A stretch of 63,850 nt of DNA, counting the filler, from Folioceros fuciformis (Eukaryota), in the NCBI GenBank assembly GCA_049999805.1. It is 12 parts of 12 records of this genome, joined end to end, with 100 filler letters (N's around TTAATTAATTAA, not from the genome) between each part and the next. Parts side by side here need not be neighbours in the genome. Positions count along the whole stretch, not along the records: positions 1 to 26,518 come from JBNGIO010004891.1; 11 more parts are not named here. The stretch is one strand, 5' to 3'. Below, in pieces: positions 1 through 63,850 of the stretch. Numbering within the stretch: position 1 is the first letter of the stretch; each line of letters starts with the position of its first letter. Position numbers and translations under genes: made by a program. The notes beneath the pieces were generated by a model. The model saw nothing but the letters and a program-made list of their open reading frames with translations. It did no database searches and was not told where the DNA came from.

Positions 1-47
1 TAAGAGGCCCTAATGAATAGTGCCCTAAATCTAGACTTATTTCATCA
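1..47 (-). repeat. Start of the 3' LTR of element A
   Basis: Exact match to 7673-7719; on the minus strand it is preceded by the polypurine tract. Confidence 0.95.
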
Positions 48-231
48 CTCCCACTCACTATGAATGCAGGGATGAATTCTAGCTTTTAAATGAGGCCTAT
101 AACATATATAAGCTCATAGGTGATGATAATTTAGGTAAAGAAAAGAAAAGAAAATAATACTATATGCATCTTATAGCATGGTGTGGCAAGATAGGGTGTC
201 AATATACCGGGGCTGTATCAGAACTCCGTAG

Positions 232-393
232 TTAAGTACCCCACTACCCGGATCAGTACTCAGATGGGGGGCTTAAGTACCCCACTACCCGGATCAGTAC
301 TCGGATGGGGGGCTGGTGACTGCTCCGCGTTTTGAAAACCCATAATATGCACAGTTAAGCTCCTTCCTGATGAATCAGTACCGGGATGGGGGA
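232..393. repeat. 41-bp tandem duplication plus a degenerate third copy in the 3' internal region of element A
   Basis: TTAAGTACCCCACTACCCGGATCAGTACTC(A/G)GATGGGGGGC at 232-272 and 273-313; related copy at about 355-393. Confidence 0.9.
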
Positions 394-828
394 CCATTGA
401 TTGGAGCCCCCCAAATAGGAATAATGAAAAGGGCTCAAAAAGGCCCTTAAATAGTAATAAAGGAGGATAAGGCTGAAAAGAAGACCCCGCTACGCGATTG
501 GCGGGCGGGAAAAACTGGTACATTAGTTATGGCCGGCCACAGGCCACGAGGAGCATGCTGGCCGGCCACGAGGAGCGCGCCAAGAGGGAAAGCCGTCGTT
601 ATCGGCCTTCCCCGAATTTGGAGGCGCGCTCCATGGCTGCACTTTTGATCAGGCTGGAATCCCGCTGATGCGCGCTGATTGTAGAGGGTACTCCCACGCC
701 ACTGTAGAAGATACTGCCGCGCCGCGCCGCGCGCCTGGGCAGCACCTGGATTGCTCCTGTATTGCAGTGATTGGGCTGTTGCTAGATCGGTAAAAGTCTG
801 CCACTATTCATCAGTGTATGCAAATTTT

Positions 829-2219
829 ATGCTGAGGGTAGAGCGCGAGTGGATTGCTGCCACTCCTGTTGCTAATAAGCTGTATTTGAATTTGCTGTGT
901 GCAAAAGGTGAGTAGCCGCAACACTCCTTAATATTGCCTTTCATGTTGATAATGGTGGCAGGACCCCGTCGTGCGATGCATCACATGATGGAAAGTGAAA
1001 GTGCCCATGCCCCCCCCGGTGCATCGAGGGACGGGAAAAGAAAAAGGAAGACAAGCCGAAGGAAGAAATTAGCGGCAAGGAGGGAGAAAGGTGCCTTAAA
1101 CCGCCAAGCGGCGCATGCTCGCATCCTGGGATACGAGAAAATACCAACATCTGGTCCTGGGCGACATATAGAAGAGGGTGAAGATGACCCTAATTTTGAT
1201 GCTGATTTCTTGCATGTATGTGCCTTGGCTGCTAACACATGTGATGCCGAAGAAGTAGAAGAGGAGGATCTATTGGTGATCCAAACCCACATAGGGAACA
1301 CGGAAGTGGTAGTAAAGGAAATCAAAAATACCATAGAGGCTAGTAAGTAAATACTAAGCTGTAATAATAGCACCATATATATTGCTGAAGAATAATAAAA
1401 TTATCGAAAATGCAGCTGAAATCATAGGGCAGCAGCCGATAGCTCCCACTCTCCATAAGGACGGGATCCCAATAAATAAATGTGCTGAGGCAGCATCTGC
1501 AGAATATCCGGAATTCGACAACGTCGAAATAGAGGAAAAGTCGGAGGAGTCCGGGTATGCCGCAACAGATAATATAGACCCCAAGTCAGCGATATGTGAG
1601 GGAAGTCCAAGCTGGAGGTCATACCCTAGTGCTAATAGTCCTCTTGACAATGGGGAGATAATTAAAACGGAAACAGCAATGACAGAGGGAAATAATAAAA
1701 GTGAGTAGGAAAAGAGGTAAGGGTACAGATGGGTGCCAGAGAAAAATATGCTTCCTAACAAAATCTACTGTTGTTGCAGGTGTAGACAAATGTGTGGGCA
1801 CTGACCATCTAAGAATGGCTATACCAGTACCAATGATCCAAGGAAAAACAAACGGAAAAAGAAAAATACCTAAGTCCTTTTTACCAGCTGGGAGCCTATC
1901 TAAAGCTACCTATATGATATTTCCAGGGAAACCAGAGGATCATGAGGCTCCCATGGAATATGTGTGTGACAAAAAGGGAATAAAAATGATGTGGTTAGGA
2001 GCATCTCCGTGTGAAGAGTATGAAGGACATACAAAACACATATATAGTAAGGTTCCCAACGACTTAACTATGTTAGTTATCATCATTTTCATCTCTTAAC
2101 CAATTAACCTTAATGCAGGATCGTTTTGGGCACTAGAGAGAGAAGAAAGGGAGTACAGTGAAGATTACTTAGAACTAGAAGCTGAACTTGAAATGCTAGA
2201 TGACCTCTGTGGTTTATAG
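829..2219 (+). CDS. Antisense spliced accessory gene inside element A (370 aa from ATG 829, or 339 aa from ATG 976); basic NLS-like patch, acidic tracts, Cys/His domain
   Basis: Exons 829-907, 962-1342, 1416-1700, 1780-2046, 2119-2219. Introns of 54, 73, 79 and 72 nt, all phase 1, donors GTGAGT/GTAAGT/GTGAGT/GTAAGG, acceptors all GCAG. The spliced frame has no stop and joins track ORFs 934-1350, 1382-1708 and 1701-2099. Start codon uncertain. Confidence 0.8.
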
Positions 2220-5200
2220 TTAGGTTTGCTTAACTAATAGGTCAGTCATAACTTCACGGATGCCCAAAGTTTTCATATGTCTGAGGTGTAAATCCCTGCC
2301 TAATGACTTGGTTAATAAATCAGCTGGATTTTCCTGGGTTGGTTTATAATTTATATCTATTGTCTTATTTTCTAACATCTCACGTATGTAATGATACTCC
2401 ACAGCTATATGCTTTGTCCTGGAGTGGAAGACAGGGTTTCTAGCTAAAGCTATCGCTCCCTGACTATCACTGAAAAGAGGTGTGGGCTCATTTTGAGGAT
2501 AACACAACTCACTCAATGCTAGCCTACTCCAGACTATGTCCTTCGAGACTGAGGTTAGTACTCTATACTCTGACTCGGTACTTGACAAAGCAATAGTAGG
2601 TTGTTTCTTACTTGACCATGAGATGGGAGCACCTGCAAGTAGTAGGACGTAACCTGATACTGATTTTCGACTATCTGGGTCTCCAGCATAGTCAGCATCG
2701 GCATATGCCTTTATTTGTAACTTGGATATGCCTGATGTTTGTTTATATTTGAGCCCTGTGTGCATAGTCCCTTTGAGATACCTGAAAATCCTCTTGACGC
2801 ATTGCCAATGTTGTTTGCCAGGATTCTCCAAAAATTGTGAGACCGCACTAACTTCAAATGATATATCAGGTCTTGTGAAGTTACTCAAATAGATTAATGT
2901 ACCAACAGCGTGTCTATATGGTACTGCTGACATCTCGATTTTTTCAGCTTCAGTCTTAGGGCTCATTTGTAAAGTGAGCTTGATGCCACTAGGAAAAGGT
3001 GTGGCAGCGGGTTTAGCGTCTTCTAGTCCAAACTTGGCTAAACTCTCTTTTATATATTTTGTTTGAATTAGGGAGATAGATTTGTCATTTCTATCTCTAA
3101 TAATATTAACTCCTAAGGCATAGGTAAGTTCTCCCAAATCTGTCATTTCATAATGACTTCTTAACCAAGCTTTAATCTCAGCTAGGTGTGAAAGGGAGGA
3201 TGATGCCAAAAATAAATCATCCACATAAAGTAATAGATAAACTGTATTTTGTTTTGTCTTCAATATATATAAGCTTGCATCAGCCTTACTTTGAACAAAA
3301 CCATATGTAATCAGCTTATCATGTATTACATTGTTCCATTCCTTGCCAGATTGCTTTAAGCCATAAATGCCTTTTATTAATTTGCATACCATGTTTTCTT
3401 TGCCTTTAACTTCATATCCCTCAGGTTGCTTCATANNNNNNNNNNNNNNNNNNNNNNNNNNNNNNNNNNNNNNNNNNNNNNNNNNNNNNNNNNNNNNNNN
3501 NNNNNNNNNNNNNNNNNNNNNNNNNNNNNNNNNNNGAGCGGATAAGGCAATTATAATTCTGAGAGAGGCAAACTTAGCTACTAGAGCATAAGTAGCCCAG
3601 GGTATGTAATCTAAACCCGGTATCTGGGTAAAACCTCTGGCTACTAGTCTTGCCTTATATCTCTCAATGGAACCATCACCCTTTCGTTTAATTTTAAAGA
3701 CCCATTTACTCCCTACGATTTTTCTCCCTTTGGGTGGTTTAACTAATTCCCATGTAGAATTCTTAACTAGGGAATCATACTCAGAGTCCACTGCAGCTTT
3801 CCATAAGTCCTTCTCGGGAGAAGTGAAAGCTTGTTTAAGGGTCAGTGGCTCTTCAGGATCAATTGTAGCTTTGTAAACAGATTGATAAAAATGGGAGAAA
3901 GGTGAGGAGGGATCATCAAAAGTGGTGAGGTATCCTAAAGGTGGTTCCTTCCATCCTGCAGGGCCAGAAATAACAGGTCTGGTCCTTAGGTTGTACCTTG
4001 GTGCAGGTTGCTCTACGTCGTCGACGATTGGATTCTCTGTGTGTACAATATCTTCATGTGCTGGTTCTTGTAATGAAGGAACCAGTTCCTCAATATCCGG
4101 ATAGTCAGGCTCATAAATATCATCCAGGTGTTGAGGAATTTCCAGATCTGGATCTGGAGTAGTAGGTCGTCGCGGAGAAGATGGCTCCTCCTCCTCCTGC
4201 ACAATAGGTTCAACTGGAGGAGAGGAAGGAAAAGATTGAATGCTGATAAACTCATCATCATCAAAAGATGTGGGTACAGTATTGTCGTCAGGAACATAGA
4301 CAGAAGAGTAGGAGTCCACTGGGGAGAAGAGTGGAGATTCATGAAAAGTAACGCTGCGGGCATAAATGAGTTTCCTTGTAGCTGGATCAAATAACTTGTA
4401 TCCTTTAATACCTTCTGTATAACCAATAAAGGTGTACTTGGCAGCCTTATTATCGAACTTCTTACGCTGTGCTTTAGGAATATAAACATATGCCGTACAG
4501 CCAAAAACCCGAAGGTGGTCGATGGAAGGCTTTCTGCCAATGAATGCTTCATAAGGTGTCATACCCCGAACTGCTGAGGTGGGCAGTCGATTGAGAAGAT
4601 ATGTTGCCGTTATCATTGCTTCTGCCCAATATGGTTTAACTAACCGGGCTTGGGAAAGCAAGCAACCTGTTATCTCTTGAAGACGTAGATTCTTATTTTC
4701 TGCTACGCCGTTTTGCTGAGGGGTATAAACCACCGTGAATTGCTGAGCAATACCTTGAGCTCGACAAAAATCTGTAAAAGCATTAGAGATAAACTCGCCT
4801 CCATTATCGGAACGGAGGGTTTTGAGTTTCTTCTCTGTAAGTCGTTCTGCCCACATCATGTAATCCTTGAAGTATTGAAAAGCTTCACTTTTGTGCTTGA
4901 GGATTGTGGTAAAACGGGAATAATCATCAATAAAAGTAATAAAATATCTGCAGCCGCTGAAAGATGGTGCAGAAATTGGGCCACAAATGTCGGTGTGAAC
5001 CAACTCTAAGGGTACCTTGGCCCGCTGAGGAGAATTGTTTTTGAAAGGGGCTTGATGTCTTTTAGTAAGGACACAAGCTTCACACCATGATAATGGTTCT
5101 ATCTTTGGAAGGGAAGGGTGTCTATAAAGGTTTCCCTTAGACATTTGGACAAGCTTTTGGCTATTAGGATGTCCTAATCTACAATGCCAAAGTAAAGTAG

Positions 5201-6677
5201 TGTTGGACGTGATAGAGTTCTGAGAAGCTAAATTAACTCTATCATGTGATGATTCTACTTGGACTGCAAGTTTATATAACCCGTCCTCTATTGTGCCTGT
5301 GCAGATATTGAGAGATTCACTAGGAGAGTAAGTGAGAAGACAACTATCTGCATCTAAAATGACTTGTATGTTATGTTCTATGCATAAACAAGTAGCTGAC
5401 ACTAAATTCTTACACATGGCTGGTACATGAAGAACATTGGAAAGAACAAGGATTTGACCAGAAGAACATCTGAGTTTTATCGAACCTATACCAGAAATAG
5501 GAAGGTTATGATCATCACCTAATAAGACACTCTGATGTCCTGTAACAGAATTATAAGATTGATACAGACGTCTATTATTACAGATGTGTGCAGTGGCTCC
5601 ACTATCCAAGTACCAGTTTGGATTTGATGACTTTGATGAAGTCAAACATACAGTTAGAGCCGAAGGTGTTGTGGAAGATGTCTTCTTCACAGCTATATGA
5701 GCTCCAGGCGCAGCCTCTTTTCTAGGCTCACCATTTTTCTTCTTGTAACAGTCCTTCTCCAGGTGGTTTGGTATTCTGCACCAATTACAAATGATGCCTT
5801 TCTTCTTGGTACCTTTAGCAGGTGTTGAAGAAGAAGTCTCTCGTCTTCGAGAGTTGTCATTGGAAGTCTGGGGTCGATATGAAGTGGAACCTCGGCCTCT
5901 GCCTCGTCCTCTTCCATTACCCCTTCCAGTGAACATCACCTGTTGCTTATTGGTTCTGGAGTGTCGCCGACTTGATTCCTCTTGCATCAATGCTCCTATG
6001 AGCTCGGCGATGCTGAGCTTAATTTCTGCTTGTGGATTCTCATCTGCCTCACGTCTTGCATTACGGAGAACAGCATTTTGAGTTGTAACAAAAGCTCTAT
6101 AAGACGGCGGTAAAGATGATAGAAGGATAACATATGCTTCCAACTCATGGACAGGAATGCCACTTGCAGCCTCAAGTTGAGATCTTGCTAGTCGGAAATT
6201 ACTAATATGGCGTTCAATGGAATCGGACTCCTTCATTTGAAGGTTGCGGAAATTACGGGAGGCGGCAACAATACTCATAACATCCATGGAGGAGTAGAGT
6301 TGAGCAAGGTGAGTCCACATGTCGTGGGAGGTCTTTGCATGACCAACTTGTATCACCATCTGCTCCGAAAGTCCACTGATGATAAGGTCTTGTGCCTTCT
6401 CGTCCCTGACGTCCCAGGACGTTCGAAGGTGTACTTCAAATCTTTCAGTGGGTCTGGGAAGTCTTCCTTCGACTATGTCCCAGAGATCTCGTTGTCGCAA
6501 GGCTCCTTTCATCCGTATAGCCCAAACATAATAATTCTTTCCATTGAACCTATCCTTCTCTTTGAAGCTGTCACCATAATGATTAATCAAGGTATGATTA
6601 GAACTCCCAGAAGGATCCATCATGGGTGTATTTGGTGACGCTGAAAATTCTTCTTCAATATTAGATACTCCAGCCAT
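2220..6677 (-). CDS. Copia Gag-Pol polyprotein (Gag, CCHC knuckle, protease, integrase, RT, RNase H)
   Basis: CNWCRIPNHLEKDC knuckle; WYLDSGA protease; WHCRLGH..CEAC; integrase HTDICGP/RSDNGGEF/NGVAE; RT YVDD; RNase H DADYAGD, TESEY, ADLLTK. The 100-N gap at 3436-3535 lies in RT. Confidence 0.97.
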   Translation of the reverse strand: MAGVSNIEEEFSASPNTPMMDPSGSSNHTLINHYGDSFKEKDRFNGKNYYVWAIRMKGALRQRDLWDIVEGRLPRPTERFEVHLRTSWDVRDEKAQDLIISGLSEQMVIQVGHAKTSHDMWTHLAQLYSSMDVMSIVAASRNFRNLQMKESDSIERHISNFRLARSQLEAASGIPVHELEAYVILLSSLPPSYRAFVTTQNAVLRNARREADENPQAEIKLSIAELIGALMQEESSRRHSRTNKQQVMFTGRGNGRGRGRGRGSTSYRPQTSNDNSRRRETSSSTPAKGTKKKGIICNWCRIPNHLEKDCYKKKNGEPRKEAAPGAHIAVKKTSSTTPSALTVCLTSSKSSNPNWYLDSGATAHICNNRRLYQSYNSVTGHQSVLLGDDHNLPISGIGSIKLRCSSGQILVLSNVLHVPAMCKNLVSATCLCIEHNIQVILDADSCLLTYSPSESLNICTGTIEDGLYKLAVQVESSHDRVNLASQNSITSNTTLLWHCRLGHPNSQKLVQMSKGNLYRHPSLPKIEPLSWCEACVLTKRHQAPFKNNSPQRAKVPLELVHTDICGPISAPSFSGCRYFITFIDDYSRFTTILKHKSEAFQYFKDYMMWAERLTEKKLKTLRSDNGGEFISNAFTDFCRAQGIAQQFTVVYTPQQNGVAENKNLRLQEITGCLLSQARLVKPYWAEAMITATYLLNRLPTSAVRGMTPYEAFIGRKPSIDHLRVFGCTAYVYIPKAQRKKFDNKAAKYTFIGYTEGIKGYKLFDPATRKLIYARSVTFHESPLFSPVDSYSSVYVPDDNTVPTSFDDDEFISIQSFPSSPPVEPIVQEEEEPSSPRRPTTPDPDLEIPQHLDDIYEPDYPDIEELVPSLQEPAHEDIVHTENPIVDDVEQPAPRYNLRTRPVISGPAGWKEPPLGYLTTFDDPSSPFSHFYQSVYKATIDPEEPLTLKQAFTSPEKDLWKAAVDSEYDSLVKNSTWELVKPPKGRKIVGSKWVFKIKRKGDGSIERYKARLVARGFTQIPGLDYIPWATYALVAKFASLRIIIALSAXXXXXXXXXXXXXXXXXXXXXXXXXXXXXXXXXXMKQPEGYEVKGKENMVCKLIKGIYGLKQSGKEWNNVIHDKLITYGFVQSKADASLYILKTKQNTVYLLLYVDDLFLASSSLSHLAEIKAWLRSHYEMTDLGELTYALGVNIIRDRNDKSISLIQTKYIKESLAKFGLEDAKPAATPFPSGIKLTLQMSPKTEAEKIEMSAVPYRHAVGTLIYLSNFTRPDISFEVSAVSQFLENPGKQHWQCVKRIFRYLKGTMHTGLKYKQTSGISKLQIKAYADADYAGDPDSRKSVSGYVLLLAGAPISWSSKKQPTIALSSTESEYRVLTSVSKDIVWSRLALSELCYPQNEPTPLFSDSQGAIALARNPVFHSRTKHIAVEYHYIREMLENKTIDINYKPTQENPADLLTKSLGRDLHLRHMKTLGIREVMTDLLVKQT

Positions 6678-6687
6678 AGCAGGTGAT

Positions 6688-7263
6688 CTAGAGGACTAAG
6701 CCTCGGCGGTACAGCTTTCCATCTTCTCTATTGCAAGCTCGAAACTCCTCCCTTGCATGGTAACCTGCATCAGGAGATGATGACCTACTAGAAAGTTCCT
6801 GCACATCTTTGAATTTAGAGAGATTGGACACCCTTACCCCAAGTTCTGTTAGTTTTCTCTTGAATTCAAGATGTTGAATTGTTAGAGAAGATAATTCTCT
6901 ATCTAGGTCATGAATTTGGTGAGTTTCTATATTTTGGCCTTGTAGACAAAAGAATTTAGAAGCGTTAGCACCAGCTCTCAAATTAGGGATATGTTGAATA
7001 GCTAATTCTAAGGCCTTAACATGGATTGGGCTAAATACTTCTAGCAAATCACATCTAGCAAGCTTAATCAACTTCCCTTGGTCTGGTTTAGAAATTAGAA
7101 TAGATGCAATGAAGTTAGCTATGCGAGAAGATATCTCATCTATCTCTCTTGCTATAATTTGTGAACTTCTATTGCTCTTAATCCTAACTTGATCTTGTTG
7201 TCTTGCAGGGCAATTTCTTTTCCTAATTCTAGGCCTCCTCCTATTAAAATAAATCAAATTCAT
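6688..7263 (-). CDS. Extra sense ORF (191 aa) between PBS and gag; basic N-terminus, probably helical/coiled-coil
   Basis: ATG-initiated 191-codon frame in AT-rich DNA, ending 10 nt before the gag ATG. A similarly placed ORF precedes another gag at 52824-53357. Confidence 0.6.
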   Translation of the reverse strand: MNLIYFNRRRPRIRKRNCPARQQDQVRIKSNRSSQIIAREIDEISSRIANFIASILISKPDQGKLIKLARCDLLEVFSPIHVKALELAIQHIPNLRAGANASKFFCLQGQNIETHQIHDLDRELSSLTIQHLEFKRKLTELGVRVSNLSKFKDVQELSSRSSSPDAGYHAREEFRACNREDGKLYRRGLVL

Positions 7264-7454
7264 AAAGAGGAGACGAAGAATTAGTGCATATGAACATTAT
7301 GGGAAAAGAGATATTTGCATGAGAAGAAAACATAAGAGAGCAGCAATTATAAAAGAGACACAATCCATCTAGCGAGGTGCTAGATTGGAAAAGATGTCTC
7401 CTAGATGCGCTCCTTAAATGCTTAAAGCTGCACTTGCATAATGAAGAGCAAGAT

Positions 7455-7466
7455 GCTCTGATACCA
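7455..7466 (-). promoter_or_regulatory. Primer-binding site, tRNA-iMet
   Basis: TGGTATCAGAGC directly after the 5' LTR. Confidence 0.95.
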
Positions 7467-7719
7467 TGATGAAAATCTAGCCTTGCTCTTAGATGCAAAT
7501 CTTAGAATGTAATTGAATGTATATAAGAAGTAAAGTACAAGCCTTTATATAGGCTAGGTAGTTGGGCGGTTACAACTATAAGTGGTTGTAACCATAAGTA
7601 GTTGTAACCGTAAGTGGTTATAACCACTATAGCTAATAACTACCTAAATAACCCTAGGTAGATAATTAAAGGTAAGAGGCCCTAATGAATAGTGCCCTAA
7701 ATCTAGACTTATTTCATCA
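7467..7719 (-). repeat. 5' LTR of element A (253 bp)
   Basis: TG...CA ends with 8-bp terminal inverted repeat; TATA-like TATATAAA; internal 16-bp repeats of TAAGT(G/A)GTT(G/A)TAACC at about 7578-7625. Confidence 0.95.
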
Positions 7720-9865
7720 CCAATCCACCGACCACACTCGAGAAACACCCAAGCCCATCAAACTCGCTGATCAGCACCGCACTTCTGCCGCCTGAACTCA
7801 CTCCACTCTCCACCAACCTCTGGGGTCCCTTCTGCATCAAGACCAGGAACTCGGGTCGATTCAAGCGCTGTTCTTCATCATCTGCCACTCCACCCTAGTG
7901 CAGATTGCGCCATCTGTTAGCCCCAAACTCGGGAACCTCCCCACTATAACCATCATCGTGGCCTCCCCTCCCTGAAGGAGAGTGAGCAGTGCCTCCAGGT
8001 GTTCCATCTAGCAACATGTCGGACGCCCCACCGGAGAGGCGATGACCCAAAACTCCTTCTCTAGTCATTGAGCTCCTCCCATCCAGACGCGCATGCTCCC
8101 CTGGCCATCCCGACAGGCAGCTACCCACCACTCTAGTCGCGTCCTCTTGGCAAGGAGACGGCTCGGCAACAAGGTCCTTACCGCCTGAGGGGGATTTGAC
8201 CTGCAACTTGTAAGGCAGAGAATCACCTCATTTCCTAGCCTTCTTCGCCCCTACAACCTTCCGGTTCTTCCCGCCCAGGACCTAATTAGAACTCGCAGAG
8301 AGTGCTAGCACCTTGGCACCTGCACCTGATCGCGACGGTTCTGCAAGACGTGCTCCAAGGTGTTGGGGGTTATCTAGGCTTGCCTCCGTCGATGAGGAGG
8401 AGGTGCGCTTGGGGATACTCTTGAGCAACCCTGCCGACCCAAGGCCTGCCTCACTAAGATCCTTACCTCCTACCGGCCCGTTCCTTAAGTCACCTAAGGG
8501 TCTCTGCTTAGCAAAAACACCACCCTGCACCACCGCCTTTGCACCTGCCAACATCGTAAGATTGGATTCAGTGCTTATACTTGTCTTCACAGCACCCTGC
8601 ACCTGCTCCTGCTGGTCAAGACCACCCTACACCTGCTCCAGCTGGTCAAGACCTTCTTGTGGACCAAAATAATGGAAGGAAACCGGTTTTTGAAGCTCTA
8701 CATCCATCAGCACAGCCTGGTCTTCCTCCATGTCCTCCTTCCATCTGAGCTCCCATTCTCCTGGAAGCTTAATTGTAATCGGTGAGGTTAGCAATCCGAA
8801 GAAGCCCAGATGAGCCTTAAACACTATTCTGGTGGCAAGAGTGACCCGAACTCTGCCGAACTTAGCATCCTTGACTAAGGTAAGCACCTTCGACTCCCCC
8901 ATCCACTACGTTTGAGTTCAGCGAGAAAACATGACTTCGAGGGGAGCTTCACCCTAAACCCCATCCACTGCGGCTTGTTGGAGATCGGGATCCGATTCTC
9001 CCTCCCCAAGTCCAGCAATGTGCTGAAGTATGGAATCGCAGAGGAACCTTTGATTCTGTGACAAATTGCACTGAACCTAGCCTCCTTTAAAAGCTTGCAT
9101 GCGTACTCTTCCCCCGCACCCAGACCCTCTTGTACCATACTCATGGCCCTCAGCCTGACAGTCTCCCACAGCCCAGCCATACGAACTTCCTCTGCGATTC
9201 CTAGCTGCAGTGACCGAGTAGGTAAGGCTTGCAACTCCTCCCTTTTCGGCATCCAGAAGTAGAAGGTGTTCTCCACCTTCTTCCTCATGATGAAACAGGT
9301 TTTCACCTGGGTGATGGTTGCGTCAACAAGCCTTGGGAAGAAGTTTTCCTGGATTCGGCGAGCCCACCTCTACGTAGCCAAGTTAGCTCTCCAAGGCTTC
9401 TTCTGAATTCCTTGAAACCCCCGGTAGGGGTTCAGACTGTGTCTTCGCAGAGTTGACACTCCTGCCGCCTTCTAGACCTAAGCGAAGCGGACAATCTCGT
9501 TTAAGAAGGTTAGTCAGACCACATACTCCGCATCTAATAGGAAGACCAAGGTAATCAAAAAGTTGCGTGTAGCTCTTTGAGGAATCTGCCGAATAACAAA
9601 CCACCACCCCAGCGGGCAACGAGGAGAGGTTGTCTACTCTTACACCAAAGCGGGGCAGCTTGTTCCTGTCAAAAAACAGGGAGTCCACCTGTGGCACTTC
9701 AACCACCCGTCCAATGGTTTCCAACATCCTGTTGATCAGTGGAATAAGTTGCGTCAGTTAGGCAGGCAACCGCACTCAAACAAAGCGCCTCTTGATTTGG
9801 GACTGCATAATTGTACTGCCGAGAGACCAAGCCTCAACCATCATCGGGGTTGAGCCTCTGAAAAG
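7720..9865 (-). mobile_element. Decayed L1-type LINE ORF1 region (host site of element A)
   Basis: DUF4283-like end (VEAWS...FV*VRLP) followed by IGRVVEV...YLGLPIRCGVCGLTNLLKRDCP, a CX2CX4HX4C knuckle with His replaced by Leu; many stops. Confidence 0.7.
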
Positions 9866-9906
9866 GACCAAGCCTCAACCATCATCGAGGTTGAGCCTCT
9901 GAAAAG
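9825..9906. repeat. 41-bp tandem duplication at the LINE boundary
   Basis: GACCAAGCCTCAACCATCATCG(G/A)GGTTGAGCCTCTGAAAAG twice. Confidence 0.9.
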
Positions 9907-9951
9907 TTGTGTTGTTTGCAAGAGCGCAAGGGCCCTAGCAGCTTCATCGCA

Positions 9952-10155
9952 TTTCACCTCCACTTTATATTGCAGCTTTAAATTGTCCATCTTGTTCTTG
10001 CATTGAATTCCCGTAGGCTAAAAACCTTGATATAAAGGAGAAATTATCACAGCAATCTTGTCATAGTGGTGGGCTGCCAAATTTCCCTGCTAAAGGTGCT
10101 CCATGTAGATGTCTTCAAAAGCTGCAATCAAGGCAAAAGTGTTGTCGACTGTTTA
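9952..10155 (-). pseudogene. Trihelix / Myb-SANT-like DNA-binding domain pseudogene fragment (possibly Harbinger-associated)
   Basis: Translates as *TVDNTFALIAAFEDIYMEHL*QGNLAAHHYDKIA...*PTGIQCKNKMDNLKLQYKVE, matching the trihelix pattern W..E.T.ALI...RGNL...W..VA...T..QCKNK.D.LKK.YK.E; three stops. Confidence 0.75.
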
Positions 10156-11307
10156 TACTGCAAGGTTGACCTTTGGCTTGGTGACAACCACAGGTGTTGG
10201 AGCTTGTGCAGCGAGTAGTAGAGAGGGTTGAGATGACATTGTTGTATATTGAGAAGAGGAAATAGAAGAGTCCACCAAGGTTGGGAGGTCCATTGTTCTT
10301 CAATGAAAAAAATTGAACCAAACAAGGAAAACTTGCAATAGGCCCAAGCCCAAGTTGCAAGCAAGGCAAGCGGCATGCGGAGAGGACAACCTGCAAGCAA
10401 GGATGGCCTAAGAACAACAATGTGAGCAACTCAATTCTCGCAGGGTCGCAATGGAGGTGGGCTGCAAGAAAGGTAGGTTGCAAAGAAGGCGGGCTGCAAT
10501 GGAGGTGGGCTACAAACAAGGCAGGGTGCGATGGAGGAGGGCTTTCTTGTGAAAGACTATCCGATACTTGCGAACATATGGGATCGGTGTTCCCATGACG
10601 GGAAGACTGACCTAATATGTACAATGGTCATAATGAATAAGACTTACTAAAATGGTAAATGGTTCGTCGACAACAGTTGTAGACAGAAACTTCCGTTTGC
10701 GGATGTTGCCGACGAACCACCTTAAAAACAAGGTTATCCGGTATATAAGGGATGGACGGAGCATGCCACAAACGCAATGTAAACACTACTAGAGATTTTG
10801 CATAAGGAGCGACTCACGAGAGCTTGCTCCTAGTATTAGAGCTAGTGTAATTTAGCTTTGAGCATAAAATAAATAGTCACTAAAAGAGTAAAGGAAGCAT
10901 AAGAATAAAAAGAGGCTTAGTCTTGCTCTACTAAGAGCATTTCCTATGCTCTAAGAACACTTAGTGCTAAGAGAGCTTAGGATGTGAGAACCTCTTAAGG
11001 TGTGTGCTTTGAGAGAGCTTTTGTGGAGAGAGCGAAGTGGAGAGAGAGTTAAGGCAAAGATCGGAGTTCTCTCTAATCTTTGATGTGTTCTTGTTAACCC
11101 GTGGAGAATTCCCCTCTTCCTATGTGTTCACTCATAGAGAACTCCCATCCTTCTCTCTGCTCTTATTAACTCATGGTTGAGTAACAAAGAGCAGTAAGAG
11201 TGCTATAAGCCGTCCTCTCATAGTTGCTTATGGTTAGTCTATGATCCTCCTCTCTTAGCTGCTAACTATGAGTCTTCCAAGGACAGGAGGATGGGCTATT
11301 TGAAGGC

Positions 11308-11560
11308 CTAATGCTGGTGATTGGTGTCCTTAGTAGTCTAGTGTTGGTGATTGGTGTCCTTAGTAGCCTTAGTAGTTGAATGCTGGTATGCTGTGTTCTT
11401 AGTAGCCTAGTGTTGGTATATTGTGTTCTTAGTAGCCTAGTGTTGGTATATGGTGTCCTTAGTATCCGAGTGCTAGTGTCTAGTGTTGGTGTCTATTGTC
11501 CTTCGTAGACTAATGCTGGTGTTTTGTCCCTAGTGACTTAGTAGCTTAGTGCTAGTGTTT
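11308..11560. repeat. Degenerate ~30-bp tandem array inside an LTR-like segment (about 10778-11610)
   Basis: Repeated CTAGTGTTGGT(G)ATTG(G)TGTCCTTAGTAGC units. Confidence 0.75.
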
Positions 11561-12098
11561 GTTGTTTGGTGTTTCTCATTTAGGAGAGCTCTCTTGGAAT
11601 AATGTCAGCATACTTAATCTGAAAATTTTAAAAAATAATAGTAATTTAAGATATTTAATCTAAAAGCTTTCTACAACAAAATTTAAATGATGTAAGATAT
11701 TGAATCTATTTTTAAATAATTTGATAAATTAATATTAAACCTTTTTAAAACAAAAATGAGATAATTTAGTGTTTTTCTAGCAATGAGAAACAAGATTTAG
11801 ATCGATTAGTCTTCTCCTTGCACTAAGTTTGATAATTTTACTAATTACAATTTTTCTTGACTTGTGCAAATATATATTGTGGGTTACCATCGGCTCCTGC
11901 TCATTGGAAACTTGAGGCCACGGACTCCAACCCACACAGATTGATTGGCTGATGTGTAGGAGGGTTATGATTATGTTATCAATTATTTACAACCAAATTA
12001 AATTTTTGACATGCCTTAAAGGCTGGAGTCACTATCCACATTCCAGAGTGCTGACTAAAAATTTAAAGCACCCCACACAATTTCCTCCAGAGTACTGA

Positions 12099-14950
12099 CT
12101 ACAAATTTATGGCACCACACACAAGTTCCTCCACATAATCGGCAAGCACAAAGTCATAGATTTCCCTCAATCGCACTAACGCCCGTTCCCTCTCCTTATC
12201 GGATGGATTCTCAAGCTGAAAGTTGCTCTTTATGAACTGCTCAAATCCTGACCTGGCTTCGAACTGCAGTCACACACACAAGACTTCAGCAGTGAGTTTC
12301 GAAAAAGTTGACGATGCGATATGTCTGCGAACTGAATGGAAGCTGCAAACACTCTTGTCCCGAGAAGAACTGTTTTTAAAGATCCCAATGGCGGGTATTA
12401 CTGGCAACTCATTTAGAGTGTTGGCATGCTGATCAGCTAGCCTTGCACTGATATACCGAGGGCAATTGCTTGTTCTGCCTTCAATAATTTGCATAATAAG
12501 ACACAACAATATATCAACACATACGATTATCTATCAGCCCTACAGTCTTAAGAGAAAGCGAAGAATTTCGTACTGCAAAGGTAGTAGAAGTGAGACAACT
12601 ACAACAAATACAATGACCATCAGTGAAGGGAGCACAAACTGCATAGTGCATGATCTGACGACCCATATTCTGCGTTGGGCAACAGCCACAAAACAAACCT
12701 AGCTGTGTAGGAACACCAAAAGCACCAACTATGAGCAGCCTAGACTCCTAGACGCGTTACCTGAGCACGACCTCCAGCATCATAGGACGCCCTCGCAAGG
12801 CCACTCAAGTCAACTTCATGACTGACTACTTGTAGTTTCCCTGTCGGCACCTGCTTGCCCTTCGTGCGCAAATACTCATACACCGTCCTTACGCAGAAAC
12901 GGTCGTCTTCCACAAGCTGTGCTCCTGTCACTTCACAAGAGTGATGGCAAATTACTGGCAGGCCCACTCCATAACTAGCACAGTTCAGTATCTGAGTTAG
13001 TAATAGTGCAGAAGTAACGCAAATCTCTCAATTTTATCCCTTTAGCAGGATAAGAGAGTATGAAAATTCAAAATTCTGTTCAGGCGTGAAAACGTTCTCA
13101 AAATCTGTCAGCTGCAGTCCAGAGTGGCAAAAAGGGTGAGACAACGGTATCCCTTTAAGCCAAGGACCTGCACCATTGATAGCCAGCCAAGCATTCATCA
13201 TCAATAGGTCACCCGCCATTGAAAGTTGTCCCCAAACCCCGAACTTGAAAGACAGCCGACACACATGGAAACATCCCACGGCAGAGTGCTATTCAGGAAG
13301 GCAGTGCCTTGTCCCAGTTCATAAGCTGTGAGATTACCTCCAAGCCCCATCTTCTATTTCCAGCCTTGCTGCAGGGACGACAAGGTCAGACTTACAAGCA
13401 TGGGAATGCTGGTGGCCGTGCCCATGGCCTGACTCAATCGAGGCCAGTTCTCGATCCTGTGCATCAGTCCAGCCCGGTTCATATGCTTCTAGGAAGGCCT
13501 GCTTAGCCTTGTTAGGCAGGTCGTGAGGATGTACGAAGGGTACCCCAGGAGGCCATCCCATCTCCACTCTCATACCAGAACACGGGCTATCCATAGAGTT
13601 AATATGCTGCTCTTCACACTCTTTGAAATTACAAAACTTGATCTTCAGGCCCTTCGTATCAGCAATCTCTTGCACTCTTTCTTTTAGAACTCTTTGAGCC
13701 TCCAAGCGCAATTGCTTGGAGGGAGCTAACGGTTTGCCTCTCGATACCTGCTTCCTCCGCTTCATTGCTGAGGCCTTCAGGGTACCTGCAGGTAAACCTT
13801 CCAGACCAACTATTTGATTGTCAGTGAGCAATCAACTCTATGCGGACTATCAAAGAAACATTAGCAACATGAGACAGTGCACGGTTTGGCACATACTTTC
13901 GGTTGGCGGTGGGAAAGCAAAACTTGATACACCCGACCGGGCCATGAGCTGCTCCATCGAGTGTGTCCTCTGCATGAACTCCTGGACAGCTAGAGGTGTT
14001 GAATATGGACTTCCAACATTATGTCCTGCAGCAGTCATTGGCCCGCAATGTAAGATTGCGGTTGCCCGTGGCATCAACTTGAAGGAAATGTAGCACCTCC
14101 CAAATATGTTCTCGTGACCCCCAAGTGTCTCTGTTTTGTGTAATGCCGGCAACAAGTACCCAGCAGTCGCCTGGAACAGCGTCAGGCCGGAATATAACAC
14201 CATTTCGTGAGGTCCCAAGTCAGCATCCACCAGCGTCCACCTTCCCTGTAAGTCGCGAATTTGAAGGCCAGGTTTGTCCGATTTCATGAGGGTGAGCAGG
14301 CCCTTGTCTACTTGAGGTTCAGGATCGTCATACAGAGGCATGTGGCTCTCCTGTCCAGGAAGTGCATGGAGCCCATGGGAAGAATGGACTCCAGGCCTAC
14401 CATAACAGCAGGCTGAAAGAACAGATGTCGAAACCTCTCCAGGCCGTAGGGGCACATTATCCAGGAGCTCAGTGAAAGAAAAGCTCCTGAGCTCGAGTGA
14501 GCAAGCAATGGCATCCAGCAGACTACGGGCAGCCTTGCCTAAGAAGGCAAAGAGTTCTGGCAAGCCAAAAGGGGCAAGCTCCGCTCCACTCGTAGCCTCG
14601 ACTGAACTTCTTCCAGGTCTGTAATCGAAAAGTTCCCTCATATGCTGGGGTTCTGCAAAATAACCAGCCGTGCGATTCCAGTCCTGAGGGTCCTCCGAAT
14701 GCACACTTTCGGCACCTGGTGGCGCTCGATGATGGAAAAACATCCTCACAGAATCCAGAACACAACGCAACAACACGTCATCTCCCGGAGTGAGTTGAAT
14801 CACCACAGCATTGAATCTTTGCAGTGACTGAGAGAGTATTGACACAGCATTCCGATATTGTTCCGTCTGTAGTCCATCAACAGCGACTATGTCCGCAAGC
14901 CGCACCCGGCCCACAGTTGACATGCCTTGCCCTCCCAGAGACACAGCCAT
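12099..14950 (-). CDS. 2OG-Fe(II) dioxygenase-fold protein (Arabidopsis At3g12940-like family, from memory) with NLS-like KRRK and C-terminal ARID-like domain; about 600 aa
   Basis: Exons 14950-13897, 13785-13396, 12954-12761, 12263-12099, all GT-AG and in frame. Family motifs GRVRLADI, VDKGLLTL..SDKPGLQIRD..GRW, LRLEAQRVLKERVQ, GWPPGVPFVHPHDLPNKAK. Exons 1-2 are secure; exons 3-4 are inferred. Confidence 0.85.
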
Positions 14951-17129
14951 TGCTCGCCCATGCAACAAGCCAAAACGTAGTAGAAGTGTTTGCAGAGTAA
15001 TCTCCGGCCACCACCAGCAGAAGTTGTCTGCTGTCTCTCCAGTGGCTCAAATGCTGCTGCCAATCTTATTCATACAGGGATGACACACCTTCTTGCTGTC
15101 ACGGAGAGTTTCCCCGTGCGAGAATGTGAGCAACAGACTTGTCCGACACCCACACATCAGCGGTTCAATTTCCGCCCTCCGTATGATAGCGTAAAAGCAG
15201 CAGCACGAGAAGCTCACGCGCCAGCTATTCCCCCTGCCAAATCGATGAGGCAGAAGATGATCTGGTGTTAGGGAGCTCTAGGTCACGCAATCCCACGTTC
15301 AGTCAAGCACCAGTGGCAACCTAGCCACGACGGCAGGGCAGGCAACAGCGTAGTCCCAACCAAGCCATACTCGACATACCATCCACAAACACGAAGTCAC
15401 ACACAGAGTGGCAACAAGATGACCATGAGAAAGCATTTCTTGGACAACATCGACTGCAAACGCGTCATTAAACCATGGCTGCCCTCCTAGTCCTCCCCAT
15501 CCCGCAACACCGACACGAGATCGAAGGTGAACGTCATCAACCCCAGTCCAGCAACTCACTCGTGCTCATCCGACGAATTGTCTCCTTCCGACTCTATGAC
15601 CTCCATGGACTGCCCGACGCGGAAGCAAAGGCGGCGGCGGGCATACAGCCTCTTGCACCCGGCTAGAATCAGCTCTGAGCCAGCTCGCCCAGCTGAGAGC
15701 GAGCCGGACGCTGGCGTTGCCGGTGCAGAGCAAGCCTGAAGACAGGCGTGGTCCCAATTCCACCTGCCATGAGCAATTCAAGACGAGCAAAGCGCAAGAA
15801 CCAGGGCACGATGCGAGGCGTCGCCTGGCGTGAGGGCTGCGCCGAAGAGGGGGAAACGGGAGATTGGCCCAGATGGATCTGGGGCCTGGGGCTAGGAAGG
15901 GAGGAGAGGCGATGAGGAAACGAAGGAGGGAAAGAGAAAAAAGGAAAAACGGAGAAGGGAAGTCGGGCCCTGTTGTCTTTGCTAAGGGCTAACGCGAGAT
16001 GCAAAATTGGAGAGGATGCCAAATTAGAAACCTGCTCCAGGACGTGGTGGTCATGTCCACATTGTTGGTGCGATTGTGCAGGTCACCGAGTGGGCGGGCA
16101 AGGTTTCCGGCTCGGCCCTTCCTGGCATGCTCTGCCTGCTGTTTACAGAAGCTTTGATTACCCGCTCATTGCACCGCACTTCCTTTTACCTCTAGCGTAC
16201 GCGGAGCCTTTAGGTGGAAAAAGGGATTGAGAAGGAAACTCACCCACCGACCCGAGAGACAGTAGAGAGCCTAAAAGAGAGGAGTCGAGGCGAGAGCAGA
16301 AGTCACTCATTCAATGCAAACCCATGGCCGGTTTCAAATTGGAAGCTGCAGTCATGAATGGGCTGGCTGTACATCGGTTGCAACGAGAATGGGTTTTCCT
16401 ATTGCGTGGGCCATGCACAACACCCAACAGCCAGAGCCAGCACCCAACGGGCAACGGCAACACAGTGACTTGTGTACAGGGATCCACTTTTGACTGTCTC
16501 CTCTAACGACAATCCCTCGCTTCCTTCCCCGTTCGGCTGTGGTAACCATTACCCTTCTGCCGTGTTGCCAGGAGGTCTAGTGGATGAGGGACTGCCTGGC
16601 CCCTGCCCTGCTGGTGCGTGCATGCCCGCATCTTCTTATACATGCGTGTACTATGGCTGGTTTGTATGTCGTACTTTGTTCGCCGCAGCACGTTGGGTTA
16701 CCTGGAGCTGTGGGCTAGATCTCTGGAGGTGCAGTACAGCCAAATTCGACAGTGTGGCAGCGACACTGTTCAGATCACTCGTGCCTGTCGGTGCCTTAAA
16801 GGGAGTTTGCCAGTCCGAGATAATGTTGTCTCTGAGGTATGTATGTATGCTTGCCTCTCTCTGCTAGCACAGAGCAAGGAGGCCAAAGTCGTGTATCTTT
16901 ATTCGGAATCCCCAGAGAGTGATAAAGAAATGTTACCAAAGTCGAAACAATCACGGAAGAATGTACACCTCCCTTCCAGGAGAAGGAAGGGAAAAGCAGC
17001 CTGGCAACGAGTTGCATCCACGGCTTGGCGGCTAAGTAGATACAAATGGCCCTCAGGGCCTCACAGCCATGACATTCCACGACATGACCTGCACACCAGC
17101 TGTACCCACTCCGCTCCTCTCCTTCCGGC

Positions 17130-17894
17130 TCACCGCTTGACCCGGCACTTCTTGGAAAGCAGACTTGGCCCCCCAGGGCTTCCAGGTGGAGAGATGACCA
17201 GGTCACAATCCACCCGGACCCAGAAGGCAAAGCTCTTCCACGATCCCACCTTCACTCTGGCTTTCACCCGAACTTGAGCCTTGATGGGCAGGCTGGCATT
17301 GGCGATGTCCGACAGCAGGCTCGTTGATATGCTCGGGTCGAGAGGCAAAGACGGGTTGTCCAGCTGTATGTTGAGTACGGTGATGTTCCGATGGCCTTGG
17401 TAGAAGCTGGGAACCGTCTGGTCTCCTATGGGAATCCCTTTGTAGAACAGGTTGATCCGAATACTGTCGTAGTAGATGCCAATCTTGGAATTGGGATTGT
17501 TGGCCTCCACATTGAAGATGAAGTTATAGTCAAGGCGAGGCGGAGGCGGCAACAGAACCGGAGCCAGCGCGTTGATCTCCACATTCTGCACCGAGTACTG
17601 CGGAGCCTTGGGCCGAAGCACCAGCCACACTACCAGGGCACCGATGCCTAGCAGGACCGCAATCGTCACCAGAGTGGTGCACAGCCAGCAGCAGCATTTC
17701 CGGCAAAATCTTCCCCCCTTCTTCTTACGGTTCCGTTCCCGATGCTGGGTTGCCGGGACAGGCAACGGAGAGCTGTCCTTCAGAGCCCGAGGGTCCTTGA
17801 TGTGATGGTAGGGCGGCCCGCTGCCGTCGTAGCGATGCGGAATCACTGACATATCCTCCTCGGGAAAGATGCGCTCGCCGGAGCCTCTACTCAT
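17130..17894 (-). CDS. NHL: NDR1/HIN1-like (LEA_2 domain) membrane protein, single coding exon
   Basis: CCCW followed by a TM helix, LVLRPKAPQYSV, NPNSKIGIYYD, PSFYQGHRN, C-terminal V.CDL...C.V. Confidence 0.93.
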   Translation of the reverse strand: MSRGSGERIFPEEDMSVIPHRYDGSGPPYHHIKDPRALKDSSPLPVPATQHRERNRKKKGGRFCRKCCCWLCTTLVTIAVLLGIGALVVWLVLRPKAPQYSVQNVEINALAPVLLPPPPRLDYNFIFNVEANNPNSKIGIYYDSIRINLFYKGIPIGDQTVPSFYQGHRNITVLNIQLDNPSLPLDPSISTSLLSDIANASLPIKAQVRVKARVKVGSWKSFAFWVRVDCDLVISPPGSPGGPSLLSKKCRVKR

Positions 17895-18329
17895 GAGTCC
17901 TCAACGCCAATACTCCTGCCCCTCGCACGGTCCTGTCCCCTCAATGATCCCTGAGTAAGCTGATCCTCCGGGAGCCCTCTTCAATCCTGACCTCCTCACG
18001 ACGTCAATTGAAGATGTGGCAAACCCGAGAAGACCTGTGCTAGAATACGAAACGAGGAGCAACCTATCCCCTCCGTGATCAGCTGTATCAAGATAGGCTG
18101 AGGAGAAGGAGGAGCGATCTTGGAGGAGACTTGCCGCTGGGAGACAACACGAGCGTGGAACTTTTGAGGGGCGGGTGATCTAATCTGGACGAACACTGGC
18201 GATGACAAAGGAATGAAAACTCTGAAATCACACGCAGGGTGACCTTAGGTCGGGTGCAAGAAGGGCCCACGGATACGAAAGCGGAAACAAAAGCGCGGAG
18301 CTTAAAACCGATGAGATTCCAGTTGTTGT

Positions 18330-18373
18330 CGCTGCTGTCCCTGCTCCTGCTGCTGCTGCTGCTACTGCTGCTG
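18330..18373. repeat. Imperfect (CTG)n microsatellite between NHL and ERV1
   Basis: GCTGCTGTCCCTGCTCCTGCTGCTGCTGCTGCTACTGCTGCTG. Confidence 0.8.
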
Positions 18374-18596
18374 GTGCGGCCACTAGTGGTGCGGAGGAGG
18401 AAGACGGCAGGACTCGTTCGTGGCGAATTTGAGACAGGATCGCAAGGCTGCGGAGCCGGCAACACGGTCCCACCAAGTAAGCGCGTTTTCACGTCTCAGG
18501 TTTCCGTCCTTTCGGAGACTGTTAAACAATTTAGACGCGTGATAGACTAAGTCGGCATACGAGAGCTATCTTGGCAGCTTTCCGGTGGAGGAAACG

Positions 18597-20010
18597 ATGC
18601 AGCAGGGAAGGCCGGCACTCGATTTTGGGCGAGGGCTCCAGGAATTTGCGCACAGCGCGGGGGAGGTGTGGCGCAATTTCGCGCACTCTGTTTCTCGCGC
18701 TCTGGAATTGGACGAGGAGGCGGGGGAGAGATGNNNNNNNNNNNNNNNNNNNNNNNNNNNNNNNNNNNNNNNNNNNNNNNNNNNNNNNNNNNNNNNNNNN
18801 NNNNNNNNNNNNNNNNNNNNNNNNNNNNNNNNNTCTCCAGACGGGATCGGCAGCGGAGGCTTAGAGACGTCTCGGCAGTAGACGGCAGGCTGGTGCAGGA
18901 TGTGCAGGATGCGCGGGAGGCGCGGATTGTGGACGCGGAGAGGAGGAATGTGGGAGGGGAGGTGAGCCAGCAGCTGAGCTCTGTTTCCGCGGCGAGCGGG
19001 ATGGGGATGCTGGTGGTGCCGCAGGACGCGGAGGTGGAGGTGAGTTTGCTTGAATTGAGTAGGTTTGTTTTGTCTTTGGTGTGTGGGCATTGTCACGTCG
19101 CTCACGCGCTCTGGTTCTCTTGTGTGGCGTCAGTCGAGGTCGGGGAATGCGGTCAGTAAGGAGGAGCTGGGCCGCGCTACCTGGACTTTTCTGCACACGC
19201 TTGCCGCTCAGGTCCTAGTCAGTGCTTGTGCTGCTGAGTTGAGATGATGAGTTGTGAGTGATGATGGTGAGCTATGACGGGCTTGAGCAGCAGCGTCTCT
19301 CCACAGAAATCAGGTTGCCGATTCTGTCAGCTTGTCTTGTCTGCATCCTGCTTAGTGTTTCTGTCTGCTGCTACGTGACGGGTAGGGTTTTTCAAACCCT
19401 CATTGCCTCCTGCTCGTGTTTCATCAGTTTCCTGATAAGCCGACTCGACAGCAGCAGCGGGATGTGAAAGAACTGGTGAGTAGGGACATGCTGCTATGCT
19501 CGTCCAGTTTCATCATTGGTACGCGACTCTTCGCTGTGCTGACGAGGCCTTTCTAGGTGCTGACGTTTTCTGTTCTGTAGATGCTCATCTTGTCGAGGAT
19601 GTATCCTTGCAAAGTGTGCGCGGATCACTTCAAAGATGTGTTGAAGTAAAGGACCACTGTTTTCGCATGCGGCCTCTGCTTTCATTCGTGGTTTCCGGTC
19701 CTTCCGAGCTGACAACTTTTGTGTTCCTCTCAGAACGAATCCGGTACAGGCAGGGTCAGGGGCAGACCTCGCCCAGTGGATGTGTCGTGTCCACAACGTT
19801 GTGAACAGAAGGTACGAGCTTGGTGCTCTTTGTTTTGCGCCTGCTTTGTCGTCCAGTGCAAGTAGGATGTTTTGAGGGCCGCTGAAGCTTTGTCTTTTTC
19901 TCAGCTTAGGCAAGACTCAGTTTCCCTGTAGACGAGTAGACGCCCGATGGGGGGCGTTGGAGTGTGACGAGGGTGCCTGTGACTTGGAGGGTCGGATTTA
20001 CAGAAAGTAG
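18597..20010 (+). CDS. ERV1: FAD-linked sulfhydryl oxidase Erv1/ALR, plant type
   Basis: Exons 18597-19039 (spans an N gap), 19134-19211, 19428-19475, 19581-19645, 19734-19811, 19905-20010. Motifs KEELGRATWTFLHTLAAQ, redox YPCKVC, structural CX16C (WMCRVHNVVNRSLGKTQFPC), C-terminal shuttle CDEGAC. Confidence 0.95.
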
Positions 20011-20346
20011 ACGACAGTTCCTCTACAGATATACTCGGCTCATATAAATACTTCGACGAGTGCAGTGCAGTGCATCGTCCCTACCGCTTCACGTCTGGAC
20101 CTGTACACGATGTTACACTTCACGATTATTTAACATGTACATGACGTCGTTGTTTCGAGCGTCAATGTCCACCACTGCATCTCCAGGGAAGAAAGCGATC
20201 CGCTAAAGCCAAGAACTGGCTGGGTCTAGGCAGATCAGCAGCCGAGAGCAGGTCCATATGCTTCTGCAAGTCCATGCTTCACACTTTACAAGTTACGGCT
20301 ACTGGCAGCAGAAATGCGCGTCTGTACAGAACAATTCTACTGCTTC

Positions 20347-21189
20347 TCAAGCCCGGCCACCCGTGGACGTGTACGCGCCGCCTTCCTCATCGTAGTTGGT
20401 GAGGAAAAGACCCGTATGCAACGTCACGACTTTGAAGAGCTTCAACCCGGCCAGGATGATGACGAAAGCTTCCAGCACCCTCTGCAAGCACACCTCCATA
20501 CGATGAGGCTCGCCAGGCCCAACAAGCATTTATATCTTCACAAGAAGACAAATAATGCATCGACTCTCACCAGTCTGCGGTCCCGCTCGTCCTCAACAAG
20601 AAGAATTAATTCATCAACTCTTACCAGTCTGCGGTCCCGGCCACCCATTTGGATCTCCTTAGACGCAAACCTGCAGGACGTCGACACTCCAATCAGTCAA
20701 GTACGAGCCCCGCCCTCGGATTCGGGTTTGCATTCGGGTCCGAATGAGCTGTAATTCGAGAACTGATTCTGCAGCTGGGGATTTCCACAAATAATAAGCT
20801 ACGGACCCCAAGGCAAGAAGGGAGAGCATCAAGTCGATGAGCGCAGTGGCCGCCGCCGCTGCCAAACTGTCCTGCCGCCACAGGCGGAGGTGGTGAAGCG
20901 TGGCGAAGAGAGAAGCAGCTCCTACCACTCCAGAAATCAAGGCCATGAACAGCAAGAAGAGCGTCGCCGGGTTTCCTGAAGGTAGCCACCAATCCTACTC
21001 CTTCAGTCACCAGGACCTATTGCTGTGGAAGCTGCAAAGAAGGCGGCCAACAAAGGACTAACCGAAGAGAACTTCCGCATTGAAGTGTCGATTGATCCCC
21101 CAAGCAGATATGGCCAGCTCCACGCATGTCATCCAGAAAATGATAATGACCAGAGGCGTCAGCATGCCCCGGCCCAGCTGCATCGCCAT
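20347..21189 (-). CDS. PM19L: AWPM-19 / PM19L family membrane protein, 158 aa
   Basis: Exons 21189-21063, 20975-20807, 20670-20625, 20481-20347. Motifs GNPATLF, GVVGAAS, HHLRLWRQDSLAAAA, FASKEIQMGG, LRVLEAFVIIL. Confidence 0.9.
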
Positions 21190-21608
21190 CTTCACACCAC
21201 CGCTCCAATCCCTTCAATTGAGCTCAGCTCGCTTGTCAAAGTCTCCAACTTATCAACCTCACAATCCTGACGCCGCCGTGTTGAAAAACATTTGACGAGC
21301 AACAGCTCACGCAGGTAGCAAGTCTCCTCGGCTGCGTTCCAGACAATCTCATCCGCCGAGGCAACTTTGCAAAGCCAATTCTATTCGACCGCCCGCCGCC
21401 TTTTCCCGCCACATCACGAGCCTTCCTTTCCAGAAGCAGATGCTGGCCACCTGGACTGGTGACAAGCTTCAGTTCTGGCTTCCACACACGTCTTGCCCCG
21501 TCATCCAACAGACAAGCGATTCCATTTCCGTTTTGAATGACAATTAAACGAAACTGACAGCATATGGTCTACATGAATGTGACAGTCCCGCCAGTGGCCG
21601 ACGCCTGC

Positions 21609-24600
21609 CTAAGCAACAGCGAACGCTGTAGGAACGGAGATGAGTCGTTGCTTCATCTTCGTCACACGGGCCGGTGTGAGCACATGTCTCTCCACGGCGG
21701 CTATGGCAGCCCTGTGAAGTGCGAGGGCCACGGCAAAGCATACCATTGTGGTGCAGGCCCACCCGACTCTCAACGCCATCAGAGGCGACCCCCTCAGCCT
21801 TCCGAAAAGAGTCGAGAGAAGCAACAGGCAGCGGCGGCCCGTCATACGGGAAGCATCAGCGCTCACCTCTGCCTCGACTGCTGACTCCGGCCTCGCACCG
21901 GTGGATGATGGCTGCCTCCAGCTGCTCCACTCCTTGTAGAAAATGGCGGCGGCAAGTTCGCCGACCTTCCGACGCAAGGGTGCTGCTTTCTCGGATACGA
22001 ATGCGCGGGCAAGCCCGACGGTGTCCTGGATCGGGAACATGGCAAGCCAGTTAAGAAGCTGCGAGGGATCCGACACCGCCAGCGGCAGGACGGGAGGATC
22101 TGCTTACCGCTTCTAGTAGAACTCGCCGGATGGCATGGCCTTGGTATGACAGGGCCAGTTTGACAATCGCGGCCATAAGGTCCGGTTGCAGTTGCTTACT
22201 TTCTTCGCCACTCACACTGACCGGAAGAGCCAGCTTCCTGAAGGGCATCAGTCCCACGGGCAGAACAGTTGGTACCAGAGCAAGACAATCATCCATGGAA
22301 GAGCTAACAGTGACGAAAGTTGTGAAAATTTAGAGCACGATAGAAAACTCACGTGGATTCCGGACGCGCCATGGAGACGAAAGAGGTTATCCGATCCCAT
22401 CGGAACTGCTTGTTTCGATCCAGAAGCAGCTGCATACAGAGAAACCAGGTGACAGGTGCCAAGGGGCTCAGGAGACGACCACAGACAAGAAATCAGAGAT
22501 GTGAGCGAGCCAAGTGCATGGGGTCCGTTACCGAGTGCAGGACTCGACGTGTTGAGCCAGAGTTGTCGGTGAACAGCCGGGAGACAACATATGGATAGGC
22601 TGAGGCGAAGATCTTGAAATCAGGGTCTACAGACAAGGCAATACCTGCACGGGACGTACACCAAAGTTCAGTCCTTATGGCTATGAGCAGGCATTGCTTC
22701 ATTCCGCAGGACCGGGACAGTCAAGTCGTCAGATCCTCACCTTCCAGAGACGCTAAAGACCTTAAAACCAGCGTGAAGTATGGCGGGAGCCGAAAGCGAA
22801 ATTTGACAGCGACTTCCCACAATTTTCCTGCTACCTGTGCATCGACTTTCAGCGACTGCAGATGCCAGTAAAATGAACACTCCATGAGGAGAGAAAGACA
22901 CTAACCTGTCCAAACTTGAAATTCGGCAGTCCTTCTTGGACCACCAATGCATCAGGGCCGCTCCCGAATGCATCTTCCAGTGCCTGCAGGTGCACACAAG
23001 AGGAACCTTCAGATGGCACCTTGTTGCAGTGACAGTCAGTCAGGGCAGGGACATGACATGCCGAGAATAAGCAGCAACGTACCAACTGAAGTTCAAACCG
23101 GTCCGTTGTGGGTTTCAGGACGTCCATGTCAGCTAGATCGTCTGCAAGGTAACGCCATTCTCCATTCACCAGATGGGCGATTGAAGCAAACATGGCAGCC
23201 TGATGCTTCTTCTCCATGCGACAAAGCAGGCCGAAATCCAAGTACCTGTGCCACAATCACAGATCGTCAGGTGACGCCAAGACATGAATTGTGCGTTACC
23301 ACAACATGACTTCTGGGTGGTTTGACGTGGGACTACCCGAGGGAACCGTTCGCAGTGAAGAGAAGGTTCCCAGGATGAGGATCAGCATGCAAAACCCCGG
23401 TCTCCAAAAGCTGTATCAGCGATGCTTCAACTCCCATGCTAACCTGCAGCGAGGATCCATTGAGATATCTGCAATCCAGCCCAGTTCACTTGCTGCAGAA
23501 CCGTCTGAACAGTCAACGAGTGCATTGTGATTTAAGCTTCAACACTCCCTCACTTTGCCACCTACCATCGACATCAGATGCTGCTTTGCTTGACTCTGAT
23601 CCTTAACACTAGGCAGCTGACCACTCGACGAGTGCCCCTCTGCAATTCGTTGCATGTCCCCAGGTCGATCACCTTGCACCCATTCCATAGTCAGGACCCT
23701 CTTGGAAGTCATACGAGGCAGGGAACGAGGAACCACGATGTACTTCAAGTGGGCATGTGCTTCCTACAAGAAAGAACCAACAATTGTGATGCAATGGACC
23801 AGGCAATAAAACTGACAGAAAGATGGCCACATGCTACGACAGCTCTGGAGCAACTGCAGCTTAAACAATGCCAACACTTCATGAGCAAACGGTTCGATCC
23901 ATACGAGAAATTCCTTGGCATTTGCGGCCTCCATGTTGTAATCAAGCTCTCCATACAGACCCCGTCCAAGCTCATCGGCCAAAACAGATATATCACTGTT
24001 CATCTTCGCCACTTTCCGCAACAATCCCAACTGCCATTACCACAAACGTCACCCACTATAGCCTGTGGAACCCACTGTACAAGCATGGTGACATCATTCC
24101 AGTTGGATGCTTTCAGTACTAGGATCGGAATAGATGGTCACCCCAAGTCGTAGAATGTAGATATCTCGAGCTACTGAAAACAGAACACCTGGACGCTGAA
24201 CTTTAACAGCCACCTCTTCTCCATGTACAGTACGGCCCTTGTAGACCTGAATAAGAAAAAGAGACTGTCAAGCTTAGGGAATGAAGCGTTTGTATGCAGC
24301 TCGGAAGCACCCCAGTACAGTGGTGAAACTCCTTGAGTCCTGAGCATCCAGCAACTTGCAAACACGTTCAACACAGAAAATACACGTGCCTGGCCGAAGG
24401 AGGCTGCTGCCACAGGTTCATCCGAAATATATGAAAAGAGCTCATTGACAGGCCTTCCAAGTTCTTCTTCAATGATCGCAATTGCTTCCTCATTTGGAAA
24501 GGGAGGCAATCGGTCCTGGAGTTCTGCAAGCACCTAATACCAGGTATGGTAGTAGCAGCCAACGTCAGCATGTGAATTGCGTGAAGATCTGCTGCAGGTT

Positions 24601-26518
24601 CAGAAGTTTCTGGACAGCAAGTTACCTTGGCGGTGGCCGACCCAATCAAATCAGGCCTGGCAGAAATTGACTGGGCAACTGCAAACAGGAAACGTTCAAA
24701 CGCATTGGATGATCCTTCCGAGCATGAACGAACTGTGATTGTAAGATATCACTCAAATTCGCTTGAGCATCACCTTTAATAAAAGCAGGACCCAGCCTCA
24801 CAAGACAATGCTTCAGCCTTTCAGCACCCTTGCGTGTGACTTCTTCCATCTCATCTTCAAGCTGTAAGTCACCCTTCGTTGCTGAGACCGCCCTGTCTAC
24901 TGTTGTCTGAAGTGCAACAAGGCCAAGGGCCGCAGACACCTAGGACACATCCACAAGGCATTTGTTACAAGATTGAGTAGACAATTCAGGGCATGGGCCA
25001 AGTTGCACGCTATGCAACATGACCCTCTTCAGTAGGCAGCAGAAAAATGGGGCCGGCACAAAGCTGGCCAGTTTCAGCATGAAGGATACCTCAAATACGC
25101 GGAACACGAGGAGATGAGGTCGCAAACTAAAAAAAGCTGCCACTTCCTCAGCATCATAGGTCTCTTGAAGTGGAGTTAACCACAGAGAGCACCATTTTTG
25201 TACCACACCCACATAATCTTGCAAAGCCTGAATATCCGCCTTGACAAGTTCTTTCCCAGACAGACCTGTTTTGAGTGGATAGATATCAGAAGCAGCACGC
25301 ATTTCTGCACAATAACAGACCCATAGCAAGATGTTTGTATACTTCACACCACCATCATGCGTAAGCAGAAGGTAAAAAAGAATCCGGGTTCAGGCAGTGT
25401 CTGATTTACAACTCACACCCATAGCTCGACCTTAAATCCAGGTCAGTGCACGCTTTTGACATACCTGGATAAGAAGGCTGAGGCCATGAAGGAGCACTTG
25501 TCGGCAGAGATCGAAGACCCTGTACACGTTCTGAGCCTAAGAAGTCATTAACAGCTGCCTTCATCCCGGGAAGTGCAACATGAGACACCCAGTTCATACC
25601 CTCCGCGACTACCCTCCTGTCATTCTCCAAGCACTTGCTAATGTTTGTTTTCCATGGCACTTGTAAGGGCGATTGCTGAGCACTGGCGTTATCATCCCTA
25701 ACCTTCGGGCCGGGGCAGGCTCCATTGTCAGAGCTGCTATTGCCTTGCAAACTCTTCAAGCCTTGCAGATTGCTGGCTGCTTCGACAACAGCTTCTTCCC
25801 AATAAGTGCTCCCTTCTACATCAGCCAACTCTGGGAAACCAGTCCCGACCTGGGCTACAAAATCGCTGTATGTCCCATTGGCGCCTTGCGACGTTCCCAC
25901 CACGAGAGGTTCCAACGGCCTGGAGGGCGCCGACTTCTGTGCACCACTGGCAGTTTTGTTAATGGCAAGCTTGCCATTACCTCTCTGCCAAAGTTGACTG
26001 CCACGGCCAGCCATCTCCTCTTCCAGAAGAAGGTCAAGATTGTCGCCATTAAGCTTTCTGACCACCTTGTACACCAAACTGTCATCATTCTTAAGGGCCC
26101 GCCTTCTCACTTTCGAAGACGTCGTTCTCTTGTCCCGACCTGATGGCTTTTTATCAGAGAACAGGCTGCTGAAGGTGGAAGAGTCAATCTTAGCGCGCTC
26201 TTCTATCAGCACACCACCTGGCGAAATTTCAATACATGCAGTCCGTTATTGAGAAGCTACACACAAGGATGCAACCACTCACATAGTCGTCCAGGATGAT
26301 TATCGGCAGACTGCTAAATGAGGACCATCAGTTGCTCGCAGTTACCAGGAAGTTTCCAGTCAGACTCATCCAAGCGCCGTCGGACGCTATGCCCCTCCTT
26401 CCAACCCCCAGTCTCGAGATCAAAACCTACATCAAAGCCTGATGTTCCTGTTCCGCAGACTGCTCCCAAGGCAGTAGTGGTGCGAGCCTTCTTCGCCTCC
26501 AATGTTCCTGGCACAATC
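21609..26518 (-). CDS. ABC1K: ABC1/UbiB atypical kinase, most like the At2g39190 (ABC1K4/ATH8) type from memory; 5' end cut by scaffold end
   Basis: 17 phase-consistent exons: >26518-26346, 26217-25465, 25265-25090, 24939-24774, 24678-24626, 24533-24390, 24246-24142, 24030-23905, 23763-23566, 23443-23337, 23245-23083, 22983-22906, 22834-22741, 22644-22532, 22429-22353, 22303-22108, 22025-21609. Motifs LGPAFIK.AQS.S.RPD, AAASFGQVY, VAVKVQRP, ELDY..EA, HADPHPGN, YLDFG, LPPYFTLVLRSLASLEG. Confidence 0.93.
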
Positions 26519-26618
26519 NNNNNNNNNNNNNNNNNNNNNNNNNNNNNNNNNNNNNNNNNNNNTTAATTAATTAANNNNNNNNNNNNNNNNNNNNNNNNNN
26601 NNNNNNNNNNNNNNNNNN
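26519..26618. other. Artificial contig linker N44-TTAATTAATTAA-N44 (first of 11)
   Basis: The same 100-nt spacer with stops in all six frames starts at 26519, 29290, 32648, 35029, 39962, 44381, 47624, 49269, 53372, 59368 and 62136. Confidence 0.97.
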
Positions 26619-29289
26619 TTCTTTTACAGGATGGCACTGTCAGAACTTTGAAGCAAGTCCTACACATTCCACAAATGGTGAAAAATCTTATGTCTGTCAG
26701 GCATGTCTGCAAGGAGTGGAACGTTAATGTTAGTTTTGATCAAAACCAATGTAGGATCATGGATGCCGACAGCCAGTCAGAAATTACCCTTGGCGTGCTT
26801 GACTCAGATTTATATCGACTCAATTGTCGAACTTTTGTTGAAGGACAAGTGCAAGCACAAATTGCCAAACGATTGGATCCAGATAACGAGCTGCAGCTCT
26901 GGCACTGTCGACTGGGACATCCAAATTATAAGAAGTTAAGTACTATGGTTGGCAGTAATATATATCAAGACGGCATACCTTGGAAGCTGCAGGAGACTGA
27001 TGTGCTATGTGAGGCTTGTTTACATGCGAAGCTTCCCAAGCAAAACGCTAAGATACCACATAAACAAAATAGAGCAGCCAAAACACTTGATATGGTGCAT
27101 ACTGATTTATGTGGGCCAATGTCGGTCAGATCTCTGGGAGGAGCGTCATATTTCATGGTGCTCGTGGACGATTACAGTCGTTTTACTATGACATATTTTC
27201 TGCATCACAAGTCACAGGCCTTTGAGAAATTCGTGGATTATGTCAATTACTCTCAGAGACAAACTGGTAATAAATTGAAAGTACTACGAAGTGACGGAGG
27301 TGGAGAATTTACCAGCACAGAATTCCAAGAGTATTGTAGATCCCTTGGAATAAGCAGACAAATTACAGTGCCTTATACCTCTACCCAGAATCCTTTGGCA
27401 GAGTCGAAAAATAGGTACCTGCAGGAAGCAGCGAAAGCCATGTTATTTCAGTCTGGTTTGTCTAAGAGATACTGGGCTGAGGCAGTTCACACTGCCACTT
27501 ACATTCAGAATAGACTACCAGCAGTAGCCTTTAAGGACTCAACACCTTTTGAGCGCTGGACAGGGAGAAAGCCGACTATATCTCATCTTAGAATATTCGG
27601 CTGTAAAGCTTTTATACACATCCCAAAAGAAGTTAGAACCAAACTGGATTATAAAGCTAAACAAGTGCTATTTATCGGATATTCAGAAGGAGTTAAGGGT
27701 TATAAGGTGTATGACCCGGGCTCAAGAAAAGTAACACATGCACGCTTTGCGAAATTTGATGAGAGATCGGTCCTCACTGGTGCTTCACAACTCGGGAAGC
27801 AGGATGTGGTGTCTGATAAAGAAAATCTAGAAAAGAGTGAACTTACTGCGTTTTATGATGAACAGTATGAACAAAATGAGCAACTAACGGAATTCAGCGT
27901 CGAGACAGATGATCATTTGAATCACCAACAGGCTGATGGCATAGATGGCTTAATTGAGAAGCTTGATATCACAAATTATCAAGATAATGATGACTCAGAT
28001 GTACATCAGGAGGATTTCTCAGCAGTGGGAGCAGATGTAGAGAGTCAGCAGGTAGAAGTGACTACTAACGTTAGCCATGAGCAAAGACAAGAACCTGCAA
28101 TGACTCAGTTGCGTAGATCTTCACGAACTCATACTTCATCACCTCTGGAGTGGAAGGAGGTGCCTTACGCTATGGAGGGTCATTTGCCAGTTTCGGCTCT
28201 GTTAACACAAGTTTTTATGGCAGCTTCAGATCTGGGAGAGCCACAAACATACCAGGAGGCCATTACCTCAGCAGATAAAGAAAAATGGCAGGAGGCAATA
28301 AATTCTGAATACAATTCCTTAATTGAAAATCAAACCTGGGTTCTTGAAGACTTACCTCACGGTAGGACACCAATATCGAATAAATGGGTCTTCAAGCTCA
28401 AGCTTAATCCAGATGGATCCACTTCTCGCTTTAAAGCTAGGTTAGTGGTTCGAGGATTTTCACAACGAGAGGGCATTGACTACAATGAAACTTTTTCTCC
28501 GGTTGTGCTGGCCTCATCTGTTAGGACACTTTTGGCCATAGCAGCTTTAAAGGGTTTTCATGTCCATCAGATGGACGTACAAACGGCATTCTTAAACGGT
28601 ATATTAGAAGAAACTGTGTACATGACACAGCCTGAGGGTTTTGTCAGTAAAAAATTCCCTAACCGGGTCTGCAGGCTAAAGAAAACTCAGTATGGTCTTA
28701 AGCAATCACCCAGAAGATGGAACAGAAGACTACGTACACACTTGCTTAAGCATGGGTTCACACAATCGGAATCAGATGAGAGCGTATATGTGTACGGACA
28801 GGGTGATGAACTCGCATACCTGGCAGTATATGTTGATGATACTCTGATCCTTGGTTCATCGATGCAGATTGTAGAAAGAGTAAAACGCATGTTGTCATCC
28901 GAATTCAAGATGACAGACATGGGACCATGCACTTTCTTTTTAGGAGTGCAAGCTGTAATTAACAGGCAGTCAGGCACTATCATGTTGCACCAAAAACATT
29001 ATGTTAACAGGTTATTAGAAAATTTCAAGATGCAGGATTCCAAACCGGTATCCACCTCGTCTGCAACAGGAATTTTTCTAACTAAAGATCAGTGCCCCAA
29101 AGACCAAGCTGAGCTAGATCAGATGGCAGGTGCTCCATACCGTACCTTAGTTGGATGCTTGCTCTGGCTCAGTTCATGGACTAGACCTGATATTGCGTTC
29201 TCGACATCCGTGGTCTCACAATTCTTAGCCAATCCCGGTCAACAGCACTGGACAGCGGCAAAGCGGATACTGCGATATCTCAAGGGTAC
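26619..29289 (+). mobile_element. Copia pol fragment (protease end, integrase, RT), open across the whole contig
   Basis: WHCRLGHPN, HTDLCGP, RSDGGGEF, QMDVQTAFLNG, YVDD. Confidence 0.95.
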
Positions 29290-29389
29290 NNNNNNNNNNN
29301 NNNNNNNNNNNNNNNNNNNNNNNNNNNNNNNNNTTAATTAATTAANNNNNNNNNNNNNNNNNNNNNNNNNNNNNNNNNNNNNNNNNNNN

Positions 29390-32300
29390 TGTGGGAATAT
29401 AGCTGAGACTGATCATCTTGTTTGCAATTGCATTTCTTATGAAATGTTGCTTCACCTCCACATGTCTAGTCCGAGCATGTGAGATAGGATTCCTGGCTAT
29501 CGCAATGGCGGACTGATTGTCACAATACATTGGCGTCGGCTCCCGCTGCTAGTAGCCTAGGGTATCCAGGAAGTTCCGTAAGTGCATAACTTCTTGGGCT
29601 GCGGCTGTAGATGCCACATACTCGGCCTCCGTGGACGAAAGTGCAACCATTGTCTGCTTCTTTGAAGACCAGCTAACTAGGCCCCCACACACCTTTATGC
29701 AATATGCTGAAATGGACTTACGTGAATCACCAGCCCAATCGGAGTCCGTCTTACATTCCATCCAAACTCTTCCAGTATCCCCTTGCTTGCTGTACAAGAG
29801 CCCTAGGTCAGATGTGCCTTTCAAGTACCTGAGGACACGCTTGGCAGCTATCCAATGCTGTTGTCCTGGATTGGCTAGGAACTGTGAGGCAATTGACGTG
29901 GCATGGGCAATATCAGGTCTGGTCCATCCACTCAACCATAGCAAGCAACCTACAAGAACCCTGTACGGTATGTTCTCCATCTCCTTTTGCTCAGCAGGTG
30001 TCTTGGGGCACTGATCTTGTGTCAGGGTAGCCCCCACTGCAGCTGGAGTTGCTGCCGGCTTCGCATTTTGCATATTGAACTTCTCAAGTAGTCTATTGAC
30101 ATAATGTTGTTGGTGGAGAAACACACTTCCTGTCGTTGAGTTCATGAGTGCTTGGACACCTAAGAAGAATTTGCAAGGGCCCAAATCTGTCATTTTGAAT
30201 TCTGATGACAAGATACGCTTTACCTCTTTTACCATGCCATCATCGGATCCAAAAATGATTGTGTCATCGACATACACCGCTAGGTAGGCAGTCTGCCCTT
30301 TCTTCTTATATACATAGACACTACCATCAGCATCTGATTGCTTAAACCCTCTCCTTACAAGGTATGCATGTAGCCTCAAATTCCACCCACGATTCGATTG
30401 TTTGAGGCCGTACTGAGTCTTCTTCAGCCTGCAAACCTTGTTTGGGTGCTTGGCATCAATGTAACCCTCAGGCTGTATCATGTATACCTCTTCTTCAAGG
30501 AGGCCATTAAGGAATGCTATCTATACATCCATCTGGTGGACATGATAACCTTGCTGGGCAGTAATGGCCATGAGTGTTCTTAATGATGACGCGCGCACAA
30601 CAGGGGAGAAGGTCTCATTATAGTCTATCCCTTCTCTTTGGGAGAATCCACGCACCACTAGTCTAGCCTTGAATCTAGCTGTAGTGTCATCAGGGTTGAG
30701 TTTTCTTTAAAATACCCATTTGTTTGAAATTGGGCTCCTTCCATGAGGTAAATCAACTAATTCCCATTACTCATTCTCAATGAGAGAGTCATACTCTGAT
30801 TGGATCGCTGCCTGCCATTGCTCCTTCTCTGGTGAGTTGATGGCTTCTTTGTAGGATGCTGGTTCACCAAGGTCTTGGGCTGCTCTGAGTATTTGAGCTA
30901 GCATGGCATTCGTGTTTGCATTAGGCTGTATGTGCCCTTCCATGGCAAGTGGCACTTGACTCCATTCCAGGGGAGAGCTTGTGTGATGTCTCGTTGACCT
31001 CCTAAGCGTAGCAAACTGACCAGGTTCAGGCTGTGTTGGTACATTGGTATCAGCTTCATCCTCACTTGCACTGGCCTCAAATGCATCATCAACATCAGTG
31101 TCAACTTGTAATGGTGGATTTAGGCCTGGAGCTGAGGTATGGCTTGGGGCTTGTGGTAGAGCTGCTTGTGGCTGACTCACACTTGGGATTATTTGCTCAA
31201 TTTCAGAGTCACTATCGCTATGGAGTTCAGCAACCTGAGGGTCAGGCATCACATCCTTTCTCCCCCCCTCTCGGGCACAAGTCGCAACCAGCAAGTTGTG
31301 TTCATCAAGTATACCAACACGGGTGTGAGTAACATGGCCGGAGGTAGGGTCATATACCTTGTACCCTTTGATACCCTCAATATATCCAATGAAGGTCATA
31401 GCACGGGCCTGGTAATCCAGCTTCCTCCGTTGGGTCTTGGGAATATGCATATACACACGGCTGCCAAATATTTTCAGATGTGAGATGGAGGGTTTACAAC
31501 CAGTCCACCGCTCATATGGGGTAGCTCCTATGAAAGAGGAGGTAGGCAGACGATTTTGCACATATGTTGCAGTTTGAACTACATCAGCCCAATAGTGCTT
31601 GGATAAACCGATTGATATAGCATGGCCTTGGCTGCTCCTTGGAGGTATCTGTTTTTCGCCTCTGCCAATGGGTTTTGGCTGGACGTATGCGAAGAAGTCA
31701 GCTGACGGGCAATGCCAAGAGAACGACAGTATGACTGAAAATCGCCGCTAATAAATTCGCCCCCATTATCAGTCCTAAGCACCTTGAGAGTTTTCCCGGT
31801 TTGTCGTTGAGAAAAATCCACAAACTGTTTGAGCATTTCTAGAGCCTCACTCTTATGTCGCAGGAAATATGTGACAGTATATCTACTGTAATCATCAATG
31901 ACAGCCATAAAATAAAGGGAACCACCAAGAGATGGTGTTGACATTGGTCCACAAAGATCCGTATGGATCATTTCCAATAGGTCAGAAGCACGGTTCTGCT
32001 CACCCTTCTTAGGCTTCTTCTTGACCATCTTACTATGAATGCAAGCGCCACATAATACATGTGTATCAGTAATCTTCCAATCGAGTTTCTCACGGTACAG
32101 CTCTTGCTCTGTCATCCGTTTCATCTTTATGAAGTTTGGATGTGCAAGCCTTGAAAGCCACAGGAGCTGAGGATCATCATGTGTAAGACATTTAGCCAAC
32201 ATGTCTTGAGATGTTGAGTGGGCCTGTGGATGTCCAGCAGGTGACGTGATACAGTCCAACTTGTATAAATTAGCCTGCAAGGTACCGAGGGCCAGGATGT

Positions 32301-32647
32301 GGTCTGTCGGCGTCTCTCGCAGCTCACAGTGTTTTTCGCTGAAAGAAATATTGACCATCCAGTCCCTGCAAAGATGCCGAACTGATAGTAGATTTTTACA
32401 CATCTGTGGAACGTGTAGCACTTGGTGAAGCAGGCGGGTGGATCCATCTTGCAGCTGAATTTGCACTGTGCCGCAGCCAGCAACTGCAAGTCCACTCCCA
32501 TCTCCAAGTAGGACAAGCTGTCCAGGTGCATAGGTGGTATAGTTGATGAAGCCTTCTCGCATGTAGCATATGTGCGCGGAGGCACCTGAGTCGACAAACC
32601 AATGATCTTGAACAGCCTTGGTGTGTGCGAGGAACACAGTAAGGATG
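29390..32647 (-). mobile_element. Degenerate copia pol (PR-INT-RT-RH), related to the 26.6-kb copy
   Basis: WFVDSGA, HTDLCGP, YVDD, TEAEY, CDNQSA; stops and frameshifts. Shares the linker motif RRS.R.HTSSPLEW..VP.AMEGH with 26619-29289. Confidence 0.93.
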
Positions 32648-32747
32648 NNNNNNNNNNNNNNNNNNNNNNNNNNNNNNNNNNNNNNNNNNNNTTAATTAAT
32701 TAANNNNNNNNNNNNNNNNNNNNNNNNNNNNNNNNNNNNNNNNNNNN

Positions 32748-33340
32748 ATTGGAGTTGCAAGAAGCAGACCTCCATAGCGCTCTCTTCTACGGAGCAGAGT
32801 ACAAGTCGCTCACCGATGCCTCCAAGGAAGTCGAGTGGGAGCGAGCTTTCTTAGCCGACATCGGCCAGAGACAACACCAGCCGACGGCGCTCTACTGCGA
32901 CAACATGTCAGCCCTGGCCCTGATCTCAAATCCAAGTTCCACGCCAGGACGAAGCACATAGAGATCCAACATCACTACATCTGGGACGTGGTTGAGCGCA
33001 AGGTGGTGGAAGCCAACTACGTGCCAACAGAGGACAACCTGGCGGACATTCTGACAAAGGGTCTGCCCAAGCTCCGGCACTACCAGCATATGCAGAGTAT
33101 GGGGCTAGTCGACTTCGCCCCCTACCTCACCAACAACTGAAGACCAAAAGTTGCTCCCTCGGCAGAGGGAGCGTTAGCCTAGGTTATGTTCCCCTTAAGA
33201 GGGGGTGTTAAGATTAATAAGAGCTACATAACCCTAGCTAATAGTCAAGCGAGTTAGGCTAACCCTGGCTCGTTGAGCGAATAGTCGCACCCCTGCGAAG
33301 GGGTGCCTGGGTCCCCTATAAAAGGGCCCCCAATCCATGT
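32748..33340 (+). mobile_element. Copia RNase H end, PPT and start of 3' LTR
   Basis: AEYKSL, YCDNMSA, RTKHIEIQHH, ADILTKGL; PPT AAGAGGGGG at 33197-33205; LTR starts TGTTAAG at 33206; CTATAAAA at about 33316. LTR end not determined. Confidence 0.85.
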
Positions 33341-34607
33341 ACTTCCTTAACCTTTTCCTAATTCATGCTTCCGTTTTGTTCCCACCTTAGGAAAGTTCAC
33401 AGGATCGCATATCCAATATGACCCCTCAGCGTTGGTCTCGCCGTCGCCGACTTCGAAATCGCTCGCAGGGAGGGGAACTCCAGCGAGGGCCTCTCCATCT
33501 GCAAGTAGACCTGTTTGGGGAGAGTGGGTGCGTGGGAACGCTTCCCTTTGCCGTCCTTCTCTGGTAGGTCGAGAAGGGTTCGTTCTTACATCGGTAGGTT
33601 CCGAGACCGGATCCCCAAAGATCGAGAGCTCACATGCTCCCCTCCCCATCTGTTTGCGTCCTCGCAAACAACACGACCTGTGGATGATAATACTTCTTTA
33701 CCTTCCACCCACTGACATGGGTGGGTAAGAATTCTCCATTCAGCTCCCGTAGCTGAACCGACCCGTTTTCAAAAACATGGGTCACTTCATAGCGTCCCAT
33801 CCATCGGAGTCGTAACTTCCCAGGGAAGTCAAGGTACCGGCTGTCATAGAGCAATGCTAAGTCACCCGGAACGACGCGTTCCGTCTTCCTCAGTCTCCTG
33901 TCATGATGCCACTTTCGTCGTTCTTGTACTCGGTGAGTCTCTTCGAGTGCTGCGTCGCGATCTTCCTCATGCGCAATGAGCTTCTCTAGCCGAGCTTGTT
34001 GACTATCTTCGACCGGTAACCGAGTGTCCTCCAAAATCCTGTGGGTTGGTACTTCGAACTCGATGGGCATAACTGGCGACATCCCATAGGTCAGAAAATA
34101 GGGAGTGCATTTCATAGTTACCTTCTCTGCTGTTCGGTAGGCCCATAGGGCAAAATGTAGTTTCGTATCCTAGTCATACATGTGGGAGACAGTCACCTTG
34201 GTGAGTATCGTCCCCAACAGCCCATTGGTCTTCTCCGTCAGCCCATTGGCCTTGGGGTTGTATAGAGTCGTTTTCTGGTGTCGAATGTTGAAGTAGCAGG
34301 TGAGCGATGCTATAACCGTGTTCAGAAAATGAGTCCCGCGATCGCTCGCCAGCTCCAACAGACACCCATACCTAGTGATGATATTTTCGAATAGGAATTT
34401 GGCCACGGTTGATGCATCGTCCTTGCGGGTAGCCTCTGCTTCAACCATCTTCGTGCAGTAGTCGGTGGCAACCAAAATATACTGTTTACGTGTCCGCTGT
34501 GTTGGAGGACGTATGGGTCCGACGAAGTCTATTCCCCATTTTTCGAAGGGTGCCAAGGGCAAAATATAGGTTAGGGGCCACTACGTGCCTAGGGTCAGTC
34601 TCCCAAG
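33341..34607 (-). mobile_element. Non-chromovirus gypsy integrase, PPT and 3' LTR start
   Basis: FEKWGIDFVGP, SDRGTHF, NGLTEKTN, GKLRLRWMG; PPT at about 33637-33648, then TGTGAG at 33634. Left boundary approximate. Same family as 44481-47623. Confidence 0.85.
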
Positions 34608-35028
34608 TGAAGGAATGATCTAGGAGCTACATGGTGAAGGAGAGGAGGAGGCAAGGAGGAGAGGAGAAAGAGAGGTCACACTCTCACAATAGAGTCCCAT
34701 ACAAGGGAGCTCAAGGGGGTATTTATACCCTCTAGAAGAGCTCCCTAGGAAACTTCACAAGAAGCCCACAGGAAGCTGCACAAGAAGCTTCCTATAGATT
34801 AGCTTAAGCTAATCTAAACTAATGGTACTTAATTAAACACTAATCTTAGACTAAACACATTAGTCTAAGCACATTGGGCTTTAAGAACCCTACAACCGCC
34901 CCCTTAGAGGCCAATTTACCTCCATAGGGGAGTGGTCTACCTCATGCCCATGAGTGTCCGAGCTTGTGCGAATTGTTCCGAAGAAAGCCCCTTGGTAAGA
35001 ACATCTGCAGGGTTCTGACTGGTGTGAA
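34608..35028 (-). mobile_element. Copia family B 3' end (RNase H tail, PPT, 3' LTR 34608-34894) abutting the gypsy integrase
   Basis: HTSQNPADVLTKGL; PPT AAGGGGGCGGT; LTR closely similar to 53973-54266 and 62855-63128. Confidence 0.88.
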
Positions 35029-35128
35029 NNNNNNNNNNNNNNNNNNNNNNNNNNNNNNNNNNNNNNNNNNNNTTAATTAATTAANNNNNNNNNNNNNNNN
35101 NNNNNNNNNNNNNNNNNNNNNNNNNNNN

Positions 35129-36411
35129 ACCCAAAGACAAAAAAGGCAAGAAGACCACAATAAGCCCCACCATTGGGTCTGAAGTAGAGGCTTCCGCGAG
35201 ACTACATCCAACCCAAATAGGGCTGATTGTTTCTTGATCCTAAGATTAGCACTAGGAAAAATCCTTTGCAGCCATCTGCCCACCTCCCTCCAGATTTCCT
35301 GAGCGAAGTTGCACAGAAAGAATATGTGCTGACTTTTGTTCGGGGCACCTGAGGTGCACAATTGACAAAACTCCTCTTTCGTTGCAACTAATAGCCCATC
35401 CCATCGATCCGCATTAGGTAAACATGCTTGAAAAAAACACCAAACCGTAGTCCTCACCTTGGGAGGGATACCTATAGACTTCCATAGAAGCTTGATAGCT
35501 TCCTTTTGTCGCTGCACCAACAGCTGCAACCTTGGAGCCATTGGCTGTCGTTGCTTGATTTTCTGCGCTCACCATCCAGAGGAATATGTCCGCCGTTGGG
35601 AAGTTGAAGAAAGATCGAAAGGTAGCCTCCTTGCACCCTGGACGCCTAGGCCATTTGTAGAGGTTTGGTCCTAAAGTCAATTCCCAATTTTCCACCAATC
35701 GAAACCAGCACCGAACCATAGACTTGTTCGAGGGTAGAGGCCCACTAGGGCATTCATCATGAGTGCACCATCGCCCTGCTCGAACGGACTTAGAGAGAAC
35801 TGTGATGGCCCGCAACTCCCTTCTTCGGACTTCACCATCATCCCAATCCTGATCTTCCAAAAGTCCTTCAAGCGACATAACCTTGAATGTCCGCAACTGT
35901 TCCTTGTCCGCCGTACCTGAAAGCCAAACAAACTTGTCTAATTCTAGGGAATCCTCATGTTCGTCCTCCTCAGAGTCAACTCCCTTACTGTCCATGGAGT
36001 ATGCATACCACCCCTCAACGCCTATGCTAGGATGATGCCTTAAAACCTGTTGCACCTTATTCTCTAACCCCTCGCGCAGCCATGAAAATATGAATATGAC
36101 ATGTCGAGTTGCTAACCCAAACTCCCTCTTGACCTCCTCCACCTCCCACCCTTTCAACGGGACTCTGATCTACTCCATAAGTGACCAAGCAGGATAACTC
36201 CCTTTCGACACGCCAACCCAAAAATTTGTGACCGATATACCCTTGACCTGAACTCCTGAGCCCACAGCCTCACGAATCCTTGCAAAGGGTGGTCGAGAGC
36301 TTTGCTCCATGGCTGGTGGTGAGGGGAATGAATGAGCAATTTTTGCTGACAACGGAAGGGGGGCTTAAGGATTAGCATGGGGCATGTCTGGAGCTTGCTC
36401 GTAACGCCTGC
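35129..36411 (-). mobile_element. L1 LINE ORF2 C-terminal region (zf-RVT)
   Basis: PPKVRTTVW...LP...CQLC......SQHIFFLCNFAQEIW; homologous to 49369-51502. Confidence 0.85.
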
Positions 36412-37432
36412 TGTGACGTCCAAAAGCTCCTCCCTCTCTCATTCCTTGAACTATCGGATGTGATATGAGATTCCGAGTGTCGAAATGTGTGTATGGAGAG
36501 AGTGATTGCAGATTTGGTGAAGAGGAAGTGTAAGTGTGCTGAGAAGAGAAGGAGAGAAGGGTGGCTTGGCACTGAACGCAATGCGAGGTATGAGGTAAGA
36601 GAGGAGAAGTGTGGTTGATCACTAAACGTGATGCGAGGTGAGAGGTAGGAGATTGAGATTGAGGAGAAGAACTAACTGCAACTAATTGAAAGGATTGAGG
36701 AAGATTGTGGAAGATTGCTGGAGATTGAAGAGGATTGCTGAGAGATTGAGGGAGATTGTGCAAGATTGCTTGGAGATTGAAGATAATTTATGGAAGATTT
36801 CTAAAAGATTTCTTGGCATTTGTGGGAGATTGAGGGAGATTGTGGAGGATTGCTGAGGGATTGCAAGAGATTTGTAGACATTGTTGGAGGATTGAAGACA
36901 TTTGGAATCAGGCCTGTGAGAAACAAGTGTGAACCAGAGCTCTTGTGTGTTTTGCATGTGTGGAGAGTCTTGCATGTGCGTGTGAGGGAGTGTGGGTGAT
37001 CTACGGGGTCTTGTTTCCCTAGGATTGACATTTGCATGTGTGAAGGGCATCCAATAAGACCAGATCTGTGAGTCTAGAAGCCCTTGGGGCAGCAAACCGT
37101 GGTAGAAACCCGTGGTGGCGTATGCACCGGAAAAATATTAGTTAGGGTTTTGGGTGGGTCCCACCACGGTTGCGGAAACAGCAACCGCGGTCGTGAAGTG
37201 GGAACTAGAATCGTAGAGTAGGGTCTGCGGCAGCTGGACTAAATAGGGGTAGTAGTAATTTAGCTGGTAGGTAATAGGGGTGGTAGTAGGTGAGTCTTGA
37301 CTTAGGTAAGGGTCAGTAGTTAGCGTTCCTTGGCACAAATCATTCTCTTGGGAACGAATCATACAACTACAACAACAATAGAGGGTGAATGTGAACCTCA
37401 CGGTGTCTTTGGACACAAGGTTTCACTCCATA
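36412..37432. repeat. Probable LTR (family C) with an internal GAGATTG-rich degenerate array at about 36650-36900
   Basis: Starts TGTGAC; the last ~110 bp are clearly similar to 58240-58343 (ends CACTCCATA vs CACTCCACA); no TSD found. Confidence 0.55.
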
Positions 37433-38750
37433 GCACTATTGGCTACTGAGCCCGAGAAATCTCATTCTAGAGCTCCTCAATTGTGGCATAGGCTGCCTTT
37501 ACTTGATTCGCCAGAGCTTCCTGCTGAAAAGCCATGACCTTTAGCTTCTCCTGGCCTTGCTGAGCAATTTCTCACAACCCCACTTATGGTCTTCTCCTTC
37601 TTTTTTCCTGCCTTCAATTTCTTCCAGTTTCTCCTTAAGCAGCTTCTCCTGTTGCTCCTACATGCTGAGCCAGGTGAGTGCTATTGCAGCATGGTTAAAA
37701 AGGTCCACCTAGGTCTTGGCCATAGCTAAAGTTAGCCCATGCAAATTGTTAATTTAGGCTGCTCCGGTGCCCCATCTTCTTCCGTAGCCACTCCTGTAGT
37801 CGTGATGGGTTTTCGGCTCTCACTCTAATTGGGCAGTCCAAGAGGATATCCCCAAAAATGTTCTTCCACTCCTCAGAGGTTTCCGCTACCAACACTAACC
37901 CTTCTCCTCCTGCAACTAACTCATTAAACCTCCGCGTTTCATCCTTCAGCGCCTCGGAGTTGTTAGCTTGCTTTTTCCCTTTGTCTTGTCTTCCTTGCGG
38001 CTCCATTGTTGCCTTCGATCTGGTGACATGGAACGGGGTCGCCACCTCCTGCTCTCCTGCAATTGTCTTTCCTTTCTTAGCCGCACCCCGCCCCGCTAGC
38101 TGGCTCTTCCTCTTTCTACCCTTCGCGACCTCCCCCTCTAAGTCCTTTGGTGACTAGGGCTCCCAGCTACTAGAGTCCTCTCCAGAAGCCTCCTTGGGTT
38201 CCTCCTCCTCCACCTTGACTTCCCTAACCGGCTTTCAGCTATGAAGGGAGGACACAATCTCAAGCTCGGTTAGACACTTGAAATGCGCAAAAACATGGAC
38301 CAGGAAGGGTGAGATGAGGGACGGGCGAGGGAAGGCAGCTAATAAATTTGTTCTCTCTTTACAGGCTTGTTTAAAAATAGTTCTACCCCAATCCACCTAT
38401 GAACCCGTAACTACCTCATGGAGAAAGACCAAGAAGTGGTCCACCATGTGATGCAGCTTCTCGCTCTAGAGGAAGCTGTGGAGGCAAAACCCCGGGCACT
38501 GATTGCCGACGGGTTCCAACTTAAGTGGCCACACTTATCCCACTGTCGTTGAGACATTGGGTTCCGTTCCCACAAAGGAGCGATGGGGTTCCTTGCTGTT
38601 GTGGATGGAGGGTTGGACTCAATCAACTCGGTGATGGATTCGAGGGCTCCTCTCCAGCTCCAATCAGGCGTAGGACAGGCCTCACTGTCCAGCGGTTAGC
38701 TGTACCTCTCTCGGTGCCCACAAACTCAGTCCAGTCACTACAATGACCTT
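37433..38750 (-). pseudogene. Decayed retroelement accessory-type ORF (VDWG...ISPFL.H motif, then charged and coiled-coil region)
   Basis: VDWGRTIFKQACKE...PSLISPFLVHVFAHFKCLTELEIVSSLHS*KPVREVK; homolog at 58344-59250. Confidence 0.6.
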
Positions 38751-40061
38751 AACCTCTCAGATCTGCGACTTCCCTCACTCACTTCACTCGCTCTCTCACT
38801 CCAGCACCAACACCAGCAACTAACAACGATACCACTACCTTCTACACTTCCCTATTGACTCCTCCTACCCAACAAGAGTCACTAGACCAACCCCAAAGAA
38901 AAGAAAGAAGGGGACACACTCCCCTCTCGGATATCTCCTTCCCACAACCTTACCAGATGCCATGAAACATGACCGGCCTACAGCACTTGTCCAAACATAG
39001 AACAAGAGTGGACAGGTTGAGAGAAAGACACATCCTTTAAAATCAAGAGCTAGGGGCAAGCCCCTTCACCCTGGTCATTACACCTTGTGATCCTACCAGA
39101 CACTGTACAACCGGCAACACGCGGCTTGCGATCCGACCAGACGTTGCACAGTCGGCAACACACTACAGGTCCTAAACCAAGCAGGGACAGACCACAAGAG
39201 CTCATGTAGAGAGTACCTCCAAGAGCTCACGAAGTGACCGACTGACTCCCAAAGTGAATGACTACCTCCTCCTACAGGCTCACCTGATCTTATAGGAGCC
39301 TCTCACTCTTTGACTTCACCTCTCTCTAACTTGACAAATATTATTTTAATAGGACCACTAGCCTAGCCGGCTGTCACTAGCCACTTATTTAGACTTCTAG
39401 CACATCCTGCCACCAATGAGCTGGCCCTACCACCACAAGGATCTACCACCTCTTAGACTATTCTGAGACTTTGGAGGATGTCTAATCTTCAAAAATCTGC
39501 GGACGCCGCCTCTTCCTTGCTCGATGGCCGCCCGCTAAGTCTTCCCCTACAGCTGTTCACCCTTGGTGGCTAGGCCAGCCTCCAAGGGAGGAGCATGAGC
39601 AATGAGAAAGATAGAGAAGAGGTGGAAAGGAGTGGGATCAGTAGCCGGAACTTGGCCTGAAAACGGTAGCTTATTCAGCGGAATCAGCTTCCAGCCAAAA
39701 TGGTTCCTTGGCCATGGGAGACTAACCCTGGGGTGCTGGAATAGGCCCCGAACTAGGAGGAGAAGAAAGCAGGTGAAACAGAGTTGAATTGGAATTTCTG
39801 GAATTAAATCCAGAAAAATAAGGATGAAAATAGAAAAGGGGAAATTAGGAAAATAAAAAGAAAAGAAATACGGGTATATGTATATGTTATGCGTATGGAT
39901 ATGTATATATTATACATATTTAAACCGTATAAAATACAAAGGGGGGGTGTGTGTGTGTGTGNNNNNNNNNNNNNNNNNNNNNNNNNNNNNNNNNNNNNNN
40001 NNNNNTTAATTAATTAANNNNNNNNNNNNNNNNNNNNNNNNNNNNNNNNNNNNNNNNNNNN

Positions 40062-40560
40062 CCACCCTGATCATCCTATTTAATCTAGCCTTATATAACA
40101 TAGTTTCCTAATTACCTCTCCAAGGAATTCTATCAAAACTCCAAGAAAAACAAATACCACCCATTTTCTAAGAGTCCTATCTACCATGTGGTCTCCACAC
40201 CCTATAATTGACATTTATTCCCTCACGAATCTCCATGTAGATGGTGTGATCAAGATCCTCATGTAGAAAAAGTTGTCTTGATGTCAAGTTGCATTAACTT
40301 ATAATCGTGGTGAGATGCTAAAGCTAAGAGAATCCTATGTGAGGTTATCTTGAGTATGGGATGAAAAGTTTCATCGTAGTCAAAACCATACTTATGAGAA
40401 TATCCCTTTGCCATTAGTCTAGCTTTGTATCTTTTTATGCTACCATCTGTATTTAACTTAATCTTAAAAGTCCACTTGCAACCCACTAATTTTCTATCGT
40501 TAAATAGGCTAGTTAAGGTCTAGGTCTTATTAGCTTTTCAATCACCTATCTTACAAAATT
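40062..40560 (-). mobile_element. Old copia RT fragment
   Basis: GCKWTFKIK...RYKARLMAKGY...QLDIKT. Confidence 0.8.
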
Positions 40561-40672
40561 TATAGCCAATTAAGGCATGAAATAACCACAACTTTTGTCC
40601 TTCCCCTCTCTTCAAGATATAACTACTTTCAGTGCCTTGGTGTAACACCTCTAGCATCTTTGGCTTTTGCAA

Positions 40673-40762
40673 GCAGGTTGCAGCCTTCCAAGTTAGCATG
40701 TTGCAGCCTTCCAAGTTAGCAGGTTGCAGCCTTCCAAGTTAGCAGGTTGAAGCCTTCCAAGT
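40673..40762. repeat. 23-bp tandem repeat, 4 copies
   Basis: GCAGGTTGCAGCCTTCCAAGTTA. Confidence 0.92.
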
Positions 40763-41041
40763 CTGTTTCCTTTTTGGAGAATCTTCAAAGTCATTGTCCA
40801 ATTTGAGTAAATGGCCTTGAAATGTGGACAATGCATCATTAGCACATTTTCGTGCTTGCAACTATTTAACTTGGAGAAGCAACATAGTTTTGTTGCATGA
40901 GTATGCTCAAGCAAGGAAGCATTACTGTGCACCATTCCCTACACTTCTTTCCACATATTTTCCAAGCTCTAGTATGAAGCAATTAACAAATATTGGATTG
41001 GATTGGTGTAGACCAATTGCTATAATAAACAATCACATTAT

Positions 41042-42410
41042 TGATAAAGAGAATATTACAATAAGAGCACTATGTTAAAGTGGCTCACTCAACTTAAGTT
41101 GTTGTGAAGAGACATAACCTTCCATTAAGGGACATGACTCTTAATGAAGGGGCAATTAAAATGATAATCATAATAACCCTGTACACACATACTATAAATG
41201 CTAACATTACTAAAACCTAATAAATCAGCACCTATTCTCATCACTCCCACTTGCCCATTATTATGGGTCGGTCAGTCTTCTCCTTCGCGAATAGCCTGTG
41301 GAGACTCTGAGTTCAGCTAGGCTTCTTGCTTGAGCGTGTGTGTGTACCCTGTGTGGCATAGGCTCCCAATGGAGCGGGACAGTTTGAAGTTAGCTCTGTA
41401 TAGGTTTGCTATTTTAGTAGCTCTTGTTTACGCCCCATGCCTTATAGCGGCTAGGCTCATAGGGCACAGCCTCAACACCTCAAAGAACATGGCGTCTTCA
41501 GGATCTGAGGAAAGCGCGTCTTCTACGAAGTGGCGTTTTTACCAACGGAATCAGTTCGGGCGCTTCCCAGCAGTGGCAGCTAGAGCAACTGCCTTTGTGG
41601 AAGGCGCAAGAGCGCATCAATCTGCACAAACAGCAAGATAGAGTACAAGGAGAGCAAGCAGCTCAGGACGGCCGTGAGGGACACCTCGAGGCACCACCAG
41701 GGCTGTGCTTGAAGCAAGACGCCAGGAACCTGCATCAGGGACAGCAGCAGTGACGGCGGCTACTGCATCTTCTCATCATACCCGCTTGACTTCAGGCTTC
41801 AAGACTGGTCAATCTACAGCGGCTGCGCAACAGCCTCAATCCCGCACAACGCCGACTGCTTCCATGGGAGGTCTGAGGGATAGGTCCAGTGAAGAAGTCC
41901 ATTCAAGGGCTATAGTGGAAAGACGGCGCTACAATCGTGGTGAGTTTGAGTATGCCGATTCTGACCAGCGCCCTCCTGTTCCGCCCTGGTTCCCAATTCC
42001 TGCATGTATGATGTCAGAAACGAGAATCGTAACCCCTGGCAATTGGGAGACACCTGGAAGTCCTCTCTGGTACAGGTGCTCCACTACTGGATTGGTGATG
42101 AAACGAATTGAGCTACAGCTATGTCGGGAATACAAGGATCACATTATCAACGTCTATAGTAAGTCCTCACACCAACTCTCATATGTTCTTCTGCACTTTA
42201 AAAACAGCCAATATAGGCCTATCTACTTTACCTGGAAAGGTCCTAACCCCTTGCTGACCTGTGTCGATTGCCTGTGAACCATACTCCCACTATCCTTCAA
42301 GCAGGGTCTGAAGATAGATTGGAAGAAGAGAATAGTCTTGAAACAAAAGAGAGACTTTCTTATCACGAGAGGAGGAAAAGGTTTTCTCCTCGCGATGAGA
42401 ATGAGACTTT
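41042..42410 (-). mobile_element. 3' part of an element A-like copia (element A2): 3' LTR 41042-41243, PPT, antisense-gene region
   Basis: PPT/LTR junction AAGTGGGAG|TGATGAGA, compared with AGTGGGAG|TGATGAAA in element A; truncated by the insertion at 42411; its own pol is not in the window. Confidence 0.75.
41489..42410 (+). pseudogene. Antisense accessory gene of element A2, homolog of 829-2219
   Basis: Track ORFs 41330-41641 and 41705-42277 share one frame, broken by TAG 41639 and TGA 41675. Domain 41981-42157 aligns with 1869-2045. Phase-1 donor GTAAGT at 42159; probable acceptor at 42304. Confidence 0.72.
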
Positions 42411-44380
42411 TGTTAAAATCCTAGCAGTAGGATTGCATCTAATCTAGCATGATTAGGATTGCATCTAGTCTAACATGATCAAGGTGCAATGCTCAGAGAG
42501 ATATTTCGTGTTAGTCTCTAAAAAGTGTATACAAAGTGTGTCTTAAATAGTATCACTAGGTGTCTCTTCCGAAGAGGCACACCCGTTTGTAATTATTAAC
42601 TACTATTAATTACGGTCTACGGTAACTAGCTAGTCAACAGGGTTACGGGCAGATTATCCATTCCATAACACTCTCTCTTAAGCTGAATGTAACCTGACAA
42701 GTGATGGAGGCTATCTCCCATGGAGTGCGACACTCCTCTTTGATATGCTCCCTCTGAAGGCTAATGAGAGCCCGTACATGCCGCCTTGAGGCACGGCACT
42801 GAAGGGGCACAGGTCAGGATTTCTAGTCCTGAAAAGGTAGCATGACCCTCTTGAAGCAAGCATCTTAAGGTGGCCTTGCTTCAGCGGCTAAGTCATGGAG
42901 ACCAGGTTCTTGCCCATTTATGGGACTAGGAGCACAGGCTCCAAGGTAAGCACCGAACCGTCCTCGAGGGGAAATTCGCAAGTGCCTTGTCCCATGATTG
43001 GTAGGTTGGATCTACTCTATTCGTCACCAAGTAACACCCTTTCCTTGAGAGGACGAGTATCCAGCTTGGTGAATAGAGTACGATTGTTGCATATGTGGGC
43101 AGTGGCTCTACTGTCGAGATACCACCCCGCATCCTGATGCAACTGGGTGTTGAGGCAAGTCGTAAGTATCTTTACGGTTCTTGTCTCCACTGTGTTGGCG
43201 TTCCGCTTAACACCAATACTCGCTACCTGTCACAAGTCAGCCTTCTGCGGCTCTCCGGCCTCTTTCTTGCTGCACTCTTGTGCCCAATGGCCGGCAGCTC
43301 CGCACCAATTGCAGTTTCCAGCTCGGCAAGGAGGGGCAACAGTTGAATCAGCTTTAGGGGTGAAGTTTGCCTCGCCCTTCAAATTCCTCCCGAGTTTGAG
43401 GCGAGTGGAAAGCGCCCTGTCTGCTTTGGGCTTGGACCCTCCTGCAGAACATAAGTGGCTCTGCTCCTGCTGATACAGAGCACCGTTGATGTCCTCCACT
43501 GTTAGGGTGGGGGCGGTACCTGCCTTACCCTAAGTTGATACCAACATCAGGCTGGTAACAAAATTGTGGTAAGACGGTGGTAAGCTCATTAGCAGCTGTG
43601 CAGCGGCATCGGTCTCCGACATGGTTGAGCCAAGGGAGGCGAGCTGCCCTCGCAGCTGTGTGAACTTCAAGGTGTGAGCAGAGATCGTATCTGTCTCCTT
43701 CATCCTTAAGGAGTTGAATTCCTGCCTTATACTATACAAGGTTAGAACATTGCTAACATTGTAGGTGTTAAACAACTGGTCCCAGATGGCAGATGCATCT
43801 GAGAGAAATTCAACACTAGGCACAAGACTTGAATCCAGGCCGCTGATCAAGAGTGCCACAACTATCCCATTCAAATAGTCCCATCTCTCAACGACGGCGA
43901 CTGGCGGGGGGTGGAGTGGCAGAAGGGTCGGGCTTTGGAAGGGTGCCGTCGACGATCTTCCAAATGCCTCGGCCAATAAGGATTGACTTCATCCGAACGC
44001 GCCACACAGGGTAGTGTTGGCCGTTAAATCAGTCTTTCTCTCTAATGTGGTCGGTGAAGACGGGAATTGAGCCGGTGGAGGGAGTACTAGCCATGGTAGC
44101 CAATGGCATAAGCGAAAGGGTTGTATAAGTTGATTCACCATGTCTCCGTAAGTTGTGGTCATAGGACATCAAGTTGAGTCCTCATCATGGGCTGTTGGTG
44201 TGGCAGGTGAACGAAAAAACAAGGGGTCCAGAGATGCCGGTCGCTCTGTCGGGGAGACGGGCTCGATCTTCACCTATGGGCAGAGTTCGCCTACCTGGTT
44301 GTTTGTAAATGCAGCAAGTGTGGGGCCTCCAAGATAGGTTGAGGTGTGAGGGCGGGTTTGAAACTGAACCGGTTCAAAGG
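42411..44380 (-). mobile_element. Gag-protease-only copia derivative (TR-GAG-like): 3' LTR 42411-42670, PPT 42671-42680
   Basis: Gag from ATG 44094 (EKD*FNGQHYPVW..RMK), CNWCGAAGHWAQEC, protease WYLDSRATAHIC, then PPT TAAGAGAGAG and a TGTTA...TAACA LTR; no INT, RT or RH. Confidence 0.8.
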
Positions 44381-44480
44381 NNNNNNNNNNNNNNNNNNNN
44401 NNNNNNNNNNNNNNNNNNNNNNNNTTAATTAATTAANNNNNNNNNNNNNNNNNNNNNNNNNNNNNNNNNNNNNNNNNNNN

Positions 44481-47400
44481 AAGGACTCGAGGGTCAGGGA
44501 GGCACTCGCTGCTTCCTCCTTCCTCCTTGTCCCGATCTCTAGTACACCCCAAACCCCGAAGCCCAAGGTGGACTTTGGGTATAAACACCCTGGTCTTACT
44601 CGCTTACTAAGCCGATTCGCCTGTCCCTTCACAAAAGGAATCACAACCTGCTCATTCTGTCGCTCAAAATGGGGATTCCGAAAGTTTTTTTCGTTCACAG
44701 TCGATCTAGATGCTGTGGAGGACATGGAGTTGGCTCCAGGGAACAAGGTCAAGGTGTCCAAGTAACTCACACCCAAGGAGAAGGTTGGTTTGAAGGCACT
44801 ATTGACTGAATACTTGGATGTGTTTGCCTTCAAGGCGACGGATAACAGGTGTTCCGGAGGAGCTCGGTGTTCATAGGATAGATCTCAAGGAGGGAAGCAC
44901 ACCGGTTTGGGTGAAGCAATACCGACTGAACCCAAAGTACTCCATGGTTGTCAAGGAGCAGTTGGGTCAGTACTTGGAGGCTGGAGTCATCTATCTTGTC
45001 CTAACTAGTGAGTGGGTAGCTTCAATTGTGGTGGTGCCTAAGAAGCAAGCTGGCAAGGTGAGGGTTTGCCGGGACTTCAGGAAGCTCAATGAGGCGACCA
45101 AGAAAGACCATCATCCACTCCCTTTCATGGACAGTGTGCTGGACATAGTTGCTGGACATGAGATGGATAGTTTCCTAGATGGGTATTCAGGTTACAATCA
45201 AATCACACTGCGGGAGGAGGATCGTGACAAGACAACTTTCACAACAGATTGGGGGACCTACGCCTACACCAAGCTGCCTTTTGGGCTCTGCAACGCTCCA
45301 ACAACTTTCTAGTGGGTGGTGAATACCATTTTCAAGGAGTTCCTTCGGAAGTTCATGGATGTGTTCTTGGATGACTTTTGTGTCTTTGGGAGGAGGGCCC
45401 TACACTTGGAACAACTGAGGAAGTGCTTATAGAGGTGTAGGGAGACTAACCTCAAGTTGCATCCGGGGAAGTGTTTCTTTTGCATGACGGAGGGTATCTT
45501 GCTAGCCCATAGAGTTTCAGCTAGGGGGTTGCAAGTCGACATGGAAAAGGTTAAGATCATCTCGGAGATGGATGCACCTCAGAGCATGAGACAGGTTAGA
45601 GCCTTCATTGGGTTGGTGGGCTACTACAAGAGATTCATCAAGGATTTCGCTAAGAAGGCTGCAGCTTTGACCCAGCTTACAAAGAAGGATGTGTCGTATG
45701 AGTGTACCTCGGAGAGGGAGGAAGCGTTTCAGGATTTGAAGAGGAGTTTGGTGGCAGCACCCACATTGAGCCCACCAAATTGGGAGAAGACCTTTCATGT
45801 GTATGTAGATGTGTCAGCCTATGATATAGGGGCCATCCTCAGCCAACAAGATGACAAGAAGAGGGATCACCCTATCTTCTATGCTGGAAGGCAACTCACG
45901 GATGTAGAGAGGAACTACTCCACAACGGAGAGAGAGGCTTTGGGCATCATCTACTCTTGTAAGAAGTTCCGTCACTACCTTCTAGCTTGCAAGGTAGTGT
46001 TTCATGTGGACCACTTTGCTTTGAAGTATCTTGTGAACAAGCCTAACCTATCGGGGAGGATCGCTAGGTGGATTCTCTTGCTGCAAGAGTTTGATTTTGA
46101 GGTGGAAACTAGGGCGAGGAAGAGTCATGTCAATGCTGACTTTGTTTCTAGGCTCAAAACCAAAAGGAAGGTTAGAGAAATGGATGACAGGTTCCTGATG
46201 AGGAGCTGATTGCTGCTATACATACGGTAGAAGAGGGAGAGTTCGATGAACAGGTTGCCAGTGAGGGAGGAGGAACCTCTACAAGGGTTGAGAGCAGCCA
46301 GAAGGTCAGCCAGGCTCGGAGGAAGAGAAGCCGCCGTAGCGACAGGTTGGGAAGGCCTTGTGCTAGGTAGTTGCTACCAGTTGAGGTGAGGAGATTTCTG
46401 GAGTTTGGAATCATGCTAGCTGGATTGAGCCACGAGGGTAGGGCAATGTTCTTGCACAAGACAGGCCCATATTGTTTGAAGCAAGGGGTCTTGTACAAAC
46501 TAGGTCCGGATGGTAAGGTGAGGCGTTGTTTGGAGGTGAATGAAGGTGCTTTGGTGATCGAAGCTTTGCATGTGGAAGAGGCGGGAGGCCACTATTCAGT
46601 CCGCATTACCATCAACAAGATCTTGGATACAGGGTTTTGGTGGGCTACCATGCAGAGGGACGTGTGGGAGTTTGTAAGGAGGTGTAATGCTTGTCAAAGG
46701 GTAGGGAGATCCACATTGACAACCAGGTGGCTGTTGACCTACATTCTGCCATTGGTTCTGTTCGAGAAGTGGGGGATCGATTTTGTAGGGCCAATTCGTC
46801 CACCTACTCGCTGGACAAGGAAGCAATACATCTTAGTGGCGACGGACTACTGCACCAAGATGGTGGAGGCAGAGGCTACCCGACGGGATGATGCCCCAAC
46901 AATGGCCAAATTCCTGTTTGAGAACATCATCACACGCTATGGATGTCCGTTGGAGTTGGTCAGTGACAGGGGGACACATTTTCTCAATGAAGTCATCATT
47001 GCCTTGACCACCTACTTCAACATCCGTCACAGGAAGACCACTCCTTACAATCCGAAGGCGAAGGGGTTGACAGAGAAGACCAATGGTCTTTCGGGGACTA
47101 TCTTGATCAAGGTGACTGTGACTCACATGTATGATTGGGACACCAAGTTGCATTCAGCACTTTGGGCTTACAGGACAACAAAAAAATCGCCACGAAGAGG
47201 ACTCCATACTACTTGACCTCTGGTATGTCGCCTATTCTTCCCATTGAGTTTGAGATTCCCACTCACCGTGCTATGGAGGAGGCTAGGCTGCCGGTAAAGG
47301 AAAGCCAAGAAGCTAGGTTGGAAGCTTTCATTACCTACGAGGAGGACTGAGAAGAAGCCTTGGAGGAGACTCACCGGATACAAGAGCAAAGGAAAACCCG

Positions 47401-47623
47401 CCATGATGGTAGTTTGAGGAAGAGGAGACCATCCTACAGGGGGATTTGGTCCTACTACATGACAGTAGGTACATGGATTTCCCAGGTAAGTTGAGGTTGA
47501 GGTGGATGGGTCCTTACAAGGTGGAGGAAGTGTTTGAGAATGGGTCTGTCCAATTGAGGGTATTGGATGGTGATTTGTTGCCAACTAGGGTCAATGGTTG
47601 GCAAGTCAAGAAGTACTATCAGT
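44481..47623 (+). mobile_element. Degenerate non-chromovirus (Athila/Phygy-like) gypsy pol: RT, RH, INT
   Basis: DGYSGYNQI, VFLDDF, YSTTEREAL, WGIDFVGP, GKLRLRWMGPY. Confidence 0.93.
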
Positions 47624-47723
47624 NNNNNNNNNNNNNNNNNNNNNNNNNNNNNNNNNNNNNNNNNNNNTTAATTAATTAANNNNNNNNNNNNNNNNNNNNN
47701 NNNNNNNNNNNNNNNNNNNNNNN

Positions 47724-48459
47724 CCCCACTGCATGACGATAACGTACGTCCAGCATGTCTTTCTTTTCATGTTCAGTTTCAGGGCACTGCAATCGAGTAA
47801 GTTTGAGGCCTGTAGAATAAAGTGTCGATGCAGGTCGAGCTTGATCAAGGTTGAATTTCCGTAAAATCTCATTTATATATTGAAACTGGTGTATGATCAA
47901 CTTGCCTTCTGATCTAACCCTGAGTAACTGTATGCCCAAGCAGAAACGCAATTCGCCAATGTCCTTCATATCAAACCGAGCAATGAGCTTTTGTTTGACA
48001 TGGGATAACAAGTCCTGATCATTGGTGGCCAAGATAACGTTGGCGACATAAAGTGCCAAGACGACCATAGAGTGACCCTTGGTAAGCTTATAAACATTTG
48101 TGTCTACTGGATCTTGTATAAAGCCGATACTAATTAAATACTGGTGCATGGTGATATACCATACACGCCCACTCTGCTTTAAACCGTAAAGACATTTTAA
48201 AAGCTTAAGAACTTTATGTGGGTATTGCTGATCCTCGTATGCTTCTGGCTGTAGCATGTAGAGTTCATAATCAAGTTTGCCATACAGATAGGTTGTGCAC
48301 ACGTCCATCTGCTGAAGGTCTAAGTCGAATTCAGCAGCATAAGCCAAGAGTATCCTTATGGATTGGGATCTGACTACTGGAGAAAATATCTCTTGGTAAT
48401 CAATACCCTCTACCTGTGTAAAGCCACGCGCAACTAAGCGTGCCTTGTAACGTGCAACT
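47724..48459 (-). mobile_element. Dead copia RT fragment
   Basis: YKARLVARGF, QMDV, LYGLKQSGR; catalytic YVDD replaced by YVAN. Confidence 0.88.
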
Positions 48460-49268
48460 TGAGCAACAACAAATATCGCAGAATACAGTTTCTTTATTAG
48501 GTAGTGTTTCCTTATATAATGAACAAGCCGACAGTTGGCCGTTGAATAACTTCTAACTACCTAATTAATTATAATTAACTATTATCTATTAACGAGAAGA
48601 AAACATAGCCATCCTTTCACTCCCTCTGTTTTCGATACATTAGGTTAGACTAAATAGTTAACTACAACTTCGAAAAAAAACTTGTCGTGCATTTTTTCGC
48701 CTTCGCGCGTGCTGAATGTAGCCGTACCGCCCAGTTCTCATACACTCTCTGCGGGTGATTCACAGTGCATGCACACCGAGTGCACTTCGGAATTTGCAAT
48801 GTTTCTGTTTCGACAGTGGCTTTGTCAAGGCGCCTGCAGGATTGTCATCTGTCGGCACATAGTGAAGATGCACCTCTCTGAGCTCCACCAGCTGCCTGAT
48901 GAAATGGAACTTCAGCTCGATATGCTTTGTTCTGGCATAGAAGATGGGGCTTTGCGTGAGCGCTATGGCGGATTGCGAATCCGAGCACAGCTTCGTTGGT
49001 TTGTCATAACCCATCTCGATGCCTTCCGCAAACCTGCGCTGACACACAATTTCTTTTGCTGCTTCTGTGTAGGCGGCATACTCCGCCTCTGCGGATGACA
49101 GGCGCACTGTTGGTAACTTCTTGCTACTCCACGATATAGCTGCACCTGCAGCTAGCAGTACATATGCTGCCATCGACTTTCTGCTTTCTCTGTCCTCGGC
49201 CCAGTCACTGTCTGAGAAGGCCATGAGCTCCAGCGTTGGGGATTCCAGCTTGCCATCTCCAACATACA
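48460..49268 (-). mobile_element. Copia RNase H, PPT and short 3' LTR (about 48460-48619), nested in the RT fragment above
   Basis: SDSDWA, AEAEY, SDSQSA, RTKHI; PPT CAGAGGGAG followed by TGAAAGG. Confidence 0.8.
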
Positions 49269-49368
49269 NNNNNNNNNNNNNNNNNNNNNNNNNNNNNNNN
49301 NNNNNNNNNNNNTTAATTAATTAANNNNNNNNNNNNNNNNNNNNNNNNNNNNNNNNNNNNNNNNNNNN

Positions 49369-51502
49369 AGATGAAAGTTTTGCATGCTCAATGGGTTGTC
49401 AGGGCAGCGGATCCGACATACTACCCTTGGAAGAGTCTGCTAACATAGTACTTGGACGGCACCCAAGCTGTCCCCAGGGGTAGGAGGTCTATGGACAACA
49501 TTCTGGCTGACAAACCGCTGCTGGATACTACAGGATGCTCCCCGCTCTTTAAGTCCATCTGGAATAGTTACTTGGAGGTCAAACATTATCTTATCCCGGG
49601 CACTTTCTCTCATTTGGATGATGTTCTGGGCATTCCTTTGCAGGGCTTCTCAAGATTATGTTAGAAATCAAGCTCTAACTGAATTGTTATTAAGAGCATA
49701 CAACACTTAGGATAGTGTAGATTATCCCATATTGAACTCGTAGTTATCTATCACCTAAGTGTTATCAGGATATATCAAGATATACTAGGATATTGCACCC
49801 TCGAGACTAAGGCTTACCTTATCGAGGGTTGCCCCGCCTGAATGCTATATATGTAGCATCCTGTGCATCATAAGTAAGGAACTGTGGAGTCCTTCTTGGC
49901 CTGTGGTGCTATTTCAACAGGTTATGGGTACGGGAGTTCAGGCCAAAGGTTTATCGGTCACAAATTTTTGGGCTGGTCTGTCACAAAGGCGTTATCCAGC
50001 TTGGGCATTTATGGAATAGATCAGAGTCCCGCTAGAAGGAGGTGGAAAAGGTCAGAAGGGAGTTTGGCGTAGGGGCCCGGCACGTCAGACTCTTATTCTC
50101 GTGGTTGCACGAGGGGCTAGAGGAAAAGGTACATTAGATCCTAAGGCAACAACCTACCATAGGCGAGGAAGGGTGGTTTGCTTACTCCATGGATAGTAGG
50201 GGAGTCAACTCGGAGGAGGAGGATGAACAGGACGAAGCATAAGAGCTAGACAGGGCGATTTGGCTTGCGAGAGCTGACGGCAAAGAGACGTTGAAGTCGT
50301 TCAAGGTCTTGTCGCCTAACGGCTCTTTGGAAGTGCAAGGTAGGGACAACGGTGAAGGCCGAGGGGGGGAAATGCGAACTATTACTGTAATCTGTTGGTC
50401 CGTTCGGGCAGGGCGGTGGTACACGTTTAGCGAACGCCCAATTGGGCCACGAACCTCTGATAAAGCAAAGGTTCTATGCTGGTTCTGATTGGGTGAAAAC
50501 TAGGCTCTGACCTTCAGACCAGATCTCTACAGGTGGCCCAAGCGTCCGGGGTGCAAGAAGGCTACTTCTCGATCTTTCTTCAACTCCCCAACGGCGGACC
50601 TCTTCCTTTGGTTGGTGCGAGCGCAGAAAATCAAACAAAGACAAGCAATGGCTCCCCGCCTGAGGTTAACTGGACGGCGCCAAAAGGAAGCCATCAAGCT
50701 CCTATGGCACTCCGCAGGAGTCCCTCCCAAGGTCTACAGTTTGGTGTTCTTTCAAGCATGTTTGCCTAATGCAGATCGTTGGGATGGGCTTCTTACTGCA
50801 ACGGGGGAGGACGTGTGTCGATTGTGCACCGATGGTGCCCCGAACAAGAGTCAACACATGTTCTTTCACTGCTGTTTTGCCCAAGAGATTTGGGGGGAGG
50901 TGAATAGGTGGCTTCAATTGATTTTTCCTGGAGCTAACCTCAAGATCATGAGTCAATCAGCCTTATTTGGGCTGGACGCAGCCTAGGGCAAACCTCTCCT
51001 AAAGACCCAATGGTGGGGCTTACTGTGGTCCTCTTGTCTTTTCTATCTCTGGGTCAATTGGTCCGCGGTGGTTTATGGAGGATAGGAGTCAGCTTCAGTG
51101 AAAGCTCTGTTATGGCGCATATGGGAGCATTTATTGATTGCAGCAGAAGCCTTGGAGCAATCAAGCCGGAAGCAATTTAAGCGGAAAGACTGGAGGATGG
51201 CCGGCTTCCTTTCGCTTGGGAAAGATACGGGTTGGAATCACTCGTGCCCCTGGGGAAGGTGAGTCTTTAGGGTCTTTGAGAGACTTTGAAGGGTGTGTAT
51301 CAGTGTTTTAGGTAGGCGGCGGGTACCATAGTGTAAGGGAGCACTCTCTGTACGCCTTGTCTTGAGCTTTGGTCTTAAGGCTAGTCCTCCCCCCTCTCTT
51401 TTGGTGCTTGATATATGTCCATTCATTAGCAGGGGGTTCCCATTGCATTGTAAGTGGGACGAGTCTTCCACTTATAATCAGAATTATTTTCTTCGTGAAA
51501 AA
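49369..51502 (+). mobile_element. L1 LINE ORF2 3' region and 3' UTR
   Basis: QWVVRA...PWK, CRLC......SQHMFFHCCFAQEIW; ends near a short A-run at about 51500. Confidence 0.85.
49659..49919. repeat. Solo LTR (261 bp) inserted in the LINE
   Basis: TGTTAGAAAT...ATTTCAACA; flanks GATTA/GGTTA. Removing it restores QGFSRLWVREF, collinear with the 36.2-kb LINE copy. Confidence 0.88.
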
Positions 51503-52820
51503 CCTGTGCCGACTTCTTCTTTGGTGCACGCACTGTATGTGCTTCAGGAGCTACAGCAGCACCTTCCTTCCTAGGCTCTCCGGCCTTCTTCTTGCGGCAA
51601 TCACGGGCCCAATGGCCAAGTATTCCACACTAGTTGCAGTTTCCTGCTCACATCTGACTGCTTGAGCTCTGTCCAGGTCCGCTTGACCTTCCTTCTCGAC
51701 TTGCATTCCATGAACCCCCTCTGCCTTGCTTAAAGGGTTTTCCCCTACCGTCAAACAGGGCTTGCTGACCCTGTGTCTGCTGTCTTCCAGATTTGGAGGA
51801 CAACCTCGTGGCTTCCTCCTGCAGCATAGCACCAACAACACCGTTAAATGTCATGGGATCTAAGTCTATCTTCAAGGCTTTTGAGATTCTGGCTTCGACC
51901 TTTGCCATAGCCTACTGGCCAGTAACAAACTGCCCAAAACTTGGAGGTCATGAGCTTAGCAGTCTGCATGCTGCTTCACAGTCAGTGACTTTAATGCTTG
52001 TGGAGCTCTGCACTACGAAATCTAGCAATGTAGTGCTCAACTAACTCTCCCTCTGTCATCCGCAGGCCATGGTACCTTGCAGAGGCGGACATGGACGTGG
52101 CCATGTCGTGGGAGGCGAACATCCTTGCCAAATGATCCCACATGTCCTTGGCTAAGGCCCCTGGGCCATCGGAAGCCTAACGTAGCATCTCTGGAGCCAG
52201 GCCTGACCTGATGAGGTTCCTGGCTTTGATGTCTGCAATGCTCCACACTGGGAAGTCAGATGAGGTTACTTCAGGCTTTGGAGATGTAGCCTGACCTAAT
52301 GAGGTTCCTGGCTTTGATGTCTGCAATGCTCCACACTGGGAAGTCAGCTGAGGTTACTTCAGGCTTTGGAGATGTAGCTTGACCTAATGAGGTTCCTGGC
52401 TTTAATGTCTGCAATGCTCCACACTGGGAAGTCAGCTGAGGTTACTTCAGGCTTTGGTACATCTCCTCTTACCATGCCCCATAGGTTTTTCTCTTCAAGA
52501 GTTCCTTGCATTCGTATAACCCATGTGTCATATTCATTGCCTGTGACCAAACAGTCCTTCTCTTTAAAACCACCGCTGGTCATTGACTGCAGAGTAGCAA
52601 GCATTTCGTCCCTTGCTTTATCGTCTTCATCCATGTTGAAGTTTCTAAAGAACCGGTAATTCTCGTGTGAGAGTTTTGTGTTCACCGATGCACGGTCAAG
52701 ATCCACATCAACTTGTGTGTTCAAGTCATCATCTTCATCACTAAACTCAAAGAGTCCAACTTCCTGCGCAAGCTTCCTCAGCAATTCAGGTGTAGTATAT
52801 AAGCTCTCCTGCTCACTCAT
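51503..52820 (-). mobile_element. Degenerate copia gag with an internal 88-bp triplication (52201-52458)
   Basis: FKEKD...W.IRMQG.L....LW.MV.G..PKP; knuckle remnant CE...HG..DC at about 51600-51650. Confidence 0.85.
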
Positions 52821-52823
52821 AAA

Positions 52824-53357
52824 TCAACAGCTCTCAACATGAGCTGAGTCGACTTGCCTTGACTGACACACTGCACAGGTTGGACGATACTGCCTGGACT
52901 GACTTGTCTGAGTGGCTCTCTCATTTTCCTGCAACTGTGGCTTCATGAGTACAAAGATTTTCAGGTCTATCTGTTTAAGGTGTTCTTCTAACCTAGCAAT
53001 GTTGTATGTCAGGGAATCCAAGATGGTGAGGATGTGTTGTGTACGACACAAGGCTGTGCTATTAATGTTGTCCAGACGATGGGTTAAATTCTCAACTGCA
53101 GCAGTGAGAGACTCTCCAGTTTCTATTATATATGGCTGAAACTGCTGTCGTGACTCGGGTTCCCTCTGCCTGCCTAGCATAGACTTATGGTAAGCATGAA
53201 TGCTTGGATTAGACGTAGCTAGGTTAGGAATACGCTCATACTGCTGATGATTAACAGACCTCCTACTTCTAGGCAATGGGAAGTTTGAGATTTCGTAAGG
53301 TGGGACGGGATGTATAGTCCTTTACTGATTGCCTCCATTGTAGCGACATTGAGCCAT
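52824..53357 (-). CDS. Extra sense ORF upstream of gag (coiled-coil-like, CAVC near the end); one early stop
   Basis: ATG 53357, TAA 53324, then open to TGA 52824, which is 3 nt before the gag ATG. Confidence 0.5.
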
Positions 53358-53471
53358 TCTAAGGGACAGGANNNNNNNNNNNNNNNNNNNNNNNNNNNNN
53401 NNNNNNNNNNNNNNNTTAATTAATTAANNNNNNNNNNNNNNNNNNNNNNNNNNNNNNNNNNNNNNNNNNNN

Positions 53472-54266
53472 GGCTGGCAGCCTGCTCGCGACCAGGGGTG
53501 GCCTGCCAGCCTGGCAACCCCCTGTCCGGGGGGTTGGTAGCCTGCCCGCGACCCGGGGTGGCCTACCGGCCTGGCAACCCCCCGTCCGGGGGGCCTAAGG
53601 CCTGGCACCCTCCTTTCCGGGGTGGCCTGTGCTGAGCGCCCGTGCCCCGGCGCTACTCACTGCCGGGGTCTGCCCGCTCCCCGCAGGTTGGCCAAGTCCT
53701 GATCGCGCCCCGGCTGGCCCTGCGTCCTGTGTGCCTCTCCACTTGTGCTCCCGCGGACTAGGGCACACCCTGCGGGATGGCAGCACCTTGGTGCACTGCG
53801 TCCCTTTTGTGCCCGTGGTCGGGTCTCCGACTGCGGCTCTTGCTCCGCACTACTAAGGGGGTTGGTGACCCTTGCACCCAGCAGCGTGCTCACTCCCAAG
53901 CCAACTTGTGCACCTTGTTCGCAGTAACCCGAGCCATCACCCTTGCTCCACAATCCAAGCTCTGATACCACTTGTAGGATCGCTCTAGGAGCTACATGGT
54001 GAAGGAGAGGAGAGGAGGAGGCAAGGAGGAGGAGAAAGAGAGGTCACACTCTCACAATAGAGTCTCTCAATAGCAAGAGAGCTCAAGGGGATATTTATAC
54101 CCTCTAGAAGAGCTCTCTAGGAAGCTTCACAAGAAGCGCGCAGGAAGCTGCGCAAGAAGCTTCCTATAGATTAGCTTAAGCTAATCTAAACTAATGATAC
54201 TTAACTAGACACTAATCTTAGACTAAACACATTAGTCTTAGCACATTGGGCTTTAATAACCCTACA
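53472..54266 (-). mobile_element. Copia family B 5' LTR (53973-54266), PBS-Met (53959-53970) and GC-rich leader
   Basis: TGTAGG...CCTACA; TGGTATCAGAGC. Confidence 0.9.
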
Positions 54267-57200
54267 TGTGGAACCCTAAGTCGGGCGTGTGAGGGCAAGT
54301 TGTGGCCTCGGGAGCGTGCGAAAGGGGGTTGGGCATAGGCGTGTGGGTGGCATGCTTAGACTTGCCATGGCCTGGCCCAAGTGCGCCATGGGGCTAAGGA
54401 TCCTAAGAGCAGGCAGCTAGATAGGCCAGGAGCAGGGCCAGGCTTGGTCGGATCCTGGTCGGCAGGCAGGCAGCTAGTATGCCGGCAGATGGCGGGTGAT
54501 GGCCAGCTGAGGGGTCTTGCGGCCTATGGGAAAGCAACAGCAGTAGGCTAGCGGACCAGCTGCAGGTGGACCAGCCATGACGGCCCAACTAGCCGGCGGG
54601 CGAGTCTGAGGTGGATTAAGGGGCTGGCTGGGTGGAATCCAGGCAACGGCCTAGCTGGCTGTCGTAGCCAGGTAGTCGCCTGGCCTGCTGGCAGCGAGAT
54701 GGACCAAGATGGCAGGCAGCAAACAGTAGTGGGGCTGGCAGGCTGGCCGACTCTAGAGCCGGGCTGGCTGTGGCTAGTCCAGCCCGGTGTGGCTAGGCCA
54801 AGCAGGCTGGTTGCTGGCGGATCCGGGGAGGCCTAATCCAGGCCAGGCCCGGCTACTGGGGATCAGGTAGGCTCGCTGGCGATGGCAGCTACGGGCAAGC
54901 ACATGCGTTCGGCGGGCGGACCAGAGCCGGTCAGGTGGGGCTGGGCTGGATCCAACAGGCAAGAGCGGATCAGCCAGGGGCGGCGCTGGATCCGCCCGTG
55001 CTGGGTGGCCGATCTAGGGGCCAAGCGGGGAGCTGGCTAGCAGGGGAGGCCCCAGTTGGGGGCAGGTGCTCTGGCGGAGGCAGGCCGAAGCGGATCAGGC
55101 CCATGTGGCGGCTGGCCAGGTCGAGCTGCTAGTAGGCAGGCCGACTGGCTTGCAGAAGCTGGCCCGGGGCAACTTGAGCCAGGCAGGCAAGCAGTCGCTG
55201 CAAGCGGGCAGACCCGATCAGGCAGTTAGGCCGGGCAGGCTGGTTGCCTGGCCGGATCTGGAGGGCAGAGGTCAGCTAGCGGCAGTCGGATCCGAGCTAG
55301 GTGGGTAGAGACTAGATTGATGGGCTCCAAGAGTTGGCTGGATCCAGGCGGACAGGTGATCGCAGCGCCGGGTGGACAAGGTTGTTGGCTGGCGTGCGAG
55401 TCTGGATCAAGGCAGGAGGCCGGCGTGCGGCCTCTGTGCGGGCGGTCTGGCTAGTGTTGAAGGCTGGCTGTACGGGTGTTAAGAGACCTATCAGGTCTTA
55501 GTAACCACGTCATTAGGGTTTGGAATATATTTAAGTTAATTAGCCCTAATATGAAAAGACATTTTATTATTATGTATTTAAGACATTTGTTCATTGTAAT
55601 GTATTATTCTTTTGCCTATCATCTTTTATATATTTTTCTAGCTCTCCGCTCTAGAAAATCTAACAACGGGAGGTGGGGCTCTAGACGGCTAGGGCTGAAT
55701 TCAGAAGCAGGCTAGCTGGCCGGAATCCTACAAGGAGTCAGGCATGCAGGCAGGTTGGCCAGATCCAGGCCAAGAGGCTGGAGGTGAATTTGGGGCGGAG
55801 CAAGGACGATGCCTTGCCGGATCACCAGGCGACCGCTGGCTAGCTGCAGTAGCAGACCCGCAACAGGTTGGCTAGGCCGCGGCTAGGCAACCAAGCGGGG
55901 CAGGCCTGCCAGTCGACTCCGGTCAGCTGGCTAGCTGGCCAAATGCAAAAGGTAGGCAAGCAGGCTAGTTGGCAGCGAATCTAAGTCTGGCATGGATTGC
56001 GTTCGGCAGGGGCTGGCTGGTTGGCAGCGAATCTAAGTCTGGCATGGATTGCGTTTGGCAGGCTGGCTGGTTGGCAGCGAATCTAAGTTTGGCCTGGATT
56101 GCGTTCGGTAGGCTGGACCGCGATGGTTGGTTGGCCGGATTTGGCCAGGCATCTAGTAGGCGGGGCACAAGCAGCCTTTGGGCAAGCGGCCTGGCTGCTA
56201 GGCTAGCCGGTTTGGCCGAAAGATCCGGAAGGTTGGAGGCAAGCCGTCGGGGCCATATCGGGAGGCCAACAAGCGGCCTAGCGGCAGTCGGAGCCAGGCC
56301 AGGTGGGTAGTGATCGGATGGTGGCAGGCCAGAGTGGATCAGGCGAGGTGTGGGTAGGAGGAGGCTGGATTGCCAAGGTGGGCAGTGGCCGGTCCAATCA
56401 GGATCCATGCCGCGCAGCCTAGCAAGTGGTGGGATCCGGACTAGCTGACCAGGCGAGCTAGGTCGCAGCTAGCGAGTGAGCAGGTTGGATCGAGATTGGC
56501 AGATCCACATGCTGGCTGGGGCACGGCTGGCAGACCAATCGGGGCAAGACGCATCTCTTGTGACTCTGGCGGAAGCATGGGCTGGATCGGGGTGGAACAG
56601 CAACTGGGTCATAGTAGGGAGGAGGACGGCTGGAACTAGCACCCCCTCAGGATTTGTGGTTGGATTGCGGGGGACCAGCTCTTGGCTCCGAACGACGGGT
56701 AATAGGCATGGGTTGAATCCAAGCAGCTACTAGGAGGGCGTTTCTCAACGGGATGAGCGAAGCAGGGCAGTTGGGGGAAGGGTTGTGAGAAGGATCAATG
56801 TTGCTGTGGAGCTTTGGAACAATCAACCTGGGGGCAGCTCTGAATGCACTCATGAGCCCTGCGTCGCAACCCCTCCAACTGAATTGGAGCCAGGAGCGAT
56901 GCACCTCTCATGAGGACACCCAGAGGGCATAATTAGCAGTTGGCTTTTCGTCCACGAGCAGCACGTCTGGCTGCTCGCAGGCAGAAAGTCCAATACAGAC
57001 ATGCTGCTTACGGTGGGAAGCCTAGTGATAATTATGTTGGCAGGAGATGGTGGGATGTCACTTTCAGGTGCCATGTTTTCAGGTGCCATGGTTACAAGGT
57101 CACCCCTCAAGGGCATCAGATGGGTAGCTAGGCTGGACCATGGAGCCTCCTTGGCCAACAGGATGGGGACTAGAGGACCGGAAGAAGGTGGAGGTTCTGA

Positions 57201-58343
57201 AGGGTTGCAAGATGATATGAGGGAGAGGAGAGTGATGAGAGGCACTCACGAATTTTGGTAGTTTTGAGAGGCTGGTTATTTTTGATAGGGTCAACTAGTG
57301 GTGTCAAATGGGGCACAACCCCTCTTAGGTCGGGGTTAGGATTAGGTCGGATTAAGGTTAGGTGAGAGTTAGGGTTAGGATTAGGTTGGAGTTAGGTTTA
57401 GGGTTTTTACGAGTGGAGAGTTCGGTCTGAGGCATACTGACCTGGTTAGGTAGTGATAGGGGGTTCTTGGCCAAGGTAGTATAAGAGGCCAGACCCCTTA
57501 TTGAGAGGGTTTTTTTTGGTGAAGAGTGCACTTGACCTTGTGTGTAGGCCTCTAGGTTAGAGGGTTAACCCAGTGTGCACATGCGCCTCGGCCTTGATTC
57601 CCCATGCCACTAGGGGGACTTGGCAGCTCCCAAAATTGCTGAGATCTGGGAGGCTGGGAGATCTGAGATCCGCAAGGGCTGACTTTTCTTGCATGCTGGT
57701 TGGGTGGTTAGAGTACCTTGACATCCCTAAAGGGTTTCCAAGGTGACGGGTTGCAGGGCTTTGAGCCGAGGAGGCTATCCAGCCTGGGTCTGCACATCCC
57801 TGCCTTAAGGACTGCAAGTGAGGGGCTATTGTGTTCCAAAATCCAGGAGTGAGACGTGAGGGTGAAGGGCTGAAGAGTTGAAGTGCTGGAGTAGAGATTT
57901 GAAGTGTTGGAGTAGGGACTTGAGGTGCTAGAGTTTGGAGTTGTTGTGCTGGGGTGAGGAGCTTAGGTGCTGAAGTTCTCAATCAGCTGCTGAGGTGGCT
58001 GGCATGTAGGGCTGAGAGTGGAGGTCGAGGCCAGGGTTGGGCCCTCCTCTCAACTGCTGAGGTGGCTGATACCCGGAGTTGGAAGTGGGAGCTGAAGATG
58101 ATGCTCAGTCCTCATTCAACTGGGGTTGTAGTTGGTGTTGAAGACACGGTTCTGATCTTTTTCCTGTAGTGTGGTTAGGTCTAGGAGCCAGTTGATAGAT
58201 AGGATCAGATTAGGGTAGTGTGGGGGAGATTGTGGGGGACCTTGACACTAGTTCACTCCCTTGGGAGCGAATCCTATTACTACGACGATAATAAGGGGGA
58301 AGTGTGGCCCTTAGTGGTTCTTGGGTGTAAGTTCCACTCCACA
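54267..58343. repeat. GC-rich, GGCTGG/CTAG-rich repetitive tract ending in a family C LTR-like terminus
   Basis: ~51-bp unit x3 at 55968-56116; 21-bp units at about 57880-57950; terminus ...CACTCCACA at 58343. Confidence 0.5.
55477..55665. repeat. Solo LTR (189 bp) with a perfect 5-bp TSD
   Basis: ACGGG|TGTTAAGA...TCTAACA|ACGGG; AT-rich island in GC-rich DNA. Confidence 0.92.
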
Positions 58344-59250
58344 GGTCCTTCGGCTTATTCCTACCTTCCGCTTCCTGCTGGTCGAGGTTTCCTCCTCTGG
58401 GCTCTCTGTGCCCCCCGACTCCCAACTGCTGGAGTCGACTTCCTTCGACTCCTCTGGCTTCCACTTCACTTCCCTAACCGGCTTCCACATGTGCAGCAAG
58501 GCAATCACTTCAATCTCAGGCAGAAGGTTAGTATGGCAATACAGATGAATAAGGAACGGGGAGATCATCAACGGCCCGGGAGAGGAGGAGGCCAGGTTTT
58601 GCCTCTCCTCATCAGCCTGTCATACATGATTCTTCCCCAATCGACCCGACTGCCTTTAACCACTTTGTGTAAAAACAGGAGCATCTGGTTAGAGAGGTAG
58701 TCTTGCTTTCGATTCTACAGGAAGCATAGGAGCCACCTCGCAAGGCCCATCAGATGGGCAGTCGCCATCTCCCTTGCCAACCATCCGTTGGCCTCTCGCC
58801 CGATTCCGGCCTTGAACAACGCCACCGTGGCTGTTGCAGTGCTGCGCTTCTTCAGCGACTCGAGGACAAGTCCTCCTTCCTCCTCTTGGCTGCGGCCATA
58901 CACCTTCCGCACCAGCTCCACGCTCCAGTCTTGTGGGTTCCCTCAGATTCCCTCCTCCTTTGCTAGGTCCCTCAGCCGCTGACCACACTCCTGCACCAGG
59001 CCAGGAGTTGTGTGGTTCCAGCGTTGGGCCATGAACCCAAGGCCTAGCCCTTCCACCAGCCTTCCGGCTCTGACCCACCAGTGCTACATGTTCAGCCGGA
59101 AGGCGACCTCTTCCCGCAACACGGGAGCTTGCTCCTCCTCACACCTACCAACCCCAGTTGCGCCTTGACTCTCTCCCGCTTCATCTCACCGTGTCTCCTC
59201 TTCGCTCTGCCTGACTCCGCTAGGTTGGTCGACCTCTACGTCGTCCCTGT
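58344..59250 (-). pseudogene. Second copy of the VDWG/ISPFL accessory-type ORF
   Basis: LFLHKVVKGSRVDWGRIMYDRL (frameshift) PLMISPFLIHLYCHTNLLPEIEVIALLHMWKPVREVK. Confidence 0.6.
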
Positions 59251-59467
59251 CTTGCTCAGCGGCTGTCGCGCCTGCCCATTCCTCACCGAGGTTACACTCT
59301 CCGCTCACATCTCGTCCACAACTTCCACTCCCCGACTCCTCAATTGCGCTCCTTTTTTGAAATCGCANNNNNNNNNNNNNNNNNNNNNNNNNNNNNNNNN
59401 NNNNNNNNNNNTTAATTAATTAANNNNNNNNNNNNNNNNNNNNNNNNNNNNNNNNNNNNNNNNNNNN

Positions 59468-62073
59468 AATTAGGCGTGGCCGGGATGGCCTTAAGGCATG
59501 GAGAGAGTGTGCACCGCTTCATCGTAGCGGTTAGGGTTGCGACTCTCTCTAAAGACGTGACTCCTATGAAACGCTCCCAGCGTTTCATACCCTGGCTTTA
59601 TGCCCTAATAATAAATAATTAATTAAGTCTGGTTATTAAATGCATAACCTATTCATGCTTTTTTTCATACTCCCACTTAGCCGGACTTTGTTAATTTTTT
59701 GACTCTTCGTCTTCAGTCTGCAGCTAGGGTTTGCTCCCGCTTAGGGCCGCCGTCATGGATTCCTCCACTGATGGCTAGGTTCAGGTCGCTTGCATGCTGT
59801 TGCTGGTCATCGTGTTGATCCTTCTTGCGTTCCATCGGCGGAATCCCTGCTCCTTATGCATCGAGTTTGCCAGATCACAGAGTGCTGAGTCTGGCTTGGA
59901 GGCAGCGCACGCTCGGTAAGGCGCCTGCAGGGATTTCCTCAACTAGTACAAGATGCGCCTTTTTAGAATGCTCCCAATTGCATGGACCGCTTCTTGTACG
60001 CTGGCTCAGACTTCACAGACGAAGGGCGACTCATCCTGAGGTATGGTGAGCTCTCCACAGGCTTCTGCGATGTTGCTCGCTGCTGCTTTCCTTCCGTTTG
60101 CTGTTCTGACCATCTTCTGCCTTGCGCAGAGCCCTGGTACATGTGCTCCACTAGTGAGGAGAGCAGTTCCCTTGCGTAGACTATATCTTGGGCAGCAGTA
60201 GCTGTAGCAGCGTACTCTGCCTCTGTAGACGATAGAGCAACCACTTGCTGTTTCTTGGAATGCCAAGAAATCACAGTGGAGTCGTATTCATGGGCTCCCA
60301 GTAGCAAGCAATTAGCATAAATGGACCTGCGTGTGTCGGCATCTGCTGCCCAGTCAGCGTCGCAGAAACATGTCAGCAGCAGATCTTTTGGTCATTGTCT
60401 GTACAGCAGGCCAAGTCTCGGCGTGCCCTTCAGGTATCTCATCACCCTCTGTACAACTGCCCAATGTGCTGGTCCATAACATGTTAAGAACTGAGAGGTT
60501 ACTCCCAGTGCGTAGGACAAGTCAGGTCTCGTCCAATTTCTGCAGTAAATTAGTGAGCATACAGCTGACCTGTATGGAAGATTTTCCATTTGCTGCCTCT
60601 CTGTCTCTGTTTTAGGTGCCTGCTCAACACTCAGCTTATCACCAATGGCCATCGGCGTTGCAGCAGGTTTGCAGTCAGACATCCTGTATCGAGCTAACAC
60701 CTGGTTGATGTACTGAGCCTGATGTATGAAGACTGTGTGCTGTTCCATGTCTTGCAAGATTTCTATGCCGAGGAACCATGTGAGCTTCCCCAAGTCAGTC
60801 ATGGAAAACTCAGAGGTGAGTATAGATTTGACCTTGGCCAAAATCTTTGGGCTGCTGGCAATGAGGACAGCATCGTCCACGTATAGAGCCAGAAAGACTA
60901 CTCCGTCTTTCTCCTCCAACTTGTACACATTTGAGTCAGATTTAGATTGCAGAAACCCTGACTGCTTAAGGTACGTGTCGATGCGTTTGTACCAGGCTCG
61001 TGGGGACTGTTTTAGTCCGTAGATTGTCTTAATGAGCCTGCATACCTTTCCTGGCTGCTTGGTGTCTACAAAACCTTCTGGCTGATTCATGAAAATCGTT
61101 TCTTCCAGGGTTCCATTCAAGAAAGCAGTCTTCACGTCCATGTGTTCCATGGCGTAATCTCTTTGTGCTGCAATTGCTAATAATGTGCGAACAGAGGTTG
61201 CCCTGACTACAGGTGAAAAGGTTTCTGTATAATCCAGGCCCTCCACCTGGCTATACCCTCTTGCCACAAGTCGAGCCTTAAACCGCGCTATACTACCATC
61301 AGCAGCAAGCTTCTTTTTAAATACCCACTTGCAGGTTACAGGTTTCCTGCCAGCAGGTAAGTCCACCAGTTCCCACGTCCTATTATCAATCAGAGACTGG
61401 TACTCTGATTCAATTGCAGCAGCCCACTTTGCAGCTTCTGGACCGCTGACTGCTTCTTTGTATGACTGTGGCTCATACAGATTATCTGGTGCACTATAAT
61501 CCTGCACCAGAAACGAACTGTATGAGAGAGGTGGTGTTACCCATTCGTCGGGTGAGGCAGTGTGCTTCCTGCTGCTTCGTCTTGGACCCACAGCTTCTGG
61601 AGCTGATTCCACCTCTACTTCAGATGAAAAACCCTGTTCAGTTTGTGTATCGACAGCCTCCTCATGACTGCCAGTATGGCTGTCACCTGTATCCTCCTCA
61701 TTTGGATTACCAGCAACTATCTCAGCTTGGGTGTCATTAGAAGCTTCTCCATCATCGTCATCCGGAAAAATACTTGCAGGCTGGTTGACTGCAACTGCAG
61801 GTACGTGTGCGTACTGAGTTGTAGTACTTGTGTGCTGGAAGGTCTCCTCACTACTTTCTCTTTCTGATGCCTCACTTGTGGATGCAATCTGTGCAGGGAT
61901 CCGCTCTGGAAGCTCAGGTTGAGGTACGAGCAGAGTCAACTCGTCGAATACCACACTCCGGCAATGAGTTATGCCTCTGGTGAGCGGGTCCATCAATTTG
62001 TACCCCTTGATTCCTTCCGTGTAGCCTACAAACACGTACTTGCGTGCCTTGTAGTCGAGCTTGACTCGCTGAT
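59468..62073 (-). mobile_element. Copia INT end, RT, RNase H (aberrant C-terminus), PPT 59670-59678 and partial 3' LTR
   Basis: HMDVKTAFLNG, YVDD, CDADWA, TEAEY; PPT AAGTGGGAG. Confidence 0.9.
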
Positions 62074-62235
62074 TGTGAACCTCCAAAGTTTGGGGTAGTA
62101 GTTTGTTTTGGTTGAAAAAGGGTTAATAGTGGTATNNNNNNNNNNNNNNNNNNNNNNNNNNNNNNNNNNNNNNNNNNNNTTAATTAATTAANNNNNNNNN
62201 NNNNNNNNNNNNNNNNNNNNNNNNNNNNNNNNNNN

Positions 62236-63128
62236 GCTTCTCATACAGGTCACACAACTTCTGCCATAGCTCGTAACTTGTGGTCTTGTCTTTCACGTTG
62301 AAGTAGACCGACTTCGACAATGTAAGCATGATGGTAGATCTAGCAAGCTCATATAGATCTTGCCACTCATCTTGAGTCATGCTAACGGGTTTCACTCTTA
62401 GCAGCTTGATGAGCTTGATCTGCTTTTTCTGTACTAGAACATTATACACTTATTCTTTCAAGAACATGAAGTTAGTACCATCTAACTTCTTGATATTGAA
62501 CATGACGTTTGCTAAGGATGTCATTTCAAAATCGATGCAAATCCACCAAAAGGCTAGTTAGAAAGCAGTCGAAATGAAATGTAGATTCTGTTACCCTCAC
62601 TTTCGTTCCAAATTAGCTGTCCACAAGCCGCGGGCTGCGGGCGAGGCGCCTGCGCCTAGCCTGCGGCACCTCTGCGCCCGCGACGCCTCTCTGCCTGTGC
62701 GCCCCCAGCTTCGGGCACACTCTGCTGCCTCTCCTAGCTCCCGCTCCGCTCTGTTGCAGCCTCTACCTAGATGCCCATCTTCACGGCCTTGCGCTCCTCG
62801 TCTGCAGCACCTAGAGCCATCACCAACTTGCTCCACACATGCTCTGATACCAGTTGGAGGACCGCTAGAGGAGCTACATGGTGAAGGAGGAGAGGAGAAA
62901 GAGAGGTCACACTCTCACACACAGTCACAATATGCAAGGGAGCTCAAGGGGGTATTTATACCCTCTAGAAGAGCTCCTTAGGAAGCTTCACAAGAAGCGC
63001 ATAGGAAGATGTGCAAGAAGCTTCCTACATATTAGCTTAAGCTAATCTAATCTAATGATACTTAACTAGACACTGATCTTTAGACTAAACACATTAGTCT
63101 AAGCACATTGGGCTTTATTAACCCTATA
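62236..63128 (-). mobile_element. Family B 5' LTR (62855-63128), PBS-Met (62841-62852) and a Tork/Tnt1-like gag N-terminus
   Basis: TGGTATCAGAGC; FNIKKLDGTNF...KP.SMTQDEWQDLYELARSTIMLTLS..VYFNV. Confidence 0.85.
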
Positions 63129-63850
63129 GAGAAGGTGGAGTGTTGAGGTGCATGCGAGGTGTGAATGTGACCTGAGGAGTTGTGCTGTGAGGACGGGGTG
63201 TGGGAGAGAGAAGGCACGAACGTAGACGATGAAAGAGTGGCCAGTGTGCTAAATAACCTTAGTGACTGGGAAGCTGGTGTGGCTGTGTGTAAGACCCGAG
63301 TTGAGCTTAGAGGCTGTAGTTGAGGGGAGAAGGTGACGCGCTGAGAGAGCGTGTGCGTGACTGATATGAGGAGGACTGGGGTGCTGAAGGACATGGGTGA
63401 CGGAAGTGGCTGTGCACTATGAAGAGATGCCTGAGAATTGATGATAGGGCCATGCGTATGTGTGACCGGAGTGTGCGAGGTCTGATCTGAGGTCTCTGTC
63501 GGAAGTGTGTGGGTGTGAGTGTGTGAACCGAGCATTGGCGGCCCTGAGTCGAGGACGATGGGCAGACACGAGTAGATAGAAGGGTGCGGGTTGTGAGGTA
63601 AGCGTGGTCGCAGGTGAGAGGGCGCCGTGGCTGATTGAGTTCGAGAAGTGGACTGCGTGGCCTCGAGGGCCAAGATAGTGTGAAACCACTGAACCTCGTG
63701 TAGGTAAGTGTGATCTGGTGAGGTAAGTTGCCTGGAGTTAGTGAGAGAGAGAGGAGGTAAGGGGGAGAAAGAAGGGAGAGAAAGTAGAGAGAGAGAGAGG
63801 GAGAGAGTGTGGACCCCACTGAGGTAGTCGAAACCGCGACCGTCATAGAG

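Follow-up and report, generated by a model that had tools for sequence, protein, structure and literature searches.

Whether the DNA between the end of pol and the polypurine tract of a Ty1/copia retrotransposon can hold a gene of its own, split by introns and read against gag-pol, is the question raised by a locus of Folioceros fuciformis (Eukaryota; assembly GCA_049999805.1). The window, meaning the whole stretch of DNA analysed here, comprises 63,850 nt in 12 parts of 12 records joined by filler, and the locus lies near its start, in the part from JBNGIO010004891.1. Little is understood about the additional genes that LTR retrotransposons carry, and the antisense ones have so far come from Ty3/gypsy lineages and from retroviruses. 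In the available text of four sources (PMC7264820, PMC4093653, PMC11963269, PMC6317226), every antisense extra open reading frame (ORF) of a plant LTR retrotransposon sits in a Ty3/gypsy element, and the one extra ORF attributed to copia is the sense env-like ORF of SIRE, as an earlier note on this DNA also had it. The accessible literature on copia antisense ORFs and introns contained no copia antisense gene, although the supplements of PMC6317226 could list reverse-oriented copia ORFs. Our data are best read as a gene that is an integral part of the retrotransposon, convergent to gag-pol in the interval from the pol stop to the polypurine tract, and we put the probability that this spliced antisense gene is a genuine element gene under selection at roughly 0.7 to 0.75. 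If so, the strategy of carrying a conserved antisense gene would have arisen in both big superfamilies.

A predicted spliced reading frame opposite gag-pol

The carrier element occupies the minus strand (Table 1). Its gag-pol is an open frame of 1491 codons (6695-2223), interrupted only by a gap of 100 N, and the polyprotein matches the Pfam families Retrotran_gag_2 (residues 62-247), Pol_BBD (361-437), rve (562-659), and RVT_2 (979-1234). This order of gag, protease, integrase, and reverse transcriptase-RNase H, with RVT_2, is that of Ty1/copia. The primer binding site TGGTATCAGAGC presumably pairs with initiator tRNA-Met, a partner that is consistent with the accessible text of PMC6317226. 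An additional open frame of 202 codons in the leader matched no family in Pfam. The element also has TG...CA LTR ends and a polypurine tract, and its 3' LTR, cut by the window start, is represented by 47 bp. The location inside a copia element proposed in the earlier note was borne out by an intact-looking gag-pol, LTR, primer binding site, and polypurine tract on the minus strand. Its description of the element as young rests, with only those 47 bp of 3' LTR in the window, on 48 identical bases out of 48 (1-48 versus 7673-7720) and on the intact pol.

Table 1. Features of the carrier element, the antisense gene, and the paralogous locus, in coordinates of the window
Feature	Position	Strand	Description
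3' LTR, inner part	1-47	-	47 bp; window begins inside the LTR
Purine-rich (polypurine) tract	49-60	-	adjoins 3' LTR
Upstream region	61-828	+	50% G+C; presumed promoter and 5' UTR
TATA-like TATATAA	105	+	within upstream region
Tandem repeats	232-314, 680-723		within upstream region
Exon 1	829-907	+	79 nt; first in-frame ATG; frame open from 685; least certain exon
Intron 1	908-961	+	54 nt; GTGAGT...GCAG; phase 1
Exon 2	962-1342	+	381 nt; basic cluster GKRKRKTSRRKK, then acidic tracts
Intron 2	1343-1415	+	73 nt; GTAAGT...GCAG; phase 1; 26% G+C
Exon 3	1416-1700	+	285 nt; acidic, pI 4.25
Intron 3	1701-1779	+	79 nt; GTGAGT...GCAG; phase 1; CTAAC 25 nt upstream of acceptor
Exon 4	1780-2046	+	267 nt; conserved Cys/His-containing module in last ~60 codons
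Intron 4	2047-2118	+	72 nt; GTAAGG...GCAG; phase 1; position common to paralogue
Exon 5	2119-2219	+	101 nt; acidic tail; TAG at 2217-2219 directly adjoins pol stop
gag-pol	2220-6677	-	ATG 6677-6675; stop TAA 2222-2220; 100 N at 3436-3535
AATAAA	2314-2319	+	95 nt past stop, within antisense of pol; possible poly(A) signal
Leader open frame	6688-7296	- (sense)	202 codons, between primer binding site and gag
Primer binding site	7455-7466	-	TGGTATCAGAGC; adjoins 5' LTR
5' LTR	7467-7719	-	253 bp; TG...CA; TATATAAA at 7551-7544
Paralogue, open frame	41678-42158	+	last ~60 codons match exon 4; ends at phase-1 GTAAGT donor
Paralogue, last exon	42305-42447	+	begins R-S and an acidic stretch like exon 5 (read by hand)
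Decayed copia gag-protease	42726-44058	-	adjoins paralogue; in-frame stops in gag; most of pol missing

On the opposite strand, five exons spanning 829-2219 join into a stop-free frame of 370 codons, which with its TAG makes a spliced length of 1113 nt. All four introns are in phase 1 and follow the pattern GTRAG...GCAG, and their G+C content is 36%, versus 45% in the exons. Retention of any single intron leads to an in-frame stop after 3-18 codons. The longest unbroken frame has 144 codons, and the complete product takes all four splices. Conserved residues in the exon-4 module follow the pattern PG..P..Y.C...G..M......C.EY..H....Y.

The likelihood of such an arrangement was assessed by dynamic programming, which sought the longest path free of stops that contained at most four introns of 50-90 nt each with GTRAG...YAG boundaries. 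The path for 829-2219 reached 1112 nt, compared with a maximum of 419 nt in 300 dinucleotide-preserving shuffles; under a bare GT...AG rule the shuffles reached 758 nt, and none of the 300 reached 1112. Among 56 control tiles taken elsewhere in the window, the only higher scores came from the two that contain copia pol ORFs. A blind path search of 49-2219 with traceback returned exactly the four introns first proposed. The earlier note had described this five-exon frame, the KRKRKTSRRKK run, and the acidic C-terminus of the product; every coordinate was reproduced, and both protein features are present in the spliced product.

Related copies and a paralogous locus

Conservation was traced in one organism, through short DNA contigs from runs X1 and X2 (one sample, 58 records each) and through one paralogue, with about 60 residues and one intron position available for comparison. 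Run X4, presumed to be RNA, and run X6 yielded no matching record, a result that has no bearing on expression. The related contigs preserve the frame together with the donor of exon 4 and the acceptor of exon 5. Similarity to the diverged copies extends beyond exon 4 only as far as 2051, immediately behind the donor GTAAG, after which four contigs continue unlike the window. One contig per run joins 1977-2051 to pol at 2287-2500 through 250 unlike letters (235 in the window), indicating that a related family has the same layout. Loose contig ends, translated by hand in the plus frame, read LPGGKDDHE(I/V) ahead of PMEY; the corresponding residues of the window are FPGKPEDHEA. In a hand reading of exon 5 from a related copy, the boundary AG/GA is kept and is followed by SFWALERD, which retains the window residues SFWALER.

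Seven of the nine exon differences listed are at third positions and synonymous, as are 21 of 26 in the adjoining pol; the remaining two exon differences are non-synonymous (G>R and V>M). By hand calculation, the probability of at least seven out of nine at third positions is approximately 0.008 when each has a chance of 1/3, with rows that are non-independent. The exon 3 differences obtained from the DNA runs, at 1621 and 1663, are both synonymous. Exon 1 varies between copies: in one of them, 801-902 gives way to 18 other letters, which by hand reading also contain an in-frame ATG. The gene model is least secure at exon 1 and the start codon.

A diverged and decayed element on a second contig of the window (40062-44380) carries a C-terminal module homologous to that of the antisense gene and interrupted at the same codon by an intron in phase 1. 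Its GTAAGT donor follows the same tyrosine codon as the donor of exon 4, and its intron (42159-42304) measures 146 nt, compared with 72 nt for intron 4. The match to exon 4 had an E value of 0.001 in tblastn and of 1.9e-4 in phmmer among 1567 ORFs, and the alignment contains 18 invariant columns over about 60 codons. A stretch resembling an LTR end and polypurine tract (84% over 31 nt) lies upstream of the paralogue at 41221-41251. The gag proteins of the carrier and of the paralogue's element are only 31% identical. The gene has thus been seen in the window's own copy, in several diverged contigs of one sample, and in one paralogue. Two claims of the earlier note can be judged from these comparisons. 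Its view that the region is not filler is supported by the signs of conservation in related contigs and paralogue and by the mostly synonymous differences. Of the five exons that it described, exon 1, replaced in one copy, is weaker than it had stated.

A survey of copia loci was made with 80 metagenome loci fetched by the pol C-terminus (37-44% identical). None of the 80 contained a homologue of the antisense gene in tblastn (best E 0.17), and a spliced antisense gene inside the element was found in none of the 28 loci with at least 1.5 kb after pol. Two candidates from this survey were set aside: locus L024 proved to be a nested pol, and the spliced frame of locus L003 lay outside its LTR pair (2413-2642 / 6897-7126).

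Passive cargo, antisense RNA, opposite strand, or chance

The multi-exon structure and short, host-like introns could betray a cellular origin, namely all or part of a host gene that the element took up a single time in reverse orientation and has carried passively ever since. No element-type or viral homologue was found, as such an origin would allow, and transduced ORFs do occur in LTR retrotransposons according to the available portions of PMC7264820. These same portions, however, place transduced ORFs in one or few copies, whereas the exon-4/5 module recurs across several diverged contigs and also in a second family (gag 31% identical), with unchanged position, orientation, and intron phase and with differences that are mostly synonymous, like those in pol. 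Passive capture is thus improbable; an ancient capture since kept by selection is part of our preferred explanation, not of this one. The functional product might instead be a non-coding antisense RNA, or the region might be a cis-acting DNA or RNA signal, with an open frame that is incidental. An antisense transcript could base-pair with the genomic RNA over its 3' part, and the non-coding antisense RNAs of micropia and TART, together with dsRNA-based control, are discussed in PMC7264820 as far as its text was available. Even so, a 1113-nt stop-free path with four phased introns, equalled in 0 of 300 shuffles, is unexpected for a non-coding RNA, variation is concentrated at third codon positions, and peptide similarity outlasts DNA similarity; we regard this explanation as very unlikely.

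Reading the minus strand as the coding one would turn the region into a decayed, SIRE-like env-type ORF after pol, with the plus frames as its shadows. The minus strand indeed has open frames of 139, 136, 96, and 51 codons, whose third positions coincide with those of the plus frame, so synonymous bias alone cannot separate the strands. Under the bare GT...AG rule its chain reaches 848 nt, slightly above the shuffle maximum of 758. A codon-usage score trained on the window's transposable element genes ranked the model frame best among the plus frames in all five exons, while a minus frame scored slightly higher in two of the five, and the plus model and the minus shadows were not separated by it. 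The splice signals, by contrast, are one-sided: 829-2219 contains six GTRAG motifs on the plus strand, four of them used, and none on the minus strand, where the strict path extends to at most 419 nt, against 1112 nt on the plus strand. The minus ORFs lie in different frames with no join between them, and the sense orientation of SIRE-type ORFs is not that of the gene model. Conservation among copies ends at the plus-strand donor and resumes at the plus-strand acceptor; the paralogue matches the plus peptide and gave no match to the minus-strand shadow ORFs; and the stop that bounds a minus ORF at 1940-1942 is absent from a related copy (read by hand). A minus-strand gene is accordingly extremely unlikely. 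Short ORFs and GT/AG pairs are common enough for open frames and splice-like motifs to fall into line by chance, but a path of 1112 nt against a strict shuffle maximum of 419 nt (n=300), recovered as the same model by a blind search, leaves chance with a negligible probability.

The predicted product and its possible role

Translation of the spliced frame predicts an acidic protein of about 41 kDa. The basic run GKRKRKTSRRKK is suggestive of nuclear import, and the acidic tail may point to an activator-like role. Pfam returned no family for exons 2-5 at E values up to 1 and none for the exon-1 frame or the paralogue at E values up to 0.1, and Transposase_28 (PF04195) or a related domain was absent from the product. 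A bZIP reading of the basic stretch was dropped: exon 2 has no Pfam match, and prolines follow the basic stretch. When exon 4 was compared with 1.84 billion representatives by phmmer, the two matches were tandem-repeat proteins and were judged spurious. No relative was obtained in a word-based protein search (exon 4 against longer proteins, exon 2 against proteins near its length) or for exons 2 and 4 among PDB sequences and in the ESM Atlas. The exon-4 alignment found no related locus in metagenome, genome, and viral contigs, and the whole window had no match in Rfam. These blank protein searches weigh little, because the element's own polyprotein has no close library relative either (the nearest is 40% identical). 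The AlphaFold2 model of exon 4 and the paralogue had a mean pLDDT of 37 and is thus unusable. The 60-residue module is conserved and has no known relative, and whatever function it proves to have would be new.

We rate the gene as one of a kind known from Ty3/gypsy elements, that of antisense extra ORFs, in a spliced copia form that is new. In the accessible parts of PMC7264820, PMC11963269, and PMC4093653, the Tat/Retand antisense ORFs include maize Grande gene23, rice RIRE2, Silene Retand (TRP28), and the common-bean ORF2 families; they occur in most copies of a lineage and are without assigned function, and the Grande product is reported to be nuclear and to be expressed from a promoter of its own. 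The gene described here shares with them the position between pol and the 3' LTR and the opposite orientation. It differs in its carrier, which is Ty1/copia (RVT_2, integrase before reverse transcriptase) and not Ty3/gypsy, in having no match to Transposase_28 or another Pfam family, and in its four splices, since descriptions of theirs present unbroken ORFs; the available text of the reviews PMC7264820 and PMC11963269 does not use the word "intron" at all. Within copia, the sense env-like eORF-3'F, present in 74% of SIRE elements according to the accessible part of PMC6317226, likewise adds coding sequence between pol and the 3' LTR, but it is a single sense ORF, in contrast to the antisense, spliced gene here, and no similarity between the two was found.

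Two further comparisons concern function. HBZ of HTLV-1 is a spliced gene lying opposite gag-pol-env near the 3' LTR, and its product is a nuclear regulator that has both basic and acidic regions; VANC of the VANDAL21 DNA transposons is an anti-silencing factor, and Ty1 controls its copy number by p22 and by antisense RNAs. The available text of PMC11963269 and PMC7264820 also mentions HBZ and deltaretrovirus antisense genes. Our gene resembles HBZ in its predicted splicing, in lying opposite gag-pol near the 3' LTR, and in the basic and acidic regions of its product. HBZ, however, belongs to a vertebrate retrovirus and has a bZIP domain and one intron, whereas no domain was detected here and the introns number four; no sequence relation between HBZ and the product was found. 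With VANC and Ty1 p22 the likeness, an element-encoded factor that tunes its own silencing or copy number, is an analogy only: VANC comes from another element class, and the Ty1 controls are a sense-strand Gag fragment and non-coding RNAs. None of the searches revealed a sequence or domain resemblance to either, nor a similarity of the product to any known protein.

Antisense introns survive retrotransposition, as in antisense-intron retrotransposition reporters. The introns described here are antisense in the genomic RNA, so they would be kept through reverse transcription and inherited by every new copy. Transcription might begin at the gene's own promoter in the G+C-richer 61-828 region, or at the 3' LTR reading inward. 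Splicing would remove the four introns, the transcript would receive its poly(A) tail within the antisense of pol, and its translation would give a protein that combines a basic cluster of the classical nuclear-import kind with the conserved Cys/His-containing module (about 60 residues) and a tail that is acidic. The most likely role for such a protein would be that of an accessory nuclear factor that works in trans on the transcription or chromatin state of the element family it belongs to, like the roles proposed for Grande gene23 and HBZ of HTLV-1. Complementarity between the antisense mRNA and the 3' part of the genome-length RNA could add an effect at the RNA level to that of the protein. 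That the product is a nuclear regulator of the element is a tentative proposal, drawn from the composition of the predicted protein. It is a more doubtful proposal that this copia group of a green-lineage organism consists of "complex" elements in the retroviral sense, with gag-pol plus a spliced antisense gene for a nuclear factor that has a new Cys/His module and an acidic tail and that switches transcription of its element family or shields the family from silencing by the host. If true, copia would have in this gene its equivalent of HBZ or VANC, missed by surveys for long uninterrupted extra ORFs. The locus offers a test case of about 1.4 kb for a retroelement gene expressed against its own genomic RNA and for the effect of its protein on element activity. 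A gene that takes four splices also illustrates how element genes can escape ORF-based annotation: the survey in PMC6317226, in its accessible text, applied a threshold of at least 250 uninterrupted codons, and the longest such run in the antisense gene is 144.

Structure of the proposed antisense gene and its carrier element

The first 7.7 kb of the window is occupied by a Ty1/copia retrotransposon on the - strand, whose gag-pol frame matched the gag, protease barrel, integrase and RVT_2 families of Pfam in the copia order. The 3′ LTR is truncated by the window start, positions 1-48 being identical to 7673-7720. This remnant and the adjoining purine-rich tract therefore leave approximately 2.2 kb from the pol stop to the polypurine tract, in agreement with the earlier note, and it is here that the five-exon + strand gene (antisense gene) lies. 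Its stop codon, TAG (2217-2219), directly abuts the pol stop with zero bases between (2217-2222); thus, the 3′ UTR of either transcript, if any, must overlap the coding region of the other gene. The leader frame, which fills the 770-nt leader from the primer binding site to the gag ATG, matched no Pfam family; the element may thus have a second extra ORF here, of the 5′ forward type. Tandem repeats were observed inside the 5′ LTR (16 nt ×3.3, 7574-7626) and upstream of the antisense gene (41 nt ×2, 232-314; 23 nt ×1.9, 680-723).

Features of the carrier element, the antisense gene and its paralogue
Feature	Position	Strand	Remarks
Antisense gene, exon 1	829-907	+	exons 1-5: 1113 nt stop-free, 370 residues
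Exon 2	962-1342	+	381 nt
Exon 3	1416-1700	+	285 nt
Exon 4	1780-2046	+	267 nt
Exon 5	2119-2219	+	
5′ LTR	7719-7467	-	253 bp, TG..CA ends, TATATAAA inside
Primer binding site	7466-7455	-	TGGTATCAGAGC, adjoins 5′ LTR
Leader sense frame	6688-7296	-	202 codons
gag-pol	6695 to TAA 2222-2220	-	single 1491-codon frame, sole break a 100-N gap
Purine-rich tract	49-60	-	polypurine tract, beside 3′ LTR remnant
Paralogue frame	41678-42158 + 42305-42447	+	second element, contig 40062-44380

The four introns (54, 73, 79 and 72 nt) are all in phase 1, with donors GTGAGT, GTAAGT, GTGAGT and GTAAGG in order and a GCAG acceptor throughout. Their G+C content is 36%, compared with 45% in exons, and retention of any one of them produces an early in-frame stop. 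Exons 2-4 are multiples of three in length and every intron is in phase 1; the frame would therefore survive the skipping of any one of these exons, making in-frame isoforms possible. Exon 1 is weaker than the rest of the model. One copy in the DNA contigs replaces 801-902 with 18 other letters, which, read by hand, contain an ATG preserving both frame and phase; this is suggestive, although we estimate that chance would supply such an ATG about one time in ten. Alternatively, translation may begin in exon 2, which would yield 339 residues, the lower end of the range allowed in the earlier note.

The window contains two plain 100-N gaps (3436-3535 and 18734-18833) and twelve 100-base linkers (26519-26618 and 11 more), each composed of 44 N, TTAATTAATTAA and 44 N. 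The linkers indicate a chain of small unplaced contigs, so that sequences across a linker are not truly adjacent.

A paralogue and related copies

Contig 40062-44380 carries a second, decayed copia with in-frame stops, most of pol missing and a gag only 31% identical to that of the carrier. Its LTR-end/polypurine tract resembles the carrier's (84% over 31 nt), and behind it lies a + frame matching the ~60 codons that close exon 4 (tblastn E 0.001; phmmer E 1.9e-4 among 1567 ORFs). The alignment contains 18 invariant columns, including C-x14-C-x5-H. The paralogue frame runs to the same tyrosine as exon 4, ends there in a GTAAGT donor of phase 1 and resumes after a 146-nt intron with R-S and an acidic stretch, like exon 5; upstream of this module, the two genes did not align. 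The match thus indicates that two families whose divergence equals that of unrelated copias have the module in common, together with its location, its orientation and an intron position. A 26-nt tandem duplication (42428-42479) straddles the stop codon in the paralogue's last exon. Contigs 40062-44380 and 49369-53371 both have copia gag, interrupted by in-frame stops in the former, together with little or no pol, and may be gag-only non-autonomous derivatives; contig 40062-44380 also retains the paralogue.

Conservation was further traced in DNA contigs from two runs of the same organism (X1 and X2, one sample). The family's own contig spans 903-1994 and departs from the window at two positions, each by a synonymous change. 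More diverged copies (85-95% alike) concentrate on the final ~140 nt of exon 4, where one alternative letter is carried by up to seven contigs. The similarity of these copies extends five bases into intron 4 and stops at 2051, beyond which four contigs continue unlike the window. One contig per run joins 1977-2051 to pol 2287-2500 through 250 unlike letters (235 in the window), indicating the same layout in a related family. Loose ends translated by hand in the + frame read LPGGKDDHE(I/V) ahead of PMEY (window, FPGKPEDHEA) and YMVLPGG (window, YMIFPGK), and one copy has an apparent 9-base in-frame deletion. Loose ends at exon 5 keep the AG|GA acceptor; the SFWALERD that comes next carries two synonymous changes.

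Alternative explanations

The likelihood of a chance arrangement was assessed by dynamic programming, which sought the longest path free of stops with at most four introns (50-90 nt, GTRAG...YAG). The real stretch yielded 1112 nt, whereas 300 dinucleotide-preserving shuffles reached a maximum of 419 nt (mean, 221 nt), or 758 nt with bare GT...AG signals (n=300). Of 56 control tiles drawn from elsewhere in the window, only 2 scored higher, both bearing pol. A blind traceback on 49-2219, permitting up to seven introns, recovered exactly the four introns that the earlier note had described, with the frame open upstream to 685 and no additional strict-signal exon. Chance is thereby reduced to a negligible explanation. 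A sense-strand ORF, with the + frames as its shadows, might account for the - strand open frames under exons 2-4 (139, 136 and 96 codons). As expected of shadow frames, these share their third positions with the + frame, so third-position bias and codon-usage score fail to tell the strands apart: the model frame scored best among + frames in all five exons, but some - frame surpassed it in two. + strand coding is favored by six GTRAG motifs against none on the - strand, a strict path of 1112 versus 419 nt, the match of the exon-4 + peptide to the paralogue where - strand peptides of the same stretch gave none, and the limits of similarity among related copies, which fall at + strand splice sites. 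A sense-strand origin therefore appears very improbable.

A non-coding function also seems improbable, with 7 of the 9 listed exon differences in third positions and synonymous (21 of 26 in neighboring pol). Passive capture of a host gene is somewhat less remote but still unlikely beside a module held in the same place and orientation by two families. The gene structure described in the earlier note is confirmed. We consider a genuine, selected, element-borne antisense gene the best reading, with a probability of roughly 0.75, and each rival less likely.

Predicted product and comparison with known elements

The predicted protein is hydrophilic (41 kDa, pI 5.3). Exon 2 contains the basic run GKRKRKTSRRKK, which we take to fit a classical monopartite nuclear import signal, and exons 3 and 5 are acidic; the conserved module closes exon 4. 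No Pfam family was matched, and word-based protein searches, PDB sequences and the ESM Atlas returned blanks. The only two phmmer matches among 1.84 billion proteins were repeat hits judged spurious. These blanks weigh little because the library offers nothing above 40% for the polyprotein of the organism itself. AlphaFold2 modeling of exon 4 with the paralogue gave a pLDDT of 37. The closest analogue in working principle comes from HTLV-1, whose spliced antisense gene HBZ encodes a nuclear regulator, although the antisense gene here has neither a bZIP nor any sequence relation to it. That the product would regulate its element in the nucleus is plausible, though less likely than not.

In the portions of the literature consulted, antisense extra ORFs in the interval from pol to the 3′ LTR belong to Ty3/gypsy elements, exemplified by Grande, RIRE2, Retand with Transposase_28 and 15 bean families (PMC7264820, PMC11963269, PMC4093653), while the named extra ORF of copia is the sense env-like ORF of SIRE (PMC6317226). 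The latter survey required at least 250 uninterrupted codons, a threshold that the antisense gene would fail. No copia example came up in the literature consulted. Other copia fragments of the window with a visible pol end are followed by the next feature within a few hundred bases. Among 80 metagenome copia loci retrieved with the pol C-terminus (37-44% identity), none had a homologue of the antisense gene, and in the 28 loci that extend 1.5 kb or more past pol, no element contained a spliced antisense gene. The two high scorers were rejected: in locus L024, the spliced path was a nested pol, and in locus L003, the gene lay outside the LTR pair. The L003 path (7178-8677, -) is open over 1229 nt in five exons; it runs antisense to the copia element just beyond the 3′ LTR, and represents a flanking gene.

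Follow-up and report, generated by a model that had tools for sequence, protein, structure and literature searches.

Within the window, the whole 63,850-nucleotide stretch of Folioceros fuciformis DNA that was analysed, lies an intact four-exon gene of an uncharacterised protein family found throughout streptophytes. The gene is on the minus strand and runs from an ATG at position 14950 to a TAG stop at 12099-12101, with an open frame of 592-608 amino acids and GT-AG borders at every intron; the splicing of exons 1-4 is predicted from the genomic sequence. Exon 1 (13897..14950) supplies 351 codons, carries an IPNS-like double-stranded beta-helix domain of the 2OG-oxygenase fold, and ends in a phase 1 donor, GTATGT. 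Exon 2 (13396..13809) has an alternative in-frame acceptor at 13785, which the family HMM scores at 957.9 bits against 950.9 for 13809, and ends in the phase 1 donor T/GTAAGT (the slash marks the splice site); read-through of this donor meets a stop after 22 codons. Exon 3 (12761..12930) opens at the conserved acceptor gaag/TG and closes with the phase 0 donor CAG/GTAACG, and exon 4 (12099..12263) follows the acceptor ctgcag/TTC and contains the stop. With four long homologues as tblastn queries, three colinear minus-strand blocks were recovered in the window, at E-values from 2e-22 to 2e-12 for exon 3 and from 8e-14 to 9e-12 for exon 4, and in the alignment these two exons adjoin without a gap along the C-terminal domain of the homologues. 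A search of the entire window against Rfam returned no match.

The first-pass annotation had spliced the 3′ part of this gene into a short peptide, which is reproduced exactly by minus-strand translation of 12761-12952 and 12102-12263. Its 12761/12263 junction stands: the borders are GT-AG, the phase is 0, and the junction falls at GGRAQ/FEA in nine long homologues, without gaps. Its 13396/12954 junction survives only in part, since the acceptor is open, AG-bounded and in frame, but the conserved exon-3 acceptor is 12930, which sits 24 nt past 12954; a choice of 12954 would give 8 extra codons. Splicing at 12930 yields HA-L-TGAQLVED, the counterpart of HALTGAPxVED in spliced homologues, and unspliced genomic ORF fragments from other species read through the equivalent site as ..EVTGAP... 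The 20 nt upstream are 65% pyrimidine for 12930 versus 45% for 12954, and the family HMM gives 950.9 bits to the 12930 model versus 942.9 to the other. The same annotation had remarked that the last exon is missing from the ORF track, which fits, as exon 4 sits in a stop-to-stop ORF (12099-12269) of 56 amino acids, below the 60-amino-acid default of an ORF list. We rejected the idea that exons 3 and 4 form a separate downstream gene, the fusion being seen in at least nine named species, and also that the locus is a pseudogene, given the open frame and intact splice sites, even though the ARID domain described below is more diverged here than in other bryophytes.

The middle of the protein is encoded by exon 2, which carries a basic, NLS-like stretch, KRRK...KQLR (13691-13765, minus strand), followed by a module conserved more strongly than any other part of the protein. 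This module holds a C-x4-C-x3-H-x7-C arrangement (13580-13633, minus strand) and the stretch VPFVHPHDLPNKAK, and AlphaFold models it with a pLDDT of about 92-95 over residues 370-460 of an ortholog. It has no match in Pfam, the PDB or the Atlas, where the best look-alike score for exon 2 was 0.84, under the level taken as more than a lead. ERCC-8, the sole match of a phmmer search against the PDB (E 0.085), was set aside as spurious, being aligned partly against a His tag.

At its N-terminus the protein has a domain with a 2OG-oxygenase fold of the IPNS-like class. Homologues numbered 58, with E-values down to 1e-169, and a family profile that includes window exon 1 matches PDB entry 3on7 at E 0.0013. 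When the model of ortholog P0005, which is 69% identical to window exon 1, was submitted to Foldseek, 203 PDB matches were returned at E <= 0.001; the first was thymine-7-hydroxylase (T7H) of Neurospora, at E 4.1e-15, which heads many IPNS-like enzymes with near-equal scores, so that the ranking is uninformative on substrate. The proposal that the partner domain is a dioxygenase fold of non-JmjC type is thus borne out, the matches listed for this domain being IPNS-like enzymes and not JmjC. At the level of Pfam, window exon 1 matches neither PF03171 nor PF14226 at E <= 10, the best PF03171 score among the homologues is 18.2 bits, below the cut-off of 23, and neither the window exons nor the 25 homologues scanned show a match to JmjC, JmjN, PHD or zf-C5HC2. 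The nearest Atlas clusters of P0005 are exclusively streptophyte clusters named '2OG Fe(II) oxygenase superfamily', at 0.85.

The metal site of this domain is degenerate. In the alignment to 3on7, the H-E-D of that entry falls on Gln213-Val-Asp215 of the window protein (14306..14314, minus strand), a position also mapped through the family alignment, so the first histidine of the HxD motif is absent; the same alignments place the distal histidine at His271 (14138-14140), the 2OG-binding arginine at Arg285 (14096-14098) and, where the RxS motif usually has serine, Tyr287 (14090-14092). The window protein, with Q213-V-D215...H271, accordingly lacks a full HxD/E...H triad, and the triad is complete in just 6 of 45 family members. 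At the site of the first histidine, 10 of 44 members have H, the remainder including Q (17), D (8) and R (4), and the distal one is H in 27 of 45; the algal forms carry R or K in place of the first histidine and Y or K in place of the distal one. The acid position is D or E in 44 of 45 members, the 2OG-binding arginine is present in all 44, and at the RxS serine position 36 of 44 members have S and 6 have T. In the liverwort orthologues P0005-P0008 the triad is intact, as H-x-E...H, and on these residues activity may persist in some lineages.

The C-terminal 105 or so amino acids, encoded by exons 3 and 4, form an ARID-fold domain that is divergent but genuine. Its first half (12761..12892, minus strand) comprises helix 1, a conserved basic loop or hairpin, KGKQVPTGKLQVVSHEVD, helix 2 and a GG motif, and aligns with residues 21-64 of ortholog P0066; the second half (12135..12263, minus strand), in exon 4, comprises helices 3-6, with a helix-loop-helix formed by GFEQFIKSN, FQLENPS and DKERERALVRLREIYDFVL. 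Identity to the P0066 domain is 66% for window exon 3 and 56% for window exon 4. Taken singly, none of the four window exons matches any Pfam family at E <= 10, so the ARID assignment for the window protein is transitive, by homology to its family. A profile search with PF01388, which the first-pass annotation had put forward as a check, makes ARID the top Pfam match in 19 of 25 homologues scanned. Seven reach the gathering score of 24.1 bits (34.0, 28.7, 27.6, 26.5, 26.2, 25.5 and 24.7), and the other 12 of the 19 lie below it, at 15.9-23.8. The match spans profile positions 6-88 of 89, with E-values down to 4.1e-8, and is essentially the sole Pfam match on the domain; it is found in 12 of the 14 rows of the domain alignment, and on P0066 it covers residues 21-107. 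The domain had been called hidden, and this needs tempering: it is divergent in sequence, but ARID is already flagged on liverwort orthologues by precomputed Pfam annotation and in one UniRef name.

A tryptophan in the helix before the recognition loop is highly conserved in ARID domains. In this family its place is taken, aromatic for aromatic, by a near-invariant phenylalanine (F71 of P0066; the F in GFEQF of the window), and the earlier reading of a Phe at the Trp position is upheld by phmmer against the PDB, in which the top match was human ARID4A (6l87) and the family GFQQF aligned with its VWKQI. A family profile of the domain, run against PDB sequences, found no ARID domain, and the matches that it did produce (tau repeats, ribosome recycling factor and a PCNA fusion, at E >= 0.012) were dismissed as noise. 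The window sequence differs at 5 of the 21 positions that are invariant in the other 16 sequences, namely P40L, G44S, K98E, L99I and Q102F in P0066 numbering. An exhaustive phmmer search with window exon 3 across 1.84 billion representative proteins gave 12 matches, all of the same family, and among them no architecture other than the family's own.

The structural comparison was made on the C-terminal domain of P0066, whose AlphaFold model (pLDDT 83.6, pTM 0.72) has six helices, at residues 21-30, 49-59, 62-67, 70-78, 86-103 and 105-117, and a hairpin at 41-46; the six-helix core, the loop or hairpin after helix 1 and the helix-loop-helix are all present. As the first-pass annotation had anticipated, the 15 best PDB matches in Foldseek are all ARID domains, with probabilities of 0.63-1.00 and E-values that are weak (0.076-1, none <= 0.001). 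The best superposition is with 2cxy, at an rmsd of 2.5 Å over 87 columns with 26% identity.

Conservation of the protein family extends from zygnematophyte algae to angiosperms, and the fusion of the ARID domain to the remainder of the protein predates the origin of land plants. Named proteins that bear the ARID domain come only from liverworts, mosses, one lycophyte and zygnematophyte algae: Marchantia, Calypogeia, Riccia, Physcomitrium (two genes), Diphasiastrum, Closterium, Mesotaenium and Spirogloea. Among annotated proteins ARID is therefore not a feature of the whole plant family, and a comparison with long angiosperm isoforms agrees with this, since the longest annotated X1 isoforms of Magnolia, Musa, Oryza and Curcuma end shortly after the exon-2 module. 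Annotated proteins of Cryptomeria and Adiantum likewise end there. Many database models stop after exon 2, mosses included (Physcomitrium P0011, Sphagnum P0020), and truncation after exon 2 or exon 3 is frequent among the gene models of the family.

The account that we favour, and regard as probable on the whole, is that of a nuclear, non-catalytic dioxygenase-fold scaffold or adaptor that is tethered through its ARID domain, by a logic like that of JARID2. The oxygenase-fold domain, in which the HxD/E...H triad is not conserved while the 2OG-binding arginine is invariant, would most likely be a ligand- or partner-binding module and not a working dioxygenase. The basic KRRK...KQLR stretch may direct the protein to the nucleus. 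There the ARID domain, by way of the conserved basic loop 1 and the helix-loop-helix, would hold the protein on DNA or chromatin with little sequence specificity, and short isoforms without ARID may coexist with the long one. The net charge of the domain, with its conserved basic loop 1, ranges from -4 to +1 across the family and is -3 in the window, with a pI of 5.1-8.2. An earlier description of the protein as a dioxygenase reminiscent of JARID architecture is right as to the fold and doubtful as to the activity; with a triad complete in so few members and glutamine at the first histidine of the window protein, inactive JARID2 is a better analogy than active KDM5.

Several other explanations bear on one or another part of this account. 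An active Fe(II)/2OG oxygenase could be brought to DNA or chromatin by the ARID domain, either by the logic of KDM5/JARID1 or as a nucleobase or DNA oxidase with a T7H-like fold; T7H as best structural match, the arginine found in every member and the intact liverwort triads speak for such an enzyme, which we nonetheless consider unlikely, given the frequent absence of either histidine, the R/K and Y/K of the algal forms and the Q-V-D...H of the window, a T7H rank that says nothing on substrate, and PF03171 scores that fall short of the cut-off. It is a possibility to be kept in mind, if not one that we would bet on, that the ARID-fold domain does not bind DNA here and serves as a protein-protein (or RNA) interaction module, for which a chromatin role is not required. 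The acidic to neutral charge, the Phe in place of Trp and the acidic residues that flank the loop between the two recognition helices would suit this, whereas the basic loop KGKPVPTGKPQVVGHKVD is the most conserved stretch of the domain and occupies the position of the DNA-contacting ARID loop in solved complexes (PMC9122586), and an NLS-like basic stretch lies upstream.

Exons 3 and 4 might, again, lie outside the main product, the usual mRNA ending after exon 2 and giving the ARID-less protein that is annotated in seed plants. The early stop upon read-through of the exon-2 donor and the many models elsewhere that end at this point, P0011 and P0020 among them, fit such a product; yet both exons are open, with GT-AG borders, the right phases and 56-66% identity to the P0066 domain, at least nine species have annotated long forms, and a short isoform would accompany the long one and not supplant it, all of which makes this quite improbable. 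Hardly credible, in our judgement, is a likeness to ARID that arose by chance or as a convergent helical bundle without homology, because the match to the curated ARID HMM takes in the full profile and is essentially the sole one in Pfam, and the best structural matches are exclusively ARID domains, against which can be set the failure of the family profile to find ARID sequences in the PDB and the fact that every Foldseek E-value exceeds 0.05.

The combination of an ARID domain with a 2OG-oxygenase fold is, to our knowledge, described only for the JmjC-based JARID/KDM5 group, and word searches confined to open-access texts found no paper on a plant 2OG-oxygenase-ARID protein. Both parts are well known singly; in the present family an ARID domain is carried by an oxygenase fold of IPNS-like type whose metal site is degenerate. 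The KDM5/JARID1 proteins (JmjN-ARID-PHD-JmjC) resemble it in having ARID and a double-stranded beta-helix oxygenase domain in one polypeptide, and the ARID domains of KDM5A, JARID1B, JARID1D and Lid are among the top structural matches of the modelled domain; unlike the window protein, in which Gln replaces the first iron-binding His and no JmjC or PHD was detected, KDM5 has an intact metal triad and a JmjC fold. The IPNS-like (plant DOXC-type) 2OG oxygenases and Neurospora T7H share the N-terminal fold (TM, by target length, 0.56-0.71; E 4e-15 to 4e-12) and the RxS arginine, but in the present family conservation does not extend to the triad, PF03171 either scores under its cut-off or gives no match, and the central module and ARID are additions that those enzymes lack. 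Canonical ARID proteins (ARID1B/BAF250b, ARID3A/Dead ringer and ARID4A) have the same six-helix core, loop or hairpin after helix 1 and helix-loop-helix, and differ in that the family here has Phe for Trp, a longer and family-specific loop 1, an acidic to neutral charge and different partner domains. PMC9122586 describes the ARID loops that contact DNA. The closest parallel in logic to the scaffold or adaptor that we propose is JARID2 (Jumonji), a PRC2 cofactor that combines an inactive JmjC domain with ARID. According to PMC11241480 it is inactive through substitutions in the catalytic residues of its 2OG-oxygenase fold and uses its ARID domain in chromatin targeting. The ARID domain of JARID2 (2rq5) ranks fourth in Foldseek for the modelled P0066 domain. 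The likeness has its bounds: the oxygenase fold here is IPNS-like where that of JARID2 is JmjC, neither JmjN nor a C5HC2 zinc finger is present, the order is oxygenase fold, central module and ARID, and there is no sequence relationship beyond ARID. A PRC2 link for the window protein would be pure speculation.

It is a long shot that the family descends from a chromatin-targeted oxygenase or 2OG-sensing factor and may still be one in some lineages, the liverworts, with their intact H-x-E...H, being candidates. Were it true, the T7H-like domain with its invariant 2OG-binding arginine, the ultra-conserved Cys/His module and the ARID domain could act together, either oxidising a target in place, be it a nucleobase or a chromatin protein, or coupling 2-oxoglutarate levels to the state of chromatin; in streptophytes this would parallel the logic of TET/JBP or KDM5 with another oxygenase fold as its basis, and ferns and seed plants would have lost the ARID part. 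Should the protein prove to be nuclear and to bind chromatin, as the scaffold or adaptor reading would have it, early land plants would possess a chromatin factor that is as yet unexplored, and the apparent lack of the ARID exons in ferns and seed plants would mark a change in the chromatin machinery of plants that can be dated.

The ARID-like part is encoded by the last two exons of a four-exon gene on the minus strand of the window. Exon 1 opens with the ATG at 14950 and closes at 13897; exon 2 extends from 13809, or from a second in-frame acceptor at 13785, as far as 13396; exon 3 runs from a conserved acceptor at 12930 to 12761, and exon 4 from 12263 to the TAG at 12099–12101. Joined by coordinate, the exons keep their frames open, the introns are all GT-AG, and the proteins are 592–608 amino acids long; the gene is intact. 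Translation of 12761–12952 together with 12102–12263 reproduces exactly the peptide quoted in the first-pass annotation, which had also remarked that the last exon is missing from the ORF track; it is missing because its stop-to-stop ORF of 56 amino acids is below a 60-amino-acid ORF threshold. As for the junctions proposed there, 12761/12263 holds, abutting the homologues without a gap, but the exon-3 acceptor is 12930 and not 12954. Spliced homologues read HA-L-TGAP-x-VED at the start of exon 3, and in genomic ORF fragments from other species (P0071, P0073, P0074 and P0087) ‘..EVTGAP..’ continues across the acceptor site; the conserved acceptor, gaag/TG, is therefore 12930. Both acceptors are in frame, with a pyrimidine tract of 65% for 12930 versus 45% for 12954 and a family-HMM score of 950.9 versus 942.9 bits. 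Intron 1 (13810–13896, minus strand) is 87 nt long, a length divisible by three, and keeps the frame of the exons on either side, yet holds stops. By the family HMM the 13785 acceptor gains 7 bits over 13809, and exon 2 would begin at one or other of these two in-frame sites.

At the other end of the gene, an imperfect 44-bp tandem duplication (12042–12133; 2.1 copies, 87% matches) covers the stop codon and the final codons of exon 4 and leaves the ARID core untouched; the C-terminal tail ..EELVCGAINL recurs just downstream as ..EEIVWGALNF. A 30% G+C stretch (11500–11999) lies directly downstream of the 3′ end, and 11306–11472 is a tandem array of a 30-bp unit (5.3 copies). The window also holds four Ty1/copia-type LTR-retrotransposon coding regions (gag, integrase, RVT_2): 2220–6695 on the minus strand, a single open frame of 1491 amino acids; 26567–29341 on the plus strand; 60392–62122 on the minus strand; and 29549–32691 on the minus strand, broken into several ORFs.

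Exon 1 as a query found 58 homologues, in streptophytes only, with E down to 1e-169. When four long homologues were searched against the window by tblastn, they gave three colinear minus-strand blocks, at 14941–13433, about 12949–12758 (E 2e-22 to 2e-12) and 12266–12111 (E 8e-14 to 9e-12). In the domain alignment exons 3 and 4 meet without a gap at GGRAQ/FEA, and are 66% and 56% identical, respectively, to P0066, an ARID-bearing ortholog (row 1). An exhaustive search with exon 3 returned 12 proteins, each a member of the gene’s own family. Judged by homology, the ARID exons are more than a chance observation.

At the level of the family, profile matches and a predicted structure identify the C-terminal domain as an ARID, in agreement with the ARID-like domain proposed in the first-pass annotation. 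PF01388 is the top Pfam match in 9 of 15 proteins of the first homologue set (five of the other six are without the region, and P0024 has the exon-3 part only) and in 10/10 of the second, spanning profile positions 6–88 of 89. Seven of these 19 matches reach the gathering score of 24.1 bits (34.0 to 24.7 bits) and 12 fall under it (23.8 to 15.9 bits), with truncated models scoring lowest; ARID is matched by 12 of the 14 rows of the ARID-domain alignment. An AlphaFold model of P0066, built from 16 sequences (mean pLDDT 83.6, pTM 0.72), is predicted to have six helices with a hairpin following helix 1. Its Foldseek ranks 1–15 in the PDB are exclusively ARID domains, including ARID3A, BAF250b, JARID2, ARID4A, Lid, KDM5A/B/D and ADR6 (probability 0.63–1.00, TM-score 0.47–0.60), with E-values that are weak: none of 155 matches reached E 0.001, all being at least 0.076. 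The closest superposition is with 2cxy (rmsd 2.5 Å over 87 columns, 26% identity). By phmmer against the PDB, P0066 finds ARID4A first (E 0.096), in an alignment that sets the family’s Phe opposite the ARID Trp, as the first-pass annotation had read it. A family profile searched against PDB sequences found no ARID sequence, and the window’s exons, each scanned alone against Pfam, gave no match. The window is the most diverged bryophyte-grade sequence in this domain, deviating at 5 of 21 positions invariant across the other 16 sequences; its C-terminus is a divergent ARID fold, assigned through homology to the family.

The full-length model of P0005, the Marchantia paleacea orthologue (50 sequences; 69% identical to the window’s exon 1; mean pLDDT 83.4), consists of three confidently modelled modules, with low-confidence linkers between them at 336–364 and 462–479. 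Its N-terminal module matches IPNS-like 2OG oxygenases (203 PDB matches at E ≤ 0.001), led by Neurospora thymine-7-hydroxylase (E 4.1e-15) and then CC_0200, rice HIS1, ethylene-forming enzyme, hyoscyamine 6-hydroxylase, IPNS, ACO2 and GA2ox3, so that the fold is that of a dioxygenase and not JmjC, as first supposed. Profile alignment to 3on7 maps the metal site, with H-E-D opposite q-v-d, and also places the distal His and the RxS motif. Over 45 family members, the first His column holds H in 10 of 44 (Q 17, D 8, R 4), the acid column D/E in 44/45, and the distal column H in 27/45 (Y 10, L 4, F 2), and the 2OG-binding Arg is found in 44/44. At these sites the window reads Q213-V-D215...H271 and R285-C-Y287; in algal members R or K takes the first position and Y or K the distal one. 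By these counts the metal site is not conserved across the family and the triad is degenerate. Some members may be enzymes, the triad being intact in liverworts, but all three residues occur in just 6 of 45 members (four liverwort sequences, Magnolia and one further sequence), and a triad so poorly kept, and replaced in the window and the algae, makes catalysis unlikely as a family-wide role. A carboxylate ligand may still bind, as the invariant Arg suggests.

The central module, encoded by exon 2 (13396–13809, minus strand), is the best-conserved part of the protein from algae to angiosperms. Eight residues (C400, C405, H409, C417, H434, H436, W426 and W454; P0005 numbering) vary little or not at all across 39–41 sequences, and an invariant C-x4-C-x3-H-x7-C at 13580–13633 (minus strand) is followed by WP..VPFVHPHDLPNKAK..FLEAYEPGW. 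It is confidently modelled as a helical domain (pLDDT about 92–95), had no match in Pfam, the PDB or the Atlas, and may bind zinc. A basic stretch, KRRK...KRLR, precedes the conserved module. The window’s basic stretch, MKRRKQVSRGKPLAPSKQLRLEAQR (13691–13765, minus strand), opens the exon-2 module and resembles a bipartite nuclear localisation signal.

Among named proteins, the ARID-region query matched the liverworts Marchantia paleacea, Calypogeia fissa and Riccia fluitans, Physcomitrium patens (two genes), Diphasiastrum complanatum, Closterium and Mesotaenium, along with 33 shorter matches that are fragments; Spirogloea (P0054) is also ARID-bearing. Long angiosperm isoforms, suggested earlier as a place to look for the ARID part, did not supply it: in Adiantum, Cryptomeria, Magnolia, Musa, Oryza and Curcuma the annotated forms (isoform X1 where isoforms carry names) stop within about 25 residues past the exon-2 module. 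As far as annotated proteins show, the ARID part is absent from ferns and seed plants, and its presence in algae, bryophytes and a lycophyte indicates that the fusion is older than land plants. Among moss entries (P0011/P0062, P0016/P0021/P0020), databases hold long ARID-bearing forms beside models ending after exon 2 or after exon 3 (P0011, P0016, P0020 and P0021), those that end after exon 3 running into the intron as ..GGRAQV..; the shorter ones may reflect alternative splicing into short isoforms or gene models that are systematically cut short. In a tree of 24 selected rows, each trimmed to the N-terminal domain, the window pairs with one other sequence (support 100/99), and the liverworts are the weakly supported sister group of this pair (82/82). 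Three Camellia proteins (P0058–P0060) are divergent N-terminal-domain relatives (36% identity) with a different C-terminal domain, PF23112, a second fusion partner of the family’s oxygenase fold; one is named ‘U-box domain-containing’ in one source. In precomputed Pfam annotation and in a UniRef name, liverwort orthologues already carry the ARID label, so the domain call is not new to databases; word searches of the open-access literature found no study of the gene’s family or its architecture.

The protein is most likely located in the nucleus, where the ARID domain would anchor it to DNA or chromatin via a conserved basic loop 1 and helix-loop-helix, the equivalents of which are the DNA-contacting positions in solved ARID complexes, according to passages of PMC9122586. 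The domain’s neutral to acidic charge would also suit an ARID fold that binds protein and not DNA, which is possible. The oxygenase-fold and central modules would most likely serve ligand or partner binding without catalysis. The nearest functional analogy is JARID2, described in passages of PMC11241480 as inactive through substitutions in its catalytic residues and targeted partly by its ARID domain; the family’s triad is likewise degenerate, and an ARID domain is also present.

Follow-up and report, generated by a model that had tools for sequence, protein, structure and literature searches.

We identified, in two diverged families of LTR retrotransposon from Folioceros fuciformis, a protein domain that is encoded opposite gag-pol, beside the polypurine tract (PPT), and is homologous between the families by sequence comparison. 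Our preferred interpretation, to which we give a probability of about 70%, is that the two families (elements A and B) belong to one Ty1/copia group whose ancestor had an antisense gene with spliceosomal introns between pol and the PPT, and that this gene has been kept by selection. One ancestral copia element would have gained a gene opposite its gag-pol strand, and A and B would both have inherited it. We call the two descendants gene A and gene B; the coordinates of all features are collected in Table 1.

The window, that is the whole stretch of DNA that was analysed, is 63,850 nucleotides long (filler included) and is assembled from parts of 12 records of GCA_049999805.1. Beyond position 26518 (26519-62235) it is made of short contigs chained by spacers of 44 N, TTAATTAATTAA and another 44 N. 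Because these joins are artificial, pieces that are neighbours in that part of the window are without physical linkage. Plain gaps of 100 N are found at 3436-3535, inside the reverse transcriptase (RT) of element A, and at 18734-18833. The window also contains a host gene with an open frame for a LEA_2 (late embryogenesis abundant/NDR1-like) domain at 17133-17900 (- strand; E 9e-15), which is in keeping with a land-plant source, and a plant LINE zf-RVT. There are two related gypsy-type pol remnants, at 33633-34580 (-) and 44806-47213 (+), which have RT, RNase H and integrase-like translations and share 72% DNA identity across 650 bp.

Element A is a Ty1/copia element. The Pfam families Retrotran_gag_2, Pol_BBD, gag_pre-integrs, rve, SH3_retrovirus and RVT_2 were matched in this order in one frame, which is the copia order of gag, protease, integrase, RT and RNase H. 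Direct LTRs with TG..CA ends, a primer binding site (PBS) and a PPT are present, the 3' LTR being visible over 47 bases only. The PBS, TGGTATCAGAGC, is presumably complementary to initiator tRNA-Met. The element looks intact and young, given its uninterrupted frame of 1491 codons and LTR ends that are identical across the 48 visible bases. A second open frame, of 202 codons, was found on the sense strand between the PBS and gag (6691-7296, -; first ATG at codon 12). It shares a few bases with the beginning of gag-pol and had no Pfam match, and it may represent another extra gene, of the 5' sense type.

The pol-to-PPT region of element A (56-2219) contains gene A. This gene is on the + strand, opposite gag-pol, between the PPT (48-55) and the pol stop (2220), and thus has the position that defines an aORF-3R: coding, on the opposite strand, between the pol stop and the PPT. 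Its four exons join into 1053 bases (350 codons and a stop) in a single frame with no internal stop. The three introns, of 73, 79 and 72 nt, are all in phase 1 and have canonical GT..AG ends, with acceptors that end in TGCAG. Since the stop of gene A (2217-2219) touches that of pol, the two genes converge tail-to-tail. The predicted product is charged (12.6% K+R and 17.7% D+E), with acidic runs and a Glu-rich last exon. We expect that the gene would have a promoter of its own, situated in the ~900 bp that separate the PPT from the ATG. Two 42-bp tandem copies (232-314, +) and a very GC- and CpG-rich stretch (~480-760, +) are found in this interval, and the region that they mark is a candidate for the promoter or 5' UTR of gene A.

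Locus B is in a 4.3-kb contig (40062-44380; JBNGIO010004900.1). A preliminary description of this DNA had proposed that a second, divergent element carries a homologous antisense gene at 41489-42410. The homologous domain is indeed there, but the gene has two in-frame stops (41639-41641 and 41675-41677), both between the ATG at 41489 and the domain, and the last exon is truncated at 42410/42411. From 41678 on, the reading frame is uninterrupted, with the next ATG at 41864. The copy of gene B in the window is decayed, interrupted and dead. The same description had raised the question of whether such genes always lie antisense between RNase H and the PPT; this position is shown for gene A only, as the pol of element B is not in the contig. 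Nothing pol-like was found in the minus frames of 42160-42410. The copia class of element B rests on its LTR end, PPT and PBS, because its own pol is outside the 4.3-kb contig. To the left of the element B LTR there is an RT fragment of another copia element (40313-40531, -; 47% identity to residues 979-1053 of element A), and there are three 45-bp tandem repeats at 40672-40762. Degraded older repeats may have been the site at which element B inserted.

The interruption of gene B is due to a third element, element C, which is inserted at 42410/42411 and cuts the last exon. By tblastn, residues 40-490 of the element A polyprotein match 44058-42726 with 31% identity, from gag to pre-integrase. 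The remnant stops ~45 bp short of the element C PPT, and this copy is without integrase core, RT and RNase H. We also considered that element B might be an internally deleted element that owns the gag at 42726-44058. This was ruled out by the LTR boundaries in contigs from DNA runs: with boundaries at 42411-42670, the gag-protease remnant is part of the nested element C, not of B. In one other copy, represented by a single X4 contig, the reverse complement of the PBS TGGTATCAGAGC lies to the left of 42411, and to the right of 42670 the copies differ from one another. The pol of element B would lie past element C and past the end of the contig.

Table 1. Features of elements A, B and C and of the antisense genes, in positions of the window.
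Feature	Position	Strand	Boundary evidence or remark
Element A 3' LTR, first 47 bases, begins TGATGA, runs off window	1-47	-	1-48 100% identical to 7673-7720
Element A polypurine tract AGTGGGAG	48-55	-	sequence
Gene A exon 1, ATG at 943, basic KRKRK..RRKK cluster and acidic runs; donor A/GTAAGT, phase 1	943-1342	+	
Gene A exon 2; donor A/GTGAGT, phase 1	1416-1700	+	
Gene A exon 3, contains the 59-residue domain (1869-2045); donor A/GTAAGG (2046/2047), phase 1	1780-2046	+	
Gene A exon 4, begins RS, Glu-rich; stop 2217-2219	2119-2219	+	
Element A gag-pol open frame, 1491 codons (gag, protease barrel, integrase, RVT_2)	2220-6695	-	
Element A primer binding site TGGTATCAGAGC	7455-7466	-	sequence
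Element A 5' LTR, 253 bp, TGATGA...TCATCA	7467-7719	-	directly followed by TGGTATCAGAGC
Element B 3' LTR, ~260 bp, begins TGATGA	40984-41243	-	left edge from other copies with PBS there (loose ends 40986)
Element B polypurine tract AGTGGGAG	41244-41251	-	sequence
Gene B upstream exon, first ATG 41489; domain 41981-42157; donor A/GTAAGT (42158/42159), phase 1	41489-42158	+	
Gene B intron, 146 nt, GTAAGT...AGCAG	42159-42304	+	
Gene B last exon, begins RS, Glu-rich, truncated by nested insertion	42305-42410	+	
Element C LTR, TGTTA...TAACA, 260 bp, high depth	42411-42670	-	loose ends 42409-42413 and 42670 (DNA-run contigs)
Element C PPT AAGAGAGAG	42671-42679	-	precedes element C LTR on minus strand
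Element C gag-protease-pre-integrase remnant, with stops and frameshifts	42726-44058	-	

The two loci have the same anatomy around the domain. Both genes are antisense beside an identical PPT/LTR junction, AGTGGGAG/TGATGA, and both read away from it. The 14-mer AGTGGGAGTGATGA is found exactly twice in the window, at 42-55 (-) and at 41238-41251 (-); by our own arithmetic, the chance of a second exact match in 128 kb of two-strand sequence is ~5e-4. Both domains end with a Tyr codon and one further base, followed by GTAAG (phase 1), and the next exons both begin with Arg-Ser and are Glu-rich. The antisense position just inside the PPT/LTR junction, the shared phase-1 A/GTAAG donor and the RS/Glu-rich next exon had all been pointed out in the preliminary description, and each was recovered at both loci. 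The PPT/LTR junction, the LTR length (~255-260 bp) and the TGGTATCAGAGC PBS tie families A and B together. The upstream parts of the genes are unlike, A having two further coding exons and B one long frame from the ATG at 41489. Outside the domain and the tail nothing aligns between the A and B regions, and the LTRs of A, B and C gave no meaningful alignment past their first bases.

We compared the 59-residue segments encoded by 1869-2045 and 41981-42157 (both +). They align without gaps with 16 identities in 59, at the coordinates first reported, with an in-register BLOSUM62 score of 72 and a Smith-Waterman score of 76. Among 5000 shuffles, none reached a Smith-Waterman score of 76 (maximum 58), none reached 16 identities (maximum 12) and none reached the ungapped score (maximum -1), so the alignment is significant by the shuffle test on which the preliminary description had made it depend. 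BLASTP of the 88-residue exon pieces of A and B gave an E value of 1e-07. In tblastn searches of the six-frame window, A found B at E 6.0e-05 and B found A at E 3.2e-05, and the next matches had E values of at least 1. A profile built from the two segments detected the two loci and nothing else in the window (E 1e-39 and 2e-38; next 0.18). Of the 36 frame pairs of the two pol-to-LTR regions, the +/+ pair scored 92 and the runner-up 58. Chance similarity between unrelated stretches might be suspected for a match of 59 residues and 27% identity that was picked by eye from a 64-kb window. We give this explanation almost no weight: the shuffles, tblastn, the frame pairs and the codon-position statistics described below are all contrary to it, and it would call for three further independent coincidences, namely a shared 14-mer at the junction, the same intron phase and a next exon that is RS/Glu-rich in both.

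The pattern of nucleotide identity is that of a conserved protein. Identities at the first, second and third codon positions are 31/59, 29/59 and 15/59 (Fisher p 0.0013 for positions 1+2 versus 3), and shifted registers have 41-50 identities overall in 177 positions. Counting by the Nei-Gojobori procedure gave pS 0.92 and pN 0.49. With third positions at the random level, synonymous sites are saturated while the protein has been kept. The remaining five frames carry stops over the domain at both loci, including the sense frames, and therefore a sense-strand ORF cannot explain the pattern of constraint. Judged by these comparisons, the A and B segments are homologous and the domain has been under purifying selection at the protein level since the two families split. 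This bears out the earlier proposal of protein-level conservation despite strong divergence of the DNA. The codon-position pattern also bears on the possibility that the antisense RNA is the functional product, for instance by giving rise to double-stranded RNA through which silencing is adjusted, and that the open frame is incidental. Such a role has been proposed for antisense transcription of LTR elements, in the excerpt of PMC7264820 available to us, but it predicts neither a three-base periodicity nor one open frame out of six. We regard it as quite improbable as a replacement for a protein; an antisense RNA could act beside one.

Contigs from DNA runs of the same organism were compared over 40062-44380. 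Summed word depth was 10-13 over the flank (40638-40925) compared to 43-131 over the gene region (41502-42365), position 41987 in the domain exon was covered by up to 10 distinct contigs, and contigs that are ~83-86% alike extend across 41667-42365. In other copies, the TGGTATCAGAGC PBS adjoins the B-type LTR. Element B is a multi-copy family. Transitions make up 74% of the differences in X1 contigs (478 of 646 places). C>T and G>A dominate, with 291 of the 646 places in X1 (40062-44380), an excess that would fit decay of methylated repeats. Among the 12 of 63 length differences that are listed, all 6 within 41157-43450 are at 42203-42213, inside the gene B intron, and the other 6 lie outside 41157-43450. 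Among the 40 of 730 base differences that are listed, 4 are in the domain exon, 3 of them residue-changing and 1 silent; at that fraction of the total, the silent and replacement counts of B paralogs say little.

We searched for relatives of the domain in several collections. Exons 1-3 of gene A and the domain ORF of gene B matched no Pfam family at E ≤ 1. The domain profile had two matches among 1.84 billion protein representatives, both to long bacterial repeat proteins; these are spurious, as they were matched in many short stretches. The library does not hold the window's own ORFs, and we estimate that a 59-residue relative needs ~45 bits to be detected in it. Segments A and B, which match at 31-33 bits, would miss each other under these conditions, so the blank is a weak one and its reach is limited to fairly close relatives of the domain. 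PDB sequences gave one match, at E 5.9, and the ESM Atlas gave no usable match. Scans with the domain alignment yielded 142 pattern matches in metagenome contigs and 33 in viral contigs, none of which was confirmed. None of 38 copia RNase H loci from metagenomes (32-54% identity; 21 with at least 1 kb downstream) had the domain or another exon of the gene, the best E values being 0.16 by tblastn and 0.31 by hmmsearch. The preliminary description had allowed that the homologs might turn out to be a known host gene family captured independently; no such family was matched in Pfam, PDB sequences or the 1.84 billion representatives. So far, the domain is found in two families of one genome and in several diverged B-type contigs from DNA runs, a range that does not support the earlier suggestion of a lineage-wide domain. 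As for transcripts, no sequencing run that is recorded as RNA contains element A. In one run guessed to be RNA, depth was zero over 41358-42365 and no joint matched the intron at 42159-42304.

These results can be set against the idea that part of a host gene, picked up by an ancestral element in a single capture, has since been neutral cargo, the similarity between A and B being leftover ancestry. Capture of genes by LTR elements is known (PMC7264820, in the excerpted part), the introns suggest an origin from genomic DNA, gene B has decayed, and no RNA cover was found for gene A among the runs recorded as RNA or for gene B in the run guessed to be RNA. Neutral cargo should have decayed evenly, however, and instead third positions are random (15/59) while first and second positions are ~50% identical. 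In addition, the frames are open over the domain at both loci, with the 350 codons of gene A intact, and no host relative was found in Pfam or, within the reach of fairly close relatives, among the 1.84 billion representatives. We therefore consider neutral cargo unlikely.

It is also conceivable that two elements separately captured paralogous host genes, which would account for the different upstream structures (two extra exons in A, one long exon in B) and for the lack of alignment outside the domain and the tail. Two captures would not be expected to arrive at the same PPT/LTR junction, the same orientation and the same intron position and phase, and no host paralog was found among the 1.84 billion representatives or by the profile search of the window. 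We judge this explanation to be very improbable. Inheritance from one ancestral element, the interpretation we prefer, would also accommodate the introns. Being antisense to the genomic RNA, they would not be a substrate for splicing and would be reverse-transcribed and copied with the element. From the established replication cycle, we infer that the position of an antisense intron can in this way stay conserved between families of retroelements. A conserved antisense intron also makes two captures of processed transcripts less likely.

Antisense extra ORFs between pol and the 3' LTR (aORF-3R or eORF-3'R) have been described in Ty3/gypsy elements of the Tat group, with maize Grande gene23, rice RIRE2, Silene Retand and bean pvRetro ORF2 as examples; in the excerpts available, the gypsy carriers include 15 bean families as well as Tat lineages, with PMD, Transposase_28 or coiled-coil features (PMC7264820, PMC11963269, PMC4093653, PMC4408406). 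Gene A resembles these ORFs in being on the opposite strand between pol and the PPT/3' LTR, and gene B does so on the side of the PPT, where it can be seen. As with the gypsy ORFs, the domain is common to related families and has no clear database relatives. A coiled coil at the C-terminus or a nuclear product is known from some gypsy aORF-3Rs, and the gene described here has a Glu-rich tail and a basic cluster. Unlike the gypsy ORFs, it is carried by Ty1/copia elements and is divided into four short exons rather than being one long ORF. Unlike the eORFs of Tat/Retand/Ogre elements, exons 1-3 of gene A and the domain ORF of gene B had no match to PMD (PF10536) or Transposase_28 (PF04195). The pol-to-LTR region is ~2.2 kb in element A, compared to the 2.9-6.6 kb given for Retand in the excerpted sources.

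For copia elements, the excerpts of the same papers report that 63 of 65 bean families have the polyprotein only and that two have sense env-like ORFs (PMC7264820, PMC11963269, PMC4093653, PMC4408406). The REXdb survey lists 582 copia elements with extra ORFs, in 45 similarity groups, and recorded their position and orientation; its filter kept uninterrupted ORFs of at least 250 codons, and the one ORF taken up in the excerpted text is the sense ORF of SIRE (PMC6317226). The gene described here is likewise coding capacity outside gag-pol, but its longest exon frames are ~140-200 codons, so the 250-codon filter stated in the excerpt would miss it. The threshold in another survey, again as excerpted, was an ORF longer than 600 bp (PMC11963269). 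The literature that we searched, with subscription journals and supplements outside its reach, did not describe any copia element with an antisense gene that has introns.

The env-like ORF of SIRE1-type copia elements (Sireviruses) is on the sense strand, is unspliced in the DNA and encodes a predicted membrane protein. It is similar to the gene described here in being an extra gene between pol and the 3' LTR of a copia element. The gene described here differs from it in being antisense, in having introns and in its charged composition, and the sense frames over the domain are closed. Outside plants, the mRNA of the retroviral antisense gene HBZ is spliced. HBZ of HTLV-1 and APH-2 of HTLV-2 (cited in the excerpt of PMC11963269) are similarly encoded opposite gag-pol near the 3' LTR. 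The genes described here, unlike these, have a plant host and, in exons 1-3 of gene A and the domain ORF of gene B, no bZIP or other Pfam match, and the analogy is functional only.

What the product might do can be considered from its composition. It was suggested at first that the domain is possibly metal-binding. The candidate ligands conserved in A and B are C33, C48 and H54 only; four spaced Cys/His ligands or a zinc-finger match would be expected of a zinc-binding domain, and with three ligands and no match in Pfam or PDB neither was found. An AlphaFold2 model of the 88-residue exon, made from a two-row alignment, had a mean pLDDT of 36.7 and a pTM of 0.22; it is unusable at this confidence, and no fold supports any function. 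Its composition, with a basic cluster in exon 1, acidic runs and a Glu-rich tail that is probably helical, is the basis for a tentative suggestion, made by analogy and on balance doubtful, that the product could be a small nuclear accessory or regulatory protein that influences, in trans, how the element itself is expressed or silenced. Parallels would be the nuclear product of Grande gene23 and the antisense proteins of deltaretroviruses, as presented in the excerpts of PMC7264820 and PMC11963269. The broader proposal is that a multi-exon antisense gene with a domain without detectable relatives was present in copia elements before the families diverged, was selected for service in trans (as a nuclear regulator or in counter-silencing), and is the first of its kind for copia in the literature searched. 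We regard this combination as possible, at somewhat below even odds.

In plants, nothing comes closer to the accessory genes of retroviruses than the extra genes of LTR retrotransposons, and we know of none among these extra genes with an established function. Antisense extra genes have so far been described mainly for gypsy elements, to which all the examples named in the excerpted literature belong, and here one is found in copia. Because this copia gene is split into short exons, surveys based on ORF length can miss a whole class of such genes. An intron position that is conserved in a retroelement is a marker of inheritance with the element, as opposed to pickup of a cDNA. Element A is a concrete candidate in which the role of an antisense accessory protein in a retrotransposon may be probed.
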